From Chitinivibrionales bacterium (GTDB lineage: Bacteria; Fibrobacterota; Chitinivibrionia; Chitinivibrionales; WJKA01): a stretch of DNA of 64,000 bases. The notes beneath the pieces are model-generated. The model ran no database searches, had not been told where the DNA came from, and saw nothing but the letters and a program-made list of their open reading frames with translations. Both the position numbers and the translations under genes were made by a program. Location of the stretch: assembly GCA_038247415.1 (NCBI GenBank), contig JBBRUX010000009.1, positions 1 to 64,000 of the forward strand. The letters are read 5' to 3'. This document shows, one piece after another, positions 1 to 64,000 of this stretch (within the stretch, counting starts at the first letter, position 1; each line of letters begins with the position of its first letter).

Positions 1-105
1 CTGGTCGGCAAAATATTTCGATGAGTCTTTGAGAGCAGTAGCAGTTTGAGCTTGCGTTACACTCTGTAAGCACGTCACAAAAATAATAAGGCATAATTTT
101 TTCAT
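1..105 (-). CDS. N-terminal fragment of an exported protein, runs off the window edge
   Basis: Manual translation from ATG at 105 gives MKKLCLIIFVTCLQSVTQAQTATALKDSSKYFADQ, a signal-peptide-like start with no stop before base 1. Co-oriented with the upstream genes. Confidence 0.7.
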   Translation of the reverse strand, partial: MKKLCLIIFVTCLQSVTQAQTATALKDSSKYFADQ

Positions 106-137
106 GATCAAATATTTCTATCACGAGTAATAGGTAC

Positions 138-959
138 TTAAAAATGGGTTACATATACTAATTTGAATTCACGCGACCAACGCAGAGCATTGCCATTGCT
201 CGACAGTTTGTTTTGGAGGATATCCTTTGCAGCAATTTCTACAAAGAGGGATGGTGTAAACGCCCATCGGATCCCTAGATTTAAAAATCCACGCAGCGGG
301 TTTGCATACGATTTAGAGTCCGAACCTTTGTCGCGTTCGTTAAGGGCTCCATCATATTCCACCATAAGTGCGAGCTCTTCGTTAATGCCAAGGTCGATTC
401 CAGCATAAGCATTTGGCCAATGGATGCGTTTGTATTCTTCGAGTGAAAAATTCATTCCTGCATGAAATCCAATTTGTATACTAGAAAAAACAAGGTAGTT
501 TTTGCTTGCTGCTATAAAAAAACCGGGAGATTTATAAATATATCCTTTGTATAAACCGTCGGATTGTATACCTCCGAATCCTTGATGATCGTAACCAAGG
601 CTTATTGCGGGCATTACAAATGTTTCTTCTATGATGCGGTATTTAATGAGACCACCTGGCCATGGATTTGATTGCGGCGTTCCTCTTCCTACAAGTCCAT
701 CGCCTCCGTAAGAAATACCGATGGATAAGCGGTCGGTAAGTCCTACTGAAATGGCAAGCCCTAGTCCGCTCCCACCTAATCCGGTGTCCCCGCTTGGGTA
801 GATGCGTGTCTGAAAGTCGAAATATGCTTTAGGAAGAACCCCTGCAGTATGCGCATCTATAAGCATGCGCGGTTGGAGCATAGATTCCGCTGCATATCCC
901 GAAAAGGTCATATATAGGAGAAGTGCTGTTACAGAAGAAGTACATGCGAGCCGTTTCAC
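138..959 (-). CDS. YjbH-like outer-membrane beta-barrel protein
   Basis: Signal peptide, 'HTAGVLPK' N-terminal motif, amphipathic beta-strands and C-terminal Phe. Confidence 0.55.
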   Translation of the reverse strand: MKRLACTSSVTALLLYMTFSGYAAESMLQPRMLIDAHTAGVLPKAYFDFQTRIYPSGDTGLGGSGLGLAISVGLTDRLSIGISYGGDGLVGRGTPQSNPWPGGLIKYRIIEETFVMPAISLGYDHQGFGGIQSDGLYKGYIYKSPGFFIAASKNYLVFSSIQIGFHAGMNFSLEEYKRIHWPNAYAGIDLGINEELALMVEYDGALNERDKGSDSKSYANPLRGFLNLGIRWAFTPSLFVEIAAKDILQNKLSSNGNALRWSREFKLVYVTHF

Positions 960-971
960 AGAGGTCCTTTT

Positions 972-2045
972 TTATGGGTTTTGTTTTTGAGCATTGGAAC
1001 GTCGAATTGCGAGCGTTTTTTGTAAATGCTCGGTATATGTTTTAGAAAAATCGTGCGCGCCACTCCCGTTCCACTTAGCTACAAAATATAAGTCTTTTGT
1101 GGGCAATGGGGCTAGAGCAGCAAGGATGCTTCCTTTTCCGGGACAACAGATCGGCCCGGGGGGTAGACCTTTAAATTTTCTGGTATTATACGGTGAATTC
1201 GAATTGAGCTGACTTACATACAGTGGGCCATCAAATCTTTTAAAGATATAACGTACCGTAGGATCGGCGCCCAGAGGGTATCCAATTTTGAGACGATTAA
1301 AAAATACGCCGGAAATATGTTGACGTTCACTGGGCAACGTGGCTTCCTTTTCGACAATAGAAGCCATGGTGAGAATTTGATGGCACGAAAAGTTTTTAGC
1401 ATTAGGAAACGTGTCTGGTAGCGACGAATACATTTTTTTAAATTGGCCAACCATTCGTCCAAGTATCTGATATTCTGTTGTCAACGGATTAAAGCGATAG
1501 GTGTTTGGGAATAAATAGCCTTCTAAGGTTGGTGCCGAAATGCCGAGGTCTACTGCAGTCTCTGGTGCCCGGCACAGCGTAAGGAACCGAGTTGTATCGA
1601 TTTTAAGCGTAAGCGCAAAAATGCGAGCAATCTGCTCTACTGTGAGGCCTTCGGGTATGGTAACGCACACGTCCTGAGCGGTGGCATGAAGCAATTTTTC
1701 CGCTACACTTAACGTTCCCTCGTGTTTGACAAAAATATAGCGCCCAGCCTGAATCCTTTTTTCGGTGCCCAGCAGTTTTATCCACAGACGCAAACCTAAG
1801 GCGGAGGGAATAACTTTTTTATGCTCAAGCAAGGTCGCCATTTCGGAAAGCGAGGTGTGTGATTCGAAGGTTATATCGACATTCGCGCCTTGGTTAGAAA
1901 GCGGCACAAAAAGATATATCCCTGCACCAACAAGAGATAGAATGATAAAGAGGACACTTGTTATAAAAATGGTTTTGAGCATAATCGATAGAGCCAGAGT
2001 ATTCCATAAAATAGGTAACCAGCCAGAGCAAGCATATAGAGCCAA
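972..2045 (-). CDS. mltG: Endolytic transglycosylase MltG (YceG family); real start probably 1982
   Basis: TIPEG, LEGYLFPNTY, ASIVEKE, ADPTV, SPYNT and GLPPGPI motifs; N-terminal TM anchor. Confidence 0.95.
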   Translation of the reverse strand: MALYACSGWLPILWNTLALSIMLKTIFITSVLFIILSLVGAGIYLFVPLSNQGANVDITFESHTSLSEMATLLEHKKVIPSALGLRLWIKLLGTEKRIQAGRYIFVKHEGTLSVAEKLLHATAQDVCVTIPEGLTVEQIARIFALTLKIDTTRFLTLCRAPETAVDLGISAPTLEGYLFPNTYRFNPLTTEYQILGRMVGQFKKMYSSLPDTFPNAKNFSCHQILTMASIVEKEATLPSERQHISGVFFNRLKIGYPLGADPTVRYIFKRFDGPLYVSQLNSNSPYNTRKFKGLPPGPICCPGKGSILAALAPLPTKDLYFVAKWNGSGAHDFSKTYTEHLQKTLAIRRSNAQKQNP

Positions 2046-2114
2046 CCTGTAAACCAGGTTCTATACAGCATTCCCAGAAAGGTCATAGTTGCTTTCTTTA
2101 AAAAGCGCATCTCT

Positions 2115-3404
2115 TTAATATACACGACTGAATCGCAATCCGTCGCGAATATGCCAACGGTAATAATCTTTGCGCAATTCATTCATGGTTGAGTTTTCGA
2201 GTTTTTTAAAACATTTCTCCTGGGCTAGGTCTAGCGCGTTTTCGGCCGATCTCATTTGGTCACGGGTAAGGATTGGATTTATTTTGGTATCGAATTTTTT
2301 TCTGACCGCATCTAAAAAGAGTGGATAAAATCCGAAATCGGCTCTGGTGTAGAGTGTATCGGTACCTGCGATTATTGGGTCGTAGCCCGTTCTGAGCAGA
2401 AAATATTGCTGCTTTACAAGCGCTCCATACCGGCGCGTGCTGTAATTATGCAGCTTATAGGAATCGATGGTGGTTTTAAGCCACGCGTTTGTTTTTTTCC
2501 TTAAAAGGGTGTCGGGATAAAAACAGAGAGATTCATCGATATCCTGAAAGAGAAAAAAAGGATTTTGAGGATATTCTTCCTGAAGCTCAGAAAAGAGCAG
2601 CTTCTTTTCGAGCAGTTGTTTACTATCATACGGACTGAGAAATTGAATAAGATATTGACGTGATGCAGTTTGGGTGTAGCGACCTTTTTTTGCACATTGC
2701 TGCAACGCGTCAAGGCCTTTGTCGAAGGAAATAGTACGATGGCCCAAAAAACCAATGGCATTTTTTACGATTCCAGGTGCTTTGGCCGCTGCACAATTAA
2801 AAAGCCCAAAACCTAAATACGCATCGTACATACGCGGATTAAGTTTTAGCGCAGTGTCAAGAAAAACGAGGCCGTTGAGTCCTTCGGCAAGTGCGGTAAG
2901 TGGATTGCTTTTGATTTTGAGCGTGGCCATAAAACCCTGAATTCCACCCCGAATAAAAAAGTAGGTGGATTGCATATTAGCGTCGACGGGAGTTTGTTTC
3001 GTGCGGTAAATTCCCTGGCTAGCAATCTGTTGTGCTTCGCGCAGTAATTGAGATTTTGTGCGGGGATCAGGATACTCATCATTTTGGATCATAAGAACTC
3101 TTCCTGCAACCAGGAATAAGTGTGAGAGTGGGGGGAGGTCTTCGCGTTCCTCTAATTCTTGCATTATCATGCATACCGAGTCTACCGATTCCCATTCAAA
3201 CATATAGATATGTCTAATTGCTTCGAGAGCGTATGCGTCTTGTTGAGGCGTAATACCGGGGTAGAGCGGAAAGGGAGAAGCCTTTTTGCCAGCCATTACA
3301 CACGTTGGTAGTGCTACAAGAAGAACGCATAGCCAGCTAAAAGTGCGAAAACAAGCAAATACAGATGCTTTTCTTGATGTTTTATCTGGTGACGTGGCGT
3401 TCAC
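2115..3404 (-). CDS. Exported alpha-helical/TPR-like hypothetical protein
   Basis: 429-aa ORF with a signal-like segment and the TPR-like 'ALKLNPRMYDAYLGFG'. Confidence 0.65.
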   Translation of the reverse strand: MNATSPDKTSRKASVFACFRTFSWLCVLLVALPTCVMAGKKASPFPLYPGITPQQDAYALEAIRHIYMFEWESVDSVCMIMQELEEREDLPPLSHLFLVAGRVLMIQNDEYPDPRTKSQLLREAQQIASQGIYRTKQTPVDANMQSTYFFIRGGIQGFMATLKIKSNPLTALAEGLNGLVFLDTALKLNPRMYDAYLGFGLFNCAAAKAPGIVKNAIGFLGHRTISFDKGLDALQQCAKKGRYTQTASRQYLIQFLSPYDSKQLLEKKLLFSELQEEYPQNPFFLFQDIDESLCFYPDTLLRKKTNAWLKTTIDSYKLHNYSTRRYGALVKQQYFLLRTGYDPIIAGTDTLYTRADFGFYPLFLDAVRKKFDTKINPILTRDQMRSAENALDLAQEKCFKKLENSTMNELRKDYYRWHIRDGLRFSRVY

Positions 3405-3499
3405 AATACTTTTTCCTTAGAACTGGAAATAGCAATTCCCAATGGTAATCACTGTTAATAATATAACTATTTTGGGAATAATACCGTTCCTTTATCGCT

Positions 3500-5263
3500 T
3501 TAAAACGATGATTCTATTGAGAATGGTGATTGGAGTTGGATATGGATCCTTCCCATACTGGTAAGATCGCTGTAGTGAGTAGCCCATGCCAAGGTAAGTC
3601 GACCCAATTTTGTTGGTACCGAAATCCCTGCGCCAAGTCCAAAAAGGACGGTCCTGTCGATGGGCACCGACGAAATGTTTTTTGTAAATCCAATCGCTGG
3701 ATCGGTAAATAAAAAGACCGAGCCCGTTTGAGAAATAAAATAGTGAAATTCGGATCGCGCATAGAGGACACTACGGAAGGGAAACTCATTATCTGAATAG
3801 CCCCGCACCGATGCAAATCCGCCAATCCTATATAATGCTATTGCAGGTATATCCGCCTCTGCCGATACTAGTGCATTTGAGACAATATCCCATCGCCATG
3901 AAAACGCAGATGTAAATGGTATTGTTAGGCTGCTTGCAACATCGATATGCCATCGCGTTGTTACATTCTTTTCTTCCGAAACGAGTCCGCTGCCCGTTGA
4001 AAACCGGACCCCGTACGATTGTTCACCCGCATGGAGTACTGTTTGATCTCGTTGTAACAAGAACGAAATCCCATAGAAGTTGTTTTTTCGTTGGGCAAGT
4101 TCTGTTTGCAGGGTTGTCTCGGTTAGAGAAAGTTTAACCCCTGTTTTAAACAGAGATTTGAGTTCGGCAAGAAGTGTGAGAGATCCTTCCAGATTGCCGT
4201 ATGCTTTATCCCGAACTTCTAGCGAGAACGCCCCCTGTGCAGACAGCGGCCTGTTGAAAATCCAGGGCACAATAAGTACGCTCGAGAGCGCGAGGTCCGA
4301 GGCGGTTGACGTGTATCCCAGAGTTGCTTGTTCGCCCCTTCCAAATAAATTGAGAAGCGAGAGCGCAAGCTTTCCATCGAGTCTTGTTTTTTCTCCGCGT
4401 TTGCCAAAAATTCCCAGGGCCCCAGTTATTCCTGCCCCTGTGCGTTCTGTAATAGTAAAAGGAACAAGTACCGTATCTTTGCTTGGAGGTGCCGATGCCA
4501 TAACCCTTGGAATTTCCGACACCACCGATTCTATGTAGGGTCTGGATATAAGTTTTTGTCGTGTGTCAATAGTATCTCTGGCATTAAAGGGGTTGCCAGG
4601 CACAAGGGCAACATCGTGTTTGAGAATGCGCTCATTTGTTTTTGTAAATCCCAAAAGGGGCGTTTGGCCATAGATACATGCTCTGCCAGCATCGATCCTA
4701 ATAACTATGTGCAACGATTCTGCTGCTGCCGGCATGAGTGTGCCTGCATCGCTTGTTTGTTTAGACACGGTAATAATAGCGTGCGCAAAAGGATATCCTG
4801 TCTGCGTGAGCACTGCAACACAGGAATCTGCAATTCTATTAATAAAGCCAGAGTTCCCCGGACGTGGAAGGGCAAAGGTAAAAAGAGAATCAAACCTAAG
4901 GGGACTACCCATAAAGCGAATGCTTTTGATAATCGATTGCGCATGTGTAGTAATTCGGAGTGTGTCAATGTGAGTTGCCGAATCTCTTTGAGAAAATCCA
5001 CATGAATCCAGTAGTGTGAAGAGGGCATTGAGCTGTTTGTGCGGCGCAACCTTTTTGAGTGTATTGAGTGGGAGTTTGCTGTGTACAGGAAAAACAATGA
5101 TGCAAGGTTTTTTATTGATACTCATGAGGGTAGAAGTTTGAGCCTTTGTGAATGGTGGATTCCCAAAAGCAAAAACGCTTTGAGCAAAAAGGATGCAAAT
5201 GGCTTTACATATAAAGGTAGTGTGATACGGCATGCTCAAACTCCTTACCAATGATTGACGCAA
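3500..5263 (-). CDS. Omp85/TamA-BamA family outer-membrane protein (POTRA-like domains plus barrel)
   Basis: 'NLFGRGE' barrel start, 'IGGFASVRGY' lid-lock motif, 'G.GAGI..PT.LG' strands, POTRA-like 'TKTNERILK...G.PFN'. Confidence 0.85.
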   Translation of the reverse strand: MRQSLVRSLSMPYHTTFICKAICILFAQSVFAFGNPPFTKAQTSTLMSINKKPCIIVFPVHSKLPLNTLKKVAPHKQLNALFTLLDSCGFSQRDSATHIDTLRITTHAQSIIKSIRFMGSPLRFDSLFTFALPRPGNSGFINRIADSCVAVLTQTGYPFAHAIITVSKQTSDAGTLMPAAAESLHIVIRIDAGRACIYGQTPLLGFTKTNERILKHDVALVPGNPFNARDTIDTRQKLISRPYIESVVSEIPRVMASAPPSKDTVLVPFTITERTGAGITGALGIFGKRGEKTRLDGKLALSLLNLFGRGEQATLGYTSTASDLALSSVLIVPWIFNRPLSAQGAFSLEVRDKAYGNLEGSLTLLAELKSLFKTGVKLSLTETTLQTELAQRKNNFYGISFLLQRDQTVLHAGEQSYGVRFSTGSGLVSEEKNVTTRWHIDVASSLTIPFTSAFSWRWDIVSNALVSAEADIPAIALYRIGGFASVRGYSDNEFPFRSVLYARSEFHYFISQTGSVFLFTDPAIGFTKNISSVPIDRTVLFGLGAGISVPTKLGRLTLAWATHYSDLTSMGRIHIQLQSPFSIESSF

Positions 5264-5275
5264 CTCTCGAAAAAG

Positions 5276-5309
5276 AAAAGGGAAAAGGCACGTTGCCTTT
5301 TCCCTTTTT
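5276..5309. terminator. Intrinsic terminator downstream of dksA, probably bidirectional
   Basis: AAAAGGGAAAAGGCA-CGT-TGCCTTTTCCCTTTT inverted repeat with A/T tails. Confidence 0.8.
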
Positions 5310-5350
5310 CTAAAGAAGAACCTTCTTTTGAAGCGTGTCCCTTAATTAGG

Positions 5351-5758
5351 TTATAAACCGCGATCCCTTTGTTTTTGTTTTTCCAGAAGTTCTTTGCCCT
5401 TAACGGAATATTTAGCTACGGGAACTTCATCGAGGCGCTCAAATGCAATGAGATCTCCAGTTACTTTACAGATTCCATAAGTGCCATCGTCGATACGGCC
5501 CATTGCTTCGCTAATCTGTTCGAGATATTTTTGTTGACGTTCGGAAAGGCCCATAGAAAATTCGCGATCGTATGAGAGCGATGCAACGTCACCAAGGTGA
5601 TAGCTATAGCGAGAGTTTTCGCCAGATTGGTCGCTAATCGATTGCTTCATATTGCTATGGGAAAGATCTTCCATTTCTTCGAGTACGCGATTTTTTTCTG
5701 CCAATAGTTTTTTTCTGAAGTATTCGAGATCTTTCTTGGTCATAGCTTTTTTCTTCAT
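5351..5758 (-). CDS. dksA: DksA/TraR family RNA polymerase-binding factor, one-Cys variant
   Basis: Coiled coil with HLGDVA tip; 'RIDDGTYGICKVTGDLIAFERLDEVP' signature. Confidence 0.85.
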   Translation of the reverse strand: MKKKAMTKKDLEYFRKKLLAEKNRVLEEMEDLSHSNMKQSISDQSGENSRYSYHLGDVASLSYDREFSMGLSERQQKYLEQISEAMGRIDDGTYGICKVTGDLIAFERLDEVPVAKYSVKGKELLEKQKQRDRGL

Positions 5759-5836
5759 AGTCTACCCCCATAAAACTTAAAAGAAACAGTAAAAAATCAA
5801 TTTGAAACAATAGAGCTTGTGCAGCAACCTGAATTT

Positions 5837-5868
5837 AAAAAAAGCCCGAGGCGTAAACCACGGGCTTT
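5837..5868 (-). terminator. Intrinsic terminator after the tRNA pair
   Basis: Minus strand AAAGCCCGTGGTTTACGCCTCGGGCTTTTTTT: a hairpin plus U-tract directly after the tRNA-Asp CCA. Confidence 0.8.
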
Positions 5869-5870
5869 AG

Positions 5871-5947
5871 TGGCGGACCGGACGAGGCTCGAACTCGTGA
5901 CCTCTGCCTTGACAGGGCAGCGTTCTAACCAACTGAACTACCGGTCC
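5871..5947 (-). tRNA. tRNA-Asp(GTC), CCA encoded
   Basis: GGACCGGTAGTTCAGTTGGTTAGAACGCTGCCCT-GTC-AAGGCAGAGGTCACGAGTTCGAGCCTCGTCCGGTCCGCCA folds as a cloverleaf. Confidence 0.97.
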
Positions 5948-5966
5948 ATTGAATATGTATCTAATT

Positions 5967-6041
5967 TGGGCGTTGTAGGGATCGAACCTACGACATCCTG
6001 CTTGTAAGGCAGGTACTCTATACCAACTGAGCTAAACGCCC
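5967..6041 (-). tRNA. tRNA-Val(TAC), CCA not encoded
   Basis: GGGCGTTTAGCTCAGTTGGTATAGAGTACCTGCCT-TAC-AAGCAGGATGTCGTAGGTTCGATCCCTACAACGCCCA folds as a cloverleaf. Confidence 0.97.
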
Positions 6042-6045
6042 GGTA

Positions 6046-6273
6046 TTATTTACGGTTATCCTTGTTTTCTTTTCCTTTTGCAAGAAATGCAAAGGGCAAA
6101 AAAACAAGATATGTTAACACTAATATAATCGGAGCAACGCTTTGAGACAGTGGATTGTCTGCGGGACCCTGACCTAAAAGTATATAACCAACTATTAGTA
6201 AACCAATGCCTGCTAACAGGAGTTTATAGTTTAGTGCAGAAAACATAGAGTTCCTTTCAAATTCTGCCAACAA
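6046..6273 (-). CDS. DUF3098-like small two-TM membrane protein; likely start 6246
   Basis: 'MFSALNYKLLLAGIGLLIVGYILL...S.SVAPIILVL.Y' matches the DUF3098 pattern. Confidence 0.7.
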   Translation of the reverse strand: MLAEFERNSMFSALNYKLLLAGIGLLIVGYILLGQGPADNPLSQSVAPIILVLTYLVFLPFAFLAKGKENKDNRK

Positions 6274-6291
6274 AACTCACAAAGCTTATAA

Positions 6292-6320
6292 AAATTAGTA
6301 CATTGAAAATAAATTGTCAA
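6292..6320 (-). promoter_or_regulatory. Sigma70-type promoter for the DUF3098-tRNAVal-tRNAAsp unit
   Basis: TTGACA-N17-TAATTT on the minus strand. Confidence 0.6.
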
Positions 6321-6327
6321 GCCTATT

Positions 6328-6972
6328 TTATAACTTTAAATTGGAATTGTTCTGTTGTGCCTGCTGGTTTGTGTTTTGAGCCGTAAGCTCTTTGAGCCGC
6401 AGGCGCGTAAGTGCCGTTGCTTCGTTAAAAAGGGCTGCTAGGTTTTTCATCTCATCTCCTTTTCGGAGATGAACTTCATCGGTATAGTCTCCCTCGATTA
6501 TAGAATTGCATGCTTTTTGGAGTCGGTATACAGGCCCGGCAACTCTATGGGAGAAGAAAATGGTAAGGAGAACAATTTGTACGATAACAAGGAATATGCC
6601 TATGCCAAAGATCCATAAAAGCGAGGTGAAAATATCTGAACGATAATGTGGGTTAGTAGGAAGAGAACGGAGAAATTTTTGAATGTCGGAAATGAGCACC
6701 TGATATACTTCGGTAGAGGGCGCAGTTTGGTCTTGAAGCCGCAGCGCGATTGTATTTTCGACATCCTTTTTAACAAGCGTGGTAGTAAGCGATATAACAT
6801 TTTGGGCAGTGAGGTACAGGGTAAAGATCCAAAAAACAAGCATAATGAGCATGGGAATAAGAAAGGTAAGCATGTATCGCCCTTGAAATTTACGGTCGAT
6901 AAACACATGCTTGCGAATAAAGGCTGGTTTGGACTGTTCCATTTCGTTTCCTCCAGGGCACAATTTAAACAT
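6328..6972 (-). CDS. Two-TM HAMP-domain membrane protein; likely start about 6942
   Basis: 'FIDRKFQ.RY' N-terminus, two TMs, HAMP 'SHRVAGPVYRL...GD....LRKGDEM..LA..FN'. Confidence 0.8.
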   Translation of the reverse strand: MFKLCPGGNEMEQSKPAFIRKHVFIDRKFQGRYMLTFLIPMLIMLVFWIFTLYLTAQNVISLTTTLVKKDVENTIALRLQDQTAPSTEVYQVLISDIQKFLRSLPTNPHYRSDIFTSLLWIFGIGIFLVIVQIVLLTIFFSHRVAGPVYRLQKACNSIIEGDYTDEVHLRKGDEMKNLAALFNEATALTRLRLKELTAQNTNQQAQQNNSNLKL

Positions 6973-7073
6973 GCCTCTTTAACGTTTTTCCTGCGTGTCA
7001 ATCGGCTCATGGCGATGTTGACATGAGGGTTTAATTAATAATAATATACACTGCGCTCGAACACCGCTAATAT

Positions 7074-7781
7074 CTAAATAAGGCCAATCATATCACGAAT
7101 AGCTGTTTCGAGTCCGCTCAGGGATGCGCGGGCAACAATACTATGGCCAATATTCAGTTCCCGGATATATTCAAGCGACGCCACGGCAGATACATTGCGA
7201 TAATTCAGCCCATGGCCAGCATTAACCATTATCCCAAGCTTATGGGCTGCCATGCACGCTTCCCGCAAACGGATAAGTTCATCGTGTTGCGCTTTTCCCA
7301 AGGCATTCGCATAATACCCTGTATGAAGCTCGATGTAGGGTACTCCGAGCTTTGCAGCAGCCTTAATTTGATTGATATCAGGATCGATAAAGAGGCTTAT
7401 GAGGATTGCGCCACCCTGGAGTGCTTCAACTGTTTTTGCCAGCTCTTTTTCATTACCTGCTACTAAAAGCCCTCCCTCGGTGGTACGTTCTTCGCGCTTT
7501 TCCGGAACAAGCGTTACCATCCAAGGAACTACATCCCGTGCAATCGTCGTCATTTCTTGAGTTGCAGCCATTTCAAGGTTTAAATGGGTTTTGGTAACTT
7601 GTTTTAGAATGTATATGTCCCTGTCTTGCATATGACGGCGATCTTCACGTAAATGGGCTGTGATACCATGCGCTCCAGCCAGCTCAGCAATAATTGCTGC
7701 GTGCACGGGGTCGGGATCTGATCCGCCTCGCGCTTGACGGATTGTTGCAAAATGATCGATATTTACACCGAGTGTTGCCAT
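7074..7781 (-). CDS. pdxJ: Pyridoxine 5'-phosphate synthase
   Basis: [38 protein letters not shown] and NIGH.I motifs. Confidence 0.98.
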
Positions 7782-8941
7782 TATTTTCTCCTTGATTCGA
7801 TTGTGGGTGCCCGTGCACTTTTGACATCTTCTGGATGGTTGACTATTTCGGAGACGTATACAAGTTCGATACCCTTATGCTTTAGCGGATCGAGCGATTT
7901 TTTTAAAGCTTGTAGCGAAGCATTGGTAGGGGGAATCGAGACGATCAGGCTGCCTTTTTCTAAACTTTGGGATGCTGCATGCGCCAGGGATGAAGCAATC
8001 GACTCTTCTGTTGCGGTGCTATCGATTTCGATGAGAGCAATGCCATGAGGTACCTGGAGTTGCGCTGCTAATGCCTCTGCAACAGAATGCCGAGCTGTTT
8101 TAGAAGAAATGAAGAATCCATGATGCTTCTCTATTTCGCTGAGAATTATTTTCATTACACGGCTATCTCCCATTGCTCGGGATCCATAGATGTTCATGAA
8201 TCCCGAAAAATTAGGGATGATTCGAATATAGTCGGTTATACGAGATCTGATTTCTTTTTCGTCAAAATGAACCATAATTATTGATGGCTTTAAGGCACTT
8301 GGAACTGCACGTTCAGATTCGAGTGGAATAAGAATTATGCTTTCTTTCTTGTATTGTTCGGCAATGGTTGCAACCCATCCTGCTTTTTCGGAGAGTGCTG
8401 ATAGTGCTACGGTAAGCGGTTTGTCAAGATTAAAAAAATCGTTTGCAATGGTATTATCCGCAGAAACAAAATTCTGAATAATTATGGCAATTTTTGCTGT
8501 TTTGCTATAATACTTCATAGATCGATGTATAACGAGCGAAATTATTTGGGTACTATCATGTTTGTGCAGAAAGATGATTTTGCACCCATCTTGTTTTTCT
8601 AATAATAAACAATCAGAAATAGTATACCCACATTCTTTGGTAGCCAGAGTGAGCTGCCAAACGATCATCTCGATGGGTTTGCCTTTTGGAACGGTTGCCA
8701 CAAAAGAAACAGATGAATCTGTTTTGCTGATTCTTCTGACGATATCATCTGGTTTGGTTTCCATTGAAACGAGCGTGTTCTTTATTGCAAGTTCCAATTT
8801 TGCCGAAGATTGTTTTAAACCAGAAACAGAAGCAGTACTAGATGACCCCGGTTGTGAGCAGTTTACCAGTGCAAGGAGGATGCAGCACACGCAAAAAAAG
8901 GAGCCGAGGTGCTTGCTCGACGGAAATGTGATATAACTCAT
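7781..8941 (-). CDS. Divergent polysaccharide deacetylase (DUF610/YibQ-like) with an N-terminal extension
   Basis: 'AKIAIII', 'IPLE', '[11 protein letters not shown]...M..IL' and '[10 protein letters not shown]' follow the DUF610 pattern, but metal-binding residues are substituted. Confidence 0.7.
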
Positions 8942-9033
8942 GGGAAATCAGGCTTTCGAAATCGGATCAGCAACATGTTTGCGCTACGAATTTAAAAAAA
9001 TACCCCAAGTTTGGTATCGAGTCAAATGAGAAA

Positions 9034-9963
9034 GTGATTATGAAGGACAAAATTATTGTGCCAGTAATTGCTGGTCCAACCGCAAGCGGTAAAAGTGATA
9101 TAGCTTTTGCACTCGCAAAAAATGTTGGAGCAGACATTATTTCTGCCGATTCACGACAGATATATAGGTTTCTTACTATTGGAACCGCTAAACCATCTCC
9201 CAGCGAACTAGCCACAGTCAAACATTGGTGTGTTGATTGTATCGATCCCAATGAATCATTCTCAGCACATGAATTTGCTCTGCGTGCGCTGGATATTATC
9301 AGGCAACGCGCGCTATGCGGTAGTAAAACAGTTATATGCGGAGGAACTGGATTTTATCTGAATGCGCTTATTAAAGGTCTTGCTGACCATGTCCCGGTAG
9401 ATCTGACGGTTCGCGCTCGGCTGCGCGAAATGATGCAGACACAAAGTCCAGAAAGTATATTTGATTCATTAAAACTCGTTGATCCAGAATCTGCCAACAA
9501 GATCCATCCTCACAATACTCAAAGAGTTGTTCGTGCCTTGGAAGTTTACTTTACGGCAGGAAAAAAGTTCTCCGATTATCGAGCAGATCCGTCTGCGCCC
9601 TCGGATATCGAGTTTCGAGTTTTCACCACCAATCTCGATAGGGTAGCGCTTTATAAGCGTATCGATGCGCGTATCGATGCCATGGTGTGTATGGGCCTTT
9701 TTTCGGAATTTGATGCTCTTGTTGAAAAAGGATATGCTTGCACGGCACCAGGGATGAATACCATCGGCTATGCCGAGCTTTACGAGGCGTTGCAAACTGG
9801 GGTGGCGTATAGTTCAATGATTGATCTCATAAAACAGAATTCTCGAAATTATGCGAAGCGACAAATTACATGGTTTTCGCATCAGATTAAGGGAACAGCT
9901 CTTAATCCAAACGAGCCCTTAAATCTTCTTGTCGAACAGATTTCCAGTATTTGGAATATATAA
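9034..9963 (+). CDS. miaA: tRNA dimethylallyltransferase
   Basis: GPTASGKS, SADSRQIY, IGTAKP, GGTGFY, RALEV and YAKRQITWF motifs. Confidence 0.98.
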   Translation: MIMKDKIIVPVIAGPTASGKSDIAFALAKNVGADIISADSRQIYRFLTIGTAKPSPSELATVKHWCVDCIDPNESFSAHEFALRALDIIRQRALCGSKTVICGGTGFYLNALIKGLADHVPVDLTVRARLREMMQTQSPESIFDSLKLVDPESANKIHPHNTQRVVRALEVYFTAGKKFSDYRADPSAPSDIEFRVFTTNLDRVALYKRIDARIDAMVCMGLFSEFDALVEKGYACTAPGMNTIGYAELYEALQTGVAYSSMIDLIKQNSRNYAKRQITWFSHQIKGTALNPNEPLNLLVEQISSIWNI

Positions 9964-10028
9964 GTTTAGAATATCCATTGCATCGATAGTTTAAAGTATG
10001 GTACAATTTTTTCAAAGGAGACACATTT

Positions 10029-10487
10029 ATGATGCACGATGATTCACAAAGGGGAGGCATGTACTCTAATCCTCGACGTCAATATTCAAATTATGCCGAT
10101 AACAAGAGTCAGAATTATAGTCCGTCAACGAGCTATAATTATAATCCGGCAGCCGGCAATATGGGCAACAATGGGCAAATGAGTCAAATGCAGAGGCGGC
10201 GCCCTGAACAAGCTCCCCGTTTTAAGCGCGAAACTATCAATTATTCCGAAAAATTGGTTCGTCAGAATAATATCATTATAAAGTTGCTTCAGGAAATTTC
10301 TGATAAACTTTCTAATTATGGCGGCGTTGCGGGTTCTACCCAAGCTATTCAAAACGACCTGGCGGCACTTGAGTCTGCACACGTTGAAGGACAAGTAGAA
10401 TATGATGCAGCTTCTCAGGAATCGAATAATCCTGCTGCATCGGCAGAACATGATGAGCATTTTCAAGAGAATAAAGAGCCCGAATAA
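10029..10487 (+). CDS. Hypothetical protein, largely disordered, with a central short helix or coiled coil
   Basis: Strong RBS (AAAGGAG); N/Q/S/Y/G-rich N-terminus and acidic C-terminus. Confidence 0.75.
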   Translation: MMHDDSQRGGMYSNPRRQYSNYADNKSQNYSPSTSYNYNPAAGNMGNNGQMSQMQRRRPEQAPRFKRETINYSEKLVRQNNIIIKLLQEISDKLSNYGGVAGSTQAIQNDLAALESAHVEGQVEYDAASQESNNPAASAEHDEHFQENKEPE

Positions 10488-10581
10488 ACACTGAGTAATT
10501 TTATCAAAGAATTTCTTTTAGGTAACCGATACTACTAAAAGGTCTTGTCGTCGACATACTATATCAATTGGGTGGCGGTAC

Positions 10582-10923
10582 ATGGCAGTTTCAGTGTATA
10601 AAATCGAGGATGTAGTTGTTATTAAGCCAACAGATGATATCCGTGTTCGCACATTGGTTGATTTTAGGAAATGCCTCGAGGAAATCATTGCAGGTGGTGC
10701 CGATCGGATTGCTATCAATTTATCCCAGGTCCGTTACATCGATTCGAGCGGTATAGGATTGCTAAGTAATTTTGCAAAGCGCCTTGCTGCTTTAGGGCGA
10801 ATGGTGTATTTATTCAGCCCTGCACGTGAATTGGCAGACATCCTTGAAATGACCAATATTAACGAAATAATCCCTATTTATTCTAACGAAGCCGAATTTC
10901 GTCTCAAAATTGTTGACATGTGA
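10582..10923 (+). CDS. STAS-domain anti-sigma factor antagonist (RsbV/SpoIIAA-like)
   Basis: 'INLSQVRYIDSSGIGLL' with the conserved phosphorylatable Ser. Confidence 0.92.
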   Translation: MAVSVYKIEDVVVIKPTDDIRVRTLVDFRKCLEEIIAGGADRIAINLSQVRYIDSSGIGLLSNFAKRLAALGRMVYLFSPARELADILEMTNINEIIPIYSNEAEFRLKIVDM

Positions 10924-10953
10924 TTCACACCATCTTTTTATATAGGTACATAC

Positions 10954-12690
10954 ATGTTTAAGCAATTTCGCCTCGGTATCCCTCTTGTTGTGTTCCTCGT
11001 ATTTTTCTCCTCAGATCTTATCTCAAAAACACGATGGTCTGCTGTCCAGTATACCCCCAATGCCGATATGCTTGCCGGAGGGCAACTCGTTGTTGACGCT
11101 CACGCACTCTATGTATCGGATACGGGCTCTGGATTAAAAATACGACCTGGATTTTTTGTAGATCTTGGTCTTATTGAGTGGGTTAATGTTGAATTTGGTT
11201 TTGCCGGCGTCCCAACACTTGGTTTTAAAGCTCGTATTCTCGCTGAGACAAGGCCTTATTTGCCAACGCTTACCATTGGTGCGCGCAATATTCTCGGTCA
11301 TTCGGAAGCGGGCTACTTTAAGGCATCGGATAGCCTCAAAAAACTCATGAACAATGAGGTGTATTGTGTCCTGGCAAAAGGAATAGATGCTATTAAAACC
11401 CGCATTCACCTTGGGGTTCAGTCGATTCCTAATTATAAACAAGAAGTATTTAATCCATTTATAGCACTCGAATCTTACTATGGTGCAGGTTTATACTCAT
11501 CGCTTGAAATTGCTCGTCGACACGAACAAATTGTCCCCTCACTCTTTTTAAGCTGGCGTTTTATTAAAAGAAATTGCGAACTCACTGCAGGGCTTGTTGC
11601 TCTTGACAGATTGCTTTTTGACAAAGGCGATTTTCGATTTACGCTTTCCACCAATAAACCAGATACGTCTTTTGTTAAACCATCGATTTGGTTTGGTCTT
11701 AAATACTCATTTCGCCCCTGGGATGGTAAAAAAGGTGGATTCGAAACGCTCGAAGAGTCTGTTGCGCGTCATCAAGCATCTTTGGATGAAATTAAAACGC
11801 AACTCGATAGCATGAACGCTCTGCTAAGGACCCAACGGGGCCAAGTGGTATCCATAGAACACGCTATAGCAGCAATAAATGATAGCCTGCCATCTGATAA
11901 AGCCCGACTAAAGATATTGATTATGGACAAACTTATCGAACTTAAGAATTTGTATGGCGCAGATCCCTACGAACCCGAAAAGGTGAAGGAAACCATCCGG
12001 GGACTTGCTCTGTTCCGAGACAAGGCCATGCCCGTGCTTAAGGAAATAGCTCTGGACAAAACAGAAGATCGTGATATTCGCACCGAGAGTATTACTATTC
12101 TGGGAGAAATTGGATCAAGCGCCAGCTCCGATGCACTGCTGACCCTTGTGGCATCGGAAACAGATACTAAAATTAAAATTGAAACGCTTATTGCACTTGG
12201 TAAGATAAAAGAAACCCAGGCAATTTACATGATGGAGCAATTGGCTAATGATCCGGATGATGCAGTTGCGCTTACAGCGCAGGAGGTACTCTTTAAACTT
12301 GCAGCAGAAACAGGGATTCATATAAATTCTGATTTTGGTAAGAATAAGAGAGCTTTAAGTCCTCCTGCTCAGATTAAATCTGCAAGTGTCAAGGATTCTG
12401 CTCAAAGTGTTACTCCTTTAGCAGATACGCTTAAGCCAGCACCTATTGCTAAACCTGTTGAAACGGTTGTCCCATCCCTAGACACGGTATCGGCAGTACA
12501 GAATGAGCCAAAGTCTAAAGGAGAATCTTCTCCTACTCAGGCGGTGCAAGTGCCTACGAGTCAGGCCGGCAGTAAAGAGGCTACTTCAAAGAATGCAAAT
12601 CTAAATAAAAGCAAGAAAGAAAAGCAGTCTAAAAAATCGCCCAACGAAGCTAGCAATAATGCAAATGCGCCTGCAGATAAAACCTGGTAG
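10954..12690 (+). CDS. YjbH-like barrel + coiled coil + HEAT repeats + low-complexity tail
   Basis: 'TPNADML' start and beta-rich N-half, heptad region, 'LGEIGS...LL.L' and 'ALGKI' HEAT repeats, P/S/K-rich tail. Confidence 0.6.
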   Translation: MFKQFRLGIPLVVFLVFFSSDLISKTRWSAVQYTPNADMLAGGQLVVDAHALYVSDTGSGLKIRPGFFVDLGLIEWVNVEFGFAGVPTLGFKARILAETRPYLPTLTIGARNILGHSEAGYFKASDSLKKLMNNEVYCVLAKGIDAIKTRIHLGVQSIPNYKQEVFNPFIALESYYGAGLYSSLEIARRHEQIVPSLFLSWRFIKRNCELTAGLVALDRLLFDKGDFRFTLSTNKPDTSFVKPSIWFGLKYSFRPWDGKKGGFETLEESVARHQASLDEIKTQLDSMNALLRTQRGQVVSIEHAIAAINDSLPSDKARLKILIMDKLIELKNLYGADPYEPEKVKETIRGLALFRDKAMPVLKEIALDKTEDRDIRTESITILGEIGSSASSDALLTLVASETDTKIKIETLIALGKIKETQAIYMMEQLANDPDDAVALTAQEVLFKLAAETGIHINSDFGKNKRALSPPAQIKSASVKDSAQSVTPLADTLKPAPIAKPVETVVPSLDTVSAVQNEPKSKGESSPTQAVQVPTSQAGSKEATSKNANLNKSKKEKQSKKSPNEASNNANAPADKTW

Positions 12691-12710
12691 GCAGGTACAA
12701 AAGATTTTTG

Positions 12711-13718
12711 CTAATGTATGAAGAGTTTATGAGAAGAAACGACAAAAAATGCTAATGCTGCAATAGTTGCTGCCGCGGGAATTGTTACAAGCCACGCAAC
12801 AACAATTTTTCGGGCTGTTATCCACTTAACATTTGCTGCATGTTCAACAGTTCCAACGCCCATAATAGCGCCGCTAATAACGTGTGTTGTAGATACTGGT
12901 ATTCCTAAATGCGCGGTACCCATGAGTACAACTGCAGCAGCAGATTCTGCAAGGAATCCTTCCATTTGACGGATTTTGGTAATGCTTGTCCCCATTGTTT
13001 TTACAATGCGCCACCCACCAAAGGCAGTTCCCAAAGATATTGCTGCATAGCATGAAAGAACAACCCAATGATCGATTGAGAAACTTTGGGATATTCCACC
13101 TACATAGAGGGTGAGTGCAATAATGCCCATAGTTTTTTGGGCATCGTTGGTACCATGGCCGATACTATAAAAGGTTGCCGAAACAAGCTGAAGGTTCTTG
13201 AAAATTACTCCTGCTTTTTTAGGATGGGCACCTTTAAAGAGCCAAAGAATAATAATGGTAAAAAGCATGGAGCCAGCCATGCCTAAAAGCGGCGCAATAA
13301 AAATGAACATGAATATTTTGTAGACGCCGCCCCATACGATTATTGCTGTACCCTTTGCCGCAATCCCGGCGCCGATAAGGCCCCCAATGAGTGCATGACT
13401 CGATGAAGTGGGTAATCCCCAAATCCACGTAATAATATTCCAGATTACAGCACCACACAGCGTTGCAAAAATAAGCGGAAGAGTCACTTGATCAACTTGT
13501 ACAACGCCTTTGCCTATCATTTTAGCAACAGCGGTACCAAAAGTAAAGTAGCCTATAAAATTTGCAGCACCAGCAAGGATAACAGCCTGCAAAGGAGTAA
13601 GCGTTTTGGAGACAACAATTGTTGCTATTGCATTGGCGGCATCATGAAACCCATTGATGAAATCAAAGAGAAGTGCAATCCCTATCACGACAACAACTAA
13701 AATCATGGTAGTGGTCAT
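12711..13718 (-). CDS. pit: Inorganic phosphate transporter (PiT family)
   Basis: NGFHDAANAIAT, GLPTSSSHALIGG, HGTNDAQKTMG and PVSTTH motifs. Confidence 0.96.
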   Translation of the reverse strand: MTTTMILVVVVIGIALLFDFINGFHDAANAIATIVVSKTLTPLQAVILAGAANFIGYFTFGTAVAKMIGKGVVQVDQVTLPLIFATLCGAVIWNIITWIWGLPTSSSHALIGGLIGAGIAAKGTAIIVWGGVYKIFMFIFIAPLLGMAGSMLFTIIILWLFKGAHPKKAGVIFKNLQLVSATFYSIGHGTNDAQKTMGIIALTLYVGGISQSFSIDHWVVLSCYAAISLGTAFGGWRIVKTMGTSITKIRQMEGFLAESAAAVVLMGTAHLGIPVSTTHVISGAIMGVGTVEHAANVKWITARKIVVAWLVTIPAAATIAALAFFVVSSHKLFIH

Positions 13719-13722
13719 GAAA

Positions 13723-14379
13723 TTACCCTTGCTTTACTTTAAATCCACGAATCAATTTTCCAATATAGTCTATCGAATCAACGACCGCCTCGAGGTGTTC
13801 ATAAAATTCTTTAAATTTGATCACTTCTAGTGGGGTTGTTTCGTTGGTGAAGAGTTCGGCCATAGAGGCATGAAAGAGTTCGTCTGCCTCATTTTCGAGC
13901 TTATGCATACGCTCGACAATTTCTTTGATGTTTTTCTTGGCAGCAAATTCTATAAGGCACACTTGTAACTGATTTGCGATTTCACAGATCAATTGAGCAA
14001 ATTGGAGGACTTTAGGAGGCACTTTTCGAATGCGATAAATTTCAATTTTTCGGGAGATCGAATTCAGGATATCAAGTGATCTATCAATATTAATTGCGAG
14101 GGTATGAATATCTTCTCTGTCGATAGGCGTGATAAATGTTTTGTTTAATTCATCGATTATATGACGTTCTGTGGCATCGCCCCGTGATTCAAGATCTTTA
14201 ATTGCAACGAGATGCTGCTTTATTTCTTGTTCTGAGAGTTTGTCGAGGCTTGTGACCAGTTTATTAAAGAGCGTTGTTCCTTCGACCAGGAAATGAACTT
14301 GTTCGTTTAAAAATTTAAAGAACTTTGTTTCACGCGGAAGGAGTAAATCCAGTACGTTAAAGCCCATATAGTACCTCAT
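13723..14379 (-). CDS. DUF47 phosphate transport regulator (PhoU-like); likely start 14367
   Basis: 'LE..GD....I..LN.TFITPIDREDI..LA..ID' and 'LENEAD'; directly upstream of pit. Confidence 0.93.
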   Translation of the reverse strand: MRYYMGFNVLDLLLPRETKFFKFLNEQVHFLVEGTTLFNKLVTSLDKLSEQEIKQHLVAIKDLESRGDATERHIIDELNKTFITPIDREDIHTLAINIDRSLDILNSISRKIEIYRIRKVPPKVLQFAQLICEIANQLQVCLIEFAAKKNIKEIVERMHKLENEADELFHASMAELFTNETTPLEVIKFKEFYEHLEAVVDSIDYIGKLIRGFKVKQG

Positions 14380-14434
14380 TGCTTTGGTGGGGACATCTGT
14401 TTGGTTTTAATGGAGAAGTAATATACATGAATTA

Positions 14435-14493
14435 CTAACAAAATCCTAACCAGAAACTCATGAAATTCTAATCAAATTCTAACAATCCTAAAT
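14435..14493. promoter_or_regulatory. Pho-box-like array of 11-bp-period direct repeats upstream of DUF47-pit
   Basis: CTAACA, CTAACC, CTCATG, CTAATC and CTAACA start at 14435, 14446, 14457, 14468 and 14479; a sixth (CTAAAT) is at 14488. Confidence 0.65.
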
Positions 14494-14592
14494 TATGCAT
14501 TTTTCGTTTCGCTTTGCTTCCCGCTCTTAATCGAGAGCGCTGAAACAATTTTTATACCAAAGCGTATTTAATGTAGTATTGGAGTCTAATGA

Positions 14593-14621
14593 TTGACTTT
14601 GATACTTTGTGAACCTATTTT
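14593..14621 (+). promoter_or_regulatory. Sigma70-type promoter for the 14683 operon
   Basis: TTGACT-N17-TATTTT about 60 bp upstream of the ATG. Confidence 0.45.
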
Positions 14622-14682
14622 ACCAAGGTTGATAATCCAATGATTTTCTTGGTGTTCGATCTAACGAAAGCTGCATAATTCT

Positions 14683-15966
14683 ATGAAGAAAGTTCTCCTT
14701 GGAAGCCTCCTTTTAGCCCTTATTACTTCCTATTTTTCTTGTCAAAAAGCTTTTGATCCGTCAACAAATATTGGGTATGATGTACTCAAAAACAATAATT
14801 TGGTGCTTGATAATAGCAAGGCGTTTCATGCTGATTCGATGAATATCCCAGTCCTTGAAATGAGTTCCGATACGATTCCAAGCTATCCGTCTCACACAAA
14901 ACTCGGCAAAATGCGCATCGGCAGTTTAAATGGCGAAAAAGCAATTGGATTTGCAAAAGTTGCATTCGATTCTTTGTACTCGCAAGATGAGCTTATCGTT
15001 GACACTGTAAAAATTGTTTTAAACCTCGATAGTGCTCAATCAGCAATAGTCACAGCGGCTCAATTAAATACTAAAATAGTTGTTAAAAAGGCCCCAAATA
15101 CCCTAGGATACGACAATGTAAGCATTTCCAATGCGACCGAAGCAGATTCTCTCGTGACAACTCAATCAAAAAAGATTTTCAACGATACAGCCTCTGCACA
15201 CCGGTCTCTTGTTGTTGATGTGACGAATCAATATCGTTCAAATTTTACTACGGGAGAAAAATCTGACACCGCTAACTTTACATTGACAAAAAGGTTCGTA
15301 GATTCTCTCGCATTCTTCTTTGAGTTTGAGAATCCGTTGGTGGATGCGGGTATTGTTACTATTTCTAGTGTTTCTTTTGTTATTCGGTGCCATAAGAAAA
15401 GTGCTGCTCCAGCTGATACTCCCGCGGTGAATTTTAATTCGCGGCCTGTCTTGTTTTCTTACTTTGTAGAACCAACGCAGCTTTCTATAGATAGCTTCTC
15501 ATCATTCTTGGGGAGCAATCGGTACACTTTGTTTAAACTTGATCTGAGCGCGATGTGGCCAAAAATTACTGAGGGTGATTCTGGAATTTCTTATGCAAAT
15601 ATTCTCGAAGCAGTTATTTCACTCCCGATTAAAAGCGTAGTAGCTGAACATGATACAAGTGTGAAATCAACATTTGTTGCGCTTGGATTTGTTTTACTTG
15701 ATCATATTTGGACAATAGCTGACTCCGTTAGGACTGGTTCATATGCTGATACACTCAGCTTCAGTCAAGCAACACCCGTAACATTTTCGATAGCGTCTGC
15801 CTTGGGGGCACTGCAAAAAACACAGCCAAAAGAAGTATATCTTTACATGTTAGCAAGACATATAAACGATTTTGCTCGTGATCCTGGTTGGGATGGACGG
15901 TTTGTTCGTATCGATTGGGCACCACCAATTGTTTCGCTTAAAACCATGGTATCCAATCCTAAATAG
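14683..15966 (+). CDS. Lipoprotein, DUF4270/BamH-like
   Basis: Lipobox FSC followed by 'DPSTNIGYDVL', then '.IG......A.GFA' and 'VDTVKIVL'; this resembles the DUF4270 layout. Confidence 0.5.
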   Translation: MKKVLLGSLLLALITSYFSCQKAFDPSTNIGYDVLKNNNLVLDNSKAFHADSMNIPVLEMSSDTIPSYPSHTKLGKMRIGSLNGEKAIGFAKVAFDSLYSQDELIVDTVKIVLNLDSAQSAIVTAAQLNTKIVVKKAPNTLGYDNVSISNATEADSLVTTQSKKIFNDTASAHRSLVVDVTNQYRSNFTTGEKSDTANFTLTKRFVDSLAFFFEFENPLVDAGIVTISSVSFVIRCHKKSAAPADTPAVNFNSRPVLFSYFVEPTQLSIDSFSSFLGSNRYTLFKLDLSAMWPKITEGDSGISYANILEAVISLPIKSVVAEHDTSVKSTFVALGFVLLDHIWTIADSVRTGSYADTLSFSQATPVTFSIASALGALQKTQPKEVYLYMLARHINDFARDPGWDGRFVRIDWAPPIVSLKTMVSNPK

Positions 15967-16028
15967 AGATTTAGTATCAATTTAAAAAAGAATATATTCC
16001 TTAAAAGTAAAAGAAAAGAACCGTAAAC

Positions 16029-17252
16029 ATGTATTGTTTGTCACTTTTAAAAAAAATGTTTTTGTCGCTAGTGCTTCTTGTAGGTGCTGCTCCGGCACAA
16101 TCAATCCTTAGTGCGCAATATCCTCTTGGGCTCAAAATGTTTGTTGGGTCGGGGAGTTCTGCCTCAATGGGCGGCACGGGTATTGGAACTATCATGGATC
16201 AGAATACTCATCTGCTCAATCCTGCAAATTTGGGTTATGTTAAGAGAAATGTTTTTTCTGGATTTTTTGATTTGTCACTTACGCGAATTGCTGACAATTC
16301 TACATCCTCATATTTTTCTTCGTTTACGCCTAATCAAATTTCTTTTGCCTTTAATGCAAATGCGTTTGGTGTGCTATCAATGGGACTCATTCAAGATGCG
16401 GATGCAACAATTAAATTTCAAAATAGGTCACCGTTTTATTATGCGGGACTCTCCGATTCTTTAGAAATGTCGTTTATTCGCAACGGTGGTATGACTTCGT
16501 GGCAAGTTGGATGGGGATATAATGTCTTGAAAAAAGTGGCGATTGGACTTTCGTATTCTTACAAGTATATTAATCTGACCGATTCGAGAAGACAAATACT
16601 TTATGGCCCTGGTGGAATTAAATCAAGCCGGGATAGCGTTTCTGCGATAGGGAGCATGAATGTACTCCGCGGTGGAATTATGGCGCCAGTTGGCCCGATT
16701 GTTGCGGGACTAACATTAGAATATCCTTTTGAAGCGCAAATCGATAAGGTTCACGGATTCTATAGCAATGGAAATTCTAACGATGTCGAAGCTTCTCAAG
16801 CTACCATCAAATTGGCACCTTCGGGTGGTTTTGGTTTATCGTATTCGCCTAATTCTCAATGGCTTTATGCTCTTGACTATTCAATGATATTATGGGATCA
16901 TTATCTTTCTGGTGGGGTTCTTGGATCGACCGAAGTAAACAATACGCATTCATTTTCTGCAGGGGCACAATTTGTGCCTGCGCAAAATGTGCTGGCTCCA
17001 AAGTACTGGGAAACTATTGCGTACCGTGCAGGCATTAGGTATGCACAATTGCCAGCAAAAGAGAATTCGGAGCTTGGGTTAACAATCGGTGGAGGACTGC
17101 CGCTTGGATCTGATGGCTTGCTTGATATTATTTTAGGATATACCAATCGCTCTGGTGGAGCTTCGGTTTCTTTTAAAGAGCAGGTTTTTAGCGTTAGTGT
17201 TGGTATAAGCGGCGGCAAAAAATGGAGCAAATCTAGTCGAGATAGTTATTAG
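16029..17252 (+). CDS. FadL-superfamily outer-membrane barrel, BamG-like
   Basis: N-terminal 'Y.LG...SMGG.G......NPA.L', 'YWETIAYRAGIRY' and C-terminal 'KKWSKSSRDSY' tail. Confidence 0.65.
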   Translation: MYCLSLLKKMFLSLVLLVGAAPAQSILSAQYPLGLKMFVGSGSSASMGGTGIGTIMDQNTHLLNPANLGYVKRNVFSGFFDLSLTRIADNSTSSYFSSFTPNQISFAFNANAFGVLSMGLIQDADATIKFQNRSPFYYAGLSDSLEMSFIRNGGMTSWQVGWGYNVLKKVAIGLSYSYKYINLTDSRRQILYGPGGIKSSRDSVSAIGSMNVLRGGIMAPVGPIVAGLTLEYPFEAQIDKVHGFYSNGNSNDVEASQATIKLAPSGGFGLSYSPNSQWLYALDYSMILWDHYLSGGVLGSTEVNNTHSFSAGAQFVPAQNVLAPKYWETIAYRAGIRYAQLPAKENSELGLTIGGGLPLGSDGLLDIILGYTNRSGGASVSFKEQVFSVSVGISGGKKWSKSSRDSY

Positions 17253-17287
17253 CATCATAAAATTTCTTTACAAGATGAGGTACGATA

Positions 17288-18565
17288 ATGGCTTCAATCG
17301 GAAAAAAAATAGGCGGTTCTGCTAAACAAGATACGCTTAAACCGGTAAAAAAGACTGCTATAATCGTAAAAAAATCTGAACCTTCGCCAAAGGTTGCATT
17401 AAAAGTAGTAAAGAAGCCTTCCACAATCTCAAAAACTACGCCTGCTACTCCTAAAACAGCGGTTAAAAAGAGCGCAGTTAAAAAAACAGCGACGTTAAAA
17501 AATGCTAAACCGCAACCGGCGCCAGCAGTAAAAAAGGTTGCTTTGGTTAAAAAAGTCGTTAGCATCAAGAAACCTGCTCAATCAAGCGTTGTAAAAAAAA
17601 CTGCTATCAAAAAAGCCAGCGTAAAAAAATCAGAACCAATAATCAAAAAGATTACTAAAACAGTCAAAAGTGTTGCTCCCGTCAAAAAAGAGATTCCTGC
17701 AATAAAAGCCAAAGTTGCGATAGCGCCTGCAATCAATAAAGTAGCGGTTAAAAAAACTATTGCTGAAAAAGTTGTTGCTAAAGTCATATCACCAAAGCTC
17801 GTTACGCCAGCAATAACGATTGCAAAAGAGACTGCTCCTTTAGCTGCTAAAAAGATTCTTCCGATTAAGATTGCTACAAAGAAAAAAGCTGAACCAGCAC
17901 CCCTAACGAAAAAAAGAGTTTCGCTTAAGGGACCTACTCCACTAGATAAAGTGCTGTATCCGCGCTATTTTTTTAAAACAGATATCCCAGAACATTACAA
18001 CGAAAACTATTTGCGCGCTTTGCCTCGTGATCCAGACTGGATTTTTGTGTATTGGGAATTTACATCCGATACCTTCGACCGCCTCGAAAAAACATACGGT
18101 TCAGATTTAATTAGATCCGGTCGCAGGCTTTTGAGATTGCGGGATATAACAGATGGTATTTCTTTGTCGCGTTATTTCGATGTTGAAATTAGTGATTATG
18201 CAGATAATTGGTATGTTAAAGTTCCCGAACAAGCACGTACCTATTTAATCCAATGCGGCATTTTACTGCGTGATGGCCGTTTTGTGGAAATACTCAGTTC
18301 AAATGTATTTTCAATTCCTCGAGCTGGTGTTTCAGATAAAACCGACGAAGAGTGGCTGACTGTTAATACCGACGAACTCATTCGAGTATCAAGTGAGCCT
18401 TTTTATAAGCCGCTTGGTGCAAGCGATACGCTCGGTGAGAATAATTCGCTTACCGAAGGCAATGAATTGAGTCCTCATTTGGGTATGGGTTCCAGCGATA
18501 TTTTTATGGGGTCAAGCGACCTTTATGCGGGTTCTTCTAACACCGCCAGTCAATCGGATAACTAA
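17288..18565 (+). CDS. DUF4912-domain protein with a histone-H1-like Lys/Ala/Pro-rich N-terminus
   Basis: 'P..Y....L.ALPRDP.W.FVYWE...LRLRDIT...WY..VP......G......F..I..SN....PR' after about 215 aa of KK-rich repeats. Confidence 0.85.
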   Translation: MASIGKKIGGSAKQDTLKPVKKTAIIVKKSEPSPKVALKVVKKPSTISKTTPATPKTAVKKSAVKKTATLKNAKPQPAPAVKKVALVKKVVSIKKPAQSSVVKKTAIKKASVKKSEPIIKKITKTVKSVAPVKKEIPAIKAKVAIAPAINKVAVKKTIAEKVVAKVISPKLVTPAITIAKETAPLAAKKILPIKIATKKKAEPAPLTKKRVSLKGPTPLDKVLYPRYFFKTDIPEHYNENYLRALPRDPDWIFVYWEFTSDTFDRLEKTYGSDLIRSGRRLLRLRDITDGISLSRYFDVEISDYADNWYVKVPEQARTYLIQCGILLRDGRFVEILSSNVFSIPRAGVSDKTDEEWLTVNTDELIRVSSEPFYKPLGASDTLGENNSLTEGNELSPHLGMGSSDIFMGSSDLYAGSSNTASQSDN

Positions 18566-18613
18566 GCACATGTACTTGCTCGGTTCAACCTCTTTTAATT
18601 CTGGCTTTACTTC

Positions 18614-20206
18614 ATGAATACATCGGCAACAGGATACCTGTGTCTAGTGCTGCATGCACATTTGCCGTATGTTCGTCACCCTGAGTGCGAATATTTCATG
18701 GAGGAAAATTGGCTCTTTGAGGCAATTACCGAAACCTATATACCGCTTTTGGATGTTTTTGGCAATTTACTCAGCGATGGTGTGCCGTTTCGGATCACCA
18801 TGTCAATTACTCCCACACTCTGTTCGATGCTTGCAGACCCCTTCTTACAGCAACGTTATATTCGTCATATCGATAAGCTTATTGAGCTTGCCGAAAAGGA
18901 AGTGGATCGAACCGTACATGATGGGCAACTTAATGATAGCGCGCGTATGTATCATGAGAAGTTTCTCTTGTGTCGGCGTATTTTTGTAGATGATAATGAA
19001 TGTAATCTGATAACTGCCTTTAAAGATTTACAAAATCGCGGAGTACTAGAAATCATCACCTGCGGTGCTACTCATGGCTTTTTGCCTATTATGCAGTTTA
19101 ATCCTGTTGCTGTTAAGGCTCAAATACAAGTTGCAGTAGCATCATATCAACATTTTTTTGGTGTTGCTCCCAAGGGAATTTGGTTGCCCGAATGTGGTTA
19201 TTATCCTGGGCTAGAACAGTTTTTGCAGGAAGCTGGAATACGGTACTTTGTAACAGATACGCATGGGATTTTGTATGCCGAACCGCGGCCTAAGTATGGG
19301 ATTTTTGCTCCAGTATATTGCAGAGGAACAAGCGTTGCAGCTTTTGGACGGGATCTCGAATCGAGCAAATCGGTGTGGAGCTCAAAGTCAGGGTATCCAG
19401 GCGATCACGAATATCGCGAATTTTATCGGGATATTGGCTACGATTTGGATATCGATTATATAAAGCCTTACATCGATCCAATTGGTATTCGCATTAATAC
19501 CGGAATTAAATATTACCGCATCACTGGAAAATCGGAACATAAAGAGCCCTATAATAGGCACGCTGCGCGAGAAAAAGCTGCTCTACACGCTGGTAATTTT
19601 ATGTTTAATAGACAAAAGCAAGTAGAGTATGTGGCTTCTATTATGGATCGCAAACCAATTGTTATTGCACCCTATGATGCTGAGCTTTTTGGGCATTGGT
19701 GGTACGAAGGTCCGCAATGGCTCGATTTTCTTATTCGTAAAATTGTGTTTGATCAAAAAACCATCGCTTTGGTGACCCCATCCGATTATTTAGCCGAATA
19801 TCCACGTAATCAGCTCTGCATACCATCATTTTCGAGCTGGGGACATAAAGGATACGCAGAATATTGGCTAGAAGGTTCAAATGACTGGCTCTATAGGCAT
19901 TTGCATAAATGTGAAAATATCATGGTTGCACAAGCCCACGAGCATCAGAATGCAGACGGGGTTTTAAAGCGGGCTCTCAATCAAATGGCTCGGGAGCTTT
20001 TATTACTGCAATCCAGCGATTGGGCTTTTATTATGAAAAGCGGCACAATGGTTCAGTATGCTGTACGCCGATCTAAAGAGCACATCGCAAATATCCTTCG
20101 CCTCGATCAAGAAATTGGGCACAATGCAATCGATGAAAATTTCCTCTTAATCCTCGAAACGCATAACAATATTTTCCCCGAACTTGATTACCACGTTTAT
20201 TCTTAA
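18614..20206 (+). CDS. GH57 1,4-alpha-glucan branching enzyme (DUF1957 C-terminus)
   Basis: HAHLPYV, EAITETYIP, GIWLPECGY (nucleophile Glu), PYDAELFGHWWYEG (acid Asp) and SSDWAF motifs. Confidence 0.95.
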   Translation: MNTSATGYLCLVLHAHLPYVRHPECEYFMEENWLFEAITETYIPLLDVFGNLLSDGVPFRITMSITPTLCSMLADPFLQQRYIRHIDKLIELAEKEVDRTVHDGQLNDSARMYHEKFLLCRRIFVDDNECNLITAFKDLQNRGVLEIITCGATHGFLPIMQFNPVAVKAQIQVAVASYQHFFGVAPKGIWLPECGYYPGLEQFLQEAGIRYFVTDTHGILYAEPRPKYGIFAPVYCRGTSVAAFGRDLESSKSVWSSKSGYPGDHEYREFYRDIGYDLDIDYIKPYIDPIGIRINTGIKYYRITGKSEHKEPYNRHAAREKAALHAGNFMFNRQKQVEYVASIMDRKPIVIAPYDAELFGHWWYEGPQWLDFLIRKIVFDQKTIALVTPSDYLAEYPRNQLCIPSFSSWGHKGYAEYWLEGSNDWLYRHLHKCENIMVAQAHEHQNADGVLKRALNQMARELLLLQSSDWAFIMKSGTMVQYAVRRSKEHIANILRLDQEIGHNAIDENFLLILETHNNIFPELDYHVYS

Positions 20207-20338
20207 ATTCAAACGGATTTTGCTAGAAACTAAACTTTCGCTGGTGGACAATGTTTCAGCGATCATGTAATTTTATTGGTAGATTCTTGTTGTTTTAGCC
20301 TTTTTTTATTACATGTTTTAACTTTTTAGGATGTAATC

Positions 20339-21094
20339 ATGCATACAAAATTAAACGTTGTTGCTTTACTTATGGTCTTTAATGTTTTTGCAGGAAATAC
20401 TTCGGAAAAGGATAACTTGTTTGTACATGCTGCGCTTGGGTATGGGATAGGGATAGGGGGGTACCTTACCGAAACAGCCCTTACCCTTAATGGGACAACT
20501 ATTATTGCATCAAAAGATATTTTTCTTAATTATGGTGCAGGGCTTAAATTTAATGCTGGGGTAGATTATAAATTGTTTGATCATTTTTATGCTGTCGCTG
20601 CAATCGATTATAGCAATCATCTGCCTTCGCAGCTTGCAGAAAATCAGGCAATCATTGGCAATGCGACTGTATCAACATCTCATCAGTACGAAAATTGGCA
20701 GCTTGGGATCGGGGTTGGAATTTTGTCAAGCGCAAGGGTCTTTGATTTACTTGATGTTTATATTAGCCTCTCGCCAACATTATTCTTTACAAGCGCAACG
20801 TCAACGCAAAATCCAAGAAAAAATATAATCAAATATGATACTCCCGCCTCGTTAGGATTGATATCACTGTGTGGGGTAGTATATCCTTTGAGCGATTTTG
20901 CTTCGCTTGTATTGGAACTGGGAGCGCAAACGCAGCGCGTGAATCAAAATGGGTACACCGAATATGAATCGAATGGTACTGAAGCTAATGCCCCAATGGT
21001 ATTCGAGAATAATAACGTGTCAATGGGCTCCCGGCCAAATATTCCCGCAAATGCATTCTTAATTCGGATAGGTGCCAGAATCGGGATTTTTTAA
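20339..21094 (+). CDS. Outer-membrane beta-barrel protein
   Basis: Signal peptide, alternating beta-strands, C-terminal 'IRIGARIGIF'. Confidence 0.7.
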   Translation: MHTKLNVVALLMVFNVFAGNTSEKDNLFVHAALGYGIGIGGYLTETALTLNGTTIIASKDIFLNYGAGLKFNAGVDYKLFDHFYAVAAIDYSNHLPSQLAENQAIIGNATVSTSHQYENWQLGIGVGILSSARVFDLLDVYISLSPTLFFTSATSTQNPRKNIIKYDTPASLGLISLCGVVYPLSDFASLVLELGAQTQRVNQNGYTEYESNGTEANAPMVFENNNVSMGSRPNIPANAFLIRIGARIGIF

Positions 21095-21196
21095 GCCCTA
21101 CCCACGTGATGATTTTAATTGTCTTTGTAAGGGTTAATTTTTATACAGGTACATGCTTTTTGGTTTTGATGTGCTAATTATTTTGTAAAGGTTTAT

Positions 21197-21943
21197 ATGG
21201 GACTTCGCGAAGAATTCGAGCAACAAGGCGACTGGCTTTTTAGATGGCGAAGTTATATCCCCTTGGTTTTAATTCCCTTTGCAGCAATAGCTGTTGCATT
21301 CTTATCGACAGGCTCGATTGGCATTGTTTTATGGAACTCTTGGATATATAAGGGTGCCTGTTTTGGCATTTCTGTTGCAGGGCTAATTGTCCGATGCCTT
21401 ATCATAGGGTATGTTCCTGCTGGGACTTCGGGGCGAAATACTAAAGAGCAAAAGGCAGATTCCCTTAATACAAAGGGTATCTATTCTCTTGTGCGACATC
21501 CCTTGTATCTTGGCAATTATCTTATGTTTCTTGGAATAGTTTTGTATATACCGCTTGCTTGGTTTGCTATAATTTTTTCTCTTTTGTATTGGATTTATTA
21601 CGAACGAATAATGTTTCGTGAAGAAGAATTTATACGAGGAAAATATGGCGATACATTTGTTGCGTGGTCTAAAAAAACCCCGGCGTTTATTCCACGGTTT
21701 TCTGGATATAAAAAGCCAGCGCTTTCATTTTCTTTTGTAAATGTTCTGCGGCGAGAATACTCGGGCTTTTATGCAATGGTAACAATGTTTGTTGTTGTGC
21801 ATATGGGAATTATGTGGCGCATTACGGGTGTTTATGTCTTTGAGCGATGGTGGTTTTTAGCGTGGGTTTGTGCAACCGGTATTTATATAACGCTGAGAAC
21901 CCTTAAGAAAAAAACCCAGGTTTTACGTGTTGATGGACGCTAG
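21197..21943 (+). CDS. lmtA: Lipid A 1-phosphate methyltransferase LmtA-like (ICMT/PEMT family)
   Basis: 'EEFEQQG.WLFRWRSYIP', 'P.GTSGRNT..Q.A..LNT.G.YS.VRHPLYLGN', 'YYERIM..EE.F' and 'LRREY' match the Leptospira LmtA pattern. Confidence 0.75.
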   Translation: MGLREEFEQQGDWLFRWRSYIPLVLIPFAAIAVAFLSTGSIGIVLWNSWIYKGACFGISVAGLIVRCLIIGYVPAGTSGRNTKEQKADSLNTKGIYSLVRHPLYLGNYLMFLGIVLYIPLAWFAIIFSLLYWIYYERIMFREEEFIRGKYGDTFVAWSKKTPAFIPRFSGYKKPALSFSFVNVLRREYSGFYAMVTMFVVVHMGIMWRITGVYVFERWWFLAWVCATGIYITLRTLKKKTQVLRVDGR

Positions 21944-22001
21944 CCAAGAGTAATTTTAAACGAGATTTGCCTCATTGTAAATATCCGAACTCGATACTTT
22001 T

Positions 22002-22115
22002 TTAAAAGCTATCAAAGATTTTGTTCCAATACAAGGCTAAAATACTATTCCAGAGAGTTGCTGGCTTTGCGGTGATTCTGTTTTGTTTGGAACTAGTGAT
22101 AGTATATGCTTTCAT
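22002..22115 (-). CDS. Possible 37-aa small protein
   Basis: GGAG RBS upstream of ATG 22115: MKAYTITSSKQNRITAKPATLWNSILALYWNKIFDSF. Confidence 0.3.
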   Translation of the reverse strand: MKAYTITSSKQNRITAKPATLWNSILALYWNKIFDSF

Positions 22116-22137
22116 ACCCAATGCTCCTTCCAAAAAT

Positions 22138-22305
22138 TTATTGAGAATTATGTTGAGATATTCTTGGATGCTTAAGGCGCCAGATCTGAGCATACTGTTG
22201 AACCCACACATGCGCAGCAATTTCAATCGTGATGCTACAACCTGTCAATTGAGACAACTGTTCCCGATATTTTAGGATTTCTTCGAGCTGCAATTGGTTG
22301 TCCAT
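22138..22305 (-). CDS. 55-aa small protein, DUF4032-like; absent from the ORF track
   Basis: GGAGGT RBS; MDNQLQLEEILKYREQLSQLTGCSITIEIAAHVWVQQYAQIWRLKHPRISQHNSQ*. Confidence 0.65.
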   Translation of the reverse strand: MDNQLQLEEILKYREQLSQLTGCSITIEIAAHVWVQQYAQIWRLKHPRISQHNSQ

Positions 22306-22423
22306 ACAACACCTCCAGCATACAATTAGATTACCTGATATCTAATCTATCGGCAATCAGATTTGAATACTTAAGCGAATAAATAAAAGCTTTTTGAGCA
22401 CAATCTCATTTTAAAGCGAGGGT

Positions 22424-22828
22424 CTACAGGGGGCAATATTTGTGCACAATTGCGAGGAGATCGATTGCCGATACCGGTTTTGAAACATAATCGGTCATAC
22501 CCGTATCGAGGCATTTTTGACGATCGAGGGGCATTGCAAACGCGGTTACTGCTACAATAGGAATATGTTGGATAGCTTCCCCTAATTCACCAGATCTGAT
22601 TTTTTGGGTTGTTTCGTACCCATCTAAAAACGGCATTCCGCAATCCATAAGGATAAGTTGATAGGTGTTTGTCGCTAGCAGTGTTATTGCTTCAAAGCCA
22701 TTATTTGCAATATCTACAAGGTATCCTTTTTTGCGCAGTGTAATCGCTACATACTTCTGGTTGACGGGGTTGTCTTCCGCGAGGAGTATTTTTTTGGGCT
22801 CGGAAATGGTTTGTTCAGCGTTTTCCAT
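22424..22828 (-). CDS. Stand-alone response regulator receiver
   Basis: LLAEDN, ILMDCGMP (phospho-Asp), AVTA and SKP motifs. Confidence 0.93.
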   Translation of the reverse strand: MENAEQTISEPKKILLAEDNPVNQKYVAITLRKKGYLVDIANNGFEAITLLATNTYQLILMDCGMPFLDGYETTQKIRSGELGEAIQHIPIVAVTAFAMPLDRQKCLDTGMTDYVSKPVSAIDLLAIVHKYCPL

Positions 22829-23213
22829 GATTTTATAGAGCTCTACGATTCAAAATGGATATGATGATTTATCGTATCATAATGGGGCAGCAAAGAAAAG
22901 TCTTTTGAGGAAGTTTTAAACGGGAGTTAAAAAAGGGAGGGGGGAGTTTGGCAGGTGTGTTGTACCAATATATCCAAGAAATGAAAGAGCACGTCTTTTT
23001 GCGGTGAGAATATTTTCTGACTAAGGGAGCTGATCAGAATTATGAGCTACTGAACCAAGATTTGGTGTATAGGTTGATGCGCTGAATAATAAATTCCTTA
23101 ATTTTTTTTGATTCATGGTTTCAATGAGGGGTTATAGGGATGGGTGGTTATTTGTGTGTGGTAAAATGTTTTGGGAAAGGGTATTTTCTACTATTAATGA
23201 AGGGGATAACTTT

Positions 23214-23415
23214 ATGAAAAAAAACTTTTTCGATTTGCTGGAAGCTGCAGGCAGTCTCCCAATTGATGAAAGGGATGAACTTGCTGCATTACTTCAAAAA
23301 AGAACGATTGAGGAGCGCCGGCTATGACCTACGGATTATTTTCACATTGGTTAATCATGAAAACACTGAGGCTATCCTGTTAGAAAACATTGGAACCCAC
23401 GACGAAGTCTATTAA
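23214..23415 (+). pseudogene. Deletion-fused type II toxin-antitoxin relic (antitoxin 5' part plus RelE/YafQ-family toxin 3' part)
   Basis: 23214-23327 encodes MKKNFFDLLEAAGSLPIDERDELAALLQKRTIEERR; 23314-23415 in another frame encodes SAGYDLRIIFTLVNHENTEAILLENIGTHDEVY*. Confidence 0.8.
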
Positions 23416-23506
23416 AGCGCTTTTTTGTAATTTTCCTCTCTAATCGTAAATTCAGACATTCCTAATTCCCCAATCGAGCAGCCCCGGTAATATTTTCCAT
23501 ACATAT

Positions 23507-23942
23507 GAATCTGGGCGCCACGGATGCCACGGTCGGCACTTCTTACGTGCTCTTGCTTCGCAAACCGGTCTGTCAATCCCTGCGGTGCTCTGCACCTGGG
23601 TCTCTCCAGACTGCGGGACTCGCTCTGTTCATCCTTCACATCCCAGTTCTGACTAGCGCAAAAGTCAAGGGTATGAACTGTGATTTACAGGGTTTACGTG
23701 ATAGGGATGATTTTCTTCTGACTTTATCATGGTAATCGCACAATCCTTTTAATCGTGAGCCGCTTCGGGATACACCCCTTCGGGTGTTCCGCGGCGGCTC
23801 ACGACGGGGCGTCCGCCATCTCTCATGTCAAGCGCATTGGCCAGAGCCTGTAAAAGAAGCCGCATCGGAAAATACGCCAAGGGTACTTCCTTTGGGCGCC
23901 ACAAGGGGTGGGGGCGACGGGGAACCCGGAATGCCCAGATTC
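23507..23942. repeat. GC-rich, hairpin-rich non-coding element with inverted ends (MITE/REP-like or ncRNA)
   Basis: GAATCTGGGC at 23507 and GCCCAGATTC ending 23942; long hairpin at 23753-23804; several smaller stems. Confidence 0.5.
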
Positions 23943-24002
23943 TTATCTTTCCTTAGTGATCAAGGTAAATCCGATACACCCAAAATCTCATCTTAATTGA
24001 CT

Positions 24003-24022
24003 TGAGGGCCAAACGGCCCTCA
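24003..24022. terminator. Hairpin downstream of the lipoprotein pair
   Basis: TGAGGGCC-AAAC-GGCCCTCA, with no clear U-tract. Confidence 0.4.
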
Positions 24023-24039
24023 TTGATGGTACGGCTTAG

Positions 24040-24885
24040 CTATTTTTTATTTGATGTTAGAAATTCCGCCCACCAAGTTGGGCGTGTAGCATTAGGACAA
24101 GATTCGGTACTAGGAGGAGCTTTATAATAGATATAGGCAGCATGGGCAGCATTCGAGGACGAATAGTGTACATTTTGGTCACCATCGCCATAAATGGTAA
24201 CCTTTTCGCCGCCTGATAGAGTACTGTTTATGGTGATGAGACAATGGCTGAGACTATCTACAGTAAGTGAATATTGGGTGGTATCAGTCACTCCTTCGGC
24301 TGCGAGTGAAGGCAAATAGGAGTCGGTAAAAAAGGTTGAAACAAATTCCTGAATTGATCCGCCCGAAACAGACCAATAGTAACCCCTCATGCTGCTGGAC
24401 CAGAATGTATGCAGTGCAATAAGCCCAATTTGTGTTTGCAAAGAAAGTGGCTCTGTTGCGGCTACTAAAAGCGAATCGTAGCGCCAGACTCCATTGAGAC
24501 TCATTCCAGTGCCAGCATCACGTTTTAAAACAACGTAAACTGTACCCTCCGCAGTTTTTGTTCCCGCGGTAGAAAGAAGCAGCGAATCAGATCTGACTTC
24601 ATAATTAAAAGTATCTGTTTTGGCAGCGGTTGTATCAAATCTGCTAGAATATGTTGTTGTGCTATTGGTAATGTTGCAGCTGGAAGCACGAGCAATTTTT
24701 TGCGCCCACCCAAAGAGAATGGTATCTGAGCCTTGGGTAATGACGCTCCCGCTTCTGTTAAGAGCTTGGTCGCAACTATAGAGCGGCGATATTTCACCTT
24801 GCGAAGAGGGATTGCTGCACATGGCTAGCGCTATCCCAATTGAAACGATTGCTGTTCCGAAAAGTAACTTGATTTTGATATTCAT
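24040..24885 (-). CDS. Hypothetical lipoprotein
   Basis: AGGAG RBS, lipobox-like LAMC, S/T-rich beta content. Confidence 0.75.
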   Translation of the reverse strand: MNIKIKLLFGTAIVSIGIALAMCSNPSSQGEISPLYSCDQALNRSGSVITQGSDTILFGWAQKIARASSCNITNSTTTYSSRFDTTAAKTDTFNYEVRSDSLLLSTAGTKTAEGTVYVVLKRDAGTGMSLNGVWRYDSLLVAATEPLSLQTQIGLIALHTFWSSSMRGYYWSVSGGSIQEFVSTFFTDSYLPSLAAEGVTDTTQYSLTVDSLSHCLITINSTLSGGEKVTIYGDGDQNVHYSSSNAAHAAYIYYKAPPSTESCPNATRPTWWAEFLTSNKK

Positions 24886-24926
24886 TGTTAATCTCCTTGA
24901 GAGTGCTCATAAGAGCACCTTTTTGG

Positions 24927-26123
24927 TTAGGGTCTTGTATAACTGATAACTGTTGACGTTGACAAAAAGGTATCTGTGGTCACAGTAAAATCGAATGGCT
25001 TTTCGGTTTTTGTAATAGTTTTTTCTGATGATTTAAGCGCAATACCATGAAAATCGGAAAAAGATTGCGTTTGCTCAATTGTACTGGTGGCCAATTCTGC
25101 GGTATCCCCTTGGGCTGCTATAAGCGAATCCCCAAACCTTACCGGTGCATCAAACTTCATGAGCGCCAAATAATTTGTTGCCGTATTAATAGTAAAGCAA
25201 GGTCTTTGTGTTGACTCAAAGAGTATGCTTTGCTTTTGGGCCATGGTCGCATTACTAGTAATAGTAAGTGCAGTGGTTAAATGGAGTGTGATTCCATTGA
25301 GAACCGGAGCACCTGAAATCGATTTTTGAGTATTTACAACACTCCAGTTTGTTTGGGACTTTAAAGGTAGCTTATATGCTAGGGTTCGAAGGGAATCTGG
25401 CCATTCTGGTGCTGCGGTAATATATTCTATACTTGTTGCTGTTTGCATGATGAGAAACGTATTTTTTGCAACTGCTCTCTTGTCGCTGATATTCGTATCG
25501 GACATGGCAACGAGCCAATAGTTTTGACCGAGATAGGGAAATTCATCCATCATTGTAAATAAAATCCGATGAATGCTCGAAGAATGCGTTGCGATTGTTG
25601 AATCTTTTGTAGTTGTGCTTAATAATGATGCTGTTGAATCTATTTTTTCAACAACCCAAGAAAGCCCTTTAGTAAATTTTTTAACTCCCCCTAAGCGCGT
25701 GCTATCATTTATTTGAATAGGGTAATGCAAGTTCAATGTGTCAATTGAATCAACTCCTGATATAGATATTTTTATCGTGTACAGGGAATCGAAAAGAAGG
25801 CTGTCACCTACGAGATTCAGTGAAACAAATGATGTGTCGTGACTATGGGTTACGATATAGGTGGAAGCAGGAATACCGGAGAGTGCAATTGAAACCGAAT
25901 CGCCATCCGAATCACCTGCGCTAATCTGAAATGATGCGGTCGAACCGTAGTACAAAACAGATGCCAGCCCATTTGGAGAAACTTGTTTAGTCCAAATTGT
26001 ATTTACCGTATCGCGTTCAGCGGGCGTGGTATAAGGATTTTGGGGATTAGTACATCCAGATTCTAAAAGAAAACAAATTCCAAATCCCATACAGGTAACA
26101 ATCAATGCCGTAAGCTTCTTCAT
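24927..26123 (-). CDS. Hypothetical lipoprotein with an Ig/cadherin-like segment
   Basis: Lipobox SGC; 'FQISAGDSDGDSVSI' Ig-like motif. Confidence 0.75.
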   Translation of the reverse strand: MKKLTALIVTCMGFGICFLLESGCTNPQNPYTTPAERDTVNTIWTKQVSPNGLASVLYYGSTASFQISAGDSDGDSVSIALSGIPASTYIVTHSHDTSFVSLNLVGDSLLFDSLYTIKISISGVDSIDTLNLHYPIQINDSTRLGGVKKFTKGLSWVVEKIDSTASLLSTTTKDSTIATHSSSIHRILFTMMDEFPYLGQNYWLVAMSDTNISDKRAVAKNTFLIMQTATSIEYITAAPEWPDSLRTLAYKLPLKSQTNWSVVNTQKSISGAPVLNGITLHLTTALTITSNATMAQKQSILFESTQRPCFTINTATNYLALMKFDAPVRFGDSLIAAQGDTAELATSTIEQTQSFSDFHGIALKSSEKTITKTEKPFDFTVTTDTFLSTSTVISYTRP

Positions 26124-26177
26124 GCGTCTACACCTTTCTTTAAATTATCGGTAAACAGACTCTTTGATCTAATGTAT

Positions 26178-26290
26178 ATCAAATTTCATACCAAGAAATA
26201 AAGGCCTAGCTATAAATAGTAGCATACCATTATAGCAGTATGAGTATCAGAAGTGATAATAGAATCTGGTGAAAGTGTCGAATGTGATAC
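26178..26290 (-). promoter_or_regulatory. Possible sigma54 promoter with two upstream palindromic activator sites
   Basis: Minus strand TGGTATGAAATTTGAT (GG-N10-GA); GTATCA-N4-TGATAA at 26244 and GTGTCG-N4-TGATAC at 26275. Confidence 0.35.
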
Positions 26291-26333
26291 TGTATGATCC
26301 AATATCACTCGACAAATGGCGGGGTGCAGTAAA

Positions 26334-26576
26334 TTAGGTCGCTTTTGGTTTTTTCTTTGCAGGAAAAAATGAGGTTTTTACCCATGTCCAATTGAGCCAG
26401 ATATGAATTATGACCGCAACCGTAAGTACGATACCGGCCATAGGGTGGACGATTTGGAACATTTCGTAGGGAATTGCATCGGGGAAGAAATTCTTAATTA
26501 AGCCGCCCGAAGCACTCATTAAAAAGGCAACCCCAAGGATTGGATTAATAATCATGAGCCCGGTCTTTTTTGTCAT
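26334..26576 (-). CDS. DUF4405 small membrane protein
   Basis: Two TMs with 'H...G......HIWLNW.W'; GGAGG RBS. Confidence 0.8.
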   Translation of the reverse strand: MTKKTGLMIINPILGVAFLMSASGGLIKNFFPDAIPYEMFQIVHPMAGIVLTVAVIIHIWLNWTWVKTSFFPAKKKPKAT

Positions 26577-26669
26577 ACGTGCCTCCAGAAAAATGTTACT
26601 AGAAAATAGAATAAATACTCTTAAGATACAAACCGTAGTAATTATAAACTATGAAATAAGGAGTTTAGT

Positions 26670-27143
26670 TTGGTAACACTAGGAAAAAAAGTGCCCGACT
26701 TTCAATTGAAAGATGGCAATGGGTATGAACATACTCTAAAACACTATGCAGGCAAATGGGTTGTGCTGTATTTTTATCCCAAAGATAATACCCCTGGGTG
26801 CACAACAGAGGCGATTCAATTTACCGCATTAGAAAAAGATTTTTTAAAAGTTCATGCGAAAGTTTTTGGAATTAGCAAGGATTCCTGCGAGAGCCATAAA
26901 AAATTTACAAACGATCATTCTCTCAAGGTAGATCTTCTTGCCGACCCCGATGGAGTGATTGTAGAAGAATATGGAGCGTGGGGAGAAAAGAATTTATACG
27001 GAAAAAAAAGTATGGGAATTGTGCGGATAACGGCAATTATCGCACCGGATCAAAGCTTGGCGTATGTTTTTTATAAGGTTAAAGCGGATGGCCATGCAGC
27101 TGAAGTTCTTGAAAAAATAAATGAATTAAAAGGTGCTGCATAA
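26670..27143 (+). CDS. bcp: Thioredoxin-dependent peroxiredoxin Bcp/PrxQ
   Basis: YFYPKDNTPGCTTEA motif; AGGAG RBS before a TTG start. Confidence 0.95.
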   Translation: MVTLGKKVPDFQLKDGNGYEHTLKHYAGKWVVLYFYPKDNTPGCTTEAIQFTALEKDFLKVHAKVFGISKDSCESHKKFTNDHSLKVDLLADPDGVIVEEYGAWGEKNLYGKKSMGIVRITAIIAPDQSLAYVFYKVKADGHAAEVLEKINELKGAA

Positions 27144-27167
27144 AACTTAAGTAACGAAAAGGAGAAT

Positions 27168-27203
27168 AAAAAAAGGCCTGGCTTTTATCAAGCCAGGCCT
27201 TTT
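27168..27203. terminator. Bidirectional intrinsic terminator between convergent genes
   Basis: AAAAAAAGGCCTGGCTT-TTATC-AAGCCAGGCCTTTT. Confidence 0.85.
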
Positions 27204-27225
27204 CCTTTATAATCAAGAGGAATTC

Positions 27226-30200
27226 TTAAAGCCCTAGCTTTTCATATTGACGAGTATTGCATGAGGCATTATTAAAATAGGGCGAAACATCGGTTTGATA
27301 AATTCCATCGAGATATATTGACGTGATACTATTTGGATCGCAATCGCCATTGTCATACCAGCGTATGCCGGTGCCTGCAAAGGTGAATGAGCAGGTGCTA
27401 CCGGGAATGTTAGATGTTTTAATTGCATCAGTGCAAATATCACTAACCCATGTTCCTGTGTAAACAAGAGAGGCGTTATCGGCATTGACCGAGATCCAAC
27501 TGATTCCGTTAAAATATTGAAGTTTGTCAATACCAGTTCCTACATTAACATTTTTAATGCGTATCGTATGCGATGGAACGTTTGTTGAAACTATAACTGT
27601 TGTGGTACTTGATTTAGCACCGCTCACTGCCTTTATTGTATACGTTCCAGCAGTATTCCCAGCAGTATAAAGACCCGTTGAAGAAATGGTGCCCCCGCCT
27701 GCAGTAACAGTCCACGTTGTGGTAGGTTGAGGTGACATTTGATTCCCAAATTGATCGAAAGCTGCATAGAATTGCTGAGTTTTGCCAGGATTTACCGTCA
27801 TGACTTTAGGGGTAACTGCAAATGTTGTTTGCGTTTGTTTTACCGTTACGGTAACTTGTGATCCTGTGCTTTGGTCAAATTTGTCTTCGATGAAAACCTC
27901 GCAAATGTACGTTCCAGCTTTATCGAATGTAACTGTCGTGTTTTTTGCAGTATTACTATTATTAGGGCTATAGGTCACAATGGATGTTGGGGTTTCTATA
28001 AACCATGAATAGGTAAGCTCAGATTCACCACCATCGTCGGACGCGAGCACCTTCAGCGCAGTTGTTTTACCAGTTACTGTAGTGGGTGTTGCGGTAGCAG
28101 CAGTAACAATAGTTGGAATTTTATTTGATGCCCAATTAACAAGAGAAAATTCATTGATCGTCCAATATGCCGACGCACCTGCAGTAAGCCAAACACGAAT
28201 ATAGCGTTTGTTTTGGGATGCAAATCCTGTTTTGGAAATGCCTGCTACTCCAGCAACGCTACTTTTAACGGTTGTCCACGTGATTTTATCGGCTGATACA
28301 TCAACGCGATACGTGCGTGGATAAGTAGTAGAGTTAGATTGATTATCCATGATTAACGAGTCGAACGTTTTTGCGCTTCCCAGATCAATCATGAACCAGT
28401 CACCCGATGCTTGATTGCGAAGGGTAGACCATGAAGAAGAAACATTTCCATCAATGCCAAGTTGAGCATTTACGGTTTGAATATTCGCCGAAGCTTTCCA
28501 CAGCGTTCGATCGAGAGTAATCAAAGAATTTGAGCAAGATCCGCTGAGGGGAACAGAAATAAGCGGAAAATCCATAGCGTTAGAAGCGACTTTCATTGTC
28601 CCGCTAAAGGTGTTGAGCGCATTGGGAGCAAATGTTCCCGTAAGAAGTGTTGAGCCGTTGGCCGGGATTGAAACCGGGGCAATTTTGTCTTGTGAAAAAA
28701 CTTTATTATCGATTGTTATAGACTGAACTGTGGTAGGCGCGTTCCCGTTATTAACGAGCATGATGCTTCGTGTAGCGCTAGTACCCAGTGGCATTGACCC
28801 AAAGCTAACGCTTACCGGAGAAACACTCGCCCGTCGAGTCGTATAGGCGCTATTAAAGAGGTACAAGCCATCTTGTCCTGAGTAAACATATTGACCAGCA
28901 ACTGTCACGGGCACGACACTGGTTCCAGACGATGGTATTGCGCACGAGGCGATAGTAACGGGGGCTATCCTGTCTGTGATGTCAAGAACTACAAAATTGG
29001 CTAGATACGGGGCAATTGTTGAATGGTTTGTAATATAGGCTAGGTTGCCAGATATCACCAATTTATCGACACTTTCTGTGACATTAAAATATGAAGATGC
29101 ATATTTTTTCGCAGGAGAGCTTGGGTTGGATATATCCCAGATTTGCAAACCGTTTGCGGTTCCCAGGTAAACATTATTCCCGTATAAAACTGCTTCTGTT
29201 AGTGTTGTAAGCGTTCCCATAGGGACTTGGCTTAGGAGTGATGGAGCCGATTTGTTTGCAACATTAAAAAGCGCAAATTGGCCATAATAAGAAACTGCAA
29301 CAGTAGATCCTTGTAAAGAAATTGATTTAGCTGCTGGTGAAGCTAATATTCCTGGAACGCTTGTGTAGGTTAGGCTTCCCATAAGGTCTGGCATCGTTGG
29401 TGATGCGAGACTATAGATAAAGAGCTGATCTCCAGATGCAAGATACAAATAGGTGTTGTCGGTAGCTAAAAATCCCGTTGAGGATGTTACTGGAGTCTCT
29501 TCTAGTAGTGCCAGAGGAGTGCTGGGGTCTGAAATGTCAAAAACTGTAATTTGACTACTATAGAATGAGTATAAGTATGAGCCAACCTTTACTGAACTTC
29601 CGCAAAGCCCATCTACCGTTGAGGCAATGATGGGGTTTGACTTATTAGTAATGTCCATCGTGACGAGTTGATAATCTAGGGAACAATACGCATAATTCCC
29701 GTTAATCAGAATGTTTGAGATTGCCGATGGGCTTGGTATTGATCCAATCGTATTCATAACGCTAATGGTAAGATCTTTGACTGTTTTTAATTCCGAATCG
29801 TCAGCAATGCAGCTTACAACATAGGTTCCCGGTTCACTGAAGATAAAATTGGTCGTAACAGTAGATGCTTTCTCAAAGAGTACGGTTCCAGGTCCACTTT
29901 TTTTCACCCATTTAGACGCAACAGGTATACCGTAGGGTAATCCATCATCCGTAATTGTAGTGCCAAGTCTGGCCACAAGACCTGTGGTGAGGTATACTGG
30001 TGATACAGGCATATTTATGATTGGAGGATTATTGTAAACGGGTGATTTTAGTTGAGTCGTTAGGATAGAAGTGCGGGACGTCCCACTTAAAGTAAATGGA
30101 ACCCCTGGAAAGTTGTTGAATGTAGTCCCTGCTTGTTCGTCAACAAACGTCATGTTGGAAACAGATAATGCAGTTGCATCATTGCTGATATCTCCAACGG

Positions 30201-31635
30201 TTAAATACCATTTCCAATTTTGCAGGTTGGTGATAAACGAAGATTCGATTAAATCGGTGTAGTCGATGGCAAAAGTTGCTTCAACGGGGCTAGTTGTTCC
30301 ATTATAACTATAATTGCTACCTATATTGCTAAAAATAAGTGGCGCCAATGTAGCAGATGCTGTTGTATTGGTTGGTACCGAAACACCAATTGACAAGGAT
30401 TGTTGAATGCGTTTTGCATGAGTCATGGTTATTTGGGCATAAGCACGAGGACGATATTGAGACCGGGCGGTAAGCCAGAAGGCTTTTTGATCAAAAATGG
30501 GAATTCGGGATGTAACACCAATGGCCCCGGGTACCATACTTGCTTTATTTAATGCGTCGTAGCTGATCCAGGCAAAACCACTATTGCCATAGCTTACACC
30601 CCAAGAGTTAGCAATCTTAAAAGCACCTTTTTCGCCATTGTTAACAACGCCGTTGTTGTTGAGATCAGCCCAAAGATTGTCGTTGTAACCCACAATAGTA
30701 AGTGCATGAGCTTGGCTGCCAAGGCTGTTTGCGTGGGCGATAAGTTGGCCAACATGTATGTCATCAGCAGATGTTGACGGATCATTTGAAATTGGAATAT
30801 ATGAGGCATTAAAGCTTTGCGAGCCAACTATAAGCACATATCCATTCGCGAGCATTTGTTTAGCATTGACAATTCCTCTTACGTCAAATTCTGGAGAAAT
30901 GGTTAAGTCTCCAAGCTGGTCGACGCGGTAATCCATGGCGCTGCGGTAAATAACCGAGTTCGTTGGCCATTTTAAAAAATTATTGCTAGCATCATCTGGC
31001 CACTCAGTGAGCGAAGGTGCACCATTTTCGAGGCTGATTCGCATAACTTTTTCGATAATTGTCCCACCATCATTGGTATTCACAAAATTATATGAAAATC
31101 GAGGCGAAAATAGCTGTTGCGGAGAAGTCCATCCTCGTGCTAAGCCCGTCATGTAGCCCAAGGCATAATAAACAACGGCATTTGGGACGCAGGTATTGCC
31201 AATTTGTTGGCGGATGGGTGGAAAATATGACGCGGTACTATTGTCAACAGCATCGGGCAGAATGGTGGTCGGATCTGCTGTCAAGGCGCTTTGGGCTGCA
31301 AGTTTTTGAGTGCCACGTGGTACGCTAGAAACATCTTGTCCCATAGGAGCAATGGTTACGCTTGAAGCGCTGATAGTGGGCTGATTCTTTTTTTTGAGCA
31401 TCTCATTAGTAAGGTCTAGTGCACGCTGGTTAGGTATAACGCTCGTTACGTGAACAAATTTAGTATTGGACCATGCAATATCTTCTGCCGTTGGAGCAAG
31501 AAGTCCCTTGGGTTGAGCTTTATCAAAAGCATCTGCAAAAAGACCGGATGCAAGACCCAAAAGTGCAATACCCATAATTGCAGACTTATTGCGCAGATGG
31601 AAATGCGTAGCACATGGATTTGAAAAAAATGACAT
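27226..31635 (-). CDS. Large secreted papain-family (C1A) cysteine protease with PKD/Ig, LVIVD repeats, ASH-like Ig, F5/8 discoidin and a C-terminal jelly-roll
   Basis: Q..GNTC, HALTIVGY and IANSWG catalytic motifs; 'DI.NP..P' LVIVD repeats; 'IDG...S.W...WFMIDLG' discoidin motif. Confidence 0.88.
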   Translation of the reverse strand: MSFFSNPCATHFHLRNKSAIMGIALLGLASGLFADAFDKAQPKGLLAPTAEDIAWSNTKFVHVTSVIPNQRALDLTNEMLKKKNQPTISASSVTIAPMGQDVSSVPRGTQKLAAQSALTADPTTILPDAVDNSTASYFPPIRQQIGNTCVPNAVVYYALGYMTGLARGWTSPQQLFSPRFSYNFVNTNDGGTIIEKVMRISLENGAPSLTEWPDDASNNFLKWPTNSVIYRSAMDYRVDQLGDLTISPEFDVRGIVNAKQMLANGYVLIVGSQSFNASYIPISNDPSTSADDIHVGQLIAHANSLGSQAHALTIVGYNDNLWADLNNNGVVNNGEKGAFKIANSWGVSYGNSGFAWISYDALNKASMVPGAIGVTSRIPIFDQKAFWLTARSQYRPRAYAQITMTHAKRIQQSLSIGVSVPTNTTASATLAPLIFSNIGSNYSYNGTTSPVEATFAIDYTDLIESSFITNLQNWKWYLTVGDISNDATALSVSNMTFVDEQAGTTFNNFPGVPFTLSGTSRTSILTTQLKSPVYNNPPIINMPVSPVYLTTGLVARLGTTITDDGLPYGIPVASKWVKKSGPGTVLFEKASTVTTNFIFSEPGTYVVSCIADDSELKTVKDLTISVMNTIGSIPSPSAISNILINGNYAYCSLDYQLVTMDITNKSNPIIASTVDGLCGSSVKVGSYLYSFYSSQITVFDISDPSTPLALLEETPVTSSTGFLATDNTYLYLASGDQLFIYSLASPTMPDLMGSLTYTSVPGILASPAAKSISLQGSTVAVSYYGQFALFNVANKSAPSLLSQVPMGTLTTLTEAVLYGNNVYLGTANGLQIWDISNPSSPAKKYASSYFNVTESVDKLVISGNLAYITNHSTIAPYLANFVVLDITDRIAPVTIASCAIPSSGTSVVPVTVAGQYVYSGQDGLYLFNSAYTTRRASVSPVSVSFGSMPLGTSATRSIMLVNNGNAPTTVQSITIDNKVFSQDKIAPVSIPANGSTLLTGTFAPNALNTFSGTMKVASNAMDFPLISVPLSGSCSNSLITLDRTLWKASANIQTVNAQLGIDGNVSSSWSTLRNQASGDWFMIDLGSAKTFDSLIMDNQSNSTTYPRTYRVDVSADKITWTTVKSSVAGVAGISKTGFASQNKRYIRVWLTAGASAYWTINEFSLVNWASNKIPTIVTAATATPTTVTGKTTALKVLASDDGGESELTYSWFIETPTSIVTYSPNNSNTAKNTTVTFDKAGTYICEVFIEDKFDQSTGSQVTVTVKQTQTTFAVTPKVMTVNPGKTQQFYAAFDQFGNQMSPQPTTTWTVTAGGGTISSTGLYTAGNTAGTYTIKAVSGAKSSTTTVIVSTNVPSHTIRIKNVNVGTGIDKLQYFNGISWISVNADNASLVYTGTWVSDICTDAIKTSNIPGSTCSFTFAGTGIRWYDNGDCDPNSITSIYLDGIYQTDVSPYFNNASCNTRQYEKLGL

Positions 31636-31826
31636 GATCCAACTCCTTGCTGAAAATTGAGAAAAATGTAAGTGATAGATCCTTTAAGTTTTGTTACTTG
31701 CTTCTCTAAATGTAATTTACTGAACACTGTAGGTGGTAATTTTTTTTAAAGGTGACAAGTTGCAATACGGACTATTTGCAATTCGTAGTTTGATTTAATT
31801 CTAATACTATTGAATTTTAAGGATAT

Positions 31827-32970
31827 ATGCAGTCTTTTCAGGATATAAAATCCCCCGACGATGACTTCCGGCGCAATGCGACCGCGATGCTTGGAAGCCG
31901 CCCACGCGTTAATGTTCTGCGCAGACTGTTTCCTTTTTTGGGTCTGGCATTTATTGCAAGCATTGCTTATGTTGATTCTGGCAACTTTGCAACGAACATA
32001 GCGGGGGGTGCCCAATTTGGCTATTTGTTACTCTGGGTTATTGTAGTTAGCAATCTCATGGCGATGCTTATCCAAACGCTTTCCGCTAAACTGGGTCTGG
32101 TTACGGGTAAAAATCTTGCAGAGCAATGCAGGGAGCGATTACCTCGTTGGTTTGTATGGGTGGTGTGGTGCATAATGGAATCGGTTGCCCTCGCTACAGA
32201 TTTGGCAGAGTTTCTTGGGGCTGCACTTGGTTTTAACCTGCTCTTTGGTTTTCCGCTTATTGTAGGAGGTTTAATTACAGCCGTTGTGACGTTTCTTATT
32301 CTTGGTTTAGAACGGTATGGATTTAGGCCTTTAGGGCGCAACGGTAATGCCACATGCAATCTTTTTGCATAGCGCGCTAACCCAAGGGCGCATTGTGGTT
32401 CGCGATCCTGTTCAGCTTAAGCGTCTCGATCGTTTTGAAATTGCCGATGTTATTATAGCGATGGTTTTGGCCGGGATGGTAAATGCAGCCATTTTAATTA
32501 TGGCTGCTGGAACATTTCATTCTACAGGGCATCAATCGATTGCTACACTCGAAGAGGCCTACAAGACACTCGAGCCTCTTTTGGGGCCTGCAGCAGCCAT
32601 ATTTTTCGGATTATCACTGCTGATGTCTGGTTTAAGTTCTTCAACGGTTGGGACAAGTGCTGGTCAGGTTATTATGCAAGGGTTTTTAAAGCAGCATATT
32701 CCGATATGGCTTCGTCGATCTATAACAATCATCCCGTCTATTGTTGTTATTGCAATTGGACTCGATTCAACACGCACGCTCGTTATGAGCCAGGTCGTTC
32801 TGAGTTTTGGTTTGCCTTTTACCATTATTCCGCTTCTCTTTTTTACGTCAAATAAATCAATAATGGGAATCTTAGTTAATAATAAAATTACAACCATTGC
32901 AATGGCTCTCATAACCATTCTTATTGTTTCTCTTAATGTTTATCTGATATTTCAATTAATCAAAGGATAG
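31827..32970 (+). pseudogene. mntH: Nramp Mn2+/Fe2+ transporter MntH disrupted by an internal deletion and frameshift near 32334
   Basis: 5' ORF has [11 protein letters not shown] and [11 protein letters not shown]; 3' frame has [13 protein letters not shown] and SQVVLSF; the segment between GFRPL and GATVMPH is missing. Confidence 0.85.
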
Positions 32971-32973
32971 CAT

Positions 32974-33888
32974 ATGTTTCGCCAAATAGTTGTGCCATTA
33001 GATGGATCGGACATGGCAGAAACCGCGCTATCACTAGCGCTATTTTGGGCCAATTTGTGCCATTCATCCATTGTGCTAGTTCATATTATCGAAAAAAATG
33101 CACCTAAAACAATTCATCATCAAAAACATTTGTCCCAGGTAGCTGATGCCGAGGAATATCTTGAAAAACTTGCCAAAACAATTCCAGAAGGAATAAAGGT
33201 AACCTGGCATGTGCATGTTGAAGGGGTTAAAAGCGTCGCTTCAGCTATAGCAGAACATGCGCTCCATGAATTTCGATCCGATTTAGTTGTCATGTGTTCG
33301 CATGGTAAAGAAAAAACACGTCGTTTGTTTTTTGGATCGCTTGCACAAAAGGTGCTTGGATCAGCCATGATGCCTGTGCTTGTTGGTTCTTCTAGCGGCA
33401 AGGATTCAAGTCCATTTTCGCTTAACACAATTCTTATTCCGCTCGATGATACTTCCGAGCATAGCGAAATCTTGCCGTTTGCTCAATCTATTGCAAAAGA
33501 GAGTGGTGCGAAAGTAATATTAGTATCCGTTATTCCTACTGTTTCAACAACTCCAGGAGGGTGGCTTCAAATTGGCCGGTTGCATCCCTCTACAACGGCA
33601 GAGCTTTACGACATTCGTGAAAATCAACAGCAAGAGCGGTTGGCGCAGCTTGAAAATGAATTTCGAGACCACGGTGTCCGGGAAATTGAATCGATGCATT
33701 TGAGAGGCGAGCCAGCCACACTTATTTTAGAGATACGTCGTCAAAAAGGAGCCGATCTTATTCTCATGGGTACCCATGGTCGCAAAGGCATGGATGCGGT
33801 GTGGCAGGGGAGTGTTGCTTCGAGAATTTTGGCAAATGCTGTAATTCCTATCCTTATTGTTCCCCTTTTAAAAAATACCAATTTGTAA
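32974..33888 (+). CDS. Tandem-domain universal stress protein
   Basis: Two USP domains: IVVPLDGS/DLVVMCSHG..GS and ILIPLD/DLILMGTHG..GSVA. Confidence 0.93.
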   Translation: MFRQIVVPLDGSDMAETALSLALFWANLCHSSIVLVHIIEKNAPKTIHHQKHLSQVADAEEYLEKLAKTIPEGIKVTWHVHVEGVKSVASAIAEHALHEFRSDLVVMCSHGKEKTRRLFFGSLAQKVLGSAMMPVLVGSSSGKDSSPFSLNTILIPLDDTSEHSEILPFAQSIAKESGAKVILVSVIPTVSTTPGGWLQIGRLHPSTTAELYDIRENQQQERLAQLENEFRDHGVREIESMHLRGEPATLILEIRRQKGADLILMGTHGRKGMDAVWQGSVASRILANAVIPILIVPLLKNTNL

Positions 33889-33904
33889 ATACAAAGAGAT
33901 TCTC

Positions 33905-35038
33905 ATGCCGTACGAAAATTCAGCGGGCACCACTTTTGATCGAATGCTCGTAACCTACCGTGTTACAACATCAGATTTGCAGACTGCACGCATTGTCGCC
34001 AGCGACATTGCAAATGAACAAACCGTAGAATGTCCGCCTGCGTGCATTCCTGAAGAAATTCTCGAAAATGCAATTGTTGGCAGAGTCGAAACAGTAAAGC
34101 AGCTTGATATCCCAGGAAAATTTCATATTGAAATCAGCTATCACCCCCACGTGACAGGCTTTTCTGTACCTCAAGTGCTTAATGTATTGTTTGGAAATAT
34201 TTCGCTTAAAAATAATGTCAGGATAATCGACCTCAATTTAGGAGAATCGCTTTATTCACATTTTTTGGGCCCGCGCTACGGCATTTCCGGATTACGAGAA
34301 ATATGTGGGGCCCACACAAGGCCTCTCGCCTGCACAGCACTCAAACCTTTGGGGTCATCGGTAGAATCTTTGGCGCACAAAGCGTATCAATTTGCACTCG
34401 GGGGAATTGATATTATCAAAGACGATCATGGTCTTGCCGATCAGTCTTTTCATCCTTTTGCACAGAGGGTGAAAAAATGTGCAGAAGCTATTGCGCTCAG
34501 TAAATCAAAAACGCTCTATATGCCCATGATTTCTGGCCGATTCGATCAGATTGAAGAGCAGATTAAATGTGTTATAGATAATGGTTTAAAGGGTATCCTT
34601 ATCGCTCCTATGCTTGTAGGGTTCGACACAGTACGCTATATTTCTCAAACATATCCTCTTGTAATCTTAGGGCATCCTTCCTGGACAGGTGGCAATTTTG
34701 CCTCCCCTGATCATGGTTTAGATCCTGCTGTGCTACTCGGCACACTTTTTAGGCTTGTGGGTGCCGATGCATCAATCTTCCCTAATTCAGGCGGACGTTT
34801 CCCTTTTACGCAACAAGAATGTTCGGATATAGCCGATGCCTTAAGAAATCCGAAGGGCGCTTGGAAACCCTCTTTTCCTAGTCCCGCAGGCGGAATGCAG
34901 CTCTCTAATGTTACCGGTCTTGTTGAGCAATTTGGACCCGATACGCTTTTGTTACTAGGGGGATCTCTTATGGAACAACCACAAGGAATAACCGCTGCTA
35001 CCCAGGAGTTTATGCAGGCATTGACTCAGTACGAGTAG
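33905..35038 (+). CDS. RuBisCO-like protein (form IV, KDDH type)
   Basis: EQT.E, FGN.S, ALKP.G, GGIDIIKDDHGL, HP, P.PAGG and GG motifs. Confidence 0.92.
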   Translation: MPYENSAGTTFDRMLVTYRVTTSDLQTARIVASDIANEQTVECPPACIPEEILENAIVGRVETVKQLDIPGKFHIEISYHPHVTGFSVPQVLNVLFGNISLKNNVRIIDLNLGESLYSHFLGPRYGISGLREICGAHTRPLACTALKPLGSSVESLAHKAYQFALGGIDIIKDDHGLADQSFHPFAQRVKKCAEAIALSKSKTLYMPMISGRFDQIEEQIKCVIDNGLKGILIAPMLVGFDTVRYISQTYPLVILGHPSWTGGNFASPDHGLDPAVLLGTLFRLVGADASIFPNSGGRFPFTQQECSDIADALRNPKGAWKPSFPSPAGGMQLSNVTGLVEQFGPDTLLLLGGSLMEQPQGITAATQEFMQALTQYE

Positions 35039-35130
35039 GAATGTTGTAAAGCTGCTGAGGAAAAGATCTCACGCACGCGAAAAGGTCTTGATTCTTTACA
35101 AAAATAGGTCTTACCATATTTGAATTCTCC

Positions 35131-35175
35131 GGTTCCCCTCTCCTGGGGGAGAGGGTGGACGAAGGCCGGGATGAG
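35131..35175. repeat. REP-like palindrome between convergent genes
   Basis: CCCTCTCC-TGGG-GGAGAGGG followed by ...CCGGGATGAG. Confidence 0.55.
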
Positions 35176-35205
35176 TTACAAAAAGATCGGGAAGCAAGAT
35201 TAAAC

Positions 35206-35676
35206 CTAGGAAATCAGCCTCATACAGCATTTCTTAAATTTAATCCCGCTGCCGCAAACACACGGGTCATTCCTGTTGATATCGGTATAATTCTTTTTAA
35301 ACGTTTCGCCTTTTATGCTGCCATCCGATCGAAACTTCTGATCGTAGTGCACCCGGCAATTTTTTATCCATCCAGGCCATGGTTTTGCTTGAGGCATGTG
35401 GCCGCTATCGCAGAGAAATTCAAAAAAGCTTATGAGCAAATCAGGAATTCCTCTCCGGATTTCGAGCGTTGCATTGAGCATGGCCATATCTTTATTGAGG
35501 ATATCATCGCATAAAGATTGGGTAAGCTCTGGCACCGTAGTGAGCCTTCTGTCTTGACACGAGCGAGAAAATGCGACAAGAATGCTTAGGGCATGTTCTT
35601 TATATAGTGGAGGAAGAATCATGAATTGTGCAGATGCGGCATATTCATCGATCCAGGTTTCGAAGTTGCTCAGCAT
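35206..35676 (-). CDS. SEC-C motif protein
   Basis: C-terminal 'INRNDPCVCGSGIKFKKCC'. Confidence 0.88.
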   Translation of the reverse strand: MLSNFETWIDEYAASAQFMILPPLYKEHALSILVAFSRSCQDRRLTTVPELTQSLCDDILNKDMAMLNATLEIRRGIPDLLISFFEFLCDSGHMPQAKPWPGWIKNCRVHYDQKFRSDGSIKGETFKKNYTDINRNDPCVCGSGIKFKKCCMRLIS

Positions 35677-35761
35677 GGTTTGCCTTAGAAAAGGGTGCGA
35701 GAGGAGGCCTCTGTGGTAAAAATATATTCAGTATGGGCCAGGAGGGGGTTTTGGATGGTTC

Positions 35762-37309
35762 TTAAAAGTCAATTATAAGAAGGGTAATGTCATCTTCTGG
35801 TGCAGTATGTGCACCACAGAATGTTTTGTGGCGCAAAAAGATTGTTTCCATAGCTTCTTTGGGAGAATGAGTGAGTCCTTCAATAACAGCGTCTTCGAGC
35901 CTAGGGAGATCAAACATCTCCTCGGCGGCATTATGACTTTCGGTAATACCGTCTGTAAAGAGAACGAGCCGATCGCACCCGGGGATGTACTCCGAAATAA
36001 TTTCATGCAGCATCATATCGGGAAAAATTCCAAGGAAAAGCCCATCGGCGCTAATATGCTCACAGGTTTTTGTGGCTTTGTTCGCGCGTAATATTGGGCA
36101 ATGGCCAGCAGATGAATGGGTAATTGTTTTGTTTCGGGTATCGACAATGGCATAAAAAACAGTAACGAAATTGTCGGTTTTAATCTCATTCATGAATGTT
36201 GTGTTAATGCGCTCAAGTGTTTTTTGGGGGGATGATTCATTGTGAGCATTGGATTTTAACACAACTTTTACCATAGACATAATAAGCGCTGATGCAATGC
36301 CATGTCCCGAAACATCGGCTACAATAATTCCATAGCGATCTTCCCCAAGCGGAAAAACATCGTAATAATCGCCGCCCACAGCAATAGCGGGAATATACCG
36401 CGCAGCGATTGTAAACGGTTTTATGTTCTGCAATTCGGAGGGCAATAACCCTTCCTGGATGCTTTTCGCTTGCTTAAGGTCGTTATTTATTTTGGTTTGC
36501 GCGATTTGAAGATCTCTGTTGACAATTCGTAATTGGTCGTTTGCAGAGGTGAGCGAGGTGTTTGCTTTTTCGAGTTCGTTTAAAATTCTAAAGTTCTCGA
36601 TAATGATGCCAGCAAAATTAAGTATTGTTGACAATGTTGAAATATCATCGCTTGTGATTGTGGTATCCGAATTGTTGCGATCTATCCAGAGCACGCCTTC
36701 GGCTTTAAAACATTGACATGCAATACATTTGGATCTCCGTTCGTTTTCGGAGAGTGCGCCCAAAAGCTCTCCCGAGCCGGGTATCGACCAGCAATAAGGG
36801 TTGAATGAACCATATGCCGGACATGTCTGTCGATTGCACGATTTATACTCCCAGCATTTTCGGCTGGCTTTAGAAATGAGGGGCATTACAATATAACGGT
36901 TGCTTGCCAAAAGCTTGCAGAATACATCATTATCAGGATCTGGCTGATCAACAATGAGATGCCTGTTGAGAAAAATTGCATCGGTTATGTCGCCACCTTC
37001 AAATCCAAGCGGTATCGAAAGGGAGGTGCGGTCGATATTTTCTATGCCCACCCACGAGTCGGGAATCAATTGAAAGTTTGGGGCATCGATTCTAAAAAGA
37101 ATAACACGGTTGAACTGCAAAATTTCAACAATGCCCAAAAGCATTGTTTTGGTGATTCCAGGAAGATCGGTAGAAGAATTCATGACCTTAACGAGCTCAT
37201 TAATAAGCGAATTGGTCATGAGCTGTAATTTAAGCTGGTCATTTTCTGCTTTGATCGATTCGATAAATAGATCGGGCTCTTGGTCTGAAGATTCTTCGGG
37301 AGGGTACAT
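35762..37309 (-). CDS. GAF + SpoIIE/PP2C Ser phosphatase (RsbU-like) with a Cys-rich insert
   Basis: VGGDYYD, ADVSGHG, LFTDGITE and DDITL motifs; GAF interrupted by CWEYKSC...CPAY...CW...CIAC. Confidence 0.92.
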   Translation of the reverse strand: MYPPEESSDQEPDLFIESIKAENDQLKLQLMTNSLINELVKVMNSSTDLPGITKTMLLGIVEILQFNRVILFRIDAPNFQLIPDSWVGIENIDRTSLSIPLGFEGGDITDAIFLNRHLIVDQPDPDNDVFCKLLASNRYIVMPLISKASRKCWEYKSCNRQTCPAYGSFNPYCWSIPGSGELLGALSENERRSKCIACQCFKAEGVLWIDRNNSDTTITSDDISTLSTILNFAGIIIENFRILNELEKANTSLTSANDQLRIVNRDLQIAQTKINNDLKQAKSIQEGLLPSELQNIKPFTIAARYIPAIAVGGDYYDVFPLGEDRYGIIVADVSGHGIASALIMSMVKVVLKSNAHNESSPQKTLERINTTFMNEIKTDNFVTVFYAIVDTRNKTITHSSAGHCPILRANKATKTCEHISADGLFLGIFPDMMLHEIISEYIPGCDRLVLFTDGITESHNAAEEMFDLPRLEDAVIEGLTHSPKEAMETIFLRHKTFCGAHTAPEDDITLLIIDF

Positions 37310-37468
37310 AAGGTGGTTCTTTATACTAAAAACAAGGTTGTATTCGCATTAATGATGCCCTTTTTTTATATTCTATCTATTTGGTTGCAGGTTTGGTAGC
37401 GAAATCCCTATTGATATTTTTGTGCAGTGTATCAAATAATTCCGTATGACACCATTTAAGGAGGTAGT

Positions 37469-38152
37469 GTGAATATTCAGTACAGCAAGAAAAAGGAAGA
37501 AATGCGCAAAGACCCAGTTATGGATCTGATGGTCAAGGCAAAGGATTTTGCTCAAAATCAATCGCAGATTCTCCTGATTGTAGTTGGAGTAGTTCTTGTT
37601 AGTTTGGTTGGCTACTGGGCGTATAATGGAATGCAAAAAGATAAGCTTTCCAAGGCACAAGATGTTTTTGGAAAAGCTATGATTGCCTATGAGAAAAACG
37701 ATTTTTCTGCTGCAACAAGCGCTTTTAAAGAAGTAATCGAATCGTATCCGCAAAGTCCACATGCAGCAATGAGCGCTTTTTTGCTGGGCGATATCGGTGC
37801 AAAAATGAACAATTTCGATGATGCAATCTCATGGTATGAGAAAGCAAGTCGTAAAGCATCAAAAACTTCATTTATAGAAGGTGCAGCTCTGGAAGGACTT
37901 GCAACCAATTACGAGTCAAAAGGTGATATTCCTAAGGCGATCGAATGCTTCGAAAAAGCAGCAGCCGATCCTTCTATTGCGTATCGTACCTCGTCGATCC
38001 GCTGGAAATTGGCATTGCTTAACGAAGAAATCAAACAATACGATAAAGCGCTATCCTATTGCAGTCAAATTGTTTCCGATACTTCTGCACAGATGTTTCG
38101 TCAGAAAGCAGAAAATTTAAAAATCGAGATTGAAAATAAAAAAGCCCTGTAA
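37469..38152 (+). CDS. Single-TM TPR protein (YfgM-like)
   Basis: AGGAGG RBS, 'KKEEMRKDP' N-terminus, one TM and TPRs ('YPQSPHA'). Confidence 0.8.
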   Translation: MNIQYSKKKEEMRKDPVMDLMVKAKDFAQNQSQILLIVVGVVLVSLVGYWAYNGMQKDKLSKAQDVFGKAMIAYEKNDFSAATSAFKEVIESYPQSPHAAMSAFLLGDIGAKMNNFDDAISWYEKASRKASKTSFIEGAALEGLATNYESKGDIPKAIECFEKAAADPSIAYRTSSIRWKLALLNEEIKQYDKALSYCSQIVSDTSAQMFRQKAENLKIEIENKKAL

Positions 38153-38178
38153 AGGGTTCTTTTTGTGAGGTGTAATTC

Positions 38179-38216
38179 AAAAGCCCATATGGTAAAAAGC
38201 CATATGGGCTTTTTTT
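38179..38216 (+). terminator. Intrinsic terminator
   Basis: AAAAGCCCATATGG-TAAAAAG-CCATATGGGCTTTTTTT. Confidence 0.85.
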
Positions 38217-38283
38217 GTCCTCTATGATATGATGTTTTAATGCACGAGCTCGAAGCGATGCCAATGTACCCTGGAGAAAACGC

Positions 38284-39423
38284 ATGTCAGACATGACAGA
38301 ACCGATGCTTGCACAGGATAATTCCGATTGGGTTCTAGCTTTTCTCGAGTCGGTTGACTGCACAACACCGCTGCATCAAATATACTCGTACCTTCTTGAA
38401 AAAATCTGCGTTCAAGCTCAATGTGCACAGGCTTTTTTGGCGCTTTCAGATGCTTCCAAGTGGTGGGAGGTGTTTGCGTACACCCTCGAAAACTCCGTAG
38501 GGGAGTGGGTTGATATTCAGAAAACTAACAGGTACACGAAACGCACATTTTCTGGTCAGTATGATCACAGTTCTCCCCTTGAAATCGCTGATATCTTTCC
38601 AACCGCTACCTATACCAGTATTCCTTTCAAAGCCGAATTTGCTCAGTCGGCATGGCTTATTCTGCCCGTGTCGCATGCGGCAAAGAGTATTCCGCTATTG
38701 GGAAGGCTCTGTTCGCATCTTTTAACTCAAAAATCTATATATTACTATGGACTTGCTACCGAATGTAAAGCGCGAGGCGCTAAGACTTTATCGACCATGA
38801 TCCATGATATTCGTAATCCACTCTCGGGAGTTACTGGTTTTGCGCAACTGCTTAAGAGAAAATTGACTGATGCAAAACAAATTGAATATTCTGAAATTAT
38901 TCTAACAACTCTTCGCCGTATCGAACAAACCGCATCTGAACCCGTACGCTTTGTTCGGGGGGATAGCGCGGAGGTTGAGATGGTTGCATGCAATGTTGAT
39001 GAGATCCTTGCAACGACGCTTGATGGTATGAGCCAGAGCTCAACGATGCAGCATGTTCGGGTATTCTCTCGTTTGGAAAGTGGAGCTTCAATTCAATTTG
39101 TTCCAGAGTGGCTTAAGCGGATAATTTCTGCTCTCATGGAAAATGCTACGGTATCGATTGCCGAAAAAGGCGAGATTAGCGTCTCCTCGCACCGCTTTGA
39201 GACACGCGTGGAAATTGTCATCCAAGACAGCGGCAAGGGAATACCGATTATGGTTCGTAATCATGTGGTTAAACCGTTGTTTGCATTCGATAAAGAAAAA
39301 TCAGCAGGTCTAGGCTTGGCAATGGTAAGTTATATGGCCAAAGTAGGCGGTGGTACGGTGCAGGTTTCATCGGTTCCCTGCTATGGAACGCGCTGTGTTC
39401 TTTCATTTCCCCTCGGCTTGTAG
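38284..39423 (+). CDS. Cytoplasmic sensor histidine kinase
   Basis: H-box HDIRNPL, N-box LMENA, DSGKGI and GLGL; no TM. Confidence 0.88.
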   Translation: MSDMTEPMLAQDNSDWVLAFLESVDCTTPLHQIYSYLLEKICVQAQCAQAFLALSDASKWWEVFAYTLENSVGEWVDIQKTNRYTKRTFSGQYDHSSPLEIADIFPTATYTSIPFKAEFAQSAWLILPVSHAAKSIPLLGRLCSHLLTQKSIYYYGLATECKARGAKTLSTMIHDIRNPLSGVTGFAQLLKRKLTDAKQIEYSEIILTTLRRIEQTASEPVRFVRGDSAEVEMVACNVDEILATTLDGMSQSSTMQHVRVFSRLESGASIQFVPEWLKRIISALMENATVSIAEKGEISVSSHRFETRVEIVIQDSGKGIPIMVRNHVVKPLFAFDKEKSAGLGLAMVSYMAKVGGGTVQVSSVPCYGTRCVLSFPLGL

Positions 39424-39506
39424 TGGTATTTCTCCCTTCTGCATAAAGCGCAATCCGCTTCCGATATTTATATTCATTCATATATAATTATCTTTCAGGA
39501 GGGTTT

Positions 39507-39860
39507 ATGAATTTTTTGGTATTAGACGATTTGAAAAAACGTAGGTCAGTTTTAGCCGATGCATTGCAGAAAAAACGACATTCAGCAGTTACCTGTGTTA
39601 TCAGCCAAGATTTTATCAACGCGGTTGATGGTCCTTTGCCAGATAAGATTTTAATCGAAATGAAGACCTGGCTGCAAGGAAAATCAGTCTATAATTATTT
39701 CAATATTTTGCCTAAACTTGAAAATATCCCCATAGTGTTGTACAATACTACTGATACTCATGCATCAATAGTTGGTCGCACACCTAACGAAAAAGATCGC
39801 ATTCTGCCAGAAGGCATTAAGCTTGATGAAATTATAAGCATTGCCGAGCAGGATGTATGA
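39507..39860 (+). CDS. Degenerate receiver-like protein
   Basis: GGAGG RBS; 'FLVLDD' beta1; 'PDKILIE' with Glu at the phospho-Asp position; 'IPIVLY'. Confidence 0.6.
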   Translation: MNFLVLDDLKKRRSVLADALQKKRHSAVTCVISQDFINAVDGPLPDKILIEMKTWLQGKSVYNYFNILPKLENIPIVLYNTTDTHASIVGRTPNEKDRILPEGIKLDEIISIAEQDV

Positions 39861-39873
39861 TAAGGATTGACGT

Positions 39874-41709
39874 ATGGCCAGTCGGGCATCACAAGTGTTT
39901 GTCTTTGCAGATACCGACAATGGCGGGGTCATTCATGTTGCAAATATTAAAGGCGGTGTAGGTAAGTCCACTGTTGCGACCAACCTTGCGGCCGCGCTTG
40001 GTAAAAAAGGACCAACCCTGCTCATCGATCTCGATGCGCAGGGGAGTGCCACCTTTGCATATGGTAGAGATCCAGCCGAATTCTCCTTTTCTTCATGGGA
40101 TCTGTTTCGACATCGATACTCTCCCGAAAGCTCCTCAGATAAAAAGAAAACATTTCGATTAACCTTGCCAAGGCTTGAGGCAATGGTTTTTTCACCTATT
40201 CTGGGAGTAGGGAATATTGCCAAGCTTTGTGTGCGCATAGAACAAGGCCTGGATCTTATTCCAGCAAATGGCTCGCTTTTTAATACCGTGCGATCGTACC
40301 ATCTCGAGAATTTTCTTTTTAATCTGGAAATCCTTCGTGAATTTTATAAATACATTATCCTCGATACTCCCTCTGTCTGGAATCGACTTACGCGCATGTT
40401 GTATTGTAAGAGCGATTTGAATCTTATTCCCGTTACGCTTAATGCTCTAAGTACCCGCAGTTTGAGAGAATACCTTATCAATGTTAAAAAACTCTCTAAT
40501 CGTAATACTCGGGTCAGGGTGCGAATTGTCAAGAATGAAGTGTATGGTCGTCAGGATTCTGCAATAAAAGGCAAAACGCGCACCATGTTCGAAAATCGCA
40601 AATTTCTTGAGTCATTGTGCGAGCAGATAGTGGTTAAAAATGAAACCGGCGTATCGGTGATTCCTCAAACAATGATGTTTGACCTTGAGATTCCCGAATC
40701 AGCAACAGTGCGAGATGCGCAGGATGAAGGTCTTGCAGTTGCTCATTTTAAGCAATATTCCACAGCTTCAAAAGCGTTTTTCGATCTTGCTCAAAAAGTG
40801 CAGTATGTTTTAAATACGAAATCTGCGCCACCAACCCGAAATATATGGGATCGTCGTGACGAAATTGTTCGTCCCTTTGTTCACGCTGCGGGCATTGCAG
40901 GGTTTGCGTTTTTATGGTCGCTTAACCCTAAAGCAGATAATCAAATTCCTCCACGCCCTATAGCACCAGTTCAGCTCGTTGTGCCGCCAACGGGGAGCGT
41001 AGCCTATACAACGGGAGATGGAGAGCCCCTTTTTAGAATTGCAAAATATTCTATTTGTCATTTTAAAGCGATCGTCCCCGATAATGAAGATATCTATCGA
41101 TACCTTTTAGAAACTCTCGATATTTACAATAGAACTCGTTTCGAGTCTGAACAGAAAATTGCTTCCGCGGAAACGGTGCCCAGTGGTATTACGCTCCATT
41201 TTTATCCGCCAAGTACTCTTTCTAACCCTCGTGAAAAACAGATTCTCCCTGCGTACGAATTTTTCATGTCTCTGGTTCAAGATAAATATCCGTATATAAC
41301 CGGAGATTGGTGTGAACGCGGCACAGGAGGTGGAACTCCTCATTATGGGATAGATATCGCGGGCACTCGGGGATCTGAAATTATTTGTCCCATCGATGGA
41401 ACTGCTTATTTGCTCGATAATCCGAGCGTTGGAAAATGTATTGGTGTAGTTCGTGATGGTACCGTGCTCTTTTTTGCCCATATGGATCAGCGCTACTTTA
41501 ATTCGGGTGAACATATTAAAAAAGGAATGCCTCTTGGTAAATTAGGGCTTACAGGACACACGAGTGGACCCCATGTACATGTGGGATATGGACTAAAGTC
41601 TCCTGCAGCCGATGGCCTTCCTTTTGGCAATTCCTACTACAAAGTAACCGACCCCAAATTATTTTTCTACCGACAGGCATTTATTGCAAGTATCACTCCT
41701 AACGAGTAA
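39874..41709 (+). CDS. ParA/Soj-family ATPase fused through a TM to LysM-like and M23 peptidase domains
   Basis: KGGVGKST, LIDLDAQG, IILDTP, IPESATVRDAQ; TM FVHAAGIAGFAFLWSL; HYGID, AHMD and HVH motifs. Confidence 0.85.
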   Translation: MASRASQVFVFADTDNGGVIHVANIKGGVGKSTVATNLAAALGKKGPTLLIDLDAQGSATFAYGRDPAEFSFSSWDLFRHRYSPESSSDKKKTFRLTLPRLEAMVFSPILGVGNIAKLCVRIEQGLDLIPANGSLFNTVRSYHLENFLFNLEILREFYKYIILDTPSVWNRLTRMLYCKSDLNLIPVTLNALSTRSLREYLINVKKLSNRNTRVRVRIVKNEVYGRQDSAIKGKTRTMFENRKFLESLCEQIVVKNETGVSVIPQTMMFDLEIPESATVRDAQDEGLAVAHFKQYSTASKAFFDLAQKVQYVLNTKSAPPTRNIWDRRDEIVRPFVHAAGIAGFAFLWSLNPKADNQIPPRPIAPVQLVVPPTGSVAYTTGDGEPLFRIAKYSICHFKAIVPDNEDIYRYLLETLDIYNRTRFESEQKIASAETVPSGITLHFYPPSTLSNPREKQILPAYEFFMSLVQDKYPYITGDWCERGTGGGTPHYGIDIAGTRGSEIICPIDGTAYLLDNPSVGKCIGVVRDGTVLFFAHMDQRYFNSGEHIKKGMPLGKLGLTGHTSGPHVHVGYGLKSPAADGLPFGNSYYKVTDPKLFFYRQAFIASITPNE

Positions 41710-41769
41710 ATAGATTTTTTTCTAAATGCTTCAGTCCTGGGCACCCTGTATGCTATCGAAAAGGTTTTC

Positions 41770-42432
41770 GTGGTAAATACTTCATATAAACGCATCGCAT
41801 TAATTCTTTCGATGGTTCTTCCACTGTCTCTGTCATCATGCTTTGTTGCAACAAATGTGCATGGCGGAAAACTATTGCCAGAGGGGAGCGTAGAACTAAT
41901 TCCCTCGGTTTCTTGTGCTTATCGAAACCCCCTCGAACCGAAACGGCCTATGGATGCTATTATGCTTTTGGGGGGGCATTTTGGTTTTGGTCTGTCGCAG
42001 TTTGTAAATATACGAGGGGGGTACCAATATCTGACTCTCGCCCCAGGCATTGTTGATGGGGGAAATAGGTTTGTTGGCAAAAAAGGAAATGTTTACGAAG
42101 TTGAGCCCGTGTTTGCTCTTAAAAAAAATCGTAGCTCTATTTCGTGCGCTTTTGCTCTTTCAAGTGCAGATAGTCTTTATCAAATTGTGCCGGGATATTT
42201 TTATACTCATACAGTTAACAAATACATCGATATACATTTGTCACAAAAAGCATGTGGTGGGTTTTTTCTTAATAGAGGATTATCGATTGCGCTTAATTCT
42301 AACGTGGGGATTCAAATTAAACCGACAAAAACCTCGCCTCTTTCGTTGCTTGTGTTTGCTGGGTGTTTGTATAGTTACGCACTTTTTCAGGCCACTGCAA
42401 GCGTAAGTATGCCCATTGTGGTTGTTCAATAG
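41770..42432 (+). CDS. Hypothetical lipoprotein or beta-rich outer-membrane protein
   Basis: Lipobox LSSC, 'GKLLPEG' and beta-strand pattern. Confidence 0.6.
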   Translation: MVNTSYKRIALILSMVLPLSLSSCFVATNVHGGKLLPEGSVELIPSVSCAYRNPLEPKRPMDAIMLLGGHFGFGLSQFVNIRGGYQYLTLAPGIVDGGNRFVGKKGNVYEVEPVFALKKNRSSISCAFALSSADSLYQIVPGYFYTHTVNKYIDIHLSQKACGGFFLNRGLSIALNSNVGIQIKPTKTSPLSLLVFAGCLYSYALFQATASVSMPIVVVQ

Positions 42433-42474
42433 CAAGACCTGTATTCGAACAAGTCTTGCTCTTTGTAATTATAC

Positions 42475-43047
42475 TTATTGAACCGTCTTTTTTTGTTTGC
42501 AGCCCGTACTATCCGCGTTCATGGGGCACATTTTGCCATCCATTTGGCAATGCTTTCCTCCCTGATCTTCTCCCCATTTATTGCATTGGGCACCAGATTG
42601 GTTGGCAAGATGGCAAGAAGCCATTTTTTGGAATTGTTCATCGGTAAGTACTGATTTAAGCTGCAAAAGATAGTCAAAGCGTGCTTTAGTTGCTTCGGTT
42701 GCGAGTTGCCCACTCTGAACGCTATACGTTTCCAATAGCATTGTATCGGGAGTTTTCTTAAGAAACTCATCTTTAATTTTTAATCGCAGAGTGGCAGACT
42801 TTTCCTGTTGGGCAGTTCGCGCTACCTTCCCTTGTTCGTGAAGAGCCTTGAGCTTGGTTTTTTGATCTGGGGTAAGGTTGAGCTCCGCAAATTGATTATG
42901 CCGTTCCCCAGTTCCTTTTTTTTGACATTGCGTTGCAGGGTCGGCCGCAAGAGCGAATGTTCCCCAAACGAGAATAGTTGACATGATGCATAAAGTTTTG
43001 ATACGCATGTTTTTTCCTTTGAAAAAATGAATATTATTCGGATGCAT
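42475..43047 (-). CDS. Spy/CpxP-family periplasmic chaperone; likely start 43008
   Basis: Signal peptide; 'LNLTPDQ' and 'VLTDEQ' LTxxQ motifs. Confidence 0.85.
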   Translation of the reverse strand: MHPNNIHFFKGKNMRIKTLCIMSTILVWGTFALAADPATQCQKKGTGERHNQFAELNLTPDQKTKLKALHEQGKVARTAQQEKSATLRLKIKDEFLKKTPDTMLLETYSVQSGQLATEATKARFDYLLQLKSVLTDEQFQKMASCHLANQSGAQCNKWGEDQGGKHCQMDGKMCPMNADSTGCKQKKTVQ

Positions 43048-43342
43048 TATCGGCTAAAACAATAGTCGATAGCTCAGGTTCAGACAGAGTACCATTTAAG
43101 AATTCATTTGCCTCATGGAGATCCTCCTCGATTTCCGCTGAGAGAGCAGTTTGATGTGAAGGTGTATGGAAAACACTAAAAGCAATAAACGATGTTACGG
43201 TTAACGCTGTCATGCATGAAAGCAAAAGTGCTCTCCGAGCATGACGCCGTATTTTTGAACGCCTATAAATGGTTTCAAACAGGTGCAATGGAACATCGGG
43301 TATCGACTGTTCCAAAGCTTGGTCGCGATGTCGTAGGTTCAT
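43034..43342 (-). CDS. Putative single-TM anti-sigma factor
   Basis: Lies between the ECF sigma and Spy/CpxP genes; basic stretch followed by one TM. Confidence 0.6.
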   Translation of the reverse strand: MNLRHRDQALEQSIPDVPLHLFETIYRRSKIRRHARRALLLSCMTALTVTSFIAFSVFHTPSHQTALSAEIEEDLHEANEFLNGTLSEPELSTIVLADNASE

Positions 43343-43862
43343 ATGAGCCCTCCCTTGATAATTTTTCTTTAATACGGCATAGGGCTACACGCAACGCACC
43401 AGCAGATCGGTGAGTAATTTCTGAGAGTTCCTCAAAGGAAATCCCCGATATTTCATGTGCCATTAGTAGAAATCTATCGTTTGGACTGAGCATTTTTAAG
43501 GTATCAGAAAGAATGATTTTATCAACACTTGATATTTCTTGAGCGATGATGGTTTCGGGAGTAATAGTAGGGCTTCTTTTTTGCGCATGTCGTTTTTCTT
43601 TGAGTGCTATCCCGATTGATGTGTTGTAGCTTATGCGAAATAACCATGTTGAAAAGGCCGATTTGTTATTAAATTTATGCAAGTTGCAAAAAATGCGAAT
43701 AAAGGTTTCTTGCAACATGTCTTCGCAGAGTTCCTTGTTACCATTGGCAGTTCGGTATATGACGCGCCACAGGAACGGAGCATAGTGTTCGTAGAGTGCT
43801 TTGCACGCGCTTTTGTCGGATGCTTGAGCTTGAGCAATAATTGTAGAATGCAGCTCTTTCAT
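43275..43862 (-). CDS. ECF sigma factor
   Basis: 'EDMLQETFIRIF', 'FSTWLFRI..N' and region 4 'G.SFEELSEI'. Confidence 0.93.
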   Translation of the reverse strand: MKELHSTIIAQAQASDKSACKALYEHYAPFLWRVIYRTANGNKELCEDMLQETFIRIFCNLHKFNNKSAFSTWLFRISYNTSIGIALKEKRHAQKRSPTITPETIIAQEISSVDKIILSDTLKMLSPNDRFLLMAHEISGISFEELSEITHRSAGALRVALCRIKEKLSREGSYEPTTSRPSFGTVDTRCSIAPV

Positions 43863-44041
43863 AGTATTCTATTAGAAAACAATTTCTCCCCAATGTTACA
43901 TTCTGGTATGGTAAAAACAAACAAATTATTTCATGTGAAATCCTTTTGGTAATGTGCCTACCCGAACATATTTTTGAAATTATTAAACAGGTACTCCATA
44001 AGGGGCTGTTTTTCACTGTTTTATGAAGGAAAATGTAAAGA

Positions 44042-45478
44042 ATGTATAAAAATGCACGTGCGATCGACCAGTTGTTTCATGCTTCATGCATTATAATGGG
44101 TCTTTTTACGACATCCCTTGTTGCTGATATCGTAATAACGGAGGAAGCGCGCAAAGATCTCGCTATTACTATATATAAAGATTTTGGTGTGGTTCGAGAT
44201 ACAAGGACAGCAGACCTTCCTAAAGGGATAAATCGTATCCGTTTCGAAACGGTTGCCGCTCAATTGGATCCTGCGTCTGCGATTCTCGATGCAACACGAG
44301 CCGAAGCTAAAATTGATGTGTGGGAGCAATCGTACGAGTTTGACTTGGTAAGCCCCGAAAAACTACTCGAGAAATTTATCGGAAAGCAATTACAGATTAT
44401 TCCAAGCAAAACTATTTGGCCAGATTCGGGCATTCAAAACGCCGAACTTATTAGCGTTCATGGAAGGGAACCGGTTTTTCGGATCGGTCCTAACATCACA
44501 TCAGGTCAAATCGGGCAGATTCTATTTCCGTATATGCCGGATAATTTGTTCACAAAGCCTACGCTCATCTGGCAGATTTCATCTCCAAAAAAACAGCGCA
44601 TCGATTTGGGTGTAACATATGTTACCAATAATATTGCATGGCACTCAGATTATGTGCTTACCCTCGATAAAACAGGCAAGAGCGCTTCTCTGGTTGGATG
44701 GCTTACTATCGAAAATAATAGCGGAATGGACTACGACAAGGCGAATTTTATTTGCGTTGCAGGTGATGTTAATCATGGGATAATGCCTCGCGATCAAATT
44801 CAAAGACCTCTCATGAAAAGTATTTTGTCCGAAGATATCGCTCAAGGATCAAATCCCGAAAAGGCTTTTGAATTTTATACCTTTTCCGTAAAATCTCCTG
44901 TAAGCGTACGCAATAATCAAACGAAACAGGTGTTGTGGCTTCCAGAAACAAAGGTTGCAACAAATCCGTCCTATGTGGTGGATTTTTCGTCCGCCCCAGT
45001 CTTTATACGGGATGGGGCACCCCAGATTCGACAAAATGCGTCGTCTGTATTGACATTTGGAAATACTACGGCGGCAGGGCTTGGTCTTTCTATGCCGCGT
45101 GGTGTTGTGAGGGTTTTTGCCCGGGATGCAACCGGATACGCTTCTTTTGCAGGAGAGCAATGGCTTGATGATGTTGCAATTGATCGGACTGTTACCGTTG
45201 CGGCGGCCAACGCGTTTGATATTGTGGCAGAGCGAAAAGACCTTGAAGTTAGACGCAAGCAAGATGGCAACTTTGAAGTTAATCGACAAATTACGATTAC
45301 CAATTCCAAAGACAAAGATGTTATACTTAAAATACTAGAAAACGTTGGTGTTGGTGGCAAAGTGGTAAAATCTAATTTTGAAGCCAAAAAAATGTCAGCA
45401 GCAATTGTTGAATGGACGGTTTCTGTTCCTGCACATGGAGTGTATGTGCTTGATGCGCTTATTAGCAGCAGAGATTGA
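44042..45478 (+). CDS. DUF4139/DUF4140 domain exported protein
   Basis: 'ITIY...GVVRD.R', 'YEFDLVSPEKLLEK', 'W..DY' and 'N.SG.DY...VAGDV'. Confidence 0.85.
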   Translation: MYKNARAIDQLFHASCIIMGLFTTSLVADIVITEEARKDLAITIYKDFGVVRDTRTADLPKGINRIRFETVAAQLDPASAILDATRAEAKIDVWEQSYEFDLVSPEKLLEKFIGKQLQIIPSKTIWPDSGIQNAELISVHGREPVFRIGPNITSGQIGQILFPYMPDNLFTKPTLIWQISSPKKQRIDLGVTYVTNNIAWHSDYVLTLDKTGKSASLVGWLTIENNSGMDYDKANFICVAGDVNHGIMPRDQIQRPLMKSILSEDIAQGSNPEKAFEFYTFSVKSPVSVRNNQTKQVLWLPETKVATNPSYVVDFSSAPVFIRDGAPQIRQNASSVLTFGNTTAAGLGLSMPRGVVRVFARDATGYASFAGEQWLDDVAIDRTVTVAAANAFDIVAERKDLEVRRKQDGNFEVNRQITITNSKDKDVILKILENVGVGGKVVKSNFEAKKMSAAIVEWTVSVPAHGVYVLDALISSRD

Positions 45479-45524
45479 GTGCACTAAAGGAGCTCATTTT
45501 TAACTAGACGAGTAGATCGAGACT

Positions 45525-47600
45525 ATGGTGCAAGAAACCAGAAAAAATATTCTGGGAAAAACTAAGGCGATTTTCATTGAGGAAGTCAAGACCGAACGCT
45601 GGACTTCGTGGATACGCCTTGGATTAGGGCTTTTGGGAGCACTGGTTTTTACAATAGAGTATCGCTTGGGGCTTTTGCCTTTATCGATCTTTTGTATTCA
45701 GTTCGGCTGCATGGCTGTACTTTCTGGATACAGTGCATTTTTTATCTTGTATTTTAGCCGACCAGAAATTCAGCGCCGCTCCGGATTCCTTCTTGTCTTT
45801 TTCGACGTTACCATTGTCACCTATTTAATTTGGTCGTTTTTTCTTAATGGGGCTAGCGCCCCCTCAATTCATTCGTCATTATTTTGCGCATATTTTATAG
45901 CAATCGCCTTTACGGCACTTAACCATCGTGCACGTTATGCTTTGTTTGGTGGGGCACTGGCGGTTATAGAATATTCCTTTGTGTATTTCTATTTTATCGA
46001 GCCACGTTCTGCAGATCAGGCAGATTCTCCCTACGGATTTATCCTCAGAATATTTTCATTGATGCTAGTCGCATATCTTGGCGGTTTTATATCCCGTAAA
46101 AATTATCGCACGATTCATAAAATGGTACGTTCCGAAATGCGCTACCAGAAGCTCGTGCACCGTTTGCCAGAAATGCTCTTTACTATCGACCAACTTGGGG
46201 TGTTTACTTGGGCTAATACAACATGTCATACCATTTTAGGAATACCTGCCAAATCAATTATTGGTAGGAACCTCCGCGAATTTATTGTTTCACCCAAAGA
46301 ACTGAGGCTTCGCGCAGAAGGCATTCGGGAAACTTTGGAGATAAAAGATTTCGAAGGTGCCATTAAATTTGTAGAATGCACAATACGGCCAGCCGATCCC
46401 GAGGATAAAAAAGCAGCGTGGGAAGGGATTCTTTCAGATATCACCGACCGCGAAACTGCAATTTCGCAACGTGAGATTATGTCCAACCGCTTGTTCCAGT
46501 ATCAAAAAATGGAATCGCTTGGTACCTTGGCAAGCGGGATGGCACACGATTTTAATAATATTTTGCAGACAGTCAATGATATGGTTTCTATGGTTAAGCA
46601 AGAAACCAATGAGCAGGAAACTAATAAACGCATGGATCTTATGGCCGAGTCTCTTGCCGAAGCAAAGTTTCTTGTTTCTGAATTGTTTGCGCTCGGTCGC
46701 AAAAAACCTCTTGATTACAAACCAATTAGCATTCGACACTACTTCGAGCACATATTGCCTTTATTCCGAAACCAACTTGGGCCCCAATTCGAGATCGTTG
46801 TACGCGCAGCAAAAGATCCACTGTATATTCAAGGTGATCCCGAATATCTTAAGCGCGTGTTTCAAAATCTTATTGGGAACTCGCGGGATGCAATGCCCAG
46901 TGGTGGAAAAATTACCATCGAATGTTTTGCCGAAGGTAAAGAAAATTCAATGCGGAGTATTGTCATACGGTTTATTGATACGGGTACCGGTATGCCATCC
47001 GAACTTACAGAATCGGTGTTCGATCCATTCTTTACAACAAAAAAACCTGGCAAGGGAACCGGATTAGGTCTGGCTCTTGTGCGGCGCATTGTTAATCTGC
47101 ATAAAGGTCATGTTTTTATTGAGCGTACCAGTTCTGCGGGAACGGTCTTTCGCATCGAATTCCCGGAGTCTGAAAGGGGCGCCACCGATACCGATACAAC
47201 ATTTATTATGCTCAATCGGCTCAATTCCCGAATTCTGTTGCTTGACGATGATGCAAAAATCAGGGATATTCTTAAAGTGTTCGTGAAGTCTTTTGGTCAT
47301 ACCGTTTGTGAATCGGGTACCGCCGAAGAAGCAGAGACTGAACTGCGCAAATATGTCTCGGAAGTGAGTATCGTTATGATGGATTGGCGCATTGGTGCCG
47401 ATGATCCCCATCAGGCTATTGCCGCCCTGCGCTCTATAAAGCCAGAGCTTGTTATTATGGTTGTATCTGGATACCCACCTCAACCTAAAAGCATAGAAGC
47501 ACTCAAAATTGATAAGTGGTTTACAAAGCCATACGACAAAAATGTTCTTGACCTCGAAATTCAGAGAGCGCTCTTTCGGATTCAGAAAACAAAATCCTAA
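45525..47600 (+). CDS. Membrane hybrid histidine kinase (multi-TM, PAS, HisKA, HATPase, receiver)
   Basis: QKMESLGTLASGMAHDFNNIL, NSRDAM, DTGTG, FFTTK, GTGLGL and a C-terminal REC domain. Confidence 0.95.
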   Translation: MVQETRKNILGKTKAIFIEEVKTERWTSWIRLGLGLLGALVFTIEYRLGLLPLSIFCIQFGCMAVLSGYSAFFILYFSRPEIQRRSGFLLVFFDVTIVTYLIWSFFLNGASAPSIHSSLFCAYFIAIAFTALNHRARYALFGGALAVIEYSFVYFYFIEPRSADQADSPYGFILRIFSLMLVAYLGGFISRKNYRTIHKMVRSEMRYQKLVHRLPEMLFTIDQLGVFTWANTTCHTILGIPAKSIIGRNLREFIVSPKELRLRAEGIRETLEIKDFEGAIKFVECTIRPADPEDKKAAWEGILSDITDRETAISQREIMSNRLFQYQKMESLGTLASGMAHDFNNILQTVNDMVSMVKQETNEQETNKRMDLMAESLAEAKFLVSELFALGRKKPLDYKPISIRHYFEHILPLFRNQLGPQFEIVVRAAKDPLYIQGDPEYLKRVFQNLIGNSRDAMPSGGKITIECFAEGKENSMRSIVIRFIDTGTGMPSELTESVFDPFFTTKKPGKGTGLGLALVRRIVNLHKGHVFIERTSSAGTVFRIEFPESERGATDTDTTFIMLNRLNSRILLLDDDAKIRDILKVFVKSFGHTVCESGTAEEAETELRKYVSEVSIVMMDWRIGADDPHQAIAALRSIKPELVIMVVSGYPPQPKSIEALKIDKWFTKPYDKNVLDLEIQRALFRIQKTKS

Positions 47601-47605
47601 AAAGT

Positions 47606-48094
47606 TTAGGCGATGTGATGTTGCTTTCTGTAAATCTCTGGGGTTGTCTTGCAGTATTCTTTGAAGGTTTTTCGCATTTCTTGAATGCTTTTAAATCCAC
47701 ATGACGAAGCTATAAATTCCTCATTAGTACGTGTTGAACGCAGGCGTTCTTTGATGAGTTCAACCCTCATTGATTGGACATAATCGCGTATTTGTTCTCC
47801 GCTAAAAGCAACAACCGCTTTTTTAAGTGCGCGTGGTGAAATAGCGAGTTCGAGCGCCATCATTGAAACGGTAATGGTTGGATTGATACATCGGGAATCG
47901 AGATGCTTTTTGATCCGATTAAACTCTGCCAAAATAGCAGGAGTTATTTTGGTTGGAAATGTTTTTTTTATAAATCGAACAATCCCATAGGTCACAAGCG
48001 TTGCGCCCACAAATGAGCCAGCCCCGTAAACAAGTGCCGATTTGATCCATGGGGTTGATTCCGAATAAGCTTGGAATGCTTGCGCATTCTGCAA
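47606..48094 (-). CDS. AraC-type HTH protein with an N-terminal TM; start uncertain
   Basis: 'IASSCGF.S....K.FK.....TP..YRK' AraC signature. Confidence 0.8.
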   Translation of the reverse strand: MQNAQAFQAYSESTPWIKSALVYGAGSFVGATLVTYGIVRFIKKTFPTKITPAILAEFNRIKKHLDSRCINPTITVSMMALELAISPRALKKAVVAFSGEQIRDYVQSMRVELIKERLRSTRTNEEFIASSCGFKSIQEMRKTFKEYCKTTPEIYRKQHHIA

Positions 48095-48156
48095 AAAAGT
48101 TAAAATAAAAAGTCCAATTTTTATGGGGTAGAAAGCTCGCTTGGCGCATCAAAAAA

Positions 48157-48230
48157 TGGGCGCAGAAGGATTCGAACCTTCGATCTCCGCGATGTGAACG
48201 CGGCGCTCTAACCAGCTGAGCCATGCGCCC
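48157..48230 (-). tRNA. tRNA-Val(CAC), CCA not encoded
   Basis: GGGCGCATGGCTCAGCTGGTTAGAGCGCCGCGTT-CAC-ATCGCGGAGATCGAAGGTTCGAATCCTTCTGCGCCCA folds as a cloverleaf. Confidence 0.96.
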
Positions 48231-48378
48231 AAAATAAGTCGTTGAAAAAGCGAAATAAAAATACAATATGTGGGAGCTTAACACGAAATTTTTTTAGGTT
48301 TCTTTTAATATTATTGTTTAAATTGTTATTGGCTAATCTCATTAAAATGATGTTTGGTATCAAGGAGAATTTTCATAC

Positions 48379-49401
48379 ATGCGTATGCTTTCGAGAATAT
48401 TTTGTATGGCGGTCGCCGTGGGGGCCATGCTCGTGCATGGACAAGATACGTATTACTCTTCGGAAACGAAGGAGCTTTTTTTTCTTGCCGATCAAGCTGC
48501 AATAGCTAACTCCGACTTGTGTTTTACCTCAGACGCAATGCCTACATCCAACCCTGCTCGAATTGGACAAAATCTAAATGGCAGAATGACCAATCGGCTT
48601 TCCCTTGGGTATGCCGGATTTTTTGAGAATTCATTTGGGACTTCTGTGTTGCCCTATTCCATATCGCTCGACGACAGAAGCGGTTGTGGTGTAGTTCTTG
48701 GCTACCTGTATGTTCCGGGGATTATTGATAATACGGGTTCAACGGTTGGCCTGGATAGCACTATCCAGCTTAAAGAGGAAATCGGGTTTGCTTCTATCAC
48801 GCATTTTCGGGCAGGGTATTCTTATACGATTTTTTCAAGCAAACGTTTAAATGTGTCAACCGGAGCCGTTGTTAATGCTCGTCGAACTAATTTGCTGGGG
48901 GAAACGGGGTATGGTATAGGAGTTGATGCTGGTCTTGCTCTCTTATCTCCTCGCACAGGATTGGCAGCATCAGTTGTTGTGAATAACCTCTTTGGGCATG
49001 CCATGAGGTGGAGTGCTGATTATTCAGATTTCGCCTACCCTCAGCTTCGAGTAGGGCTTGGATATTCAAAAGAAATACCTTATCTTTACGGTTCGATTAC
49101 CATAACAGTTGCCTCGTTAGACCTTTTTGGAAATGAGGGTGTTAACGATAATGGTTCCGATCCTCGGTGGTTGCATGCATCCAAAATGTCTGATATTGGT
49201 GCCATTATTGGGAATAGTTCGCTTGGAATTGCCTATGAAATTGCTGATCGTGTTACGCTTCGGGTCGGGCACTCCGATTTGCATCCCTGGACGATTGGAG
49301 CAGGAATTGGCCTTTTCAATAAACGTTTGATTATCGATTGTGCTTATCTTGATCAGGAAATTGCCGGAACGTATCAGCTGAGTCTTACCAGCCAGTGGTA
49401 G
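48379..49401 (+). CDS. PorV/PorQ-like (FadL-superfamily) outer-membrane barrel
   Basis: Signal peptide, 'NPA', 'G.G.DAG', 'LRVG', 'IDCAY' and C-terminal 'QLSLTSQW'. Confidence 0.6.
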   Translation: MRMLSRIFCMAVAVGAMLVHGQDTYYSSETKELFFLADQAAIANSDLCFTSDAMPTSNPARIGQNLNGRMTNRLSLGYAGFFENSFGTSVLPYSISLDDRSGCGVVLGYLYVPGIIDNTGSTVGLDSTIQLKEEIGFASITHFRAGYSYTIFSSKRLNVSTGAVVNARRTNLLGETGYGIGVDAGLALLSPRTGLAASVVVNNLFGHAMRWSADYSDFAYPQLRVGLGYSKEIPYLYGSITITVASLDLFGNEGVNDNGSDPRWLHASKMSDIGAIIGNSSLGIAYEIADRVTLRVGHSDLHPWTIGAGIGLFNKRLIIDCAYLDQEIAGTYQLSLTSQW

Positions 49402-49526
49402 CTGCACGCGATTTCACAGGCCTTGCTCCGCATCACGTGATGTCGTAACGTATTTTATTCAGAGTAAGCCGCATAATCAAGGGTTTAGCCCGCACATTTT
49501 AACGATAGTTTACTGTACAGTACCGC

Positions 49527-51497
49527 ATGAATACTATTGCTGAATATCCAATCTTGGTTGCCGATGATGACGAGGCTCTCTGCCGGGTTATTGCTGAATA
49601 TCTCACCAGTAAAGGGTATACAACAATACGAGCTCATAATGGCAAAGAGGCTCTCGATTCATACTATCTCAACAAACCTCAATGCATGATTGTCGATATC
49701 AAGATGCCGGTTATGGATGGCTTGACTTTTTTAGAAAAAGTTAGAACGAATGGTGCACATGTTCCCGTAATCATGACAACGGGAGATCCAGATGTGCAAA
49801 CTGCCATACGAGCAATTCAAAGCGGAGCATTTGATTTTTTAGTTAAGCCTCTGGATCTCGAGGTTCTTGCCGAAAAGGTTTCTGATGCAATCGCTCAAGT
49901 TCAAAATTCTCACGAACAAGCGGTTATATCTGAACTTACATCGCTGCACGAAATTAGCAATAAGTTAACGCATACCCAAGATCTTACCTACTTGCTCGAT
50001 GTCACGCTGAAGTGTTGTCTCGAATTAACCGGTGCCGATTCTGGCTCTATAATGCTTGTTAATAAGATGTTTCGAGAGCTTGTGATTGTTCAGCATAAGG
50101 GAGTTTTGCCTCCCATGATGAAATCATCAATCGATTCTTCTCTGGAGTGGCCCATTGCGAAATGGGTTCTTCGCAATAGCGCATCATTGCTTATTACCGA
50201 TGATAAAATTGCTCAGGGTGTAATTCTTCCGCTTGAGCGGCGTGACATAAAATCGTCTATCTGTGTTCCATTGTTTGCAGGCACAGAAACCATCGGTGTT
50301 ATAAATCTAAATCGATTGGTTGGCAAGACGAATTTTAATTCGATGCATCAGAAAATTGTTGAGGTACTCTCTTCTCAAGCAGGGATTGCTATAAATAATG
50401 CCAATTTGTATACGTCAATTAATCAAAAACTCGAAGAACTATCCCTCATAAGTAACTACTCTGAACAACTCATGGGTCTTGTCGATCGCGAAGATGTTAT
50501 TGGGTGTCTTTTCCATACAGTAAAACAATATTTTCCTATCGATGTTATAGGGTATCTTGCTACTCAAAAACGAAGGTTTGAATTTATTTATTGGTCTCGG
50601 GGGCCTCTGGGAGACGATGAACTCAATGAGATTCGCGATGAAGTTGTAAATCAATTCAATACAGAAGCTCATGCGAGAGTTTCTATACGACGTGTTGCTT
50701 TGCGCCGTTGGCCAATGCCTAGTGTTTCGGATGTGCCAATCCACTTGCCTTTACTGTTTCGTCATTCTATCCGAATCAATATCGAGGAAAACGAATTTGG
50801 CATGCTTTATTTTGGTGCTGGTGTGGGGCTTGATAATCTCGAAGAGAAAATGTCTTTGTTGTCTAGTTTAATTAACCAAACTAGAATTGCCCTCACGAAT
50901 GCAAAGCTCTATGGGGACATGAAAGAAAACTACATCAAGACAATAAAGGCACTGGCAATTGCCGTTGATGCCAAGGATACGTATACCCATGGTCATTCCG
51001 AAAATGTCATGAATATTGCTGCAGAGATTTCGCAGGAAATGGGTTTAGACGAAAAGCAAATTGGTACAATCCGAGATGGCGCACTCTTGCATGATATCGG
51101 TAAAATCGGGATTCCGGGATATATTCTCAATAAGCCAGGATCGCTTACCTACGAAGAATTTAATGGAATCATGAAAACGCATGCAGCATTAGGTGCAAAT
51201 ATTGTAAAGGATGTTCCTTTTTTACGCGATTTGTATAAACTGATTTTGTGTCATCACGAAAATTACGATGGTAGCGGGTATCCTGCCGGATTAAAGGGAG
51301 AAGATATTCCCTTTGGTGCGAGAATACTGCATGTTGCAGATGCCTTTGAAGCAATGACGTCTAATCGTCCATATCGAACGAGTTTAGGGCAAGGAGAAGC
51401 TATCAAGCGACTTGCGCTTGAGCGTGGTTCTCAGTTTGATCCCACTATTGTCGACGCATTTTTTTGTGTAGCTAAACGTAAAGGATGGCTTTCTTAA
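49527..51497 (+). CDS. Receiver-GAF-HD-GYP cyclic-dinucleotide phosphodiesterase
   Basis: REC (DD, DIKMP, KP), GAF, and AKD.YT.GHS, LHDIGK, HHENYDGSGYP, NRPYR motifs. Confidence 0.94.
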   Translation: MNTIAEYPILVADDDEALCRVIAEYLTSKGYTTIRAHNGKEALDSYYLNKPQCMIVDIKMPVMDGLTFLEKVRTNGAHVPVIMTTGDPDVQTAIRAIQSGAFDFLVKPLDLEVLAEKVSDAIAQVQNSHEQAVISELTSLHEISNKLTHTQDLTYLLDVTLKCCLELTGADSGSIMLVNKMFRELVIVQHKGVLPPMMKSSIDSSLEWPIAKWVLRNSASLLITDDKIAQGVILPLERRDIKSSICVPLFAGTETIGVINLNRLVGKTNFNSMHQKIVEVLSSQAGIAINNANLYTSINQKLEELSLISNYSEQLMGLVDREDVIGCLFHTVKQYFPIDVIGYLATQKRRFEFIYWSRGPLGDDELNEIRDEVVNQFNTEAHARVSIRRVALRRWPMPSVSDVPIHLPLLFRHSIRINIEENEFGMLYFGAGVGLDNLEEKMSLLSSLINQTRIALTNAKLYGDMKENYIKTIKALAIAVDAKDTYTHGHSENVMNIAAEISQEMGLDEKQIGTIRDGALLHDIGKIGIPGYILNKPGSLTYEEFNGIMKTHAALGANIVKDVPFLRDLYKLILCHHENYDGSGYPAGLKGEDIPFGARILHVADAFEAMTSNRPYRTSLGQGEAIKRLALERGSQFDPTIVDAFFCVAKRKGWLS

Positions 51498-52531
51498 CCC
51501 TTGTAAGGAAAGATGGTGAATTCATGTCTGTAAAGCGTATTGTGGTTGTCATGGTTTTTGTTGCAGCACTTGCAGGATGTTCTAAGCCCAAAGTTGTTCC
51601 CAATGGGGCTATTTCGGTCAATGGCGAGTGGATACTTAAAAATGAGCTTGCTTCGGTTGAGGCTGCAATGCAAAATGACCCTCAAAATTCGCCCTCGGCG
51701 CTTTTTGGTAGTGATGGTAGCATGCTTAAAAAAATGATTGCGCAGCAAGTTGTCGGGCAAAAACTCCTGCTTGCAGAGGCTCATTCTCGGGGCATAAAGC
51801 CAGATACAACAATGGTTGCCAAAAATCTCGAATCGATCGAAAAACGTTTTCCTGATAAGGCAACTTTCGAACGGGAGCTTACCGCTGCAGGTCAAAGCAG
51901 AGAAACTCTCAAAAAGCAGATTATGGAAGGTGTCATGCTCGATTCTCTTATGAAAAGCATTTTAATTTCAAAAGATTCAATTCCAGAAGCAGAAGTTAAA
52001 AGCTACTACGACGAGAATAAAGCTAAATTCGTTTCACCACCCAAGTTTCGGTTAAGCCTCATTATGATAAGTGTTCCGGCAAAGGCAACCGAATCGGCTA
52101 AATCTTTGGCACGTAAAAAAGCCGATGATGCCTATGCTCAGTGCAAAGCGGGAAAAAACTTTGCCGATATTGCTAAAAAGTTTTCGGATGGCCCTGGTGC
52201 CGATGCCGGGGGAGATATCGGCTGGTTTGAAAATGGAAGTATGAATCCAATTTTCGATAAGCCAGCTTCAGGCCTTAAAACAGGCGATATCAGCGAAGTG
52301 GTACAAGCGGAACCGGGGTTCATCATACTAAAAAGAACCGAGGAAAAAGCCGCTGATCCCGCATCCTACGAAAAAGTACGCATGCAGATTACCATGAGCT
52401 TGCAAATGAAGAAGCGTGCCGAACTTGTTTCTGCGCATGTCAATGAAATCTATGCAAAAAGCAAGGTGGTGTATGCAGATACATCGTATAAGCCCACTAC
52501 CGAAATGCTGGCTAAATTGAAAGCGAAATAA
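51485..52531 (+). CDS. SurA/PrsA-like parvulin PPIase lipoprotein; likely start 51524
   Basis: Lipobox LAGC, 'VNGE.I', 'F..IAK.FSD......GGDIGWF'. Confidence 0.9.
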   Translation: MAFLTLVRKDGEFMSVKRIVVVMVFVAALAGCSKPKVVPNGAISVNGEWILKNELASVEAAMQNDPQNSPSALFGSDGSMLKKMIAQQVVGQKLLLAEAHSRGIKPDTTMVAKNLESIEKRFPDKATFERELTAAGQSRETLKKQIMEGVMLDSLMKSILISKDSIPEAEVKSYYDENKAKFVSPPKFRLSLIMISVPAKATESAKSLARKKADDAYAQCKAGKNFADIAKKFSDGPGADAGGDIGWFENGSMNPIFDKPASGLKTGDISEVVQAEPGFIILKRTEEKAADPASYEKVRMQITMSLQMKKRAELVSAHVNEIYAKSKVVYADTSYKPTTEMLAKLKAK

Positions 52532-52533
52532 CT

Positions 52534-52995
52534 ATGGGTACTTCTTACCACAAACGCTTACCACGAGCGTGCATGGCAGCTCTGGTGCTTATTGTGGGGT
52601 GTCAAGTACTCTGTGGTCAGGTTGGAATAATCGCGTGTAGCGCCAGTGGCTTTAGAAATACCACTGGTGTTGCGCGTTTCGAGTTATATGCTTCAAGTAA
52701 AGATTTCCTCAATCATAAAAAAGCTACTTTTAGTACTACGGTAGCCCTGGGTCCAGAACCGGTCAAGGCACAATTTCAGTCGGTTCCTTTTGGTGAGTAT
52801 GCAGTGGCAGTTTTTCACGATGAAAATAAAAACGGAATCCTTGACAAAAATTTTATTGGTATGCCCCTAGAGGGTTGTGGGTTTACTACACCAACAAAGC
52901 CTAAGGGTCCTGTTGCGTTTAATGATGCACGATTTGTACTCAACCAGGCAACGCGTTTGTGTGCGGTTCAGATTTCTTATATTTTCAAAAAGTAA
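52534..52995 (+). CDS. DUF2141 exported protein
   Basis: 'G.YAVAVFHDENKNG.LD.NF.G.P.EG.GF'. Confidence 0.9.
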   Translation: MGTSYHKRLPRACMAALVLIVGCQVLCGQVGIIACSASGFRNTTGVARFELYASSKDFLNHKKATFSTTVALGPEPVKAQFQSVPFGEYAVAVFHDENKNGILDKNFIGMPLEGCGFTTPTKPKGPVAFNDARFVLNQATRLCAVQISYIFKK

Positions 52996-54389
52996 AGACT
53001 CTGACAATGAAACCTGGTCAGCCCTTGAAATCCTCTCCTAAAATCCTCCTTGTTAGCACTAATCGTTATGCAGAACCTGCCCACGTTTATCCGCTTGGGT
53101 TAGCATGTATTGCATCTGCGAGTGAGTCGGCTGGATTTACTGTGCGCGTTTTTGATTGCGCTTTTGATACCGATATTGGCGCATGTATCTCCTCCTTTAA
53201 TCCCGATTATATTGGTGTTTCATTACGCAATATCGATGATTGCTATATCGAGAATACACGATTTCTTTTGAACGAAGCATTAGAAATCGTTAGTCAGGTA
53301 CAACAATTGTCTAAGGTGCCAATAATTTTAGGGGGTAGCGGATTTTCTATTTTCCCCGAGCACATACTAGCGGCTACTCATGCAACGTGTGGCGTTCTTG
53401 GCGAAGGCGAAGAAACTTTAGTTGAACTTATCAAGTGTTTAAGTCAATCTGGTGAAATCAGCAGTATCCCCGGAATTGTGTATTGGAAAGGCGAGAAAAT
53501 TGTACAAACTCAAATCCGCCCTCCTTGTCAAACAGTATCGGTTTCTCGATCGTTTACCCCTCTGCTAAAACAGTATATCGATGCAGCTGGCATGCTCAAT
53601 GTACAAACGCAACGAGGTTGTGGTTATCATTGTTGCTATTGTTCATACCCAATTATCGAGGGTAAGCAATGTCGATTTTTTGATCCCGCTCTCATTGCAT
53701 TAGAATTTAAGCGTATCCAGGATGCGGGCGGGAAGTTTGTATTTATTACCGATTCGGTATTTAATACTTCGGTAGAGCACGTTGTCAAGGTATGCGAGGA
53801 ACTTATTCGCCATGATAATTGCATACAATTTGGTTGCTTTTTGCGACCATCTCGTTTGACACCTGATGTATGCGCACTTTTAAAACGGGCCGGATTAACC
53901 CATATTGAATTTGGTTCGGATAGTTTATGCGACGAAGTTTTACAGGAATATCAGAAGGGTTTTACGTTTGATGATATTGCGCACGCATCGGAATGCGCAT
54001 ATCGTGCTGGAATTCATTATGCTCATTTTCTTATATCCGGTGGCCCAGGCGAGACACTGCAAACCTTGCAAACTTCTTTCATTAATGCACAAAAACTAAA
54101 AAAAACAGTTTTTTTTCCTTTTATTGGTATGCGCATTTTTCCACAGACATCACTTTACAAGAGAGCTCTTCTGGAAAAAGTGATTTCGGTGGATACCAAT
54201 CTGCTCGCACCACAATTTTATCTCTCTCCTCATATAACCCTCGATGCAGTAAAATCGGTTCTTTCCGAATACGCACGCAGTTCCTTTAATTGGATTGTGG
54301 GGGAGCCGTCTCCTGCTATGAAATCCCTTATGCAAGGGTTGCGAGCCAAAGGTGTTGTGGGGCCGTTGTGGGAATTTCTGACGCGGTAA
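52959..54389 (+). CDS. B12-binding radical SAM protein (lipid-biosynthesis-associated type); likely start 53007
   Basis: 'VYPLGL', 'GVSLRNID', 'GGSGFS', QTQRGCGYHCCYC (CxxxCxxC), 'DSVFN' and C-terminal 'GPLWE'. Confidence 0.88.
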   Translation: MCGSDFLYFQKVKTLTMKPGQPLKSSPKILLVSTNRYAEPAHVYPLGLACIASASESAGFTVRVFDCAFDTDIGACISSFNPDYIGVSLRNIDDCYIENTRFLLNEALEIVSQVQQLSKVPIILGGSGFSIFPEHILAATHATCGVLGEGEETLVELIKCLSQSGEISSIPGIVYWKGEKIVQTQIRPPCQTVSVSRSFTPLLKQYIDAAGMLNVQTQRGCGYHCCYCSYPIIEGKQCRFFDPALIALEFKRIQDAGGKFVFITDSVFNTSVEHVVKVCEELIRHDNCIQFGCFLRPSRLTPDVCALLKRAGLTHIEFGSDSLCDEVLQEYQKGFTFDDIAHASECAYRAGIHYAHFLISGGPGETLQTLQTSFINAQKLKKTVFFPFIGMRIFPQTSLYKRALLEKVISVDTNLLAPQFYLSPHITLDAVKSVLSEYARSSFNWIVGEPSPAMKSLMQGLRAKGVVGPLWEFLTR

Positions 54390-54404
54390 AGAAGGGTAGC
54401 TTGC

Positions 54405-56693
54405 CTATTCCGGCGCAACCGAAATATGAGTCTGTATAATTTTAGATGTTTGGGCAATGGTTGCACAGTGCAATAAAGCTTGAGTTTCCTTTTGTGCTTC
54501 GGAGCTTGACATAGAGGAGAATGCTGCGCGCACTGCGGGGAAATATTGAGGATCAATACAAAACTCTCGTACACCACAGCCTAGGAAAAATGGTAGATAT
54601 TCGATTTGGTGTGCCATATCTCCACAAATAGACAAACTACAATTGTTACGAATTGCCGCTTCCGCTACGCGTTTAATTGCCCGTAGAACTGCCGGATGAT
54701 GCGCGCAATAGTATTGCGCAACTTTCTCGTTGGTACGGTCTACCGCAAGCATGTACTGTATAAAATCGTTTGTCCCCAGCGAGAAAAAATCTACATAGCC
54801 TGCAAGCTCATCGAGAATGTCGAGCACTGAGGGAATTTCAATCATGGTGCCAATCTGCGGGGAGCGGTTAAAATCTAGATTCGATTTTTCTAGCTCATGT
54901 TGACATTCGGAAAGCATGTCAAGAGCGGCGAGGAGTTCGTCGACAGACGAAACCATGGGGAACATGACCTTAATGTGCTTACCTGCACCCGCTCTCAGAA
55001 TTGCGCGAATTTGCTGCTTAAAAACATCGGGATGCGAAAGACAAAAGCGTAGAGACCTCATGCCAAGAAATGGATTGCGTTCTGAGTAAGTATTAAAATA
55101 CGCAAGAATTTTATCTCCGCCAATATCCAGCGTTCTAAAGGTAACCGGGCACGAAGGCATTCCATCGACTACTTTGCGATACACGACATATTGTTCTTCT
55201 TCGGAAGGAAAACTTGAGCGAATTATAAAGGGAAATTCAGTCCTGTAAAGCCCAATGCCATCGGCTCCCACTGCTACAGAATCAGCGACATCGGAAATTA
55301 AGTTGACCGTTGCAGAAAGGGTAATTATGATATTGTCTAAAGTATGCGTTGTTCCAGGAACACAGCCTTTAATCGACGACTTAAGTGCCGCTGCCCTTTG
55401 AGCACGAATACGAAACGGTGATAGAATTTCTGGTGTTGGATTTAAGTAGATGTTTCCGCTATCGGCATCTATAATTGCCGTTGTTTCTGCAGGCAACGAC
55501 AATAATTGCGGTACATCTGCATATACGAGAGGAACCTTAAGAGACCGGGCCAATATGGCTGTGTGCGAAGTTACTCCTCCGTTGACAAGAAGTATACCGC
55601 TCACGCCTTGGCTTACCAAAACAAGAATGTCCGACGGGAGTAGTTCGCGTGCAACTACAATGCGACCTTTTGTAGAAAAAGAATCTGCTGCAGATTGCGG
55701 GGCAAGGCAGGCAAGAATGCGTAGCGCAATATCGCGGATATCATCACTTTTTTGACGAAGATACGGGTCTTGTTGAGCATCAAAGAGCACTACATACTCT
55801 TTAGCAATGGTGGCTACGGCATCGGCCGGATGCGAACCAAGAGCAATTTTTTCTCTCATTTTGCCGGTGAAGGCTACATCGTTAAGTAAGAGCAGGTGTG
55901 CAGCAAAAACAAGCGATGCAGCATCGGCAAGTTGTTCCTCTACCCGGGCTTGATATTTTGTAAGCTGAAAAATTGTTTTTTCGAGTGCATCTTCAAAATC
56001 CTGCAGCGACCCCGGCTTTGCTAATGCCATTGCGAGCATTAACTCGATGGATCGGTGTTTCTCATCCATGATAACGGGCGCAAATGTAAATCCTTTTGAA
56101 CCCGATTTGCCTTTAATAAAAAGTGGGCATGGAATGGAGGCTTCGCTCACAGCAGGATGCGTGTCTCCTTGAGTTTGCGGGGAAGCGGCACTTTTCATGA
56201 GAAGTCGCGTGTATTCGATCATTGCTGCAAGCTGATTGCCAACTGCCCGTAGTGCGATTTCATCTTCAGGTGAGAATGGGTGTTCGTTTTTGCGTTGCAC
56301 AACAAGAACCCCAATGCGTTCTTTGCCCCGCTGAATGGGAACTGCAAGAAATGCTTCGTAGTTTTCTTCGAGAAGTCCTGGAAAAAAACGATAGTTGGGA
56401 TGTAAACTACAGTTAGTCAAGTTTACAGGCTTGAGATCCTGCATCACCATGCCACTGAGACCCTCACCAAGTTTTAGTGCGACCGTATCGACAAGGTCTT
56501 GATTGAGTCCGATTGTGGCCTTAAGGGTAAGTGTTTCTGCAGGCGAATCGTAGATGTAAATTGAACAGACAGATGCCCCTAAATGTCGAGAGACAATTCC
56601 TGCACAGCTTTTGAGAAATTCTCCTAACGATGCAACGTTATGCAGAACTGCATTCAATTCACCGATACTGAGTATTAAGCCGACTGTATCCAT
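54405..56693 (-). CDS. ptsP: GAF-domain PTS enzyme I (EI-Ntr, PtsP)
   Basis: N-terminal GAF; TSHTAIL (phospho-His), GLYRTEF, RTLDIGGDK, GTND and ICGD motifs. Confidence 0.93.
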   Translation of the reverse strand: MDTVGLILSIGELNAVLHNVASLGEFLKSCAGIVSRHLGASVCSIYIYDSPAETLTLKATIGLNQDLVDTVALKLGEGLSGMVMQDLKPVNLTNCSLHPNYRFFPGLLEENYEAFLAVPIQRGKERIGVLVVQRKNEHPFSPEDEIALRAVGNQLAAMIEYTRLLMKSAASPQTQGDTHPAVSEASIPCPLFIKGKSGSKGFTFAPVIMDEKHRSIELMLAMALAKPGSLQDFEDALEKTIFQLTKYQARVEEQLADAASLVFAAHLLLLNDVAFTGKMREKIALGSHPADAVATIAKEYVVLFDAQQDPYLRQKSDDIRDIALRILACLAPQSAADSFSTKGRIVVARELLPSDILVLVSQGVSGILLVNGGVTSHTAILARSLKVPLVYADVPQLLSLPAETTAIIDADSGNIYLNPTPEILSPFRIRAQRAAALKSSIKGCVPGTTHTLDNIIITLSATVNLISDVADSVAVGADGIGLYRTEFPFIIRSSFPSEEEQYVVYRKVVDGMPSCPVTFRTLDIGGDKILAYFNTYSERNPFLGMRSLRFCLSHPDVFKQQIRAILRAGAGKHIKVMFPMVSSVDELLAALDMLSECQHELEKSNLDFNRSPQIGTMIEIPSVLDILDELAGYVDFFSLGTNDFIQYMLAVDRTNEKVAQYYCAHHPAVLRAIKRVAEAAIRNNCSLSICGDMAHQIEYLPFFLGCGVREFCIDPQYFPAVRAAFSSMSSSEAQKETQALLHCATIAQTSKIIQTHISVAPE

Positions 56694-56787
56694 AGCGATG
56701 TCAAAAAAGTTATATACGTAGTTAAATTTTTGTGAAGGAGCAAACGTGTGCTCCTTCTATTAAATTAGTGTCTGCAATCCCATTTTG

Positions 56788-59700
56788 CTATCTGCCCGAC
56801 ATCATACCATGTTGCTGGGTAAGTCCATCGGGTTGATCGATGGGGCCAGTTCCTTCGAAGTCAAAACTCGCAGAGAAAAGAAAACGATCTCCACCAAGCG
56901 GCGCAGGGCGGTCTAACCCTCGATCCCATTTTATTTGGAATGAGAGCGGAATGCGTCCGAAGGTTTGAGTTTCAAGACGTATCTCTGCCCCCGCGGAGAG
57001 GAGCCACTTGTCGCGGATTGCAGAAACATCGGATAGCGTAGCGAATCCTGCTCCTGCATTTACATTAAAAGCGCCATACAGGTGGTTAAAGTAGATAACA
57101 CCAAGAGACCTGTTGATTGCCCCTGGCCATAAGGGAAAGCGATAGGAAGCGCTTAAATGTGCAACCGCGTTCCCTGCTACGAGCCCCTTCAAATAGGGAA
57201 CAAGCTTTTTAGCTGCGGTATCGTTGAGGGTATCACGTTCGTAATAAGCATATCCTGGCTGCAAAAGCATCTCTGGTTGGTAATAATAAGGAAATGTAGT
57301 TTTATCGGAGTCCCAGATTTTAAGTGGCCTAACTGCAGCTGCCCCTGCACCAACAAAGAGAGTATGTTTTGCATACCACGGTGTTTCTAACCCGAAATTG
57401 AGCAGCGAGCTGAATCGGTGAAACGGGAAATTATTATAGCGCTCTTGCCCATTGTTTCCAAATGATTGTTCATCGCTAATAAGCTTTTGGTCTTGAAGTT
57501 CATATTGAATTCTTGCTGCAAATCCCCGAGGATCAATGAGATCTGTGGCGGAAGGGTTGGATGCTGACGCTGCTGCAAAAACACCTAATCGATATCCATT
57601 TTGTATGTTGTACTTAAAGGTCAGCTTAGATCCAACAATTGCATCTTCTATGAGTGTTACATCAGTTTTATTATAGGCAGCAAAAATTCGCACGGCAGCA
57701 GCATCTCTGCTTGACGGATCGTTCTTTTCGCCAATTACAGCAATTTGCAAAGATGCAGCATAGGGCGTTACATTGTAGGGAAGTATTTGAATTGCTTGTG
57801 CAGCTTCGTTATAAAACTGATCTGCCCCCGTAATTCCCCGCTGCATGTAGCTCAACATAATCGGCGTATAAAAGAGGTTAGACTTTATAAAGCACCCGAG
57901 ATCGTAATCAACCAGGGGGCTAATGAGGCCACGGTCACTAAAAAATTGCAGAATTTTTAAAGGGTCAAGCAAGAAATAACCATTGATTTCGTTTCCCGTT
58001 GCGCCAGTGAGCGCAAAAGGATCAAACCAGTTTACAATTACGCCACCCTTTATAGAAGTTTTTCCGGCAAAAATGTTGTTATCTTGGGTAACTGCTTGTT
58101 CGCCATACAGCATTGGTACAAATGCAACTTTCCGAGGTGCAAGGGAGTAACTGCGGTGTTTTGATAGCGTGGCAGTGCGTTGATACGGGACAAAGCTTTC
58201 GCGAGGTGCAAGCGTGCTTGAATCGGGAGCAAACTTCTTAACGACAACAATCGAATCGAGCAGGTAAATGCTGTAGCCATTTTCATCGTAGCCTGAGTAA
58301 ACGAGCTTTTTGCCATCGTTTGAAACGTCGGGATAAAATGCACCGCCTGAAACATTGGTAACCTGTTCTAGCGAAGAATTTACAAGATTATAACGATATA
58401 TATTAAAAATACCGCTGCGATCTGAGGAAAAATAAAGCCACTGTCCATCCTTAGAAAATCGTACGTCCCGTTCGTCGCCTTTTGTATCGCATAGAACAGA
58501 AACTGATTTTTTGAGCGTATCGTAAAGGGCGATTTTTCTGTTGTGACGATCTATATAGCTAAATGCAATCTGTGAACCAGAAGGAGCCCATGAAAGATTA
58601 TACACGGTTGCAATAGATTGATCTGGATTTGTTGAATCGGGGTAAATGCGGCGGATATTTTTTCCAGAAGTATCGGTTAACAAAAGATATCCACGATCTC
58701 GATCGGTTACGGCAGCAGCTATTCGCGTACCGTCATTAGAAATGGCAGCGTAGGTTGTATTGAGCTTTTCTGTAATTTGCTTTGGTTTCTTGTTAGTAAA
58801 AAGAGAAGCAAGAGATGTGGGTTTTGTATCGGGGGGTAAGGTGTCGATAAAAATATCTTTAACTCGGCCACTGCCTTTTTCTGGCGATAGCTCCGATGTG
58901 CGTGATTTTGCGCTTGTGTAAACGATGTGTTTGCTAACCGGGCTAATAGAGAAAAAATCACGCGCAGCAGATGCCTCGGCCTTGATTTTCTTATCTGCTG
59001 GAACGGTATCTATCAGAGAATACGAATACAGCTTTCGGGCAATAGTATAATCGGCTTTGTCGTTAGAAATAAAATAGACTTTTTTATCATCGGGAGAGAA
59101 CGTAGGCCACACATTATGAAAACCATCTTTATTTATTTTCTTGCCATACACCTGCAGACCTAATGAACTCAGCTGGGCAGTATATCGCTTTTCTAGCCAT
59201 CGTTGCCAATTACTATAGAGCGTTTGCGAAGAAATTCCCAATACGGCTTTAATTGAGCGTTCAAAATTGATTCGGTTTATTTTTGTAGATTCTTTGCAAA
59301 GTGCAACAACGGTTTGGAATCCATACGTTTCTGCAATGTATCGTACCATCGAAAATCCATGATCGTAGGTTTTTTCGAAGTCATCCCCTTTTCCGGCAAA
59401 ATTAGACATGCGGTAGTAAGGAAGAAGCTTTTTAGAAAGCGTAAGGGTTCTTAGAATCATGTCACGATGGGTATCCCAATCATCGCCATTATTGCGGCTG
59501 CTTTCGTATTGTGCTATTCCTTCATAAAACCACGGCGGAAGAACTTCAATAGGCATCATGTGCACTATTTCTGCACGATAATTTCGGTTGGGATGGGCAA
59601 AGTATCCAAATTGAATTGCAGGGATATTTGAAGGCAATTTATGTGCTGCCGTGATAGACAAAATGTGTGCGTATTCGTGTGCGCATACGTCAAGCATCCA

Positions 59701-60078
59701 GTCGTGAGTGCCGCGCAGGTTAAAATCGAATGCGCTTTCGGATAAAACTATTGTGTTAAAATTATCGTATGCTCCACCATTTCCTTCTTGGTCATTGATA
59801 AGTACTATTTCGGTTTTGGCGGGGAGTGTAAGGTGGTATGTTTCGCGGTAGGTGGTGTAGAGATTCTCAAATATCGAAGCAATATCTTTTGCAGTAGACT
59901 CTATACCTTGGTGGTAATTAATACGAAAGTGGTCGGTTTCGAAGGTATAAAAGGCCATTCCAACGGGGTTTAATTGAGCAAAAAGTGTGCTTGGCAGCAC
60001 GATACATAAGCAAAGCAACCCTGTTTTTAAAAAGTTTCGAATTCGCACTGCCGCGGTCTCCCTTATATTATTTAACAA
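56788..60078 (-). CDS. Gluzincin-like metallopeptidase + TolB/PD40 propeller + Omp85-like C-terminal barrel fusion
   Basis: 'ETDHFRINY', HEYAH...WFYEGIAQY; PD40 repeats (FSPD, WAPSG, FSKDG, VSNDG); C-terminal 'AGAEIRL'. Confidence 0.8.
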   Translation of the reverse strand: MLNNIRETAAVRIRNFLKTGLLCLCIVLPSTLFAQLNPVGMAFYTFETDHFRINYHQGIESTAKDIASIFENLYTTYRETYHLTLPAKTEIVLINDQEGNGGAYDNFNTIVLSESAFDFNLRGTHDWMLDVCAHEYAHILSITAAHKLPSNIPAIQFGYFAHPNRNYRAEIVHMMPIEVLPPWFYEGIAQYESSRNNGDDWDTHRDMILRTLTLSKKLLPYYRMSNFAGKGDDFEKTYDHGFSMVRYIAETYGFQTVVALCKESTKINRINFERSIKAVLGISSQTLYSNWQRWLEKRYTAQLSSLGLQVYGKKINKDGFHNVWPTFSPDDKKVYFISNDKADYTIARKLYSYSLIDTVPADKKIKAEASAARDFFSISPVSKHIVYTSAKSRTSELSPEKGSGRVKDIFIDTLPPDTKPTSLASLFTNKKPKQITEKLNTTYAAISNDGTRIAAAVTDRDRGYLLLTDTSGKNIRRIYPDSTNPDQSIATVYNLSWAPSGSQIAFSYIDRHNRKIALYDTLKKSVSVLCDTKGDERDVRFSKDGQWLYFSSDRSGIFNIYRYNLVNSSLEQVTNVSGGAFYPDVSNDGKKLVYSGYDENGYSIYLLDSIVVVKKFAPDSSTLAPRESFVPYQRTATLSKHRSYSLAPRKVAFVPMLYGEQAVTQDNNIFAGKTSIKGGVIVNWFDPFALTGATGNEINGYFLLDPLKILQFFSDRGLISPLVDYDLGCFIKSNLFYTPIMLSYMQRGITGADQFYNEAAQAIQILPYNVTPYAASLQIAVIGEKNDPSSRDAAAVRIFAAYNKTDVTLIEDAIVGSKLTFKYNIQNGYRLGVFAAASASNPSATDLIDPRGFAARIQYELQDQKLISDEQSFGNNGQERYNNFPFHRFSSLLNFGLETPWYAKHTLFVGAGAAAVRPLKIWDSDKTTFPYYYQPEMLLQPGYAYYERDTLNDTAAKKLVPYLKGLVAGNAVAHLSASYRFPLWPGAINRSLGVIYFNHLYGAFNVNAGAGFATLSDVSAIRDKWLLSAGAEIRLETQTFGRIPLSFQIKWDRGLDRPAPLGGDRFLFSASFDFEGTGPIDQPDGLTQQHGMMSGR

Positions 60079-63000
60079 CTGCCATTTTCCAAAACTCAGT
60101 TACTTTCGATCCGTTGACTTTTGCTTCCATACGGCACCGATACACTCCTCGTCCAATATTCTTAAGGCTGATATTGTGTGGAAGCTCGTTCCAGCTTGTC
60201 CAATTCGCTTTAAAAGTTTTGGGATCGGCAATCCATGAGTAAATATGAAAACCGGTCATGGTAAAAATATCGAGACGAATATCGGTTGCAGGGCCACTCA
60301 ATTTGAATCTCACCTGAACTTCCGAAACATCCTGTGCTGGATTTGGGTAGCTATAAAATTGTAGCGCTTTTCCAGATGCTTGTGCTGTGGCAACACCGGG
60401 TGGTGCTGCTGTAAAGGTTCTTTCTGCCGTGGCACCTTGCGATGCCCAGGGAACAGATCCGATATGGGAAATTCCCCAGGCATGGATAAATCCGTCTGCA
60501 GAGGCAACCGCCACTAATCCGCTGCTGTCAAAGGAATTATAGCTGATGACAGGTGGCGAAAGAGCGCTCGATCCAATCGATTGTGGCCAAAATGATTGAC
60601 GTTCTGCACCTGTTGGGCCAGGGGTAGCTACAAAGACCGGCCGTTTACCAGAAGCGTCAATAGCATCAAGATAGCCTCCCGGTACAATATAGTCGGCCAC
60701 TAAAGAATCATTGAGTCGAAGGATCGTGTCGATGGTTGCTTTTGACCCGCTCAAAGAATCGATGGTTTTATTAGGTCTTGTAAAGTAAACGCGTGTTTTC
60801 GCGCTATTTGTACTATCTACTTTAAAAAAGGCAAAAGTAGCTTTTTCTCCTGTTGGCGAAGAAAACAGCATGCGGGGCGCGCCCGACGGCAGCTTTATAA
60901 TGGTTGGTGTTGTGTGTACCGATCCGCGCCAATACCAAAATTTTCTGTCGAGGTATGATGGCCAGCCGTATAAAAGAACCGCTTTGTAATTGTATGCATA
61001 AATGCCATTTGTTCCACCAACAATAATGTCAAGAAATCCATCGCCATCTATATCTGCTAAAGATGGGGTCCCAAAGTTTACAGGGTATTGGCTACGGTCG
61101 TTTTTGTTGGTACTTTCGGAAGTATTGTAAAGCGAGGCCCAATCGAGCGGGGATTCGTTCCATCCAAAGGCCGGGGTAAGCGATTGATTCAGGCACCAGG
61201 TACCCTGTCGGCTGTCAACAACGATAATTTCCAGGGAAGTGTCATTGTTGATATCCCCGGTAACAAGTTTGTATGGGGGAATTCCTTTTTTTAGAGCACC
61301 CGAGGCTAGTATCGCATGGGTTGAGGCATTGAGTATGTAAATTGACCCATTTTCAAGAATTGCAACAATACTGCGAGGACTTTTTTCCAGAGCTGCTACT
61401 GCGTTGACTGCTACATTTCCCGGCAAACGAAGCGAATCGAATGCAGTAAGTGAAGTGTTCCCAAAAATTACAAGCCCATGACGTGTTCCAAGAGCCCAAT
61501 TTGGATTTTCATAACCGCACAAGGGTGTTGAAATAGTATCGGGCAATGCAAGAACTCGGAATGCAAGTGTTGCAGTGGTATCATGCAGCGCACTAGAATC
61601 GGAGTTGCTTATGCTGTCAAGTGCAATAATAGAATTACCTGCAGGAATAAAAAGCCCGTTATTAAGTACTGTGGGGATTTCGGTGGGTTGAGCTGGTAAT
61701 GTTAACGAATACAGCGTATCTTGGGTGCGTAAAGAATCTAGTCGAGTAGAATCTGAAAAAATTGTTCCCGACGTTGCAACAAACCCAGTGCGAGTGCCAT
61801 ATGTTTTGGAAGAAGCTGATGCTGGCCAGAGATAGATTTTTGAGCTGTGAGTAGTAACAATTATTTCTGCGGCAGAATCCGATTTGTCGAGATTGCAAAA
61901 AACCGGATCGAAGGCGGTATCTGCGGGGGCAATGCGATGAGGCCAGCCCCCAATGCGAACGGGGACAGCATCGGTGTTTGTGGGGGAAGATGCTGGGAGC
62001 GGCTGCCCCCAAGAAATTCCTACTGTAAAGATAGAGTCGGCAAAATCTTCTACGTAGTAATCTCGAATTGCCATAGTCTCGCTCAGAGGTGTTGAAACCG
62101 AGCGAATGGTTAGGGAAAGCCCCGAATGTGAACCATCGTTGAGTCGAGTTGCAGGACGTGAATAGGGACCCATTGAATCGATAGTGGTTGCTGTTTCGAT
62201 GCCTTTTTTGGTCTTTTTAACACGATGGGGGAATACGTCCTCCGAGCCACCCCAATCGTATGCAGCTTGAAATAGTGCATCGGAAAAAGAGATCCCAAGA
62301 TCAGATACCCCATCGGCTTCAACAAGACTTACACCCCGAAAAAGTGAATCTGCGTTAATGAGGTTATATTTCAATCGTTCTCGGATTATTCTATCGTCAA
62401 TGTGCCATACGCATACCCCGGATGCTGGTAATCCGATATCATAATTTTTAACGCGGGAAATGCAGTTGCTTTGTGCCGTGGTGTTGAGTGCAGCATCTGA
62501 TAAATTGACATTATAAGGATACGAAGAAATGAATATTTTTTTTGCATCGTCAAAAGAAGTGTCGTGATTAAAAACACTTTCGCTTGCGGACAGATTTCGT
62601 TGACGATTTTCGAGTAGATAATATTCATGATCGGAGAGGGGGATCATGATCATGGTGGTGTCTTGGACAGATGAATCGGATTGCATAAGAGCTTTGAGCC
62701 GAAGAGACGTAGAATAGCCAGGCTTAACAAGTAAAGGTCTATCCCATCCCATAAACATGCGTACCCATGCAGAGGGCCACGGAGGAATAAAACCATTGCC
62801 GGCCGAGTAGCCTGCAAAATCCATTAAGCAAAAAGCTCCAATCGCAGGAAGTCCGCTGGGTGAATACAGATCCGGGATCCCTATAGCTCGAGCAATTTGA
62901 TTAGCGAGAATCCCATGGATTCCCCAATTAAGGGAATCCTGGTTTGAGGTTTCGCTTACAATCATTACTTCGTCCAAAAGCAATTGAGATCCATTGTGGT

Positions 63001-63883
63001 TAACTGAAACACCCGCAGTGTCAAGTTTAAGGGTGTCTTTAAATGCCTTGAAAAAATCGCGCGAAATAAAATTATCAATCATATCTGATTGTGAATTGCG
63101 GGCGAGCGAACCTCCGGTTCCACCATCAGTAAGGTATGATGATCCTGCATGAAATATCATGAGGAGGGCTTTGTGTCCAGTTTGCTTATCAGTAAATATT
63201 CCGGTTTTAGGATCTTGCACTAAACGAGAAAGCCAAGCAGTATCCTTTTGTGAAGAAATAGCCCGTAGCGCATCTACCACAAAATCCATGAGGCCAATTG
63301 TTTTACGATAATAAAAGTCGTTTTCTGTTTCTTTGGCTTTTTTTTCGGCAGGAGAGTAGTGCATCATTTGATTGGGAACAGAATCGGCAGTGGTGCGGCC
63401 CGAAGGAAATACTTCTGATTGTAGGATCAAACGCCCTTTGGAGACTTTTTTAAAGTAGTCCGCTACAAATGCAAGCTGATGTGCGCAATACAGAGAGTCG
63501 TGAGGAAGATTGTCGTATTTGTACGCTGGTTTAGTTCCCGAATACCACTTGAGTTCGCGAGCGTCGTCGGCTAGGCCAAAAATTCCAGTACCTGTTGTTA
63601 ACGTACTCGAATCTTTCTTGAATTGTACTCGAAAAGCAAAAATCTGAAGGGTTTCGGGCTCAACTGCACTCGATTCGAAGAGCCGGGGTGCAGAATAGAT
63701 TGTTGGAAGCATCCCCTTGGTAGACATGCCCTTAAAAAGTGTGGCCGGCGCGCTAGCAATTGTTGCAGGAATAATAAAGAGCAACAGCATAAACCATCTA
63801 TACGAGATGGTACAAAAAGAAACCTTACGAATAGTGCGATAAATATGCATTCGATTGTGCCAGTCCAAATTGAGGTGGTTCAT
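60068..63883 (-). CDS. Secreted M6 (immune inhibitor A)-like protein with FG-GAP/VCBS repeats and a T9SS-type C-terminal domain; zinc motif degenerate
   Basis: 'FHAG', 'NQIARAIGIPDLY', 'G.FCLMD', 'SAW.R..MGW', 'EYYLLENRQ', 'WHID'; GDINND and ADIDGDG repeats; 'YSYPNP...IF...G...G.Y...K'. Confidence 0.82.
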   Translation of the reverse strand: MNHLNLDWHNRMHIYRTIRKVSFCTISYRWFMLLLFIIPATIASAPATLFKGMSTKGMLPTIYSAPRLFESSAVEPETLQIFAFRVQFKKDSSTLTTGTGIFGLADDARELKWYSGTKPAYKYDNLPHDSLYCAHQLAFVADYFKKVSKGRLILQSEVFPSGRTTADSVPNQMMHYSPAEKKAKETENDFYYRKTIGLMDFVVDALRAISSQKDTAWLSRLVQDPKTGIFTDKQTGHKALLMIFHAGSSYLTDGGTGGSLARNSQSDMIDNFISRDFFKAFKDTLKLDTAGVSVNHNGSQLLLDEVMIVSETSNQDSLNWGIHGILANQIARAIGIPDLYSPSGLPAIGAFCLMDFAGYSAGNGFIPPWPSAWVRMFMGWDRPLLVKPGYSTSLRLKALMQSDSSVQDTTMIMIPLSDHEYYLLENRQRNLSASESVFNHDTSFDDAKKIFISSYPYNVNLSDAALNTTAQSNCISRVKNYDIGLPASGVCVWHIDDRIIRERLKYNLINADSLFRGVSLVEADGVSDLGISFSDALFQAAYDWGGSEDVFPHRVKKTKKGIETATTIDSMGPYSRPATRLNDGSHSGLSLTIRSVSTPLSETMAIRDYYVEDFADSIFTVGISWGQPLPASSPTNTDAVPVRIGGWPHRIAPADTAFDPVFCNLDKSDSAAEIIVTTHSSKIYLWPASASSKTYGTRTGFVATSGTIFSDSTRLDSLRTQDTLYSLTLPAQPTEIPTVLNNGLFIPAGNSIIALDSISNSDSSALHDTTATLAFRVLALPDTISTPLCGYENPNWALGTRHGLVIFGNTSLTAFDSLRLPGNVAVNAVAALEKSPRSIVAILENGSIYILNASTHAILASGALKKGIPPYKLVTGDINNDTSLEIIVVDSRQGTWCLNQSLTPAFGWNESPLDWASLYNTSESTNKNDRSQYPVNFGTPSLADIDGDGFLDIIVGGTNGIYAYNYKAVLLYGWPSYLDRKFWYWRGSVHTTPTIIKLPSGAPRMLFSSPTGEKATFAFFKVDSTNSAKTRVYFTRPNKTIDSLSGSKATIDTILRLNDSLVADYIVPGGYLDAIDASGKRPVFVATPGPTGAERQSFWPQSIGSSALSPPVISYNSFDSSGLVAVASADGFIHAWGISHIGSVPWASQGATAERTFTAAPPGVATAQASGKALQFYSYPNPAQDVSEVQVRFKLSGPATDIRLDIFTMTGFHIYSWIADPKTFKANWTSWNELPHNISLKNIGRGVYRCRMEAKVNGSKVTEFWKMAVVK

Positions 63884-63937
63884 GACTGATTTTAAACAGC
63901 AGCAAACTATGGCTCTGCTACTGTTTGCAAACTGGTG

Positions 63938-64000
63938 CTAAAACTTAACAATAAGGGATACACGAGGCTGGCCGTCACGCACGCCATGACTACCCTCGTA
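63938..64000 (-). CDS. C-terminal end of an upstream gene, probably an outer-membrane barrel (PorV-like is possible)
   Basis: YEGSHGVRDGQPRVSLIVKF* ends in an amphipathic strand with terminal Phe. Confidence 0.45.
   Translation of the reverse strand, partial: YEGSHGVRDGQPRVSLIVKF

Follow-up and report, generated by a model that had tools for sequence, protein, structure and literature searches.

A ParA-type ATPase and an M23 endopeptidase domain joined in one conserved protein of the Fibrobacterota

Solved examples of the spatial and temporal control of potentially lethal wall hydrolases from the cytoplasm are few and include FtsEX–EnvC and bactofilin–LmdC. In FtsEX–EnvC and FtsEX–RipC/PcsB, control over a LytM/M23-domain protein in the periplasm comes from an ATPase on the other side of the membrane; the ATPase, FtsE, is of the ABC type and works with a four-helix permease, whereas EnvC, a protein of its own, activates amidases and is itself catalytically dead. 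ATPases of the ParA/MinD family (Soj, MinD, FlhG/FleN, BcsQ, McdA and MipZ) have in common a P-loop with the signature lysine (KGGVGKST), the aspartates of Walker A', a Walker B motif and the fold; they use a reversible amphipathic helix or DNA binding, and ParA/MinD gradients use membrane or nucleoid cycling. BcsQ, FlhG and TadZ, all relatives of ParA and MinD, organise envelope machines, and in TadZ/CpaE, which serves a pilus secretion system, a receiver-like domain is fused to the MinD/ParA-type ATPase. In ShyA, MepM, NlpD and DipM, a LysM-type wall-binding module precedes the periplasmic M23 domain in soluble proteins or lipoproteins that have no cytoplasmic domain. Finally, the LmdC–bactofilin module, known from Hyphomonas neptunium and Rhodospirillum rubrum, is described as a bitopic M23 DD-endopeptidase whose cytoplasmic N-terminus ties the periplasmic hydrolase to a cytoplasmic organiser of wall remodelling; its tail of about 38 residues contains a beta-hairpin and binds a separate bactofilin polymer, its periplasmic part forms a coiled coil and a bactofilin gene lies adjacent to genes of LmdC-type M23 peptidases (PMC10945521).

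Here we analyze a gene in a 64,000-nucleotide stretch of DNA from a Chitinivibrionales bacterium (the whole of which we call the window) that encodes a ParA-type ATPase, one hydrophobic helix, a LysM-like module and an M23 endopeptidase domain in a single chain. The product resembles LmdC in its putative bitopic layout, but its cytoplasmic part would be a whole 313-residue ATPase and its spacer is LysM-like; these features of LmdC, i.e. a short beta-hairpin tail, a coiled coil and a neighboring bactofilin gene, are absent from the protein and from the 11 neighboring ORFs scanned. Compared with FtsEX–EnvC, the ATPase is of the ParA type, there is one helix and one polypeptide and the M23 domain retains all catalytic residues. 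In contrast to other ParA/MinD proteins, the ATPase would be anchored covalently and permanently by the helix and is joined to a periplasmic enzyme, and it has an insertion (at about residues 86–107) and an invariant block (217–242) of its own. The order of modules in the C-terminal half would be that of ShyA, MepM, NlpD and DipM, with the difference that the LysM-like module does not score as a LysM domain in Pfam and that its second helix and its loop are far longer. We also take the locus to resemble TadZ/CpaE, where a receiver of CheY-like or atypical kind likewise goes together with an ATPase of the ParA/MinD type at the membrane; here, the receiver is a separate product of 117 residues, and the partner to which the ATPase is fused is a wall hydrolase. 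The preliminary description knew of no characterized protein with this architecture, and a literature search of journals other than those by subscription likewise found no paper on a ParA–M23 fusion.

Architecture and conservation of the fusion protein

The gene is a single uninterrupted open frame of 611 codons for amino acids at 39874..41709 on the forward strand, as first proposed, and the strand opposite to it is full of stops. The motifs listed in the preliminary description all fall where it placed them in the translation: KGGVGKST at residues 26–33, DLDAQG at 52–57, DTP at 164–166, the hydrophobic segment FVHAAGIAGFAFLWSL at 335–350 followed by a Pro-rich stretch at 351–372, the LysM-like stretch with YTTGDGEPLFRIAKY at 378–392 and VPSGITLHFYPP at 435–446, and HYGID and HVH of the M23 domain at 490–494 and 567–569. 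A Pfam scan finds AAA_31 and Peptidase_M23, both above their cut-offs. Chance can hardly account for these features, given their invariance in a family whose members share 50–59% identity, and full-length relatives carry the same order of ParA-type ATPase, one TM segment, LysM-like module and catalytically intact M23 domain. The 120 best of 250 database matches, which are clusters drawn from five sources, are full length (604–650 residues, 97–100% coverage). By a count of the rows listed, about 67 Fibrobacterota genomes of many families have one match spanning at least residues 16–581, 65 of them without a stop, and 11 of 13 GTDB representative loci encode the protein in a full-length single frame. 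Within the window's order, most families carry the protein near-universally, as does family f13, the family with the most genomes searched. The frame at 39874..41709 is a genuine gene, and its conservation extends across the phylum Fibrobacterota.

Such conservation bears on the concern that two genes were joined by misassembly or by a sequencing error. The assembly behind the window is of the metagenome type and has 99 contigs, and in two related loci, L007 and L011, both from metagenome-assembled genomes, the frame is broken in two; these breaks are isolated, and each locus has intact relatives. Full-length relatives carry both halves in one gene, and the junction from the ATPase through the membrane segment to the LysM-like module is bridged by identical contigs of three sequencing runs, which may, however, stem from the source sample itself; a further run, X4, contributes only four 151-base pieces, too little to serve as independent evidence from another habitat. 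The full-length conservation of the architecture therefore removes this worry, and a chimera or split gene, which we rejected, has a negligible chance of being the explanation.

The M23 domain (residues 476–600; 41299..41673, forward strand), which includes a lead-in of the form TGDWCERGxGGGxPH, is matched by Peptidase_M23 (PF01551) at residues 489–571 with an E value of 2e-13 and 50.8 bits against a cut-off of 28.7, a match also confirmed on the genome. Further weak NCBIfam matches, to ShyA, ShyC, MepM and DipM, extend across residues 474–571. H490, D494, H536, H567 and H569, which make up HxxxD, the middle His and HxH, are invariant in 27 of 27 aligned full-length sequences, so that the zinc motifs originally read as intact include every metal-binding and catalytic His and Asp; the division into ligand and catalytic roles is one that we assume from LytM and lysostaphin. 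By these residues, the domain is active-looking.

The LysM-like module (residues 376–446; 40999..41211, forward strand) is a beta-alpha-alpha-beta fold with a long second helix in the model of residues 366–470 (pLDDT 89, pTM 0.80). Pfam LysM (PF01476) is not matched anywhere in the 611-residue protein at E ≤ 1, and a Foldseek search with the mid-domain returned nothing at E ≤ 0.001. In VIA-align, the top rows are LysM or LysM-like domains with Z scores from 5.9 to 3.9, in a range (Z < 8) that is common by chance: the LysM-like domain of a CIS baseplate (7aeb_M; Z 5.9, rmsd 2.9, 57 aligned), Ecp6 (4b9h_A; Z 4.9, rmsd 2.5, 53 aligned), Kbp (7pvc; Z 4.8, rmsd 2.9, 61 aligned), 4uz2_A (Z 4.5, rmsd 2.4, 50 aligned) and the MltD LysM domain (1e0g; Z 3.9, rmsd 2.7, 48 of 48 aligned), and, judged by their titles, LysM-type entries make up 14 of the first 16. 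The LysM signal of the modeled module is consistent but modest.

The two halves are connected by a single, presumed transmembrane helix (residues 335–350; 40876..40923, forward strand) and a putatively periplasmic Pro-rich linker (residues 351–372; 40924..40989, forward strand) with the family motif PRPIAPQQL, in which R361, P362, A364 and P365 are invariant and N351, P360, Q366, Q367 and L368 nearly so in the 27-sequence alignment. The hydrophobic segment reported initially stands as a conserved feature of the family, since the most hydrophobic 19-mer sits at this position in 26 of 27 aligned relatives (mean Kyte–Doolittle values of 1.31–2.39), but in the window protein itself it is only marginal: the best 19-mer there has a mean of 1.32 and ranks second to one of 1.45 at residue 104. 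AlphaFold2 draws a helix at 335–349 with a low pLDDT of about 50–62, in a model of the fusion protein whose mean pLDDT is only 69.9. Lys and Arg are more frequent on the N-terminal side of the helix (five in residues 314–334 versus two in 350–372), a bias shared by 16 of 26 relatives, with seven equal and three poorer on that side. A segment resembling an N-terminal signal peptide is absent, and M23 enzymes act on the wall. From the one hydrophobic helix and the charge bias we infer that the M23 domain lies outside the cytoplasm, with the ATPase inside and the helix crossing the membrane once.

The ATPase domain and its Walker-less relatives

The putatively cytoplasmic ParA/MinD-type ATPase domain occupies residues 1–313 (39874..40812, forward strand). 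AAA_31 matches residues 19–210 (E 3.6e-22; 79.6 bits, cut-off 27), and the Pfam families CbiA, ParA and MipZ match as well. The residues K26, G27, G28, V29, G30, K31, S32 and T33 are invariant in the 27 aligned full-length sequences, as are D52, D54 and D164-T165-P166; on the pattern of Soj and MinD, we take D52 and D54 to be Walker A' and D164 to be Walker B. Across a broader set, the deviant Walker A motif KGGxG[KR][ST] is kept in 33 of 33 intact-type proteins. That every ATPase motif is kept at 50–59% identity points to strong purifying selection on the nucleotide chemistry in the window's lineage. The domain further contains the poorly modeled insertion at about 86–107 and a family-specific invariant block, RIVKNEV...GK..T..ENR, at 217–242. 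Against the PDB, Foldseek places Soj/ParA, BcsQ, McdA, FlhG and MinD at the top (E values of 4.8e-14 to 1e-8), led by Soj (9a6n_A; E 4.8e-14, TMt 0.78) and including 6iub, 2bek, BcsQ (6yb5), McdA (6non), FlhG (4rz3) and MinD (1hyq). No curated NCBIfam equivalog cut-off, including those of ParA_partition, RepA and MinD, is reached by the domain: the best match, to ParA_partition, has 57.6 bits against a cut-off of 180, minD_bact has 23.8 bits against 212.9, and CpaE_hom_Actino is matched weakly (E 5.1e-4).

In a reading along the lines of the preliminary description, the domain with ATP bound would attach to the nucleoid or to some landmark at the pole, such that the membrane-anchored endopeptidase would be spread over, or kept from, particular regions of the cell and the ATPase would be a spatial guide, not an on/off switch. 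The grouping with Soj/ParA in Foldseek, the best NCBIfam match and the intact motifs are in keeping with it, as is the finding that MinE was not found in the genome (96% complete) and that MinC reaches only 25.4 bits, under its cut-off; some spatial system is therefore still to be accounted for. We nonetheless hold positioning of this kind to be rather unlikely, given that the ParA_partition score is far below the equivalog cut-off, that a canonical 261-residue Soj is encoded separately in the same genome, that a permanent membrane anchor prevents the cycling on membrane or nucleoid on which ParA/MinD gradients depend, and that relatives with a pseudo-ATPase would be unable to cycle. Furthermore, neither ParB, the absence of which near the gene was already claimed in the preliminary description, nor another known cargo adaptor is encoded nearby: the 11 neighboring ORFs scanned include no ParB and no MinE or McdB-type partner.

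The pseudo-ATPase relatives include family f13, which keeps the TM–LysM-like–M23 half and has a ParA-derived N-domain devoid of Walker A; this Walker-less form is found in 141 of 151 genomes of the family. The Walker-less proteins are linked to Fibrobacter by a single named member (P0163, Fibrobacter sp.), by Atlas cluster labels and by family f13. None of the 25 Walker-less sequences examined (5 intermediate and 20 of group B) has the Walker motifs, whereas GPHxH is present in 32 of 33 intact-type, 5 of 5 intermediate and 20 of 20 group B sequences. In an hhalign comparison of the N-terminal parts alone, homology of the Walker-less domain to ParA remains evident (probability 96.6%, E 6.6e-10), and the ATPase motifs were lost at least two times on the tree. 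Since the Walker-less lineages keep intact M23 motifs, the enzyme can presumably work without ATP turnover, which would be dispensable for its core function in those lineages. Cytoplasmic regulation or scaffolding is at least as good a fit as ParA-style positioning.

In the scaffolding version, the TM–LysM-like–M23 part does a conserved housekeeping job, the N-domain is mainly a platform for binding other proteins, e.g. those of the elongation or division machinery, and ATP chemistry is a dispensable relic. In its favor are the retention of GPHxH in all 25 Walker-less sequences, the homology of the Walker-less N-domain to ParA, the repeated loss of the motifs and the prevalence of the Walker-less form in f13; against it are the invariance of every ATPase motif in the window's own lineage and the presence of the deviant Walker A in all 33 intact-type proteins, and we judge this explanation improbable.

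The logic could also be reversed, with the LysM-like module and M23 domain serving mainly as a wall anchor for a ParA-type organizer that positions a cargo in the cytoplasm or across the envelope, be it pili, flagella, chemoreceptor arrays or a polysaccharide synthase, the last suggested by the JGI name "BcsQ" given to many members. The precedent of BcsQ, FlhG and TadZ and a Pfam match of CBP_BcsQ within the first 40 residues speak for it. On inspection, the BcsQ matches span the P-loop region only (residues 20–56 in Pfam and 19–66 in NCBIfam), and we rejected the BcsQ identity as an automatic label; cellulose, pilus and flagellar genes are likewise absent among the 11 neighboring ORFs scanned. 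A mere anchor, moreover, would not need all five catalytic and metal residues of the M23 domain, which are invariant here; the degenerate LytM factors EnvC and NlpD are described as having lost theirs (PMC10945521). We consider this reversal of roles a faint prospect.

Gene neighborhood and a predicted receiver partner

Thirteen nucleotides upstream of the fusion gene lies a gene for a divergent CheY-like receiver of 117 residues (39507..39860, forward strand), and the two are probably co-transcribed. Of 13 related loci, 9 have the receiver gene directly upstream, as do L082 and L083, two further genomes from another family; it was not found at E ≤ 1e-5 in 4 of the 13 loci, nor next door in the single f13 genome examined. 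PF00072 matches five of the seven family members (best E 1.2e-9) and is carried by two database relatives, and the family profile matches the receivers of RpfC and Spo0F over positions 1–115 with E values of 7.7e-5 to 9e-4. The phospho-acceptor position is Asp in four and Asn in two of the six other aligned sequences (Asp in L013, L082 and L083 by eye), the conserved Thr position is an invariant N80, and the Lys of the KP motif is present in five of seven sequences and replaced by Gln in L010. In the window copy, the acceptor position is E52, the KP lysine is absent and no Pfam family is matched, which makes phospho-control doubtful here.

A complex prediction for the receiver and the ATPase domain gave a score of 0.65 versus 0.21 for the best of three controls; among solved complexes, 116 of 157 attain that mark, as do 2 of 215 mismatched pairs, counts that hold only roughly here because the alignments were self-made. 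Separate runs share at least 59% of contacts, and the partner pLDDT is at least 83. The predicted contacts involve T54, G58, Y64 and F65 of the receiver and F11, D13, G46, P47, R155 and Y158 of the ATPase, all of them invariant or almost invariant within their respective families. The receiver is thus predicted by this model to sit on the ATPase domain, a result that may reflect likeness to solved receiver–ATPase proteins, among which we presume TadZ/CpaE to belong.

A gene for a membrane-anchored TPR protein of 227 residues (TPR_21, YfgM-like; 37469..38152, forward strand) is a conserved neighbor, which 9 of 13 loci have upstream. The receiver gene is preceded by that of a 379-residue histidine kinase with HisKA and HATPase_c domains (38284..39423, forward strand); among 13 related loci it occupies that place in only the window and L013, and the kinase was rejected as a conserved partner. 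Of the genes downstream in the window, which encode a 220-residue ORF product without a family, an LTXXQ protein, an ECF sigma/anti-sigma pair and a DUF4139 protein, none was found in the 13 related loci. In two distant members, the downstream genes belong to peptidoglycan metabolism: in L013, that of an SLT lytic transglycosylase overlaps the stop codon of the fusion gene, and in L082, MurB comes after the fusion gene. These genes, the upstream receiver gene and the Walker-less f13 form are new relative to the first reading of the locus.

A possible route from the cytoplasm to the wall

We put at about even the chance that the fusion product is a bitopic peptidoglycan endopeptidase that is switched or placed from inside the cell by its ParA module and the receiver protein. 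The protein would reside in the inner membrane with its 313 N-terminal residues in the cytoplasm, one membrane helix, and a LysM-like wall-binding module and M23 zinc endopeptidase in the periplasm. On binding ATP, two cytoplasmic domains would form a ParA-type sandwich dimer via the signature lysine K26, which would pair or re-orient the two membrane helices and the attached periplasmic modules, such that the site or the moment at which the endopeptidase cuts cross-links would depend on the nucleotide state inside the cell. The CheY-like protein would be the cytoplasmic partner that reads a signal and biases the ATPase cycle, and in some members the signal may reach it from the adjacent histidine kinase. 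This scheme depends on the predicted receiver–ATPase contact and on the topology, dimer switch, bond specificity and cellular role (in growth, division or shape) that we infer. A more specific version, which we offer tentatively, is inside-out signaling in which the CheY-like protein, driven in some members by a histidine kinase, would set the ATP-dimer state of the ParA domain and, through the helix, gate the endopeptidase, an arrangement ancestral to the Fibrobacterota and simplified to a pseudo-ATPase in f13. If true, this would be a direct wire from two-component signaling and a ParA nucleotide switch to wall cleavage.

Given this near-universal occurrence in f13 and across most families of the order to which the window belongs, the protein likely matters for the envelope biology of these organisms. 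The sister lineages with intact-ATPase and pseudo-ATPase versions, with a candidate regulator encoded next door, amount to a natural experiment. For ParA/MinD biology, the family would exemplify the use of this fold as a membrane-tethered switch for a periplasmic enzyme, not as a cargo-positioning gradient, and beside FtsEX–EnvC and bactofilin–LmdC it would be a third, mechanistically different solution to the control of wall hydrolases, in which a ParA/MinD nucleotide switch and an active endopeptidase are parts of one chain.

A ParA–M23 fusion protein conserved in Fibrobacterota

The fusion gene (39874..41709, + strand) is a single open frame of 611 codons, as claimed in the preliminary description, with many stops closing the reverse strand; it is preceded by AAGGA and starts 13 nt after the upstream 117-aa ORF. 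The ATPase motifs described previously are in place (KGGVGKST, residues 26–33; DLDAQG, 52–57; DTP, 164–166), as are those of the M23 domain (HYGID, 490–494; HVH, 567–569), the hydrophobic stretch FVHAAGIAGFAFLWSL (335–350), the Pro-rich linker (351–372), and the two LysM-like stretches YTTGDGEPLFRIAKY (378–392) and VPSGITLHFYPP (435–446). The HMM scan proposed at that stage returned AAA_31 at 19–210 (E 3.6e-22) and Peptidase_M23 at 489–571 (E 2e-13), both above the Pfam gathering scores, with weaker matches to CbiA, ParA, MipZ, and BcsQ at the P-loop end and no LysM family at E ≤ 1. NCBIfam yielded sub-threshold matches only, including ParA_partition (57.6 versus a cut-off of 180) and weak matches of residues 474–571 to ShyA, ShyC, MepM, and DipM; the protein is thus found in both superfamilies and in no curated equivalog.

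Full-length homologs, which had been proposed as a check on the fusion, are present in other genomes. When 5.8 billion clusters were searched with a word index, 250 matches were obtained, the best 120 of which are 604 to 650 aa in length, share 50 to 59% identity over 97 to 100% of the query, and all harbor both PF01551 and PF13614. Where the source names the organism, the matches derive from Chitinivibrionales, Chitinispirillaceae, or “Fibrobacter sp.” MAGs, and fusion proteins are already in public databases under generic product names (“AAA family ATPase” or JGI's “BcsQ”). With HMMER, run exhaustively over 1.84 billion representatives, full-length members are retrieved at identities as low as 37%. 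A scan of GTDB representative genomes retrieved 13 full-length loci, all in Fibrobacterota MAGs, with the remaining 67 loci kept being ordinary ParA genes picked up by P-loop patterns. In a six-frame search of the phylum, 241 of 296 genomes matched at E ≤ 1e-10, a count in which some matches are ParA-level only (E 1e-11 to 1e-15); among these are 7 of the 32 genomes of family f17 and several from genera g11 and g22. None of the 12 genomes of family f18 matched. Among the matches listed, 67 genomes have one match spanning at least residues 16–581, 65 without an in-frame stop and two with one TGA.

The frame is split in two in MAG loci L007 (5980..7841; 427 + 172 aa) and L011 (5992..7821; 512 + 93 aa), probably by frameshift error or local decay. 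Read mapping over the junction, also proposed previously, has a partial counterpart in Logan contigs of three runs, which cross the ATPase–TM–LysM junction with zero differences; since the assembly may itself derive from these runs, they lend weak support to an uninterrupted gene. Collectively, we conclude that the fusion is a real, conserved gene.

Presumed membrane segment and periplasmic modules

Alignment of 27 full-length members reveals an intact ParA-type nucleotide site, with K26–T33, D52, L53, D54, Q56, G57, S58, and D164-T165-P166 invariant, as well as a family-specific invariant block consisting of R217, K220, N221, E222, V223, G225, G233, K234, T237, E240, N241, and R242. The closest structural matches of the N-terminal domain in Foldseek are Soj/ParA (9a6n_A, E 4.8e-14; 6iub; 2bek), followed by BcsQ, McdA, FlhG, and MinD. 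An AlphaFold2 model of the fusion protein built from this alignment (mean pLDDT 69.9) has confident C-terminal domains and poorly defined regions at 86–107, 219–236, and 319–335.

The hydrophobic segment is conserved in position and not in sequence. In 26 of the 27 sequences, the 19-mer of highest hydrophobicity (mean Kyte–Doolittle 1.31–2.39) begins at a residue from 328 to 374, and a helix is modeled at 335–349, both consistent with the membrane segment described previously, whereas in the window's protein the 19-mer of this segment is second best (1.32). Of 26 relatives, 16 have more Lys and Arg on the N-terminal side of the segment than on the other, 7 have equal numbers, and 3 have fewer, and the window's protein has five ahead and two behind; we infer an N-in/C-out topology. 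Linker residues R361, P362, A364, and P365 are invariant.

Residues 366–470, modeled separately from 54 sequences (pLDDT 89, pTM 0.80), adopt the order strand 376–379, helix 386–398, helix 404–421, strand 440–443, and helix 454–467. Foldseek finds no match to this model at E ≤ 0.001, with several of the weak rows being LysM domains. Of the top 16 rows from VIA-align against 48,161 chains, 14 are, judged by title, LysM or LysM-like domains, all at Z < 8, a range common by chance: 7aeb_M (Z 5.9, rmsd 2.9, 57 aligned), Ecp6 (4b9h_A; Z 4.9, rmsd 2.5, 53 aligned), Kbp (7pvc; Z 4.8), 4uz2_A (Z 4.5), and the MltD LysM (1e0g; Z 3.9, rmsd 2.7, 48/48 residues aligned). On this evidence, we describe the fold of the module as apparently LysM-like, its second helix and loop being unusually long, and do not assign the module to Pfam LysM; the earlier LysM-like assignment stands to this extent. 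The M23 site that follows retains every catalytic residue (H490, D494, H536, H567, and H569, all invariant) and an invariant lead-in (T476, G477, D478, W479, C480, R482, G483, G485, G486, G487, and P489), and a reading of the protein as a wall-anchored organizer seems very unlikely.

Relatives that lack Walker A

The HMMER search also returned a second set of proteins of 450 to 670 aa that match residues ≈372–606 only and that in Pfam carry M23 only, plus a weak AAA_31 match in two. Walker A is found in none of the 5 intermediate and none of the 20 group B forms versus all 33 intact-type proteins, with GPHxH present in all 25 (5/5 and 20/20). Walker-less and intact groups align collinearly in a profile–profile comparison, and since the N-terminal parts match on their own (probability 96.6%, E 6.6e-10, 135 columns), the Walker-less N-domains are, on profile evidence, ParA-derived. 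Family f13 has a match in 141 of 151 genomes in the six-frame search, covering, among the matches listed, residues ≈337–600 only in open frames of ≈420 to 534 aa. One group B protein is named “M23 family metallopeptidase [Fibrobacter sp.],” and a 505-aa Fibrobacterota cluster adjoins the fusion's own cluster in the ESM Atlas.

In an unrooted maximum-likelihood tree of the LysM-like and M23 part (47 rows; P0126, without the GPHxH anchor, was left out), group B forms one side of a 100/100 branch, and all five intermediate forms fall inside a clade (96/89) that also contains the intact P0124 and P0131. Were the intact form the ancestor in this unrooted tree, the ATPase motifs would have been lost at least twice. 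A pure scaffold, in a family with both intact and Walker-less members, is a doubtful reading. Classic ParA gradient positioning is improbable, and less likely than a switched or scaffolded endopeptidase, because the fusion protein, for all its ParA-type site, would be permanently anchored and has no ParB-type partner among the 11 neighboring ORFs scanned, and some relatives, the pseudo-ATPases, are unable to cycle.

The window's genome encodes six further M23 genes, a canonical 261-aa Soj, two Amidase_3 genes, and FtsZ; in this 96%-complete assembly MinE was not found, and MinC scores 25.4 bits, below its own cut-off. The Soj-like ParA and an M23 gene (288-aa frame) are encoded on one strand, ≈1.7 kb apart (G000 C2:82534-85030), and ParA and M23 thus also adjoin as separate genes elsewhere in the genome.

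Gene neighborhood and the receiver protein

The 117-aa ORF (39507..39860, + strand), with a strong AGGAGG site, is conserved next door, directly upstream of the fusion gene in 9 of 13 related loci and, judged by eye, in L082 and L083, which represent two genomes from a different family. A membrane-anchored TPR protein (TPR_21, YfgM-like) is encoded upstream in 9 of the 13, and a divergently oriented 515-aa SpoIIE-type PP2C phosphatase (35762..37309, − strand), upstream of the TPR gene, occupies the same place in 5 and may be part of the same regulatory neighborhood. L013, a Chitinivibrionia MAG locus with the most distant full-length member, is the only one of the 13 in which a histidine kinase gene separates TPR from receiver, giving the order TPR, histidine kinase, receiver, and fusion gene, as in the window. 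Wall genes lie near the fusion gene in two distant members. In L013, the gene for a 726-aa TPR-plus-SLT lytic transglycosylase (7866..10046, + strand) overlaps the stop codon of the fusion gene; in L082 (5304..8238), from the 1.6-Mb single-contig small genome G241, a receiver-like gene, the Walker-less 554-aa fusion P0142, and MurB follow in this order, and the receiver gene thus stays beside a pseudo-ATPase form.

The 13 related loci yielded no counterpart of any gene downstream of the fusion gene in the window. These genes include a likely envelope-stress cluster just beyond it (42475..43862, − strand), which comprises an ECF sigma factor (195 aa), an LTXXQ/Spy-CpxP-like periplasmic protein (190 aa), and a possible anti-sigma factor (102 aa). 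Elsewhere in the window, an Nramp-type metal transporter is spread over two overlapping ORFs (31827..32372 and 32347..32970, + strand; Nramp profile positions 1–116 and 172–356), which reflects a frameshift, an assembly error, or gene breakage. A 377-aa RuBisCO large-chain-like protein (33905..35038, + strand; PF00016, E 5.9e-17, catalytic-domain positions 1–171 only) may be RuBisCO-like (form IV), and a presumably secreted 1469-aa protein (27226..31635, − strand) contains LVIVD repeats and ASH/HYDIN-like Ig, F5/8 type C, PKD-like, and Big_2 domains.

PF00072 is matched by five of seven members of the 117-aa family, the window's own copy not among them, and by two database relatives, and a profile of the family can be aligned over its whole length to the receivers of Spo0F and RpfC; by these sequence criteria the family is a divergent CheY-like receiver. 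The acceptor position is E52 in the window and Asp (four) or Asn (two) in the other six aligned sequences, the usual Thr position is an invariant N80, and five of seven sequences retain the KP lysine, which is replaced by Gln in L010 and absent in the window. T54, W55, G58, Y62, Y64, and F65 are invariant.

Complex prediction of the ATPase domain (residues 1–322) with the receiver, using both family alignments, scored 0.65 against 0.21 for the best of three controls; of 157 solved complexes, 116 attain the score mark, as do 2 of 215 mismatched pairs, a benchmark that is approximate here because custom alignments were used. Contacts agree by at least 59% between runs, with partner pLDDT of at least 83, and involve receiver residues 8, 32–34, 54, 57–61, and 63–65 and ATPase residues 10–11, 13–14, 46–47, 125, and 155–159. 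The prediction supports putative binding of the receiver to the ATPase domain, and the location of contacts on (near-)invariant residues of both families (T54, G58, Y64, and F65; F11, D13, G46, P47, R155, and Y158) adds weight to this model. Part of the score may reflect likeness to solved structures, those of TadZ/CpaE, in which receiver-like domains are joined to MinD/ParA-type ATPases.

A full-text literature search covering journals outside subscription turned up no report on a ParA–M23 fusion, in agreement with the preliminary description. The nearest concepts are FtsEX–EnvC and bactofilin–LmdC. The former connects an element in the cytoplasm with an M23/LytM protein in the periplasm through parts unlike those of the fusion. 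The latter likewise makes such a link with different parts (PMC10945521).

We favor, with about even confidence, a peptidoglycan endopeptidase that is switched or scaffolded from the cytoplasm and partnered by the receiver protein. ATP would drive sandwich dimerization of the cytoplasmic domains, as in Soj and MinD, and the two helices would then pair or reorient, so as to pass this state to the periplasmic modules.
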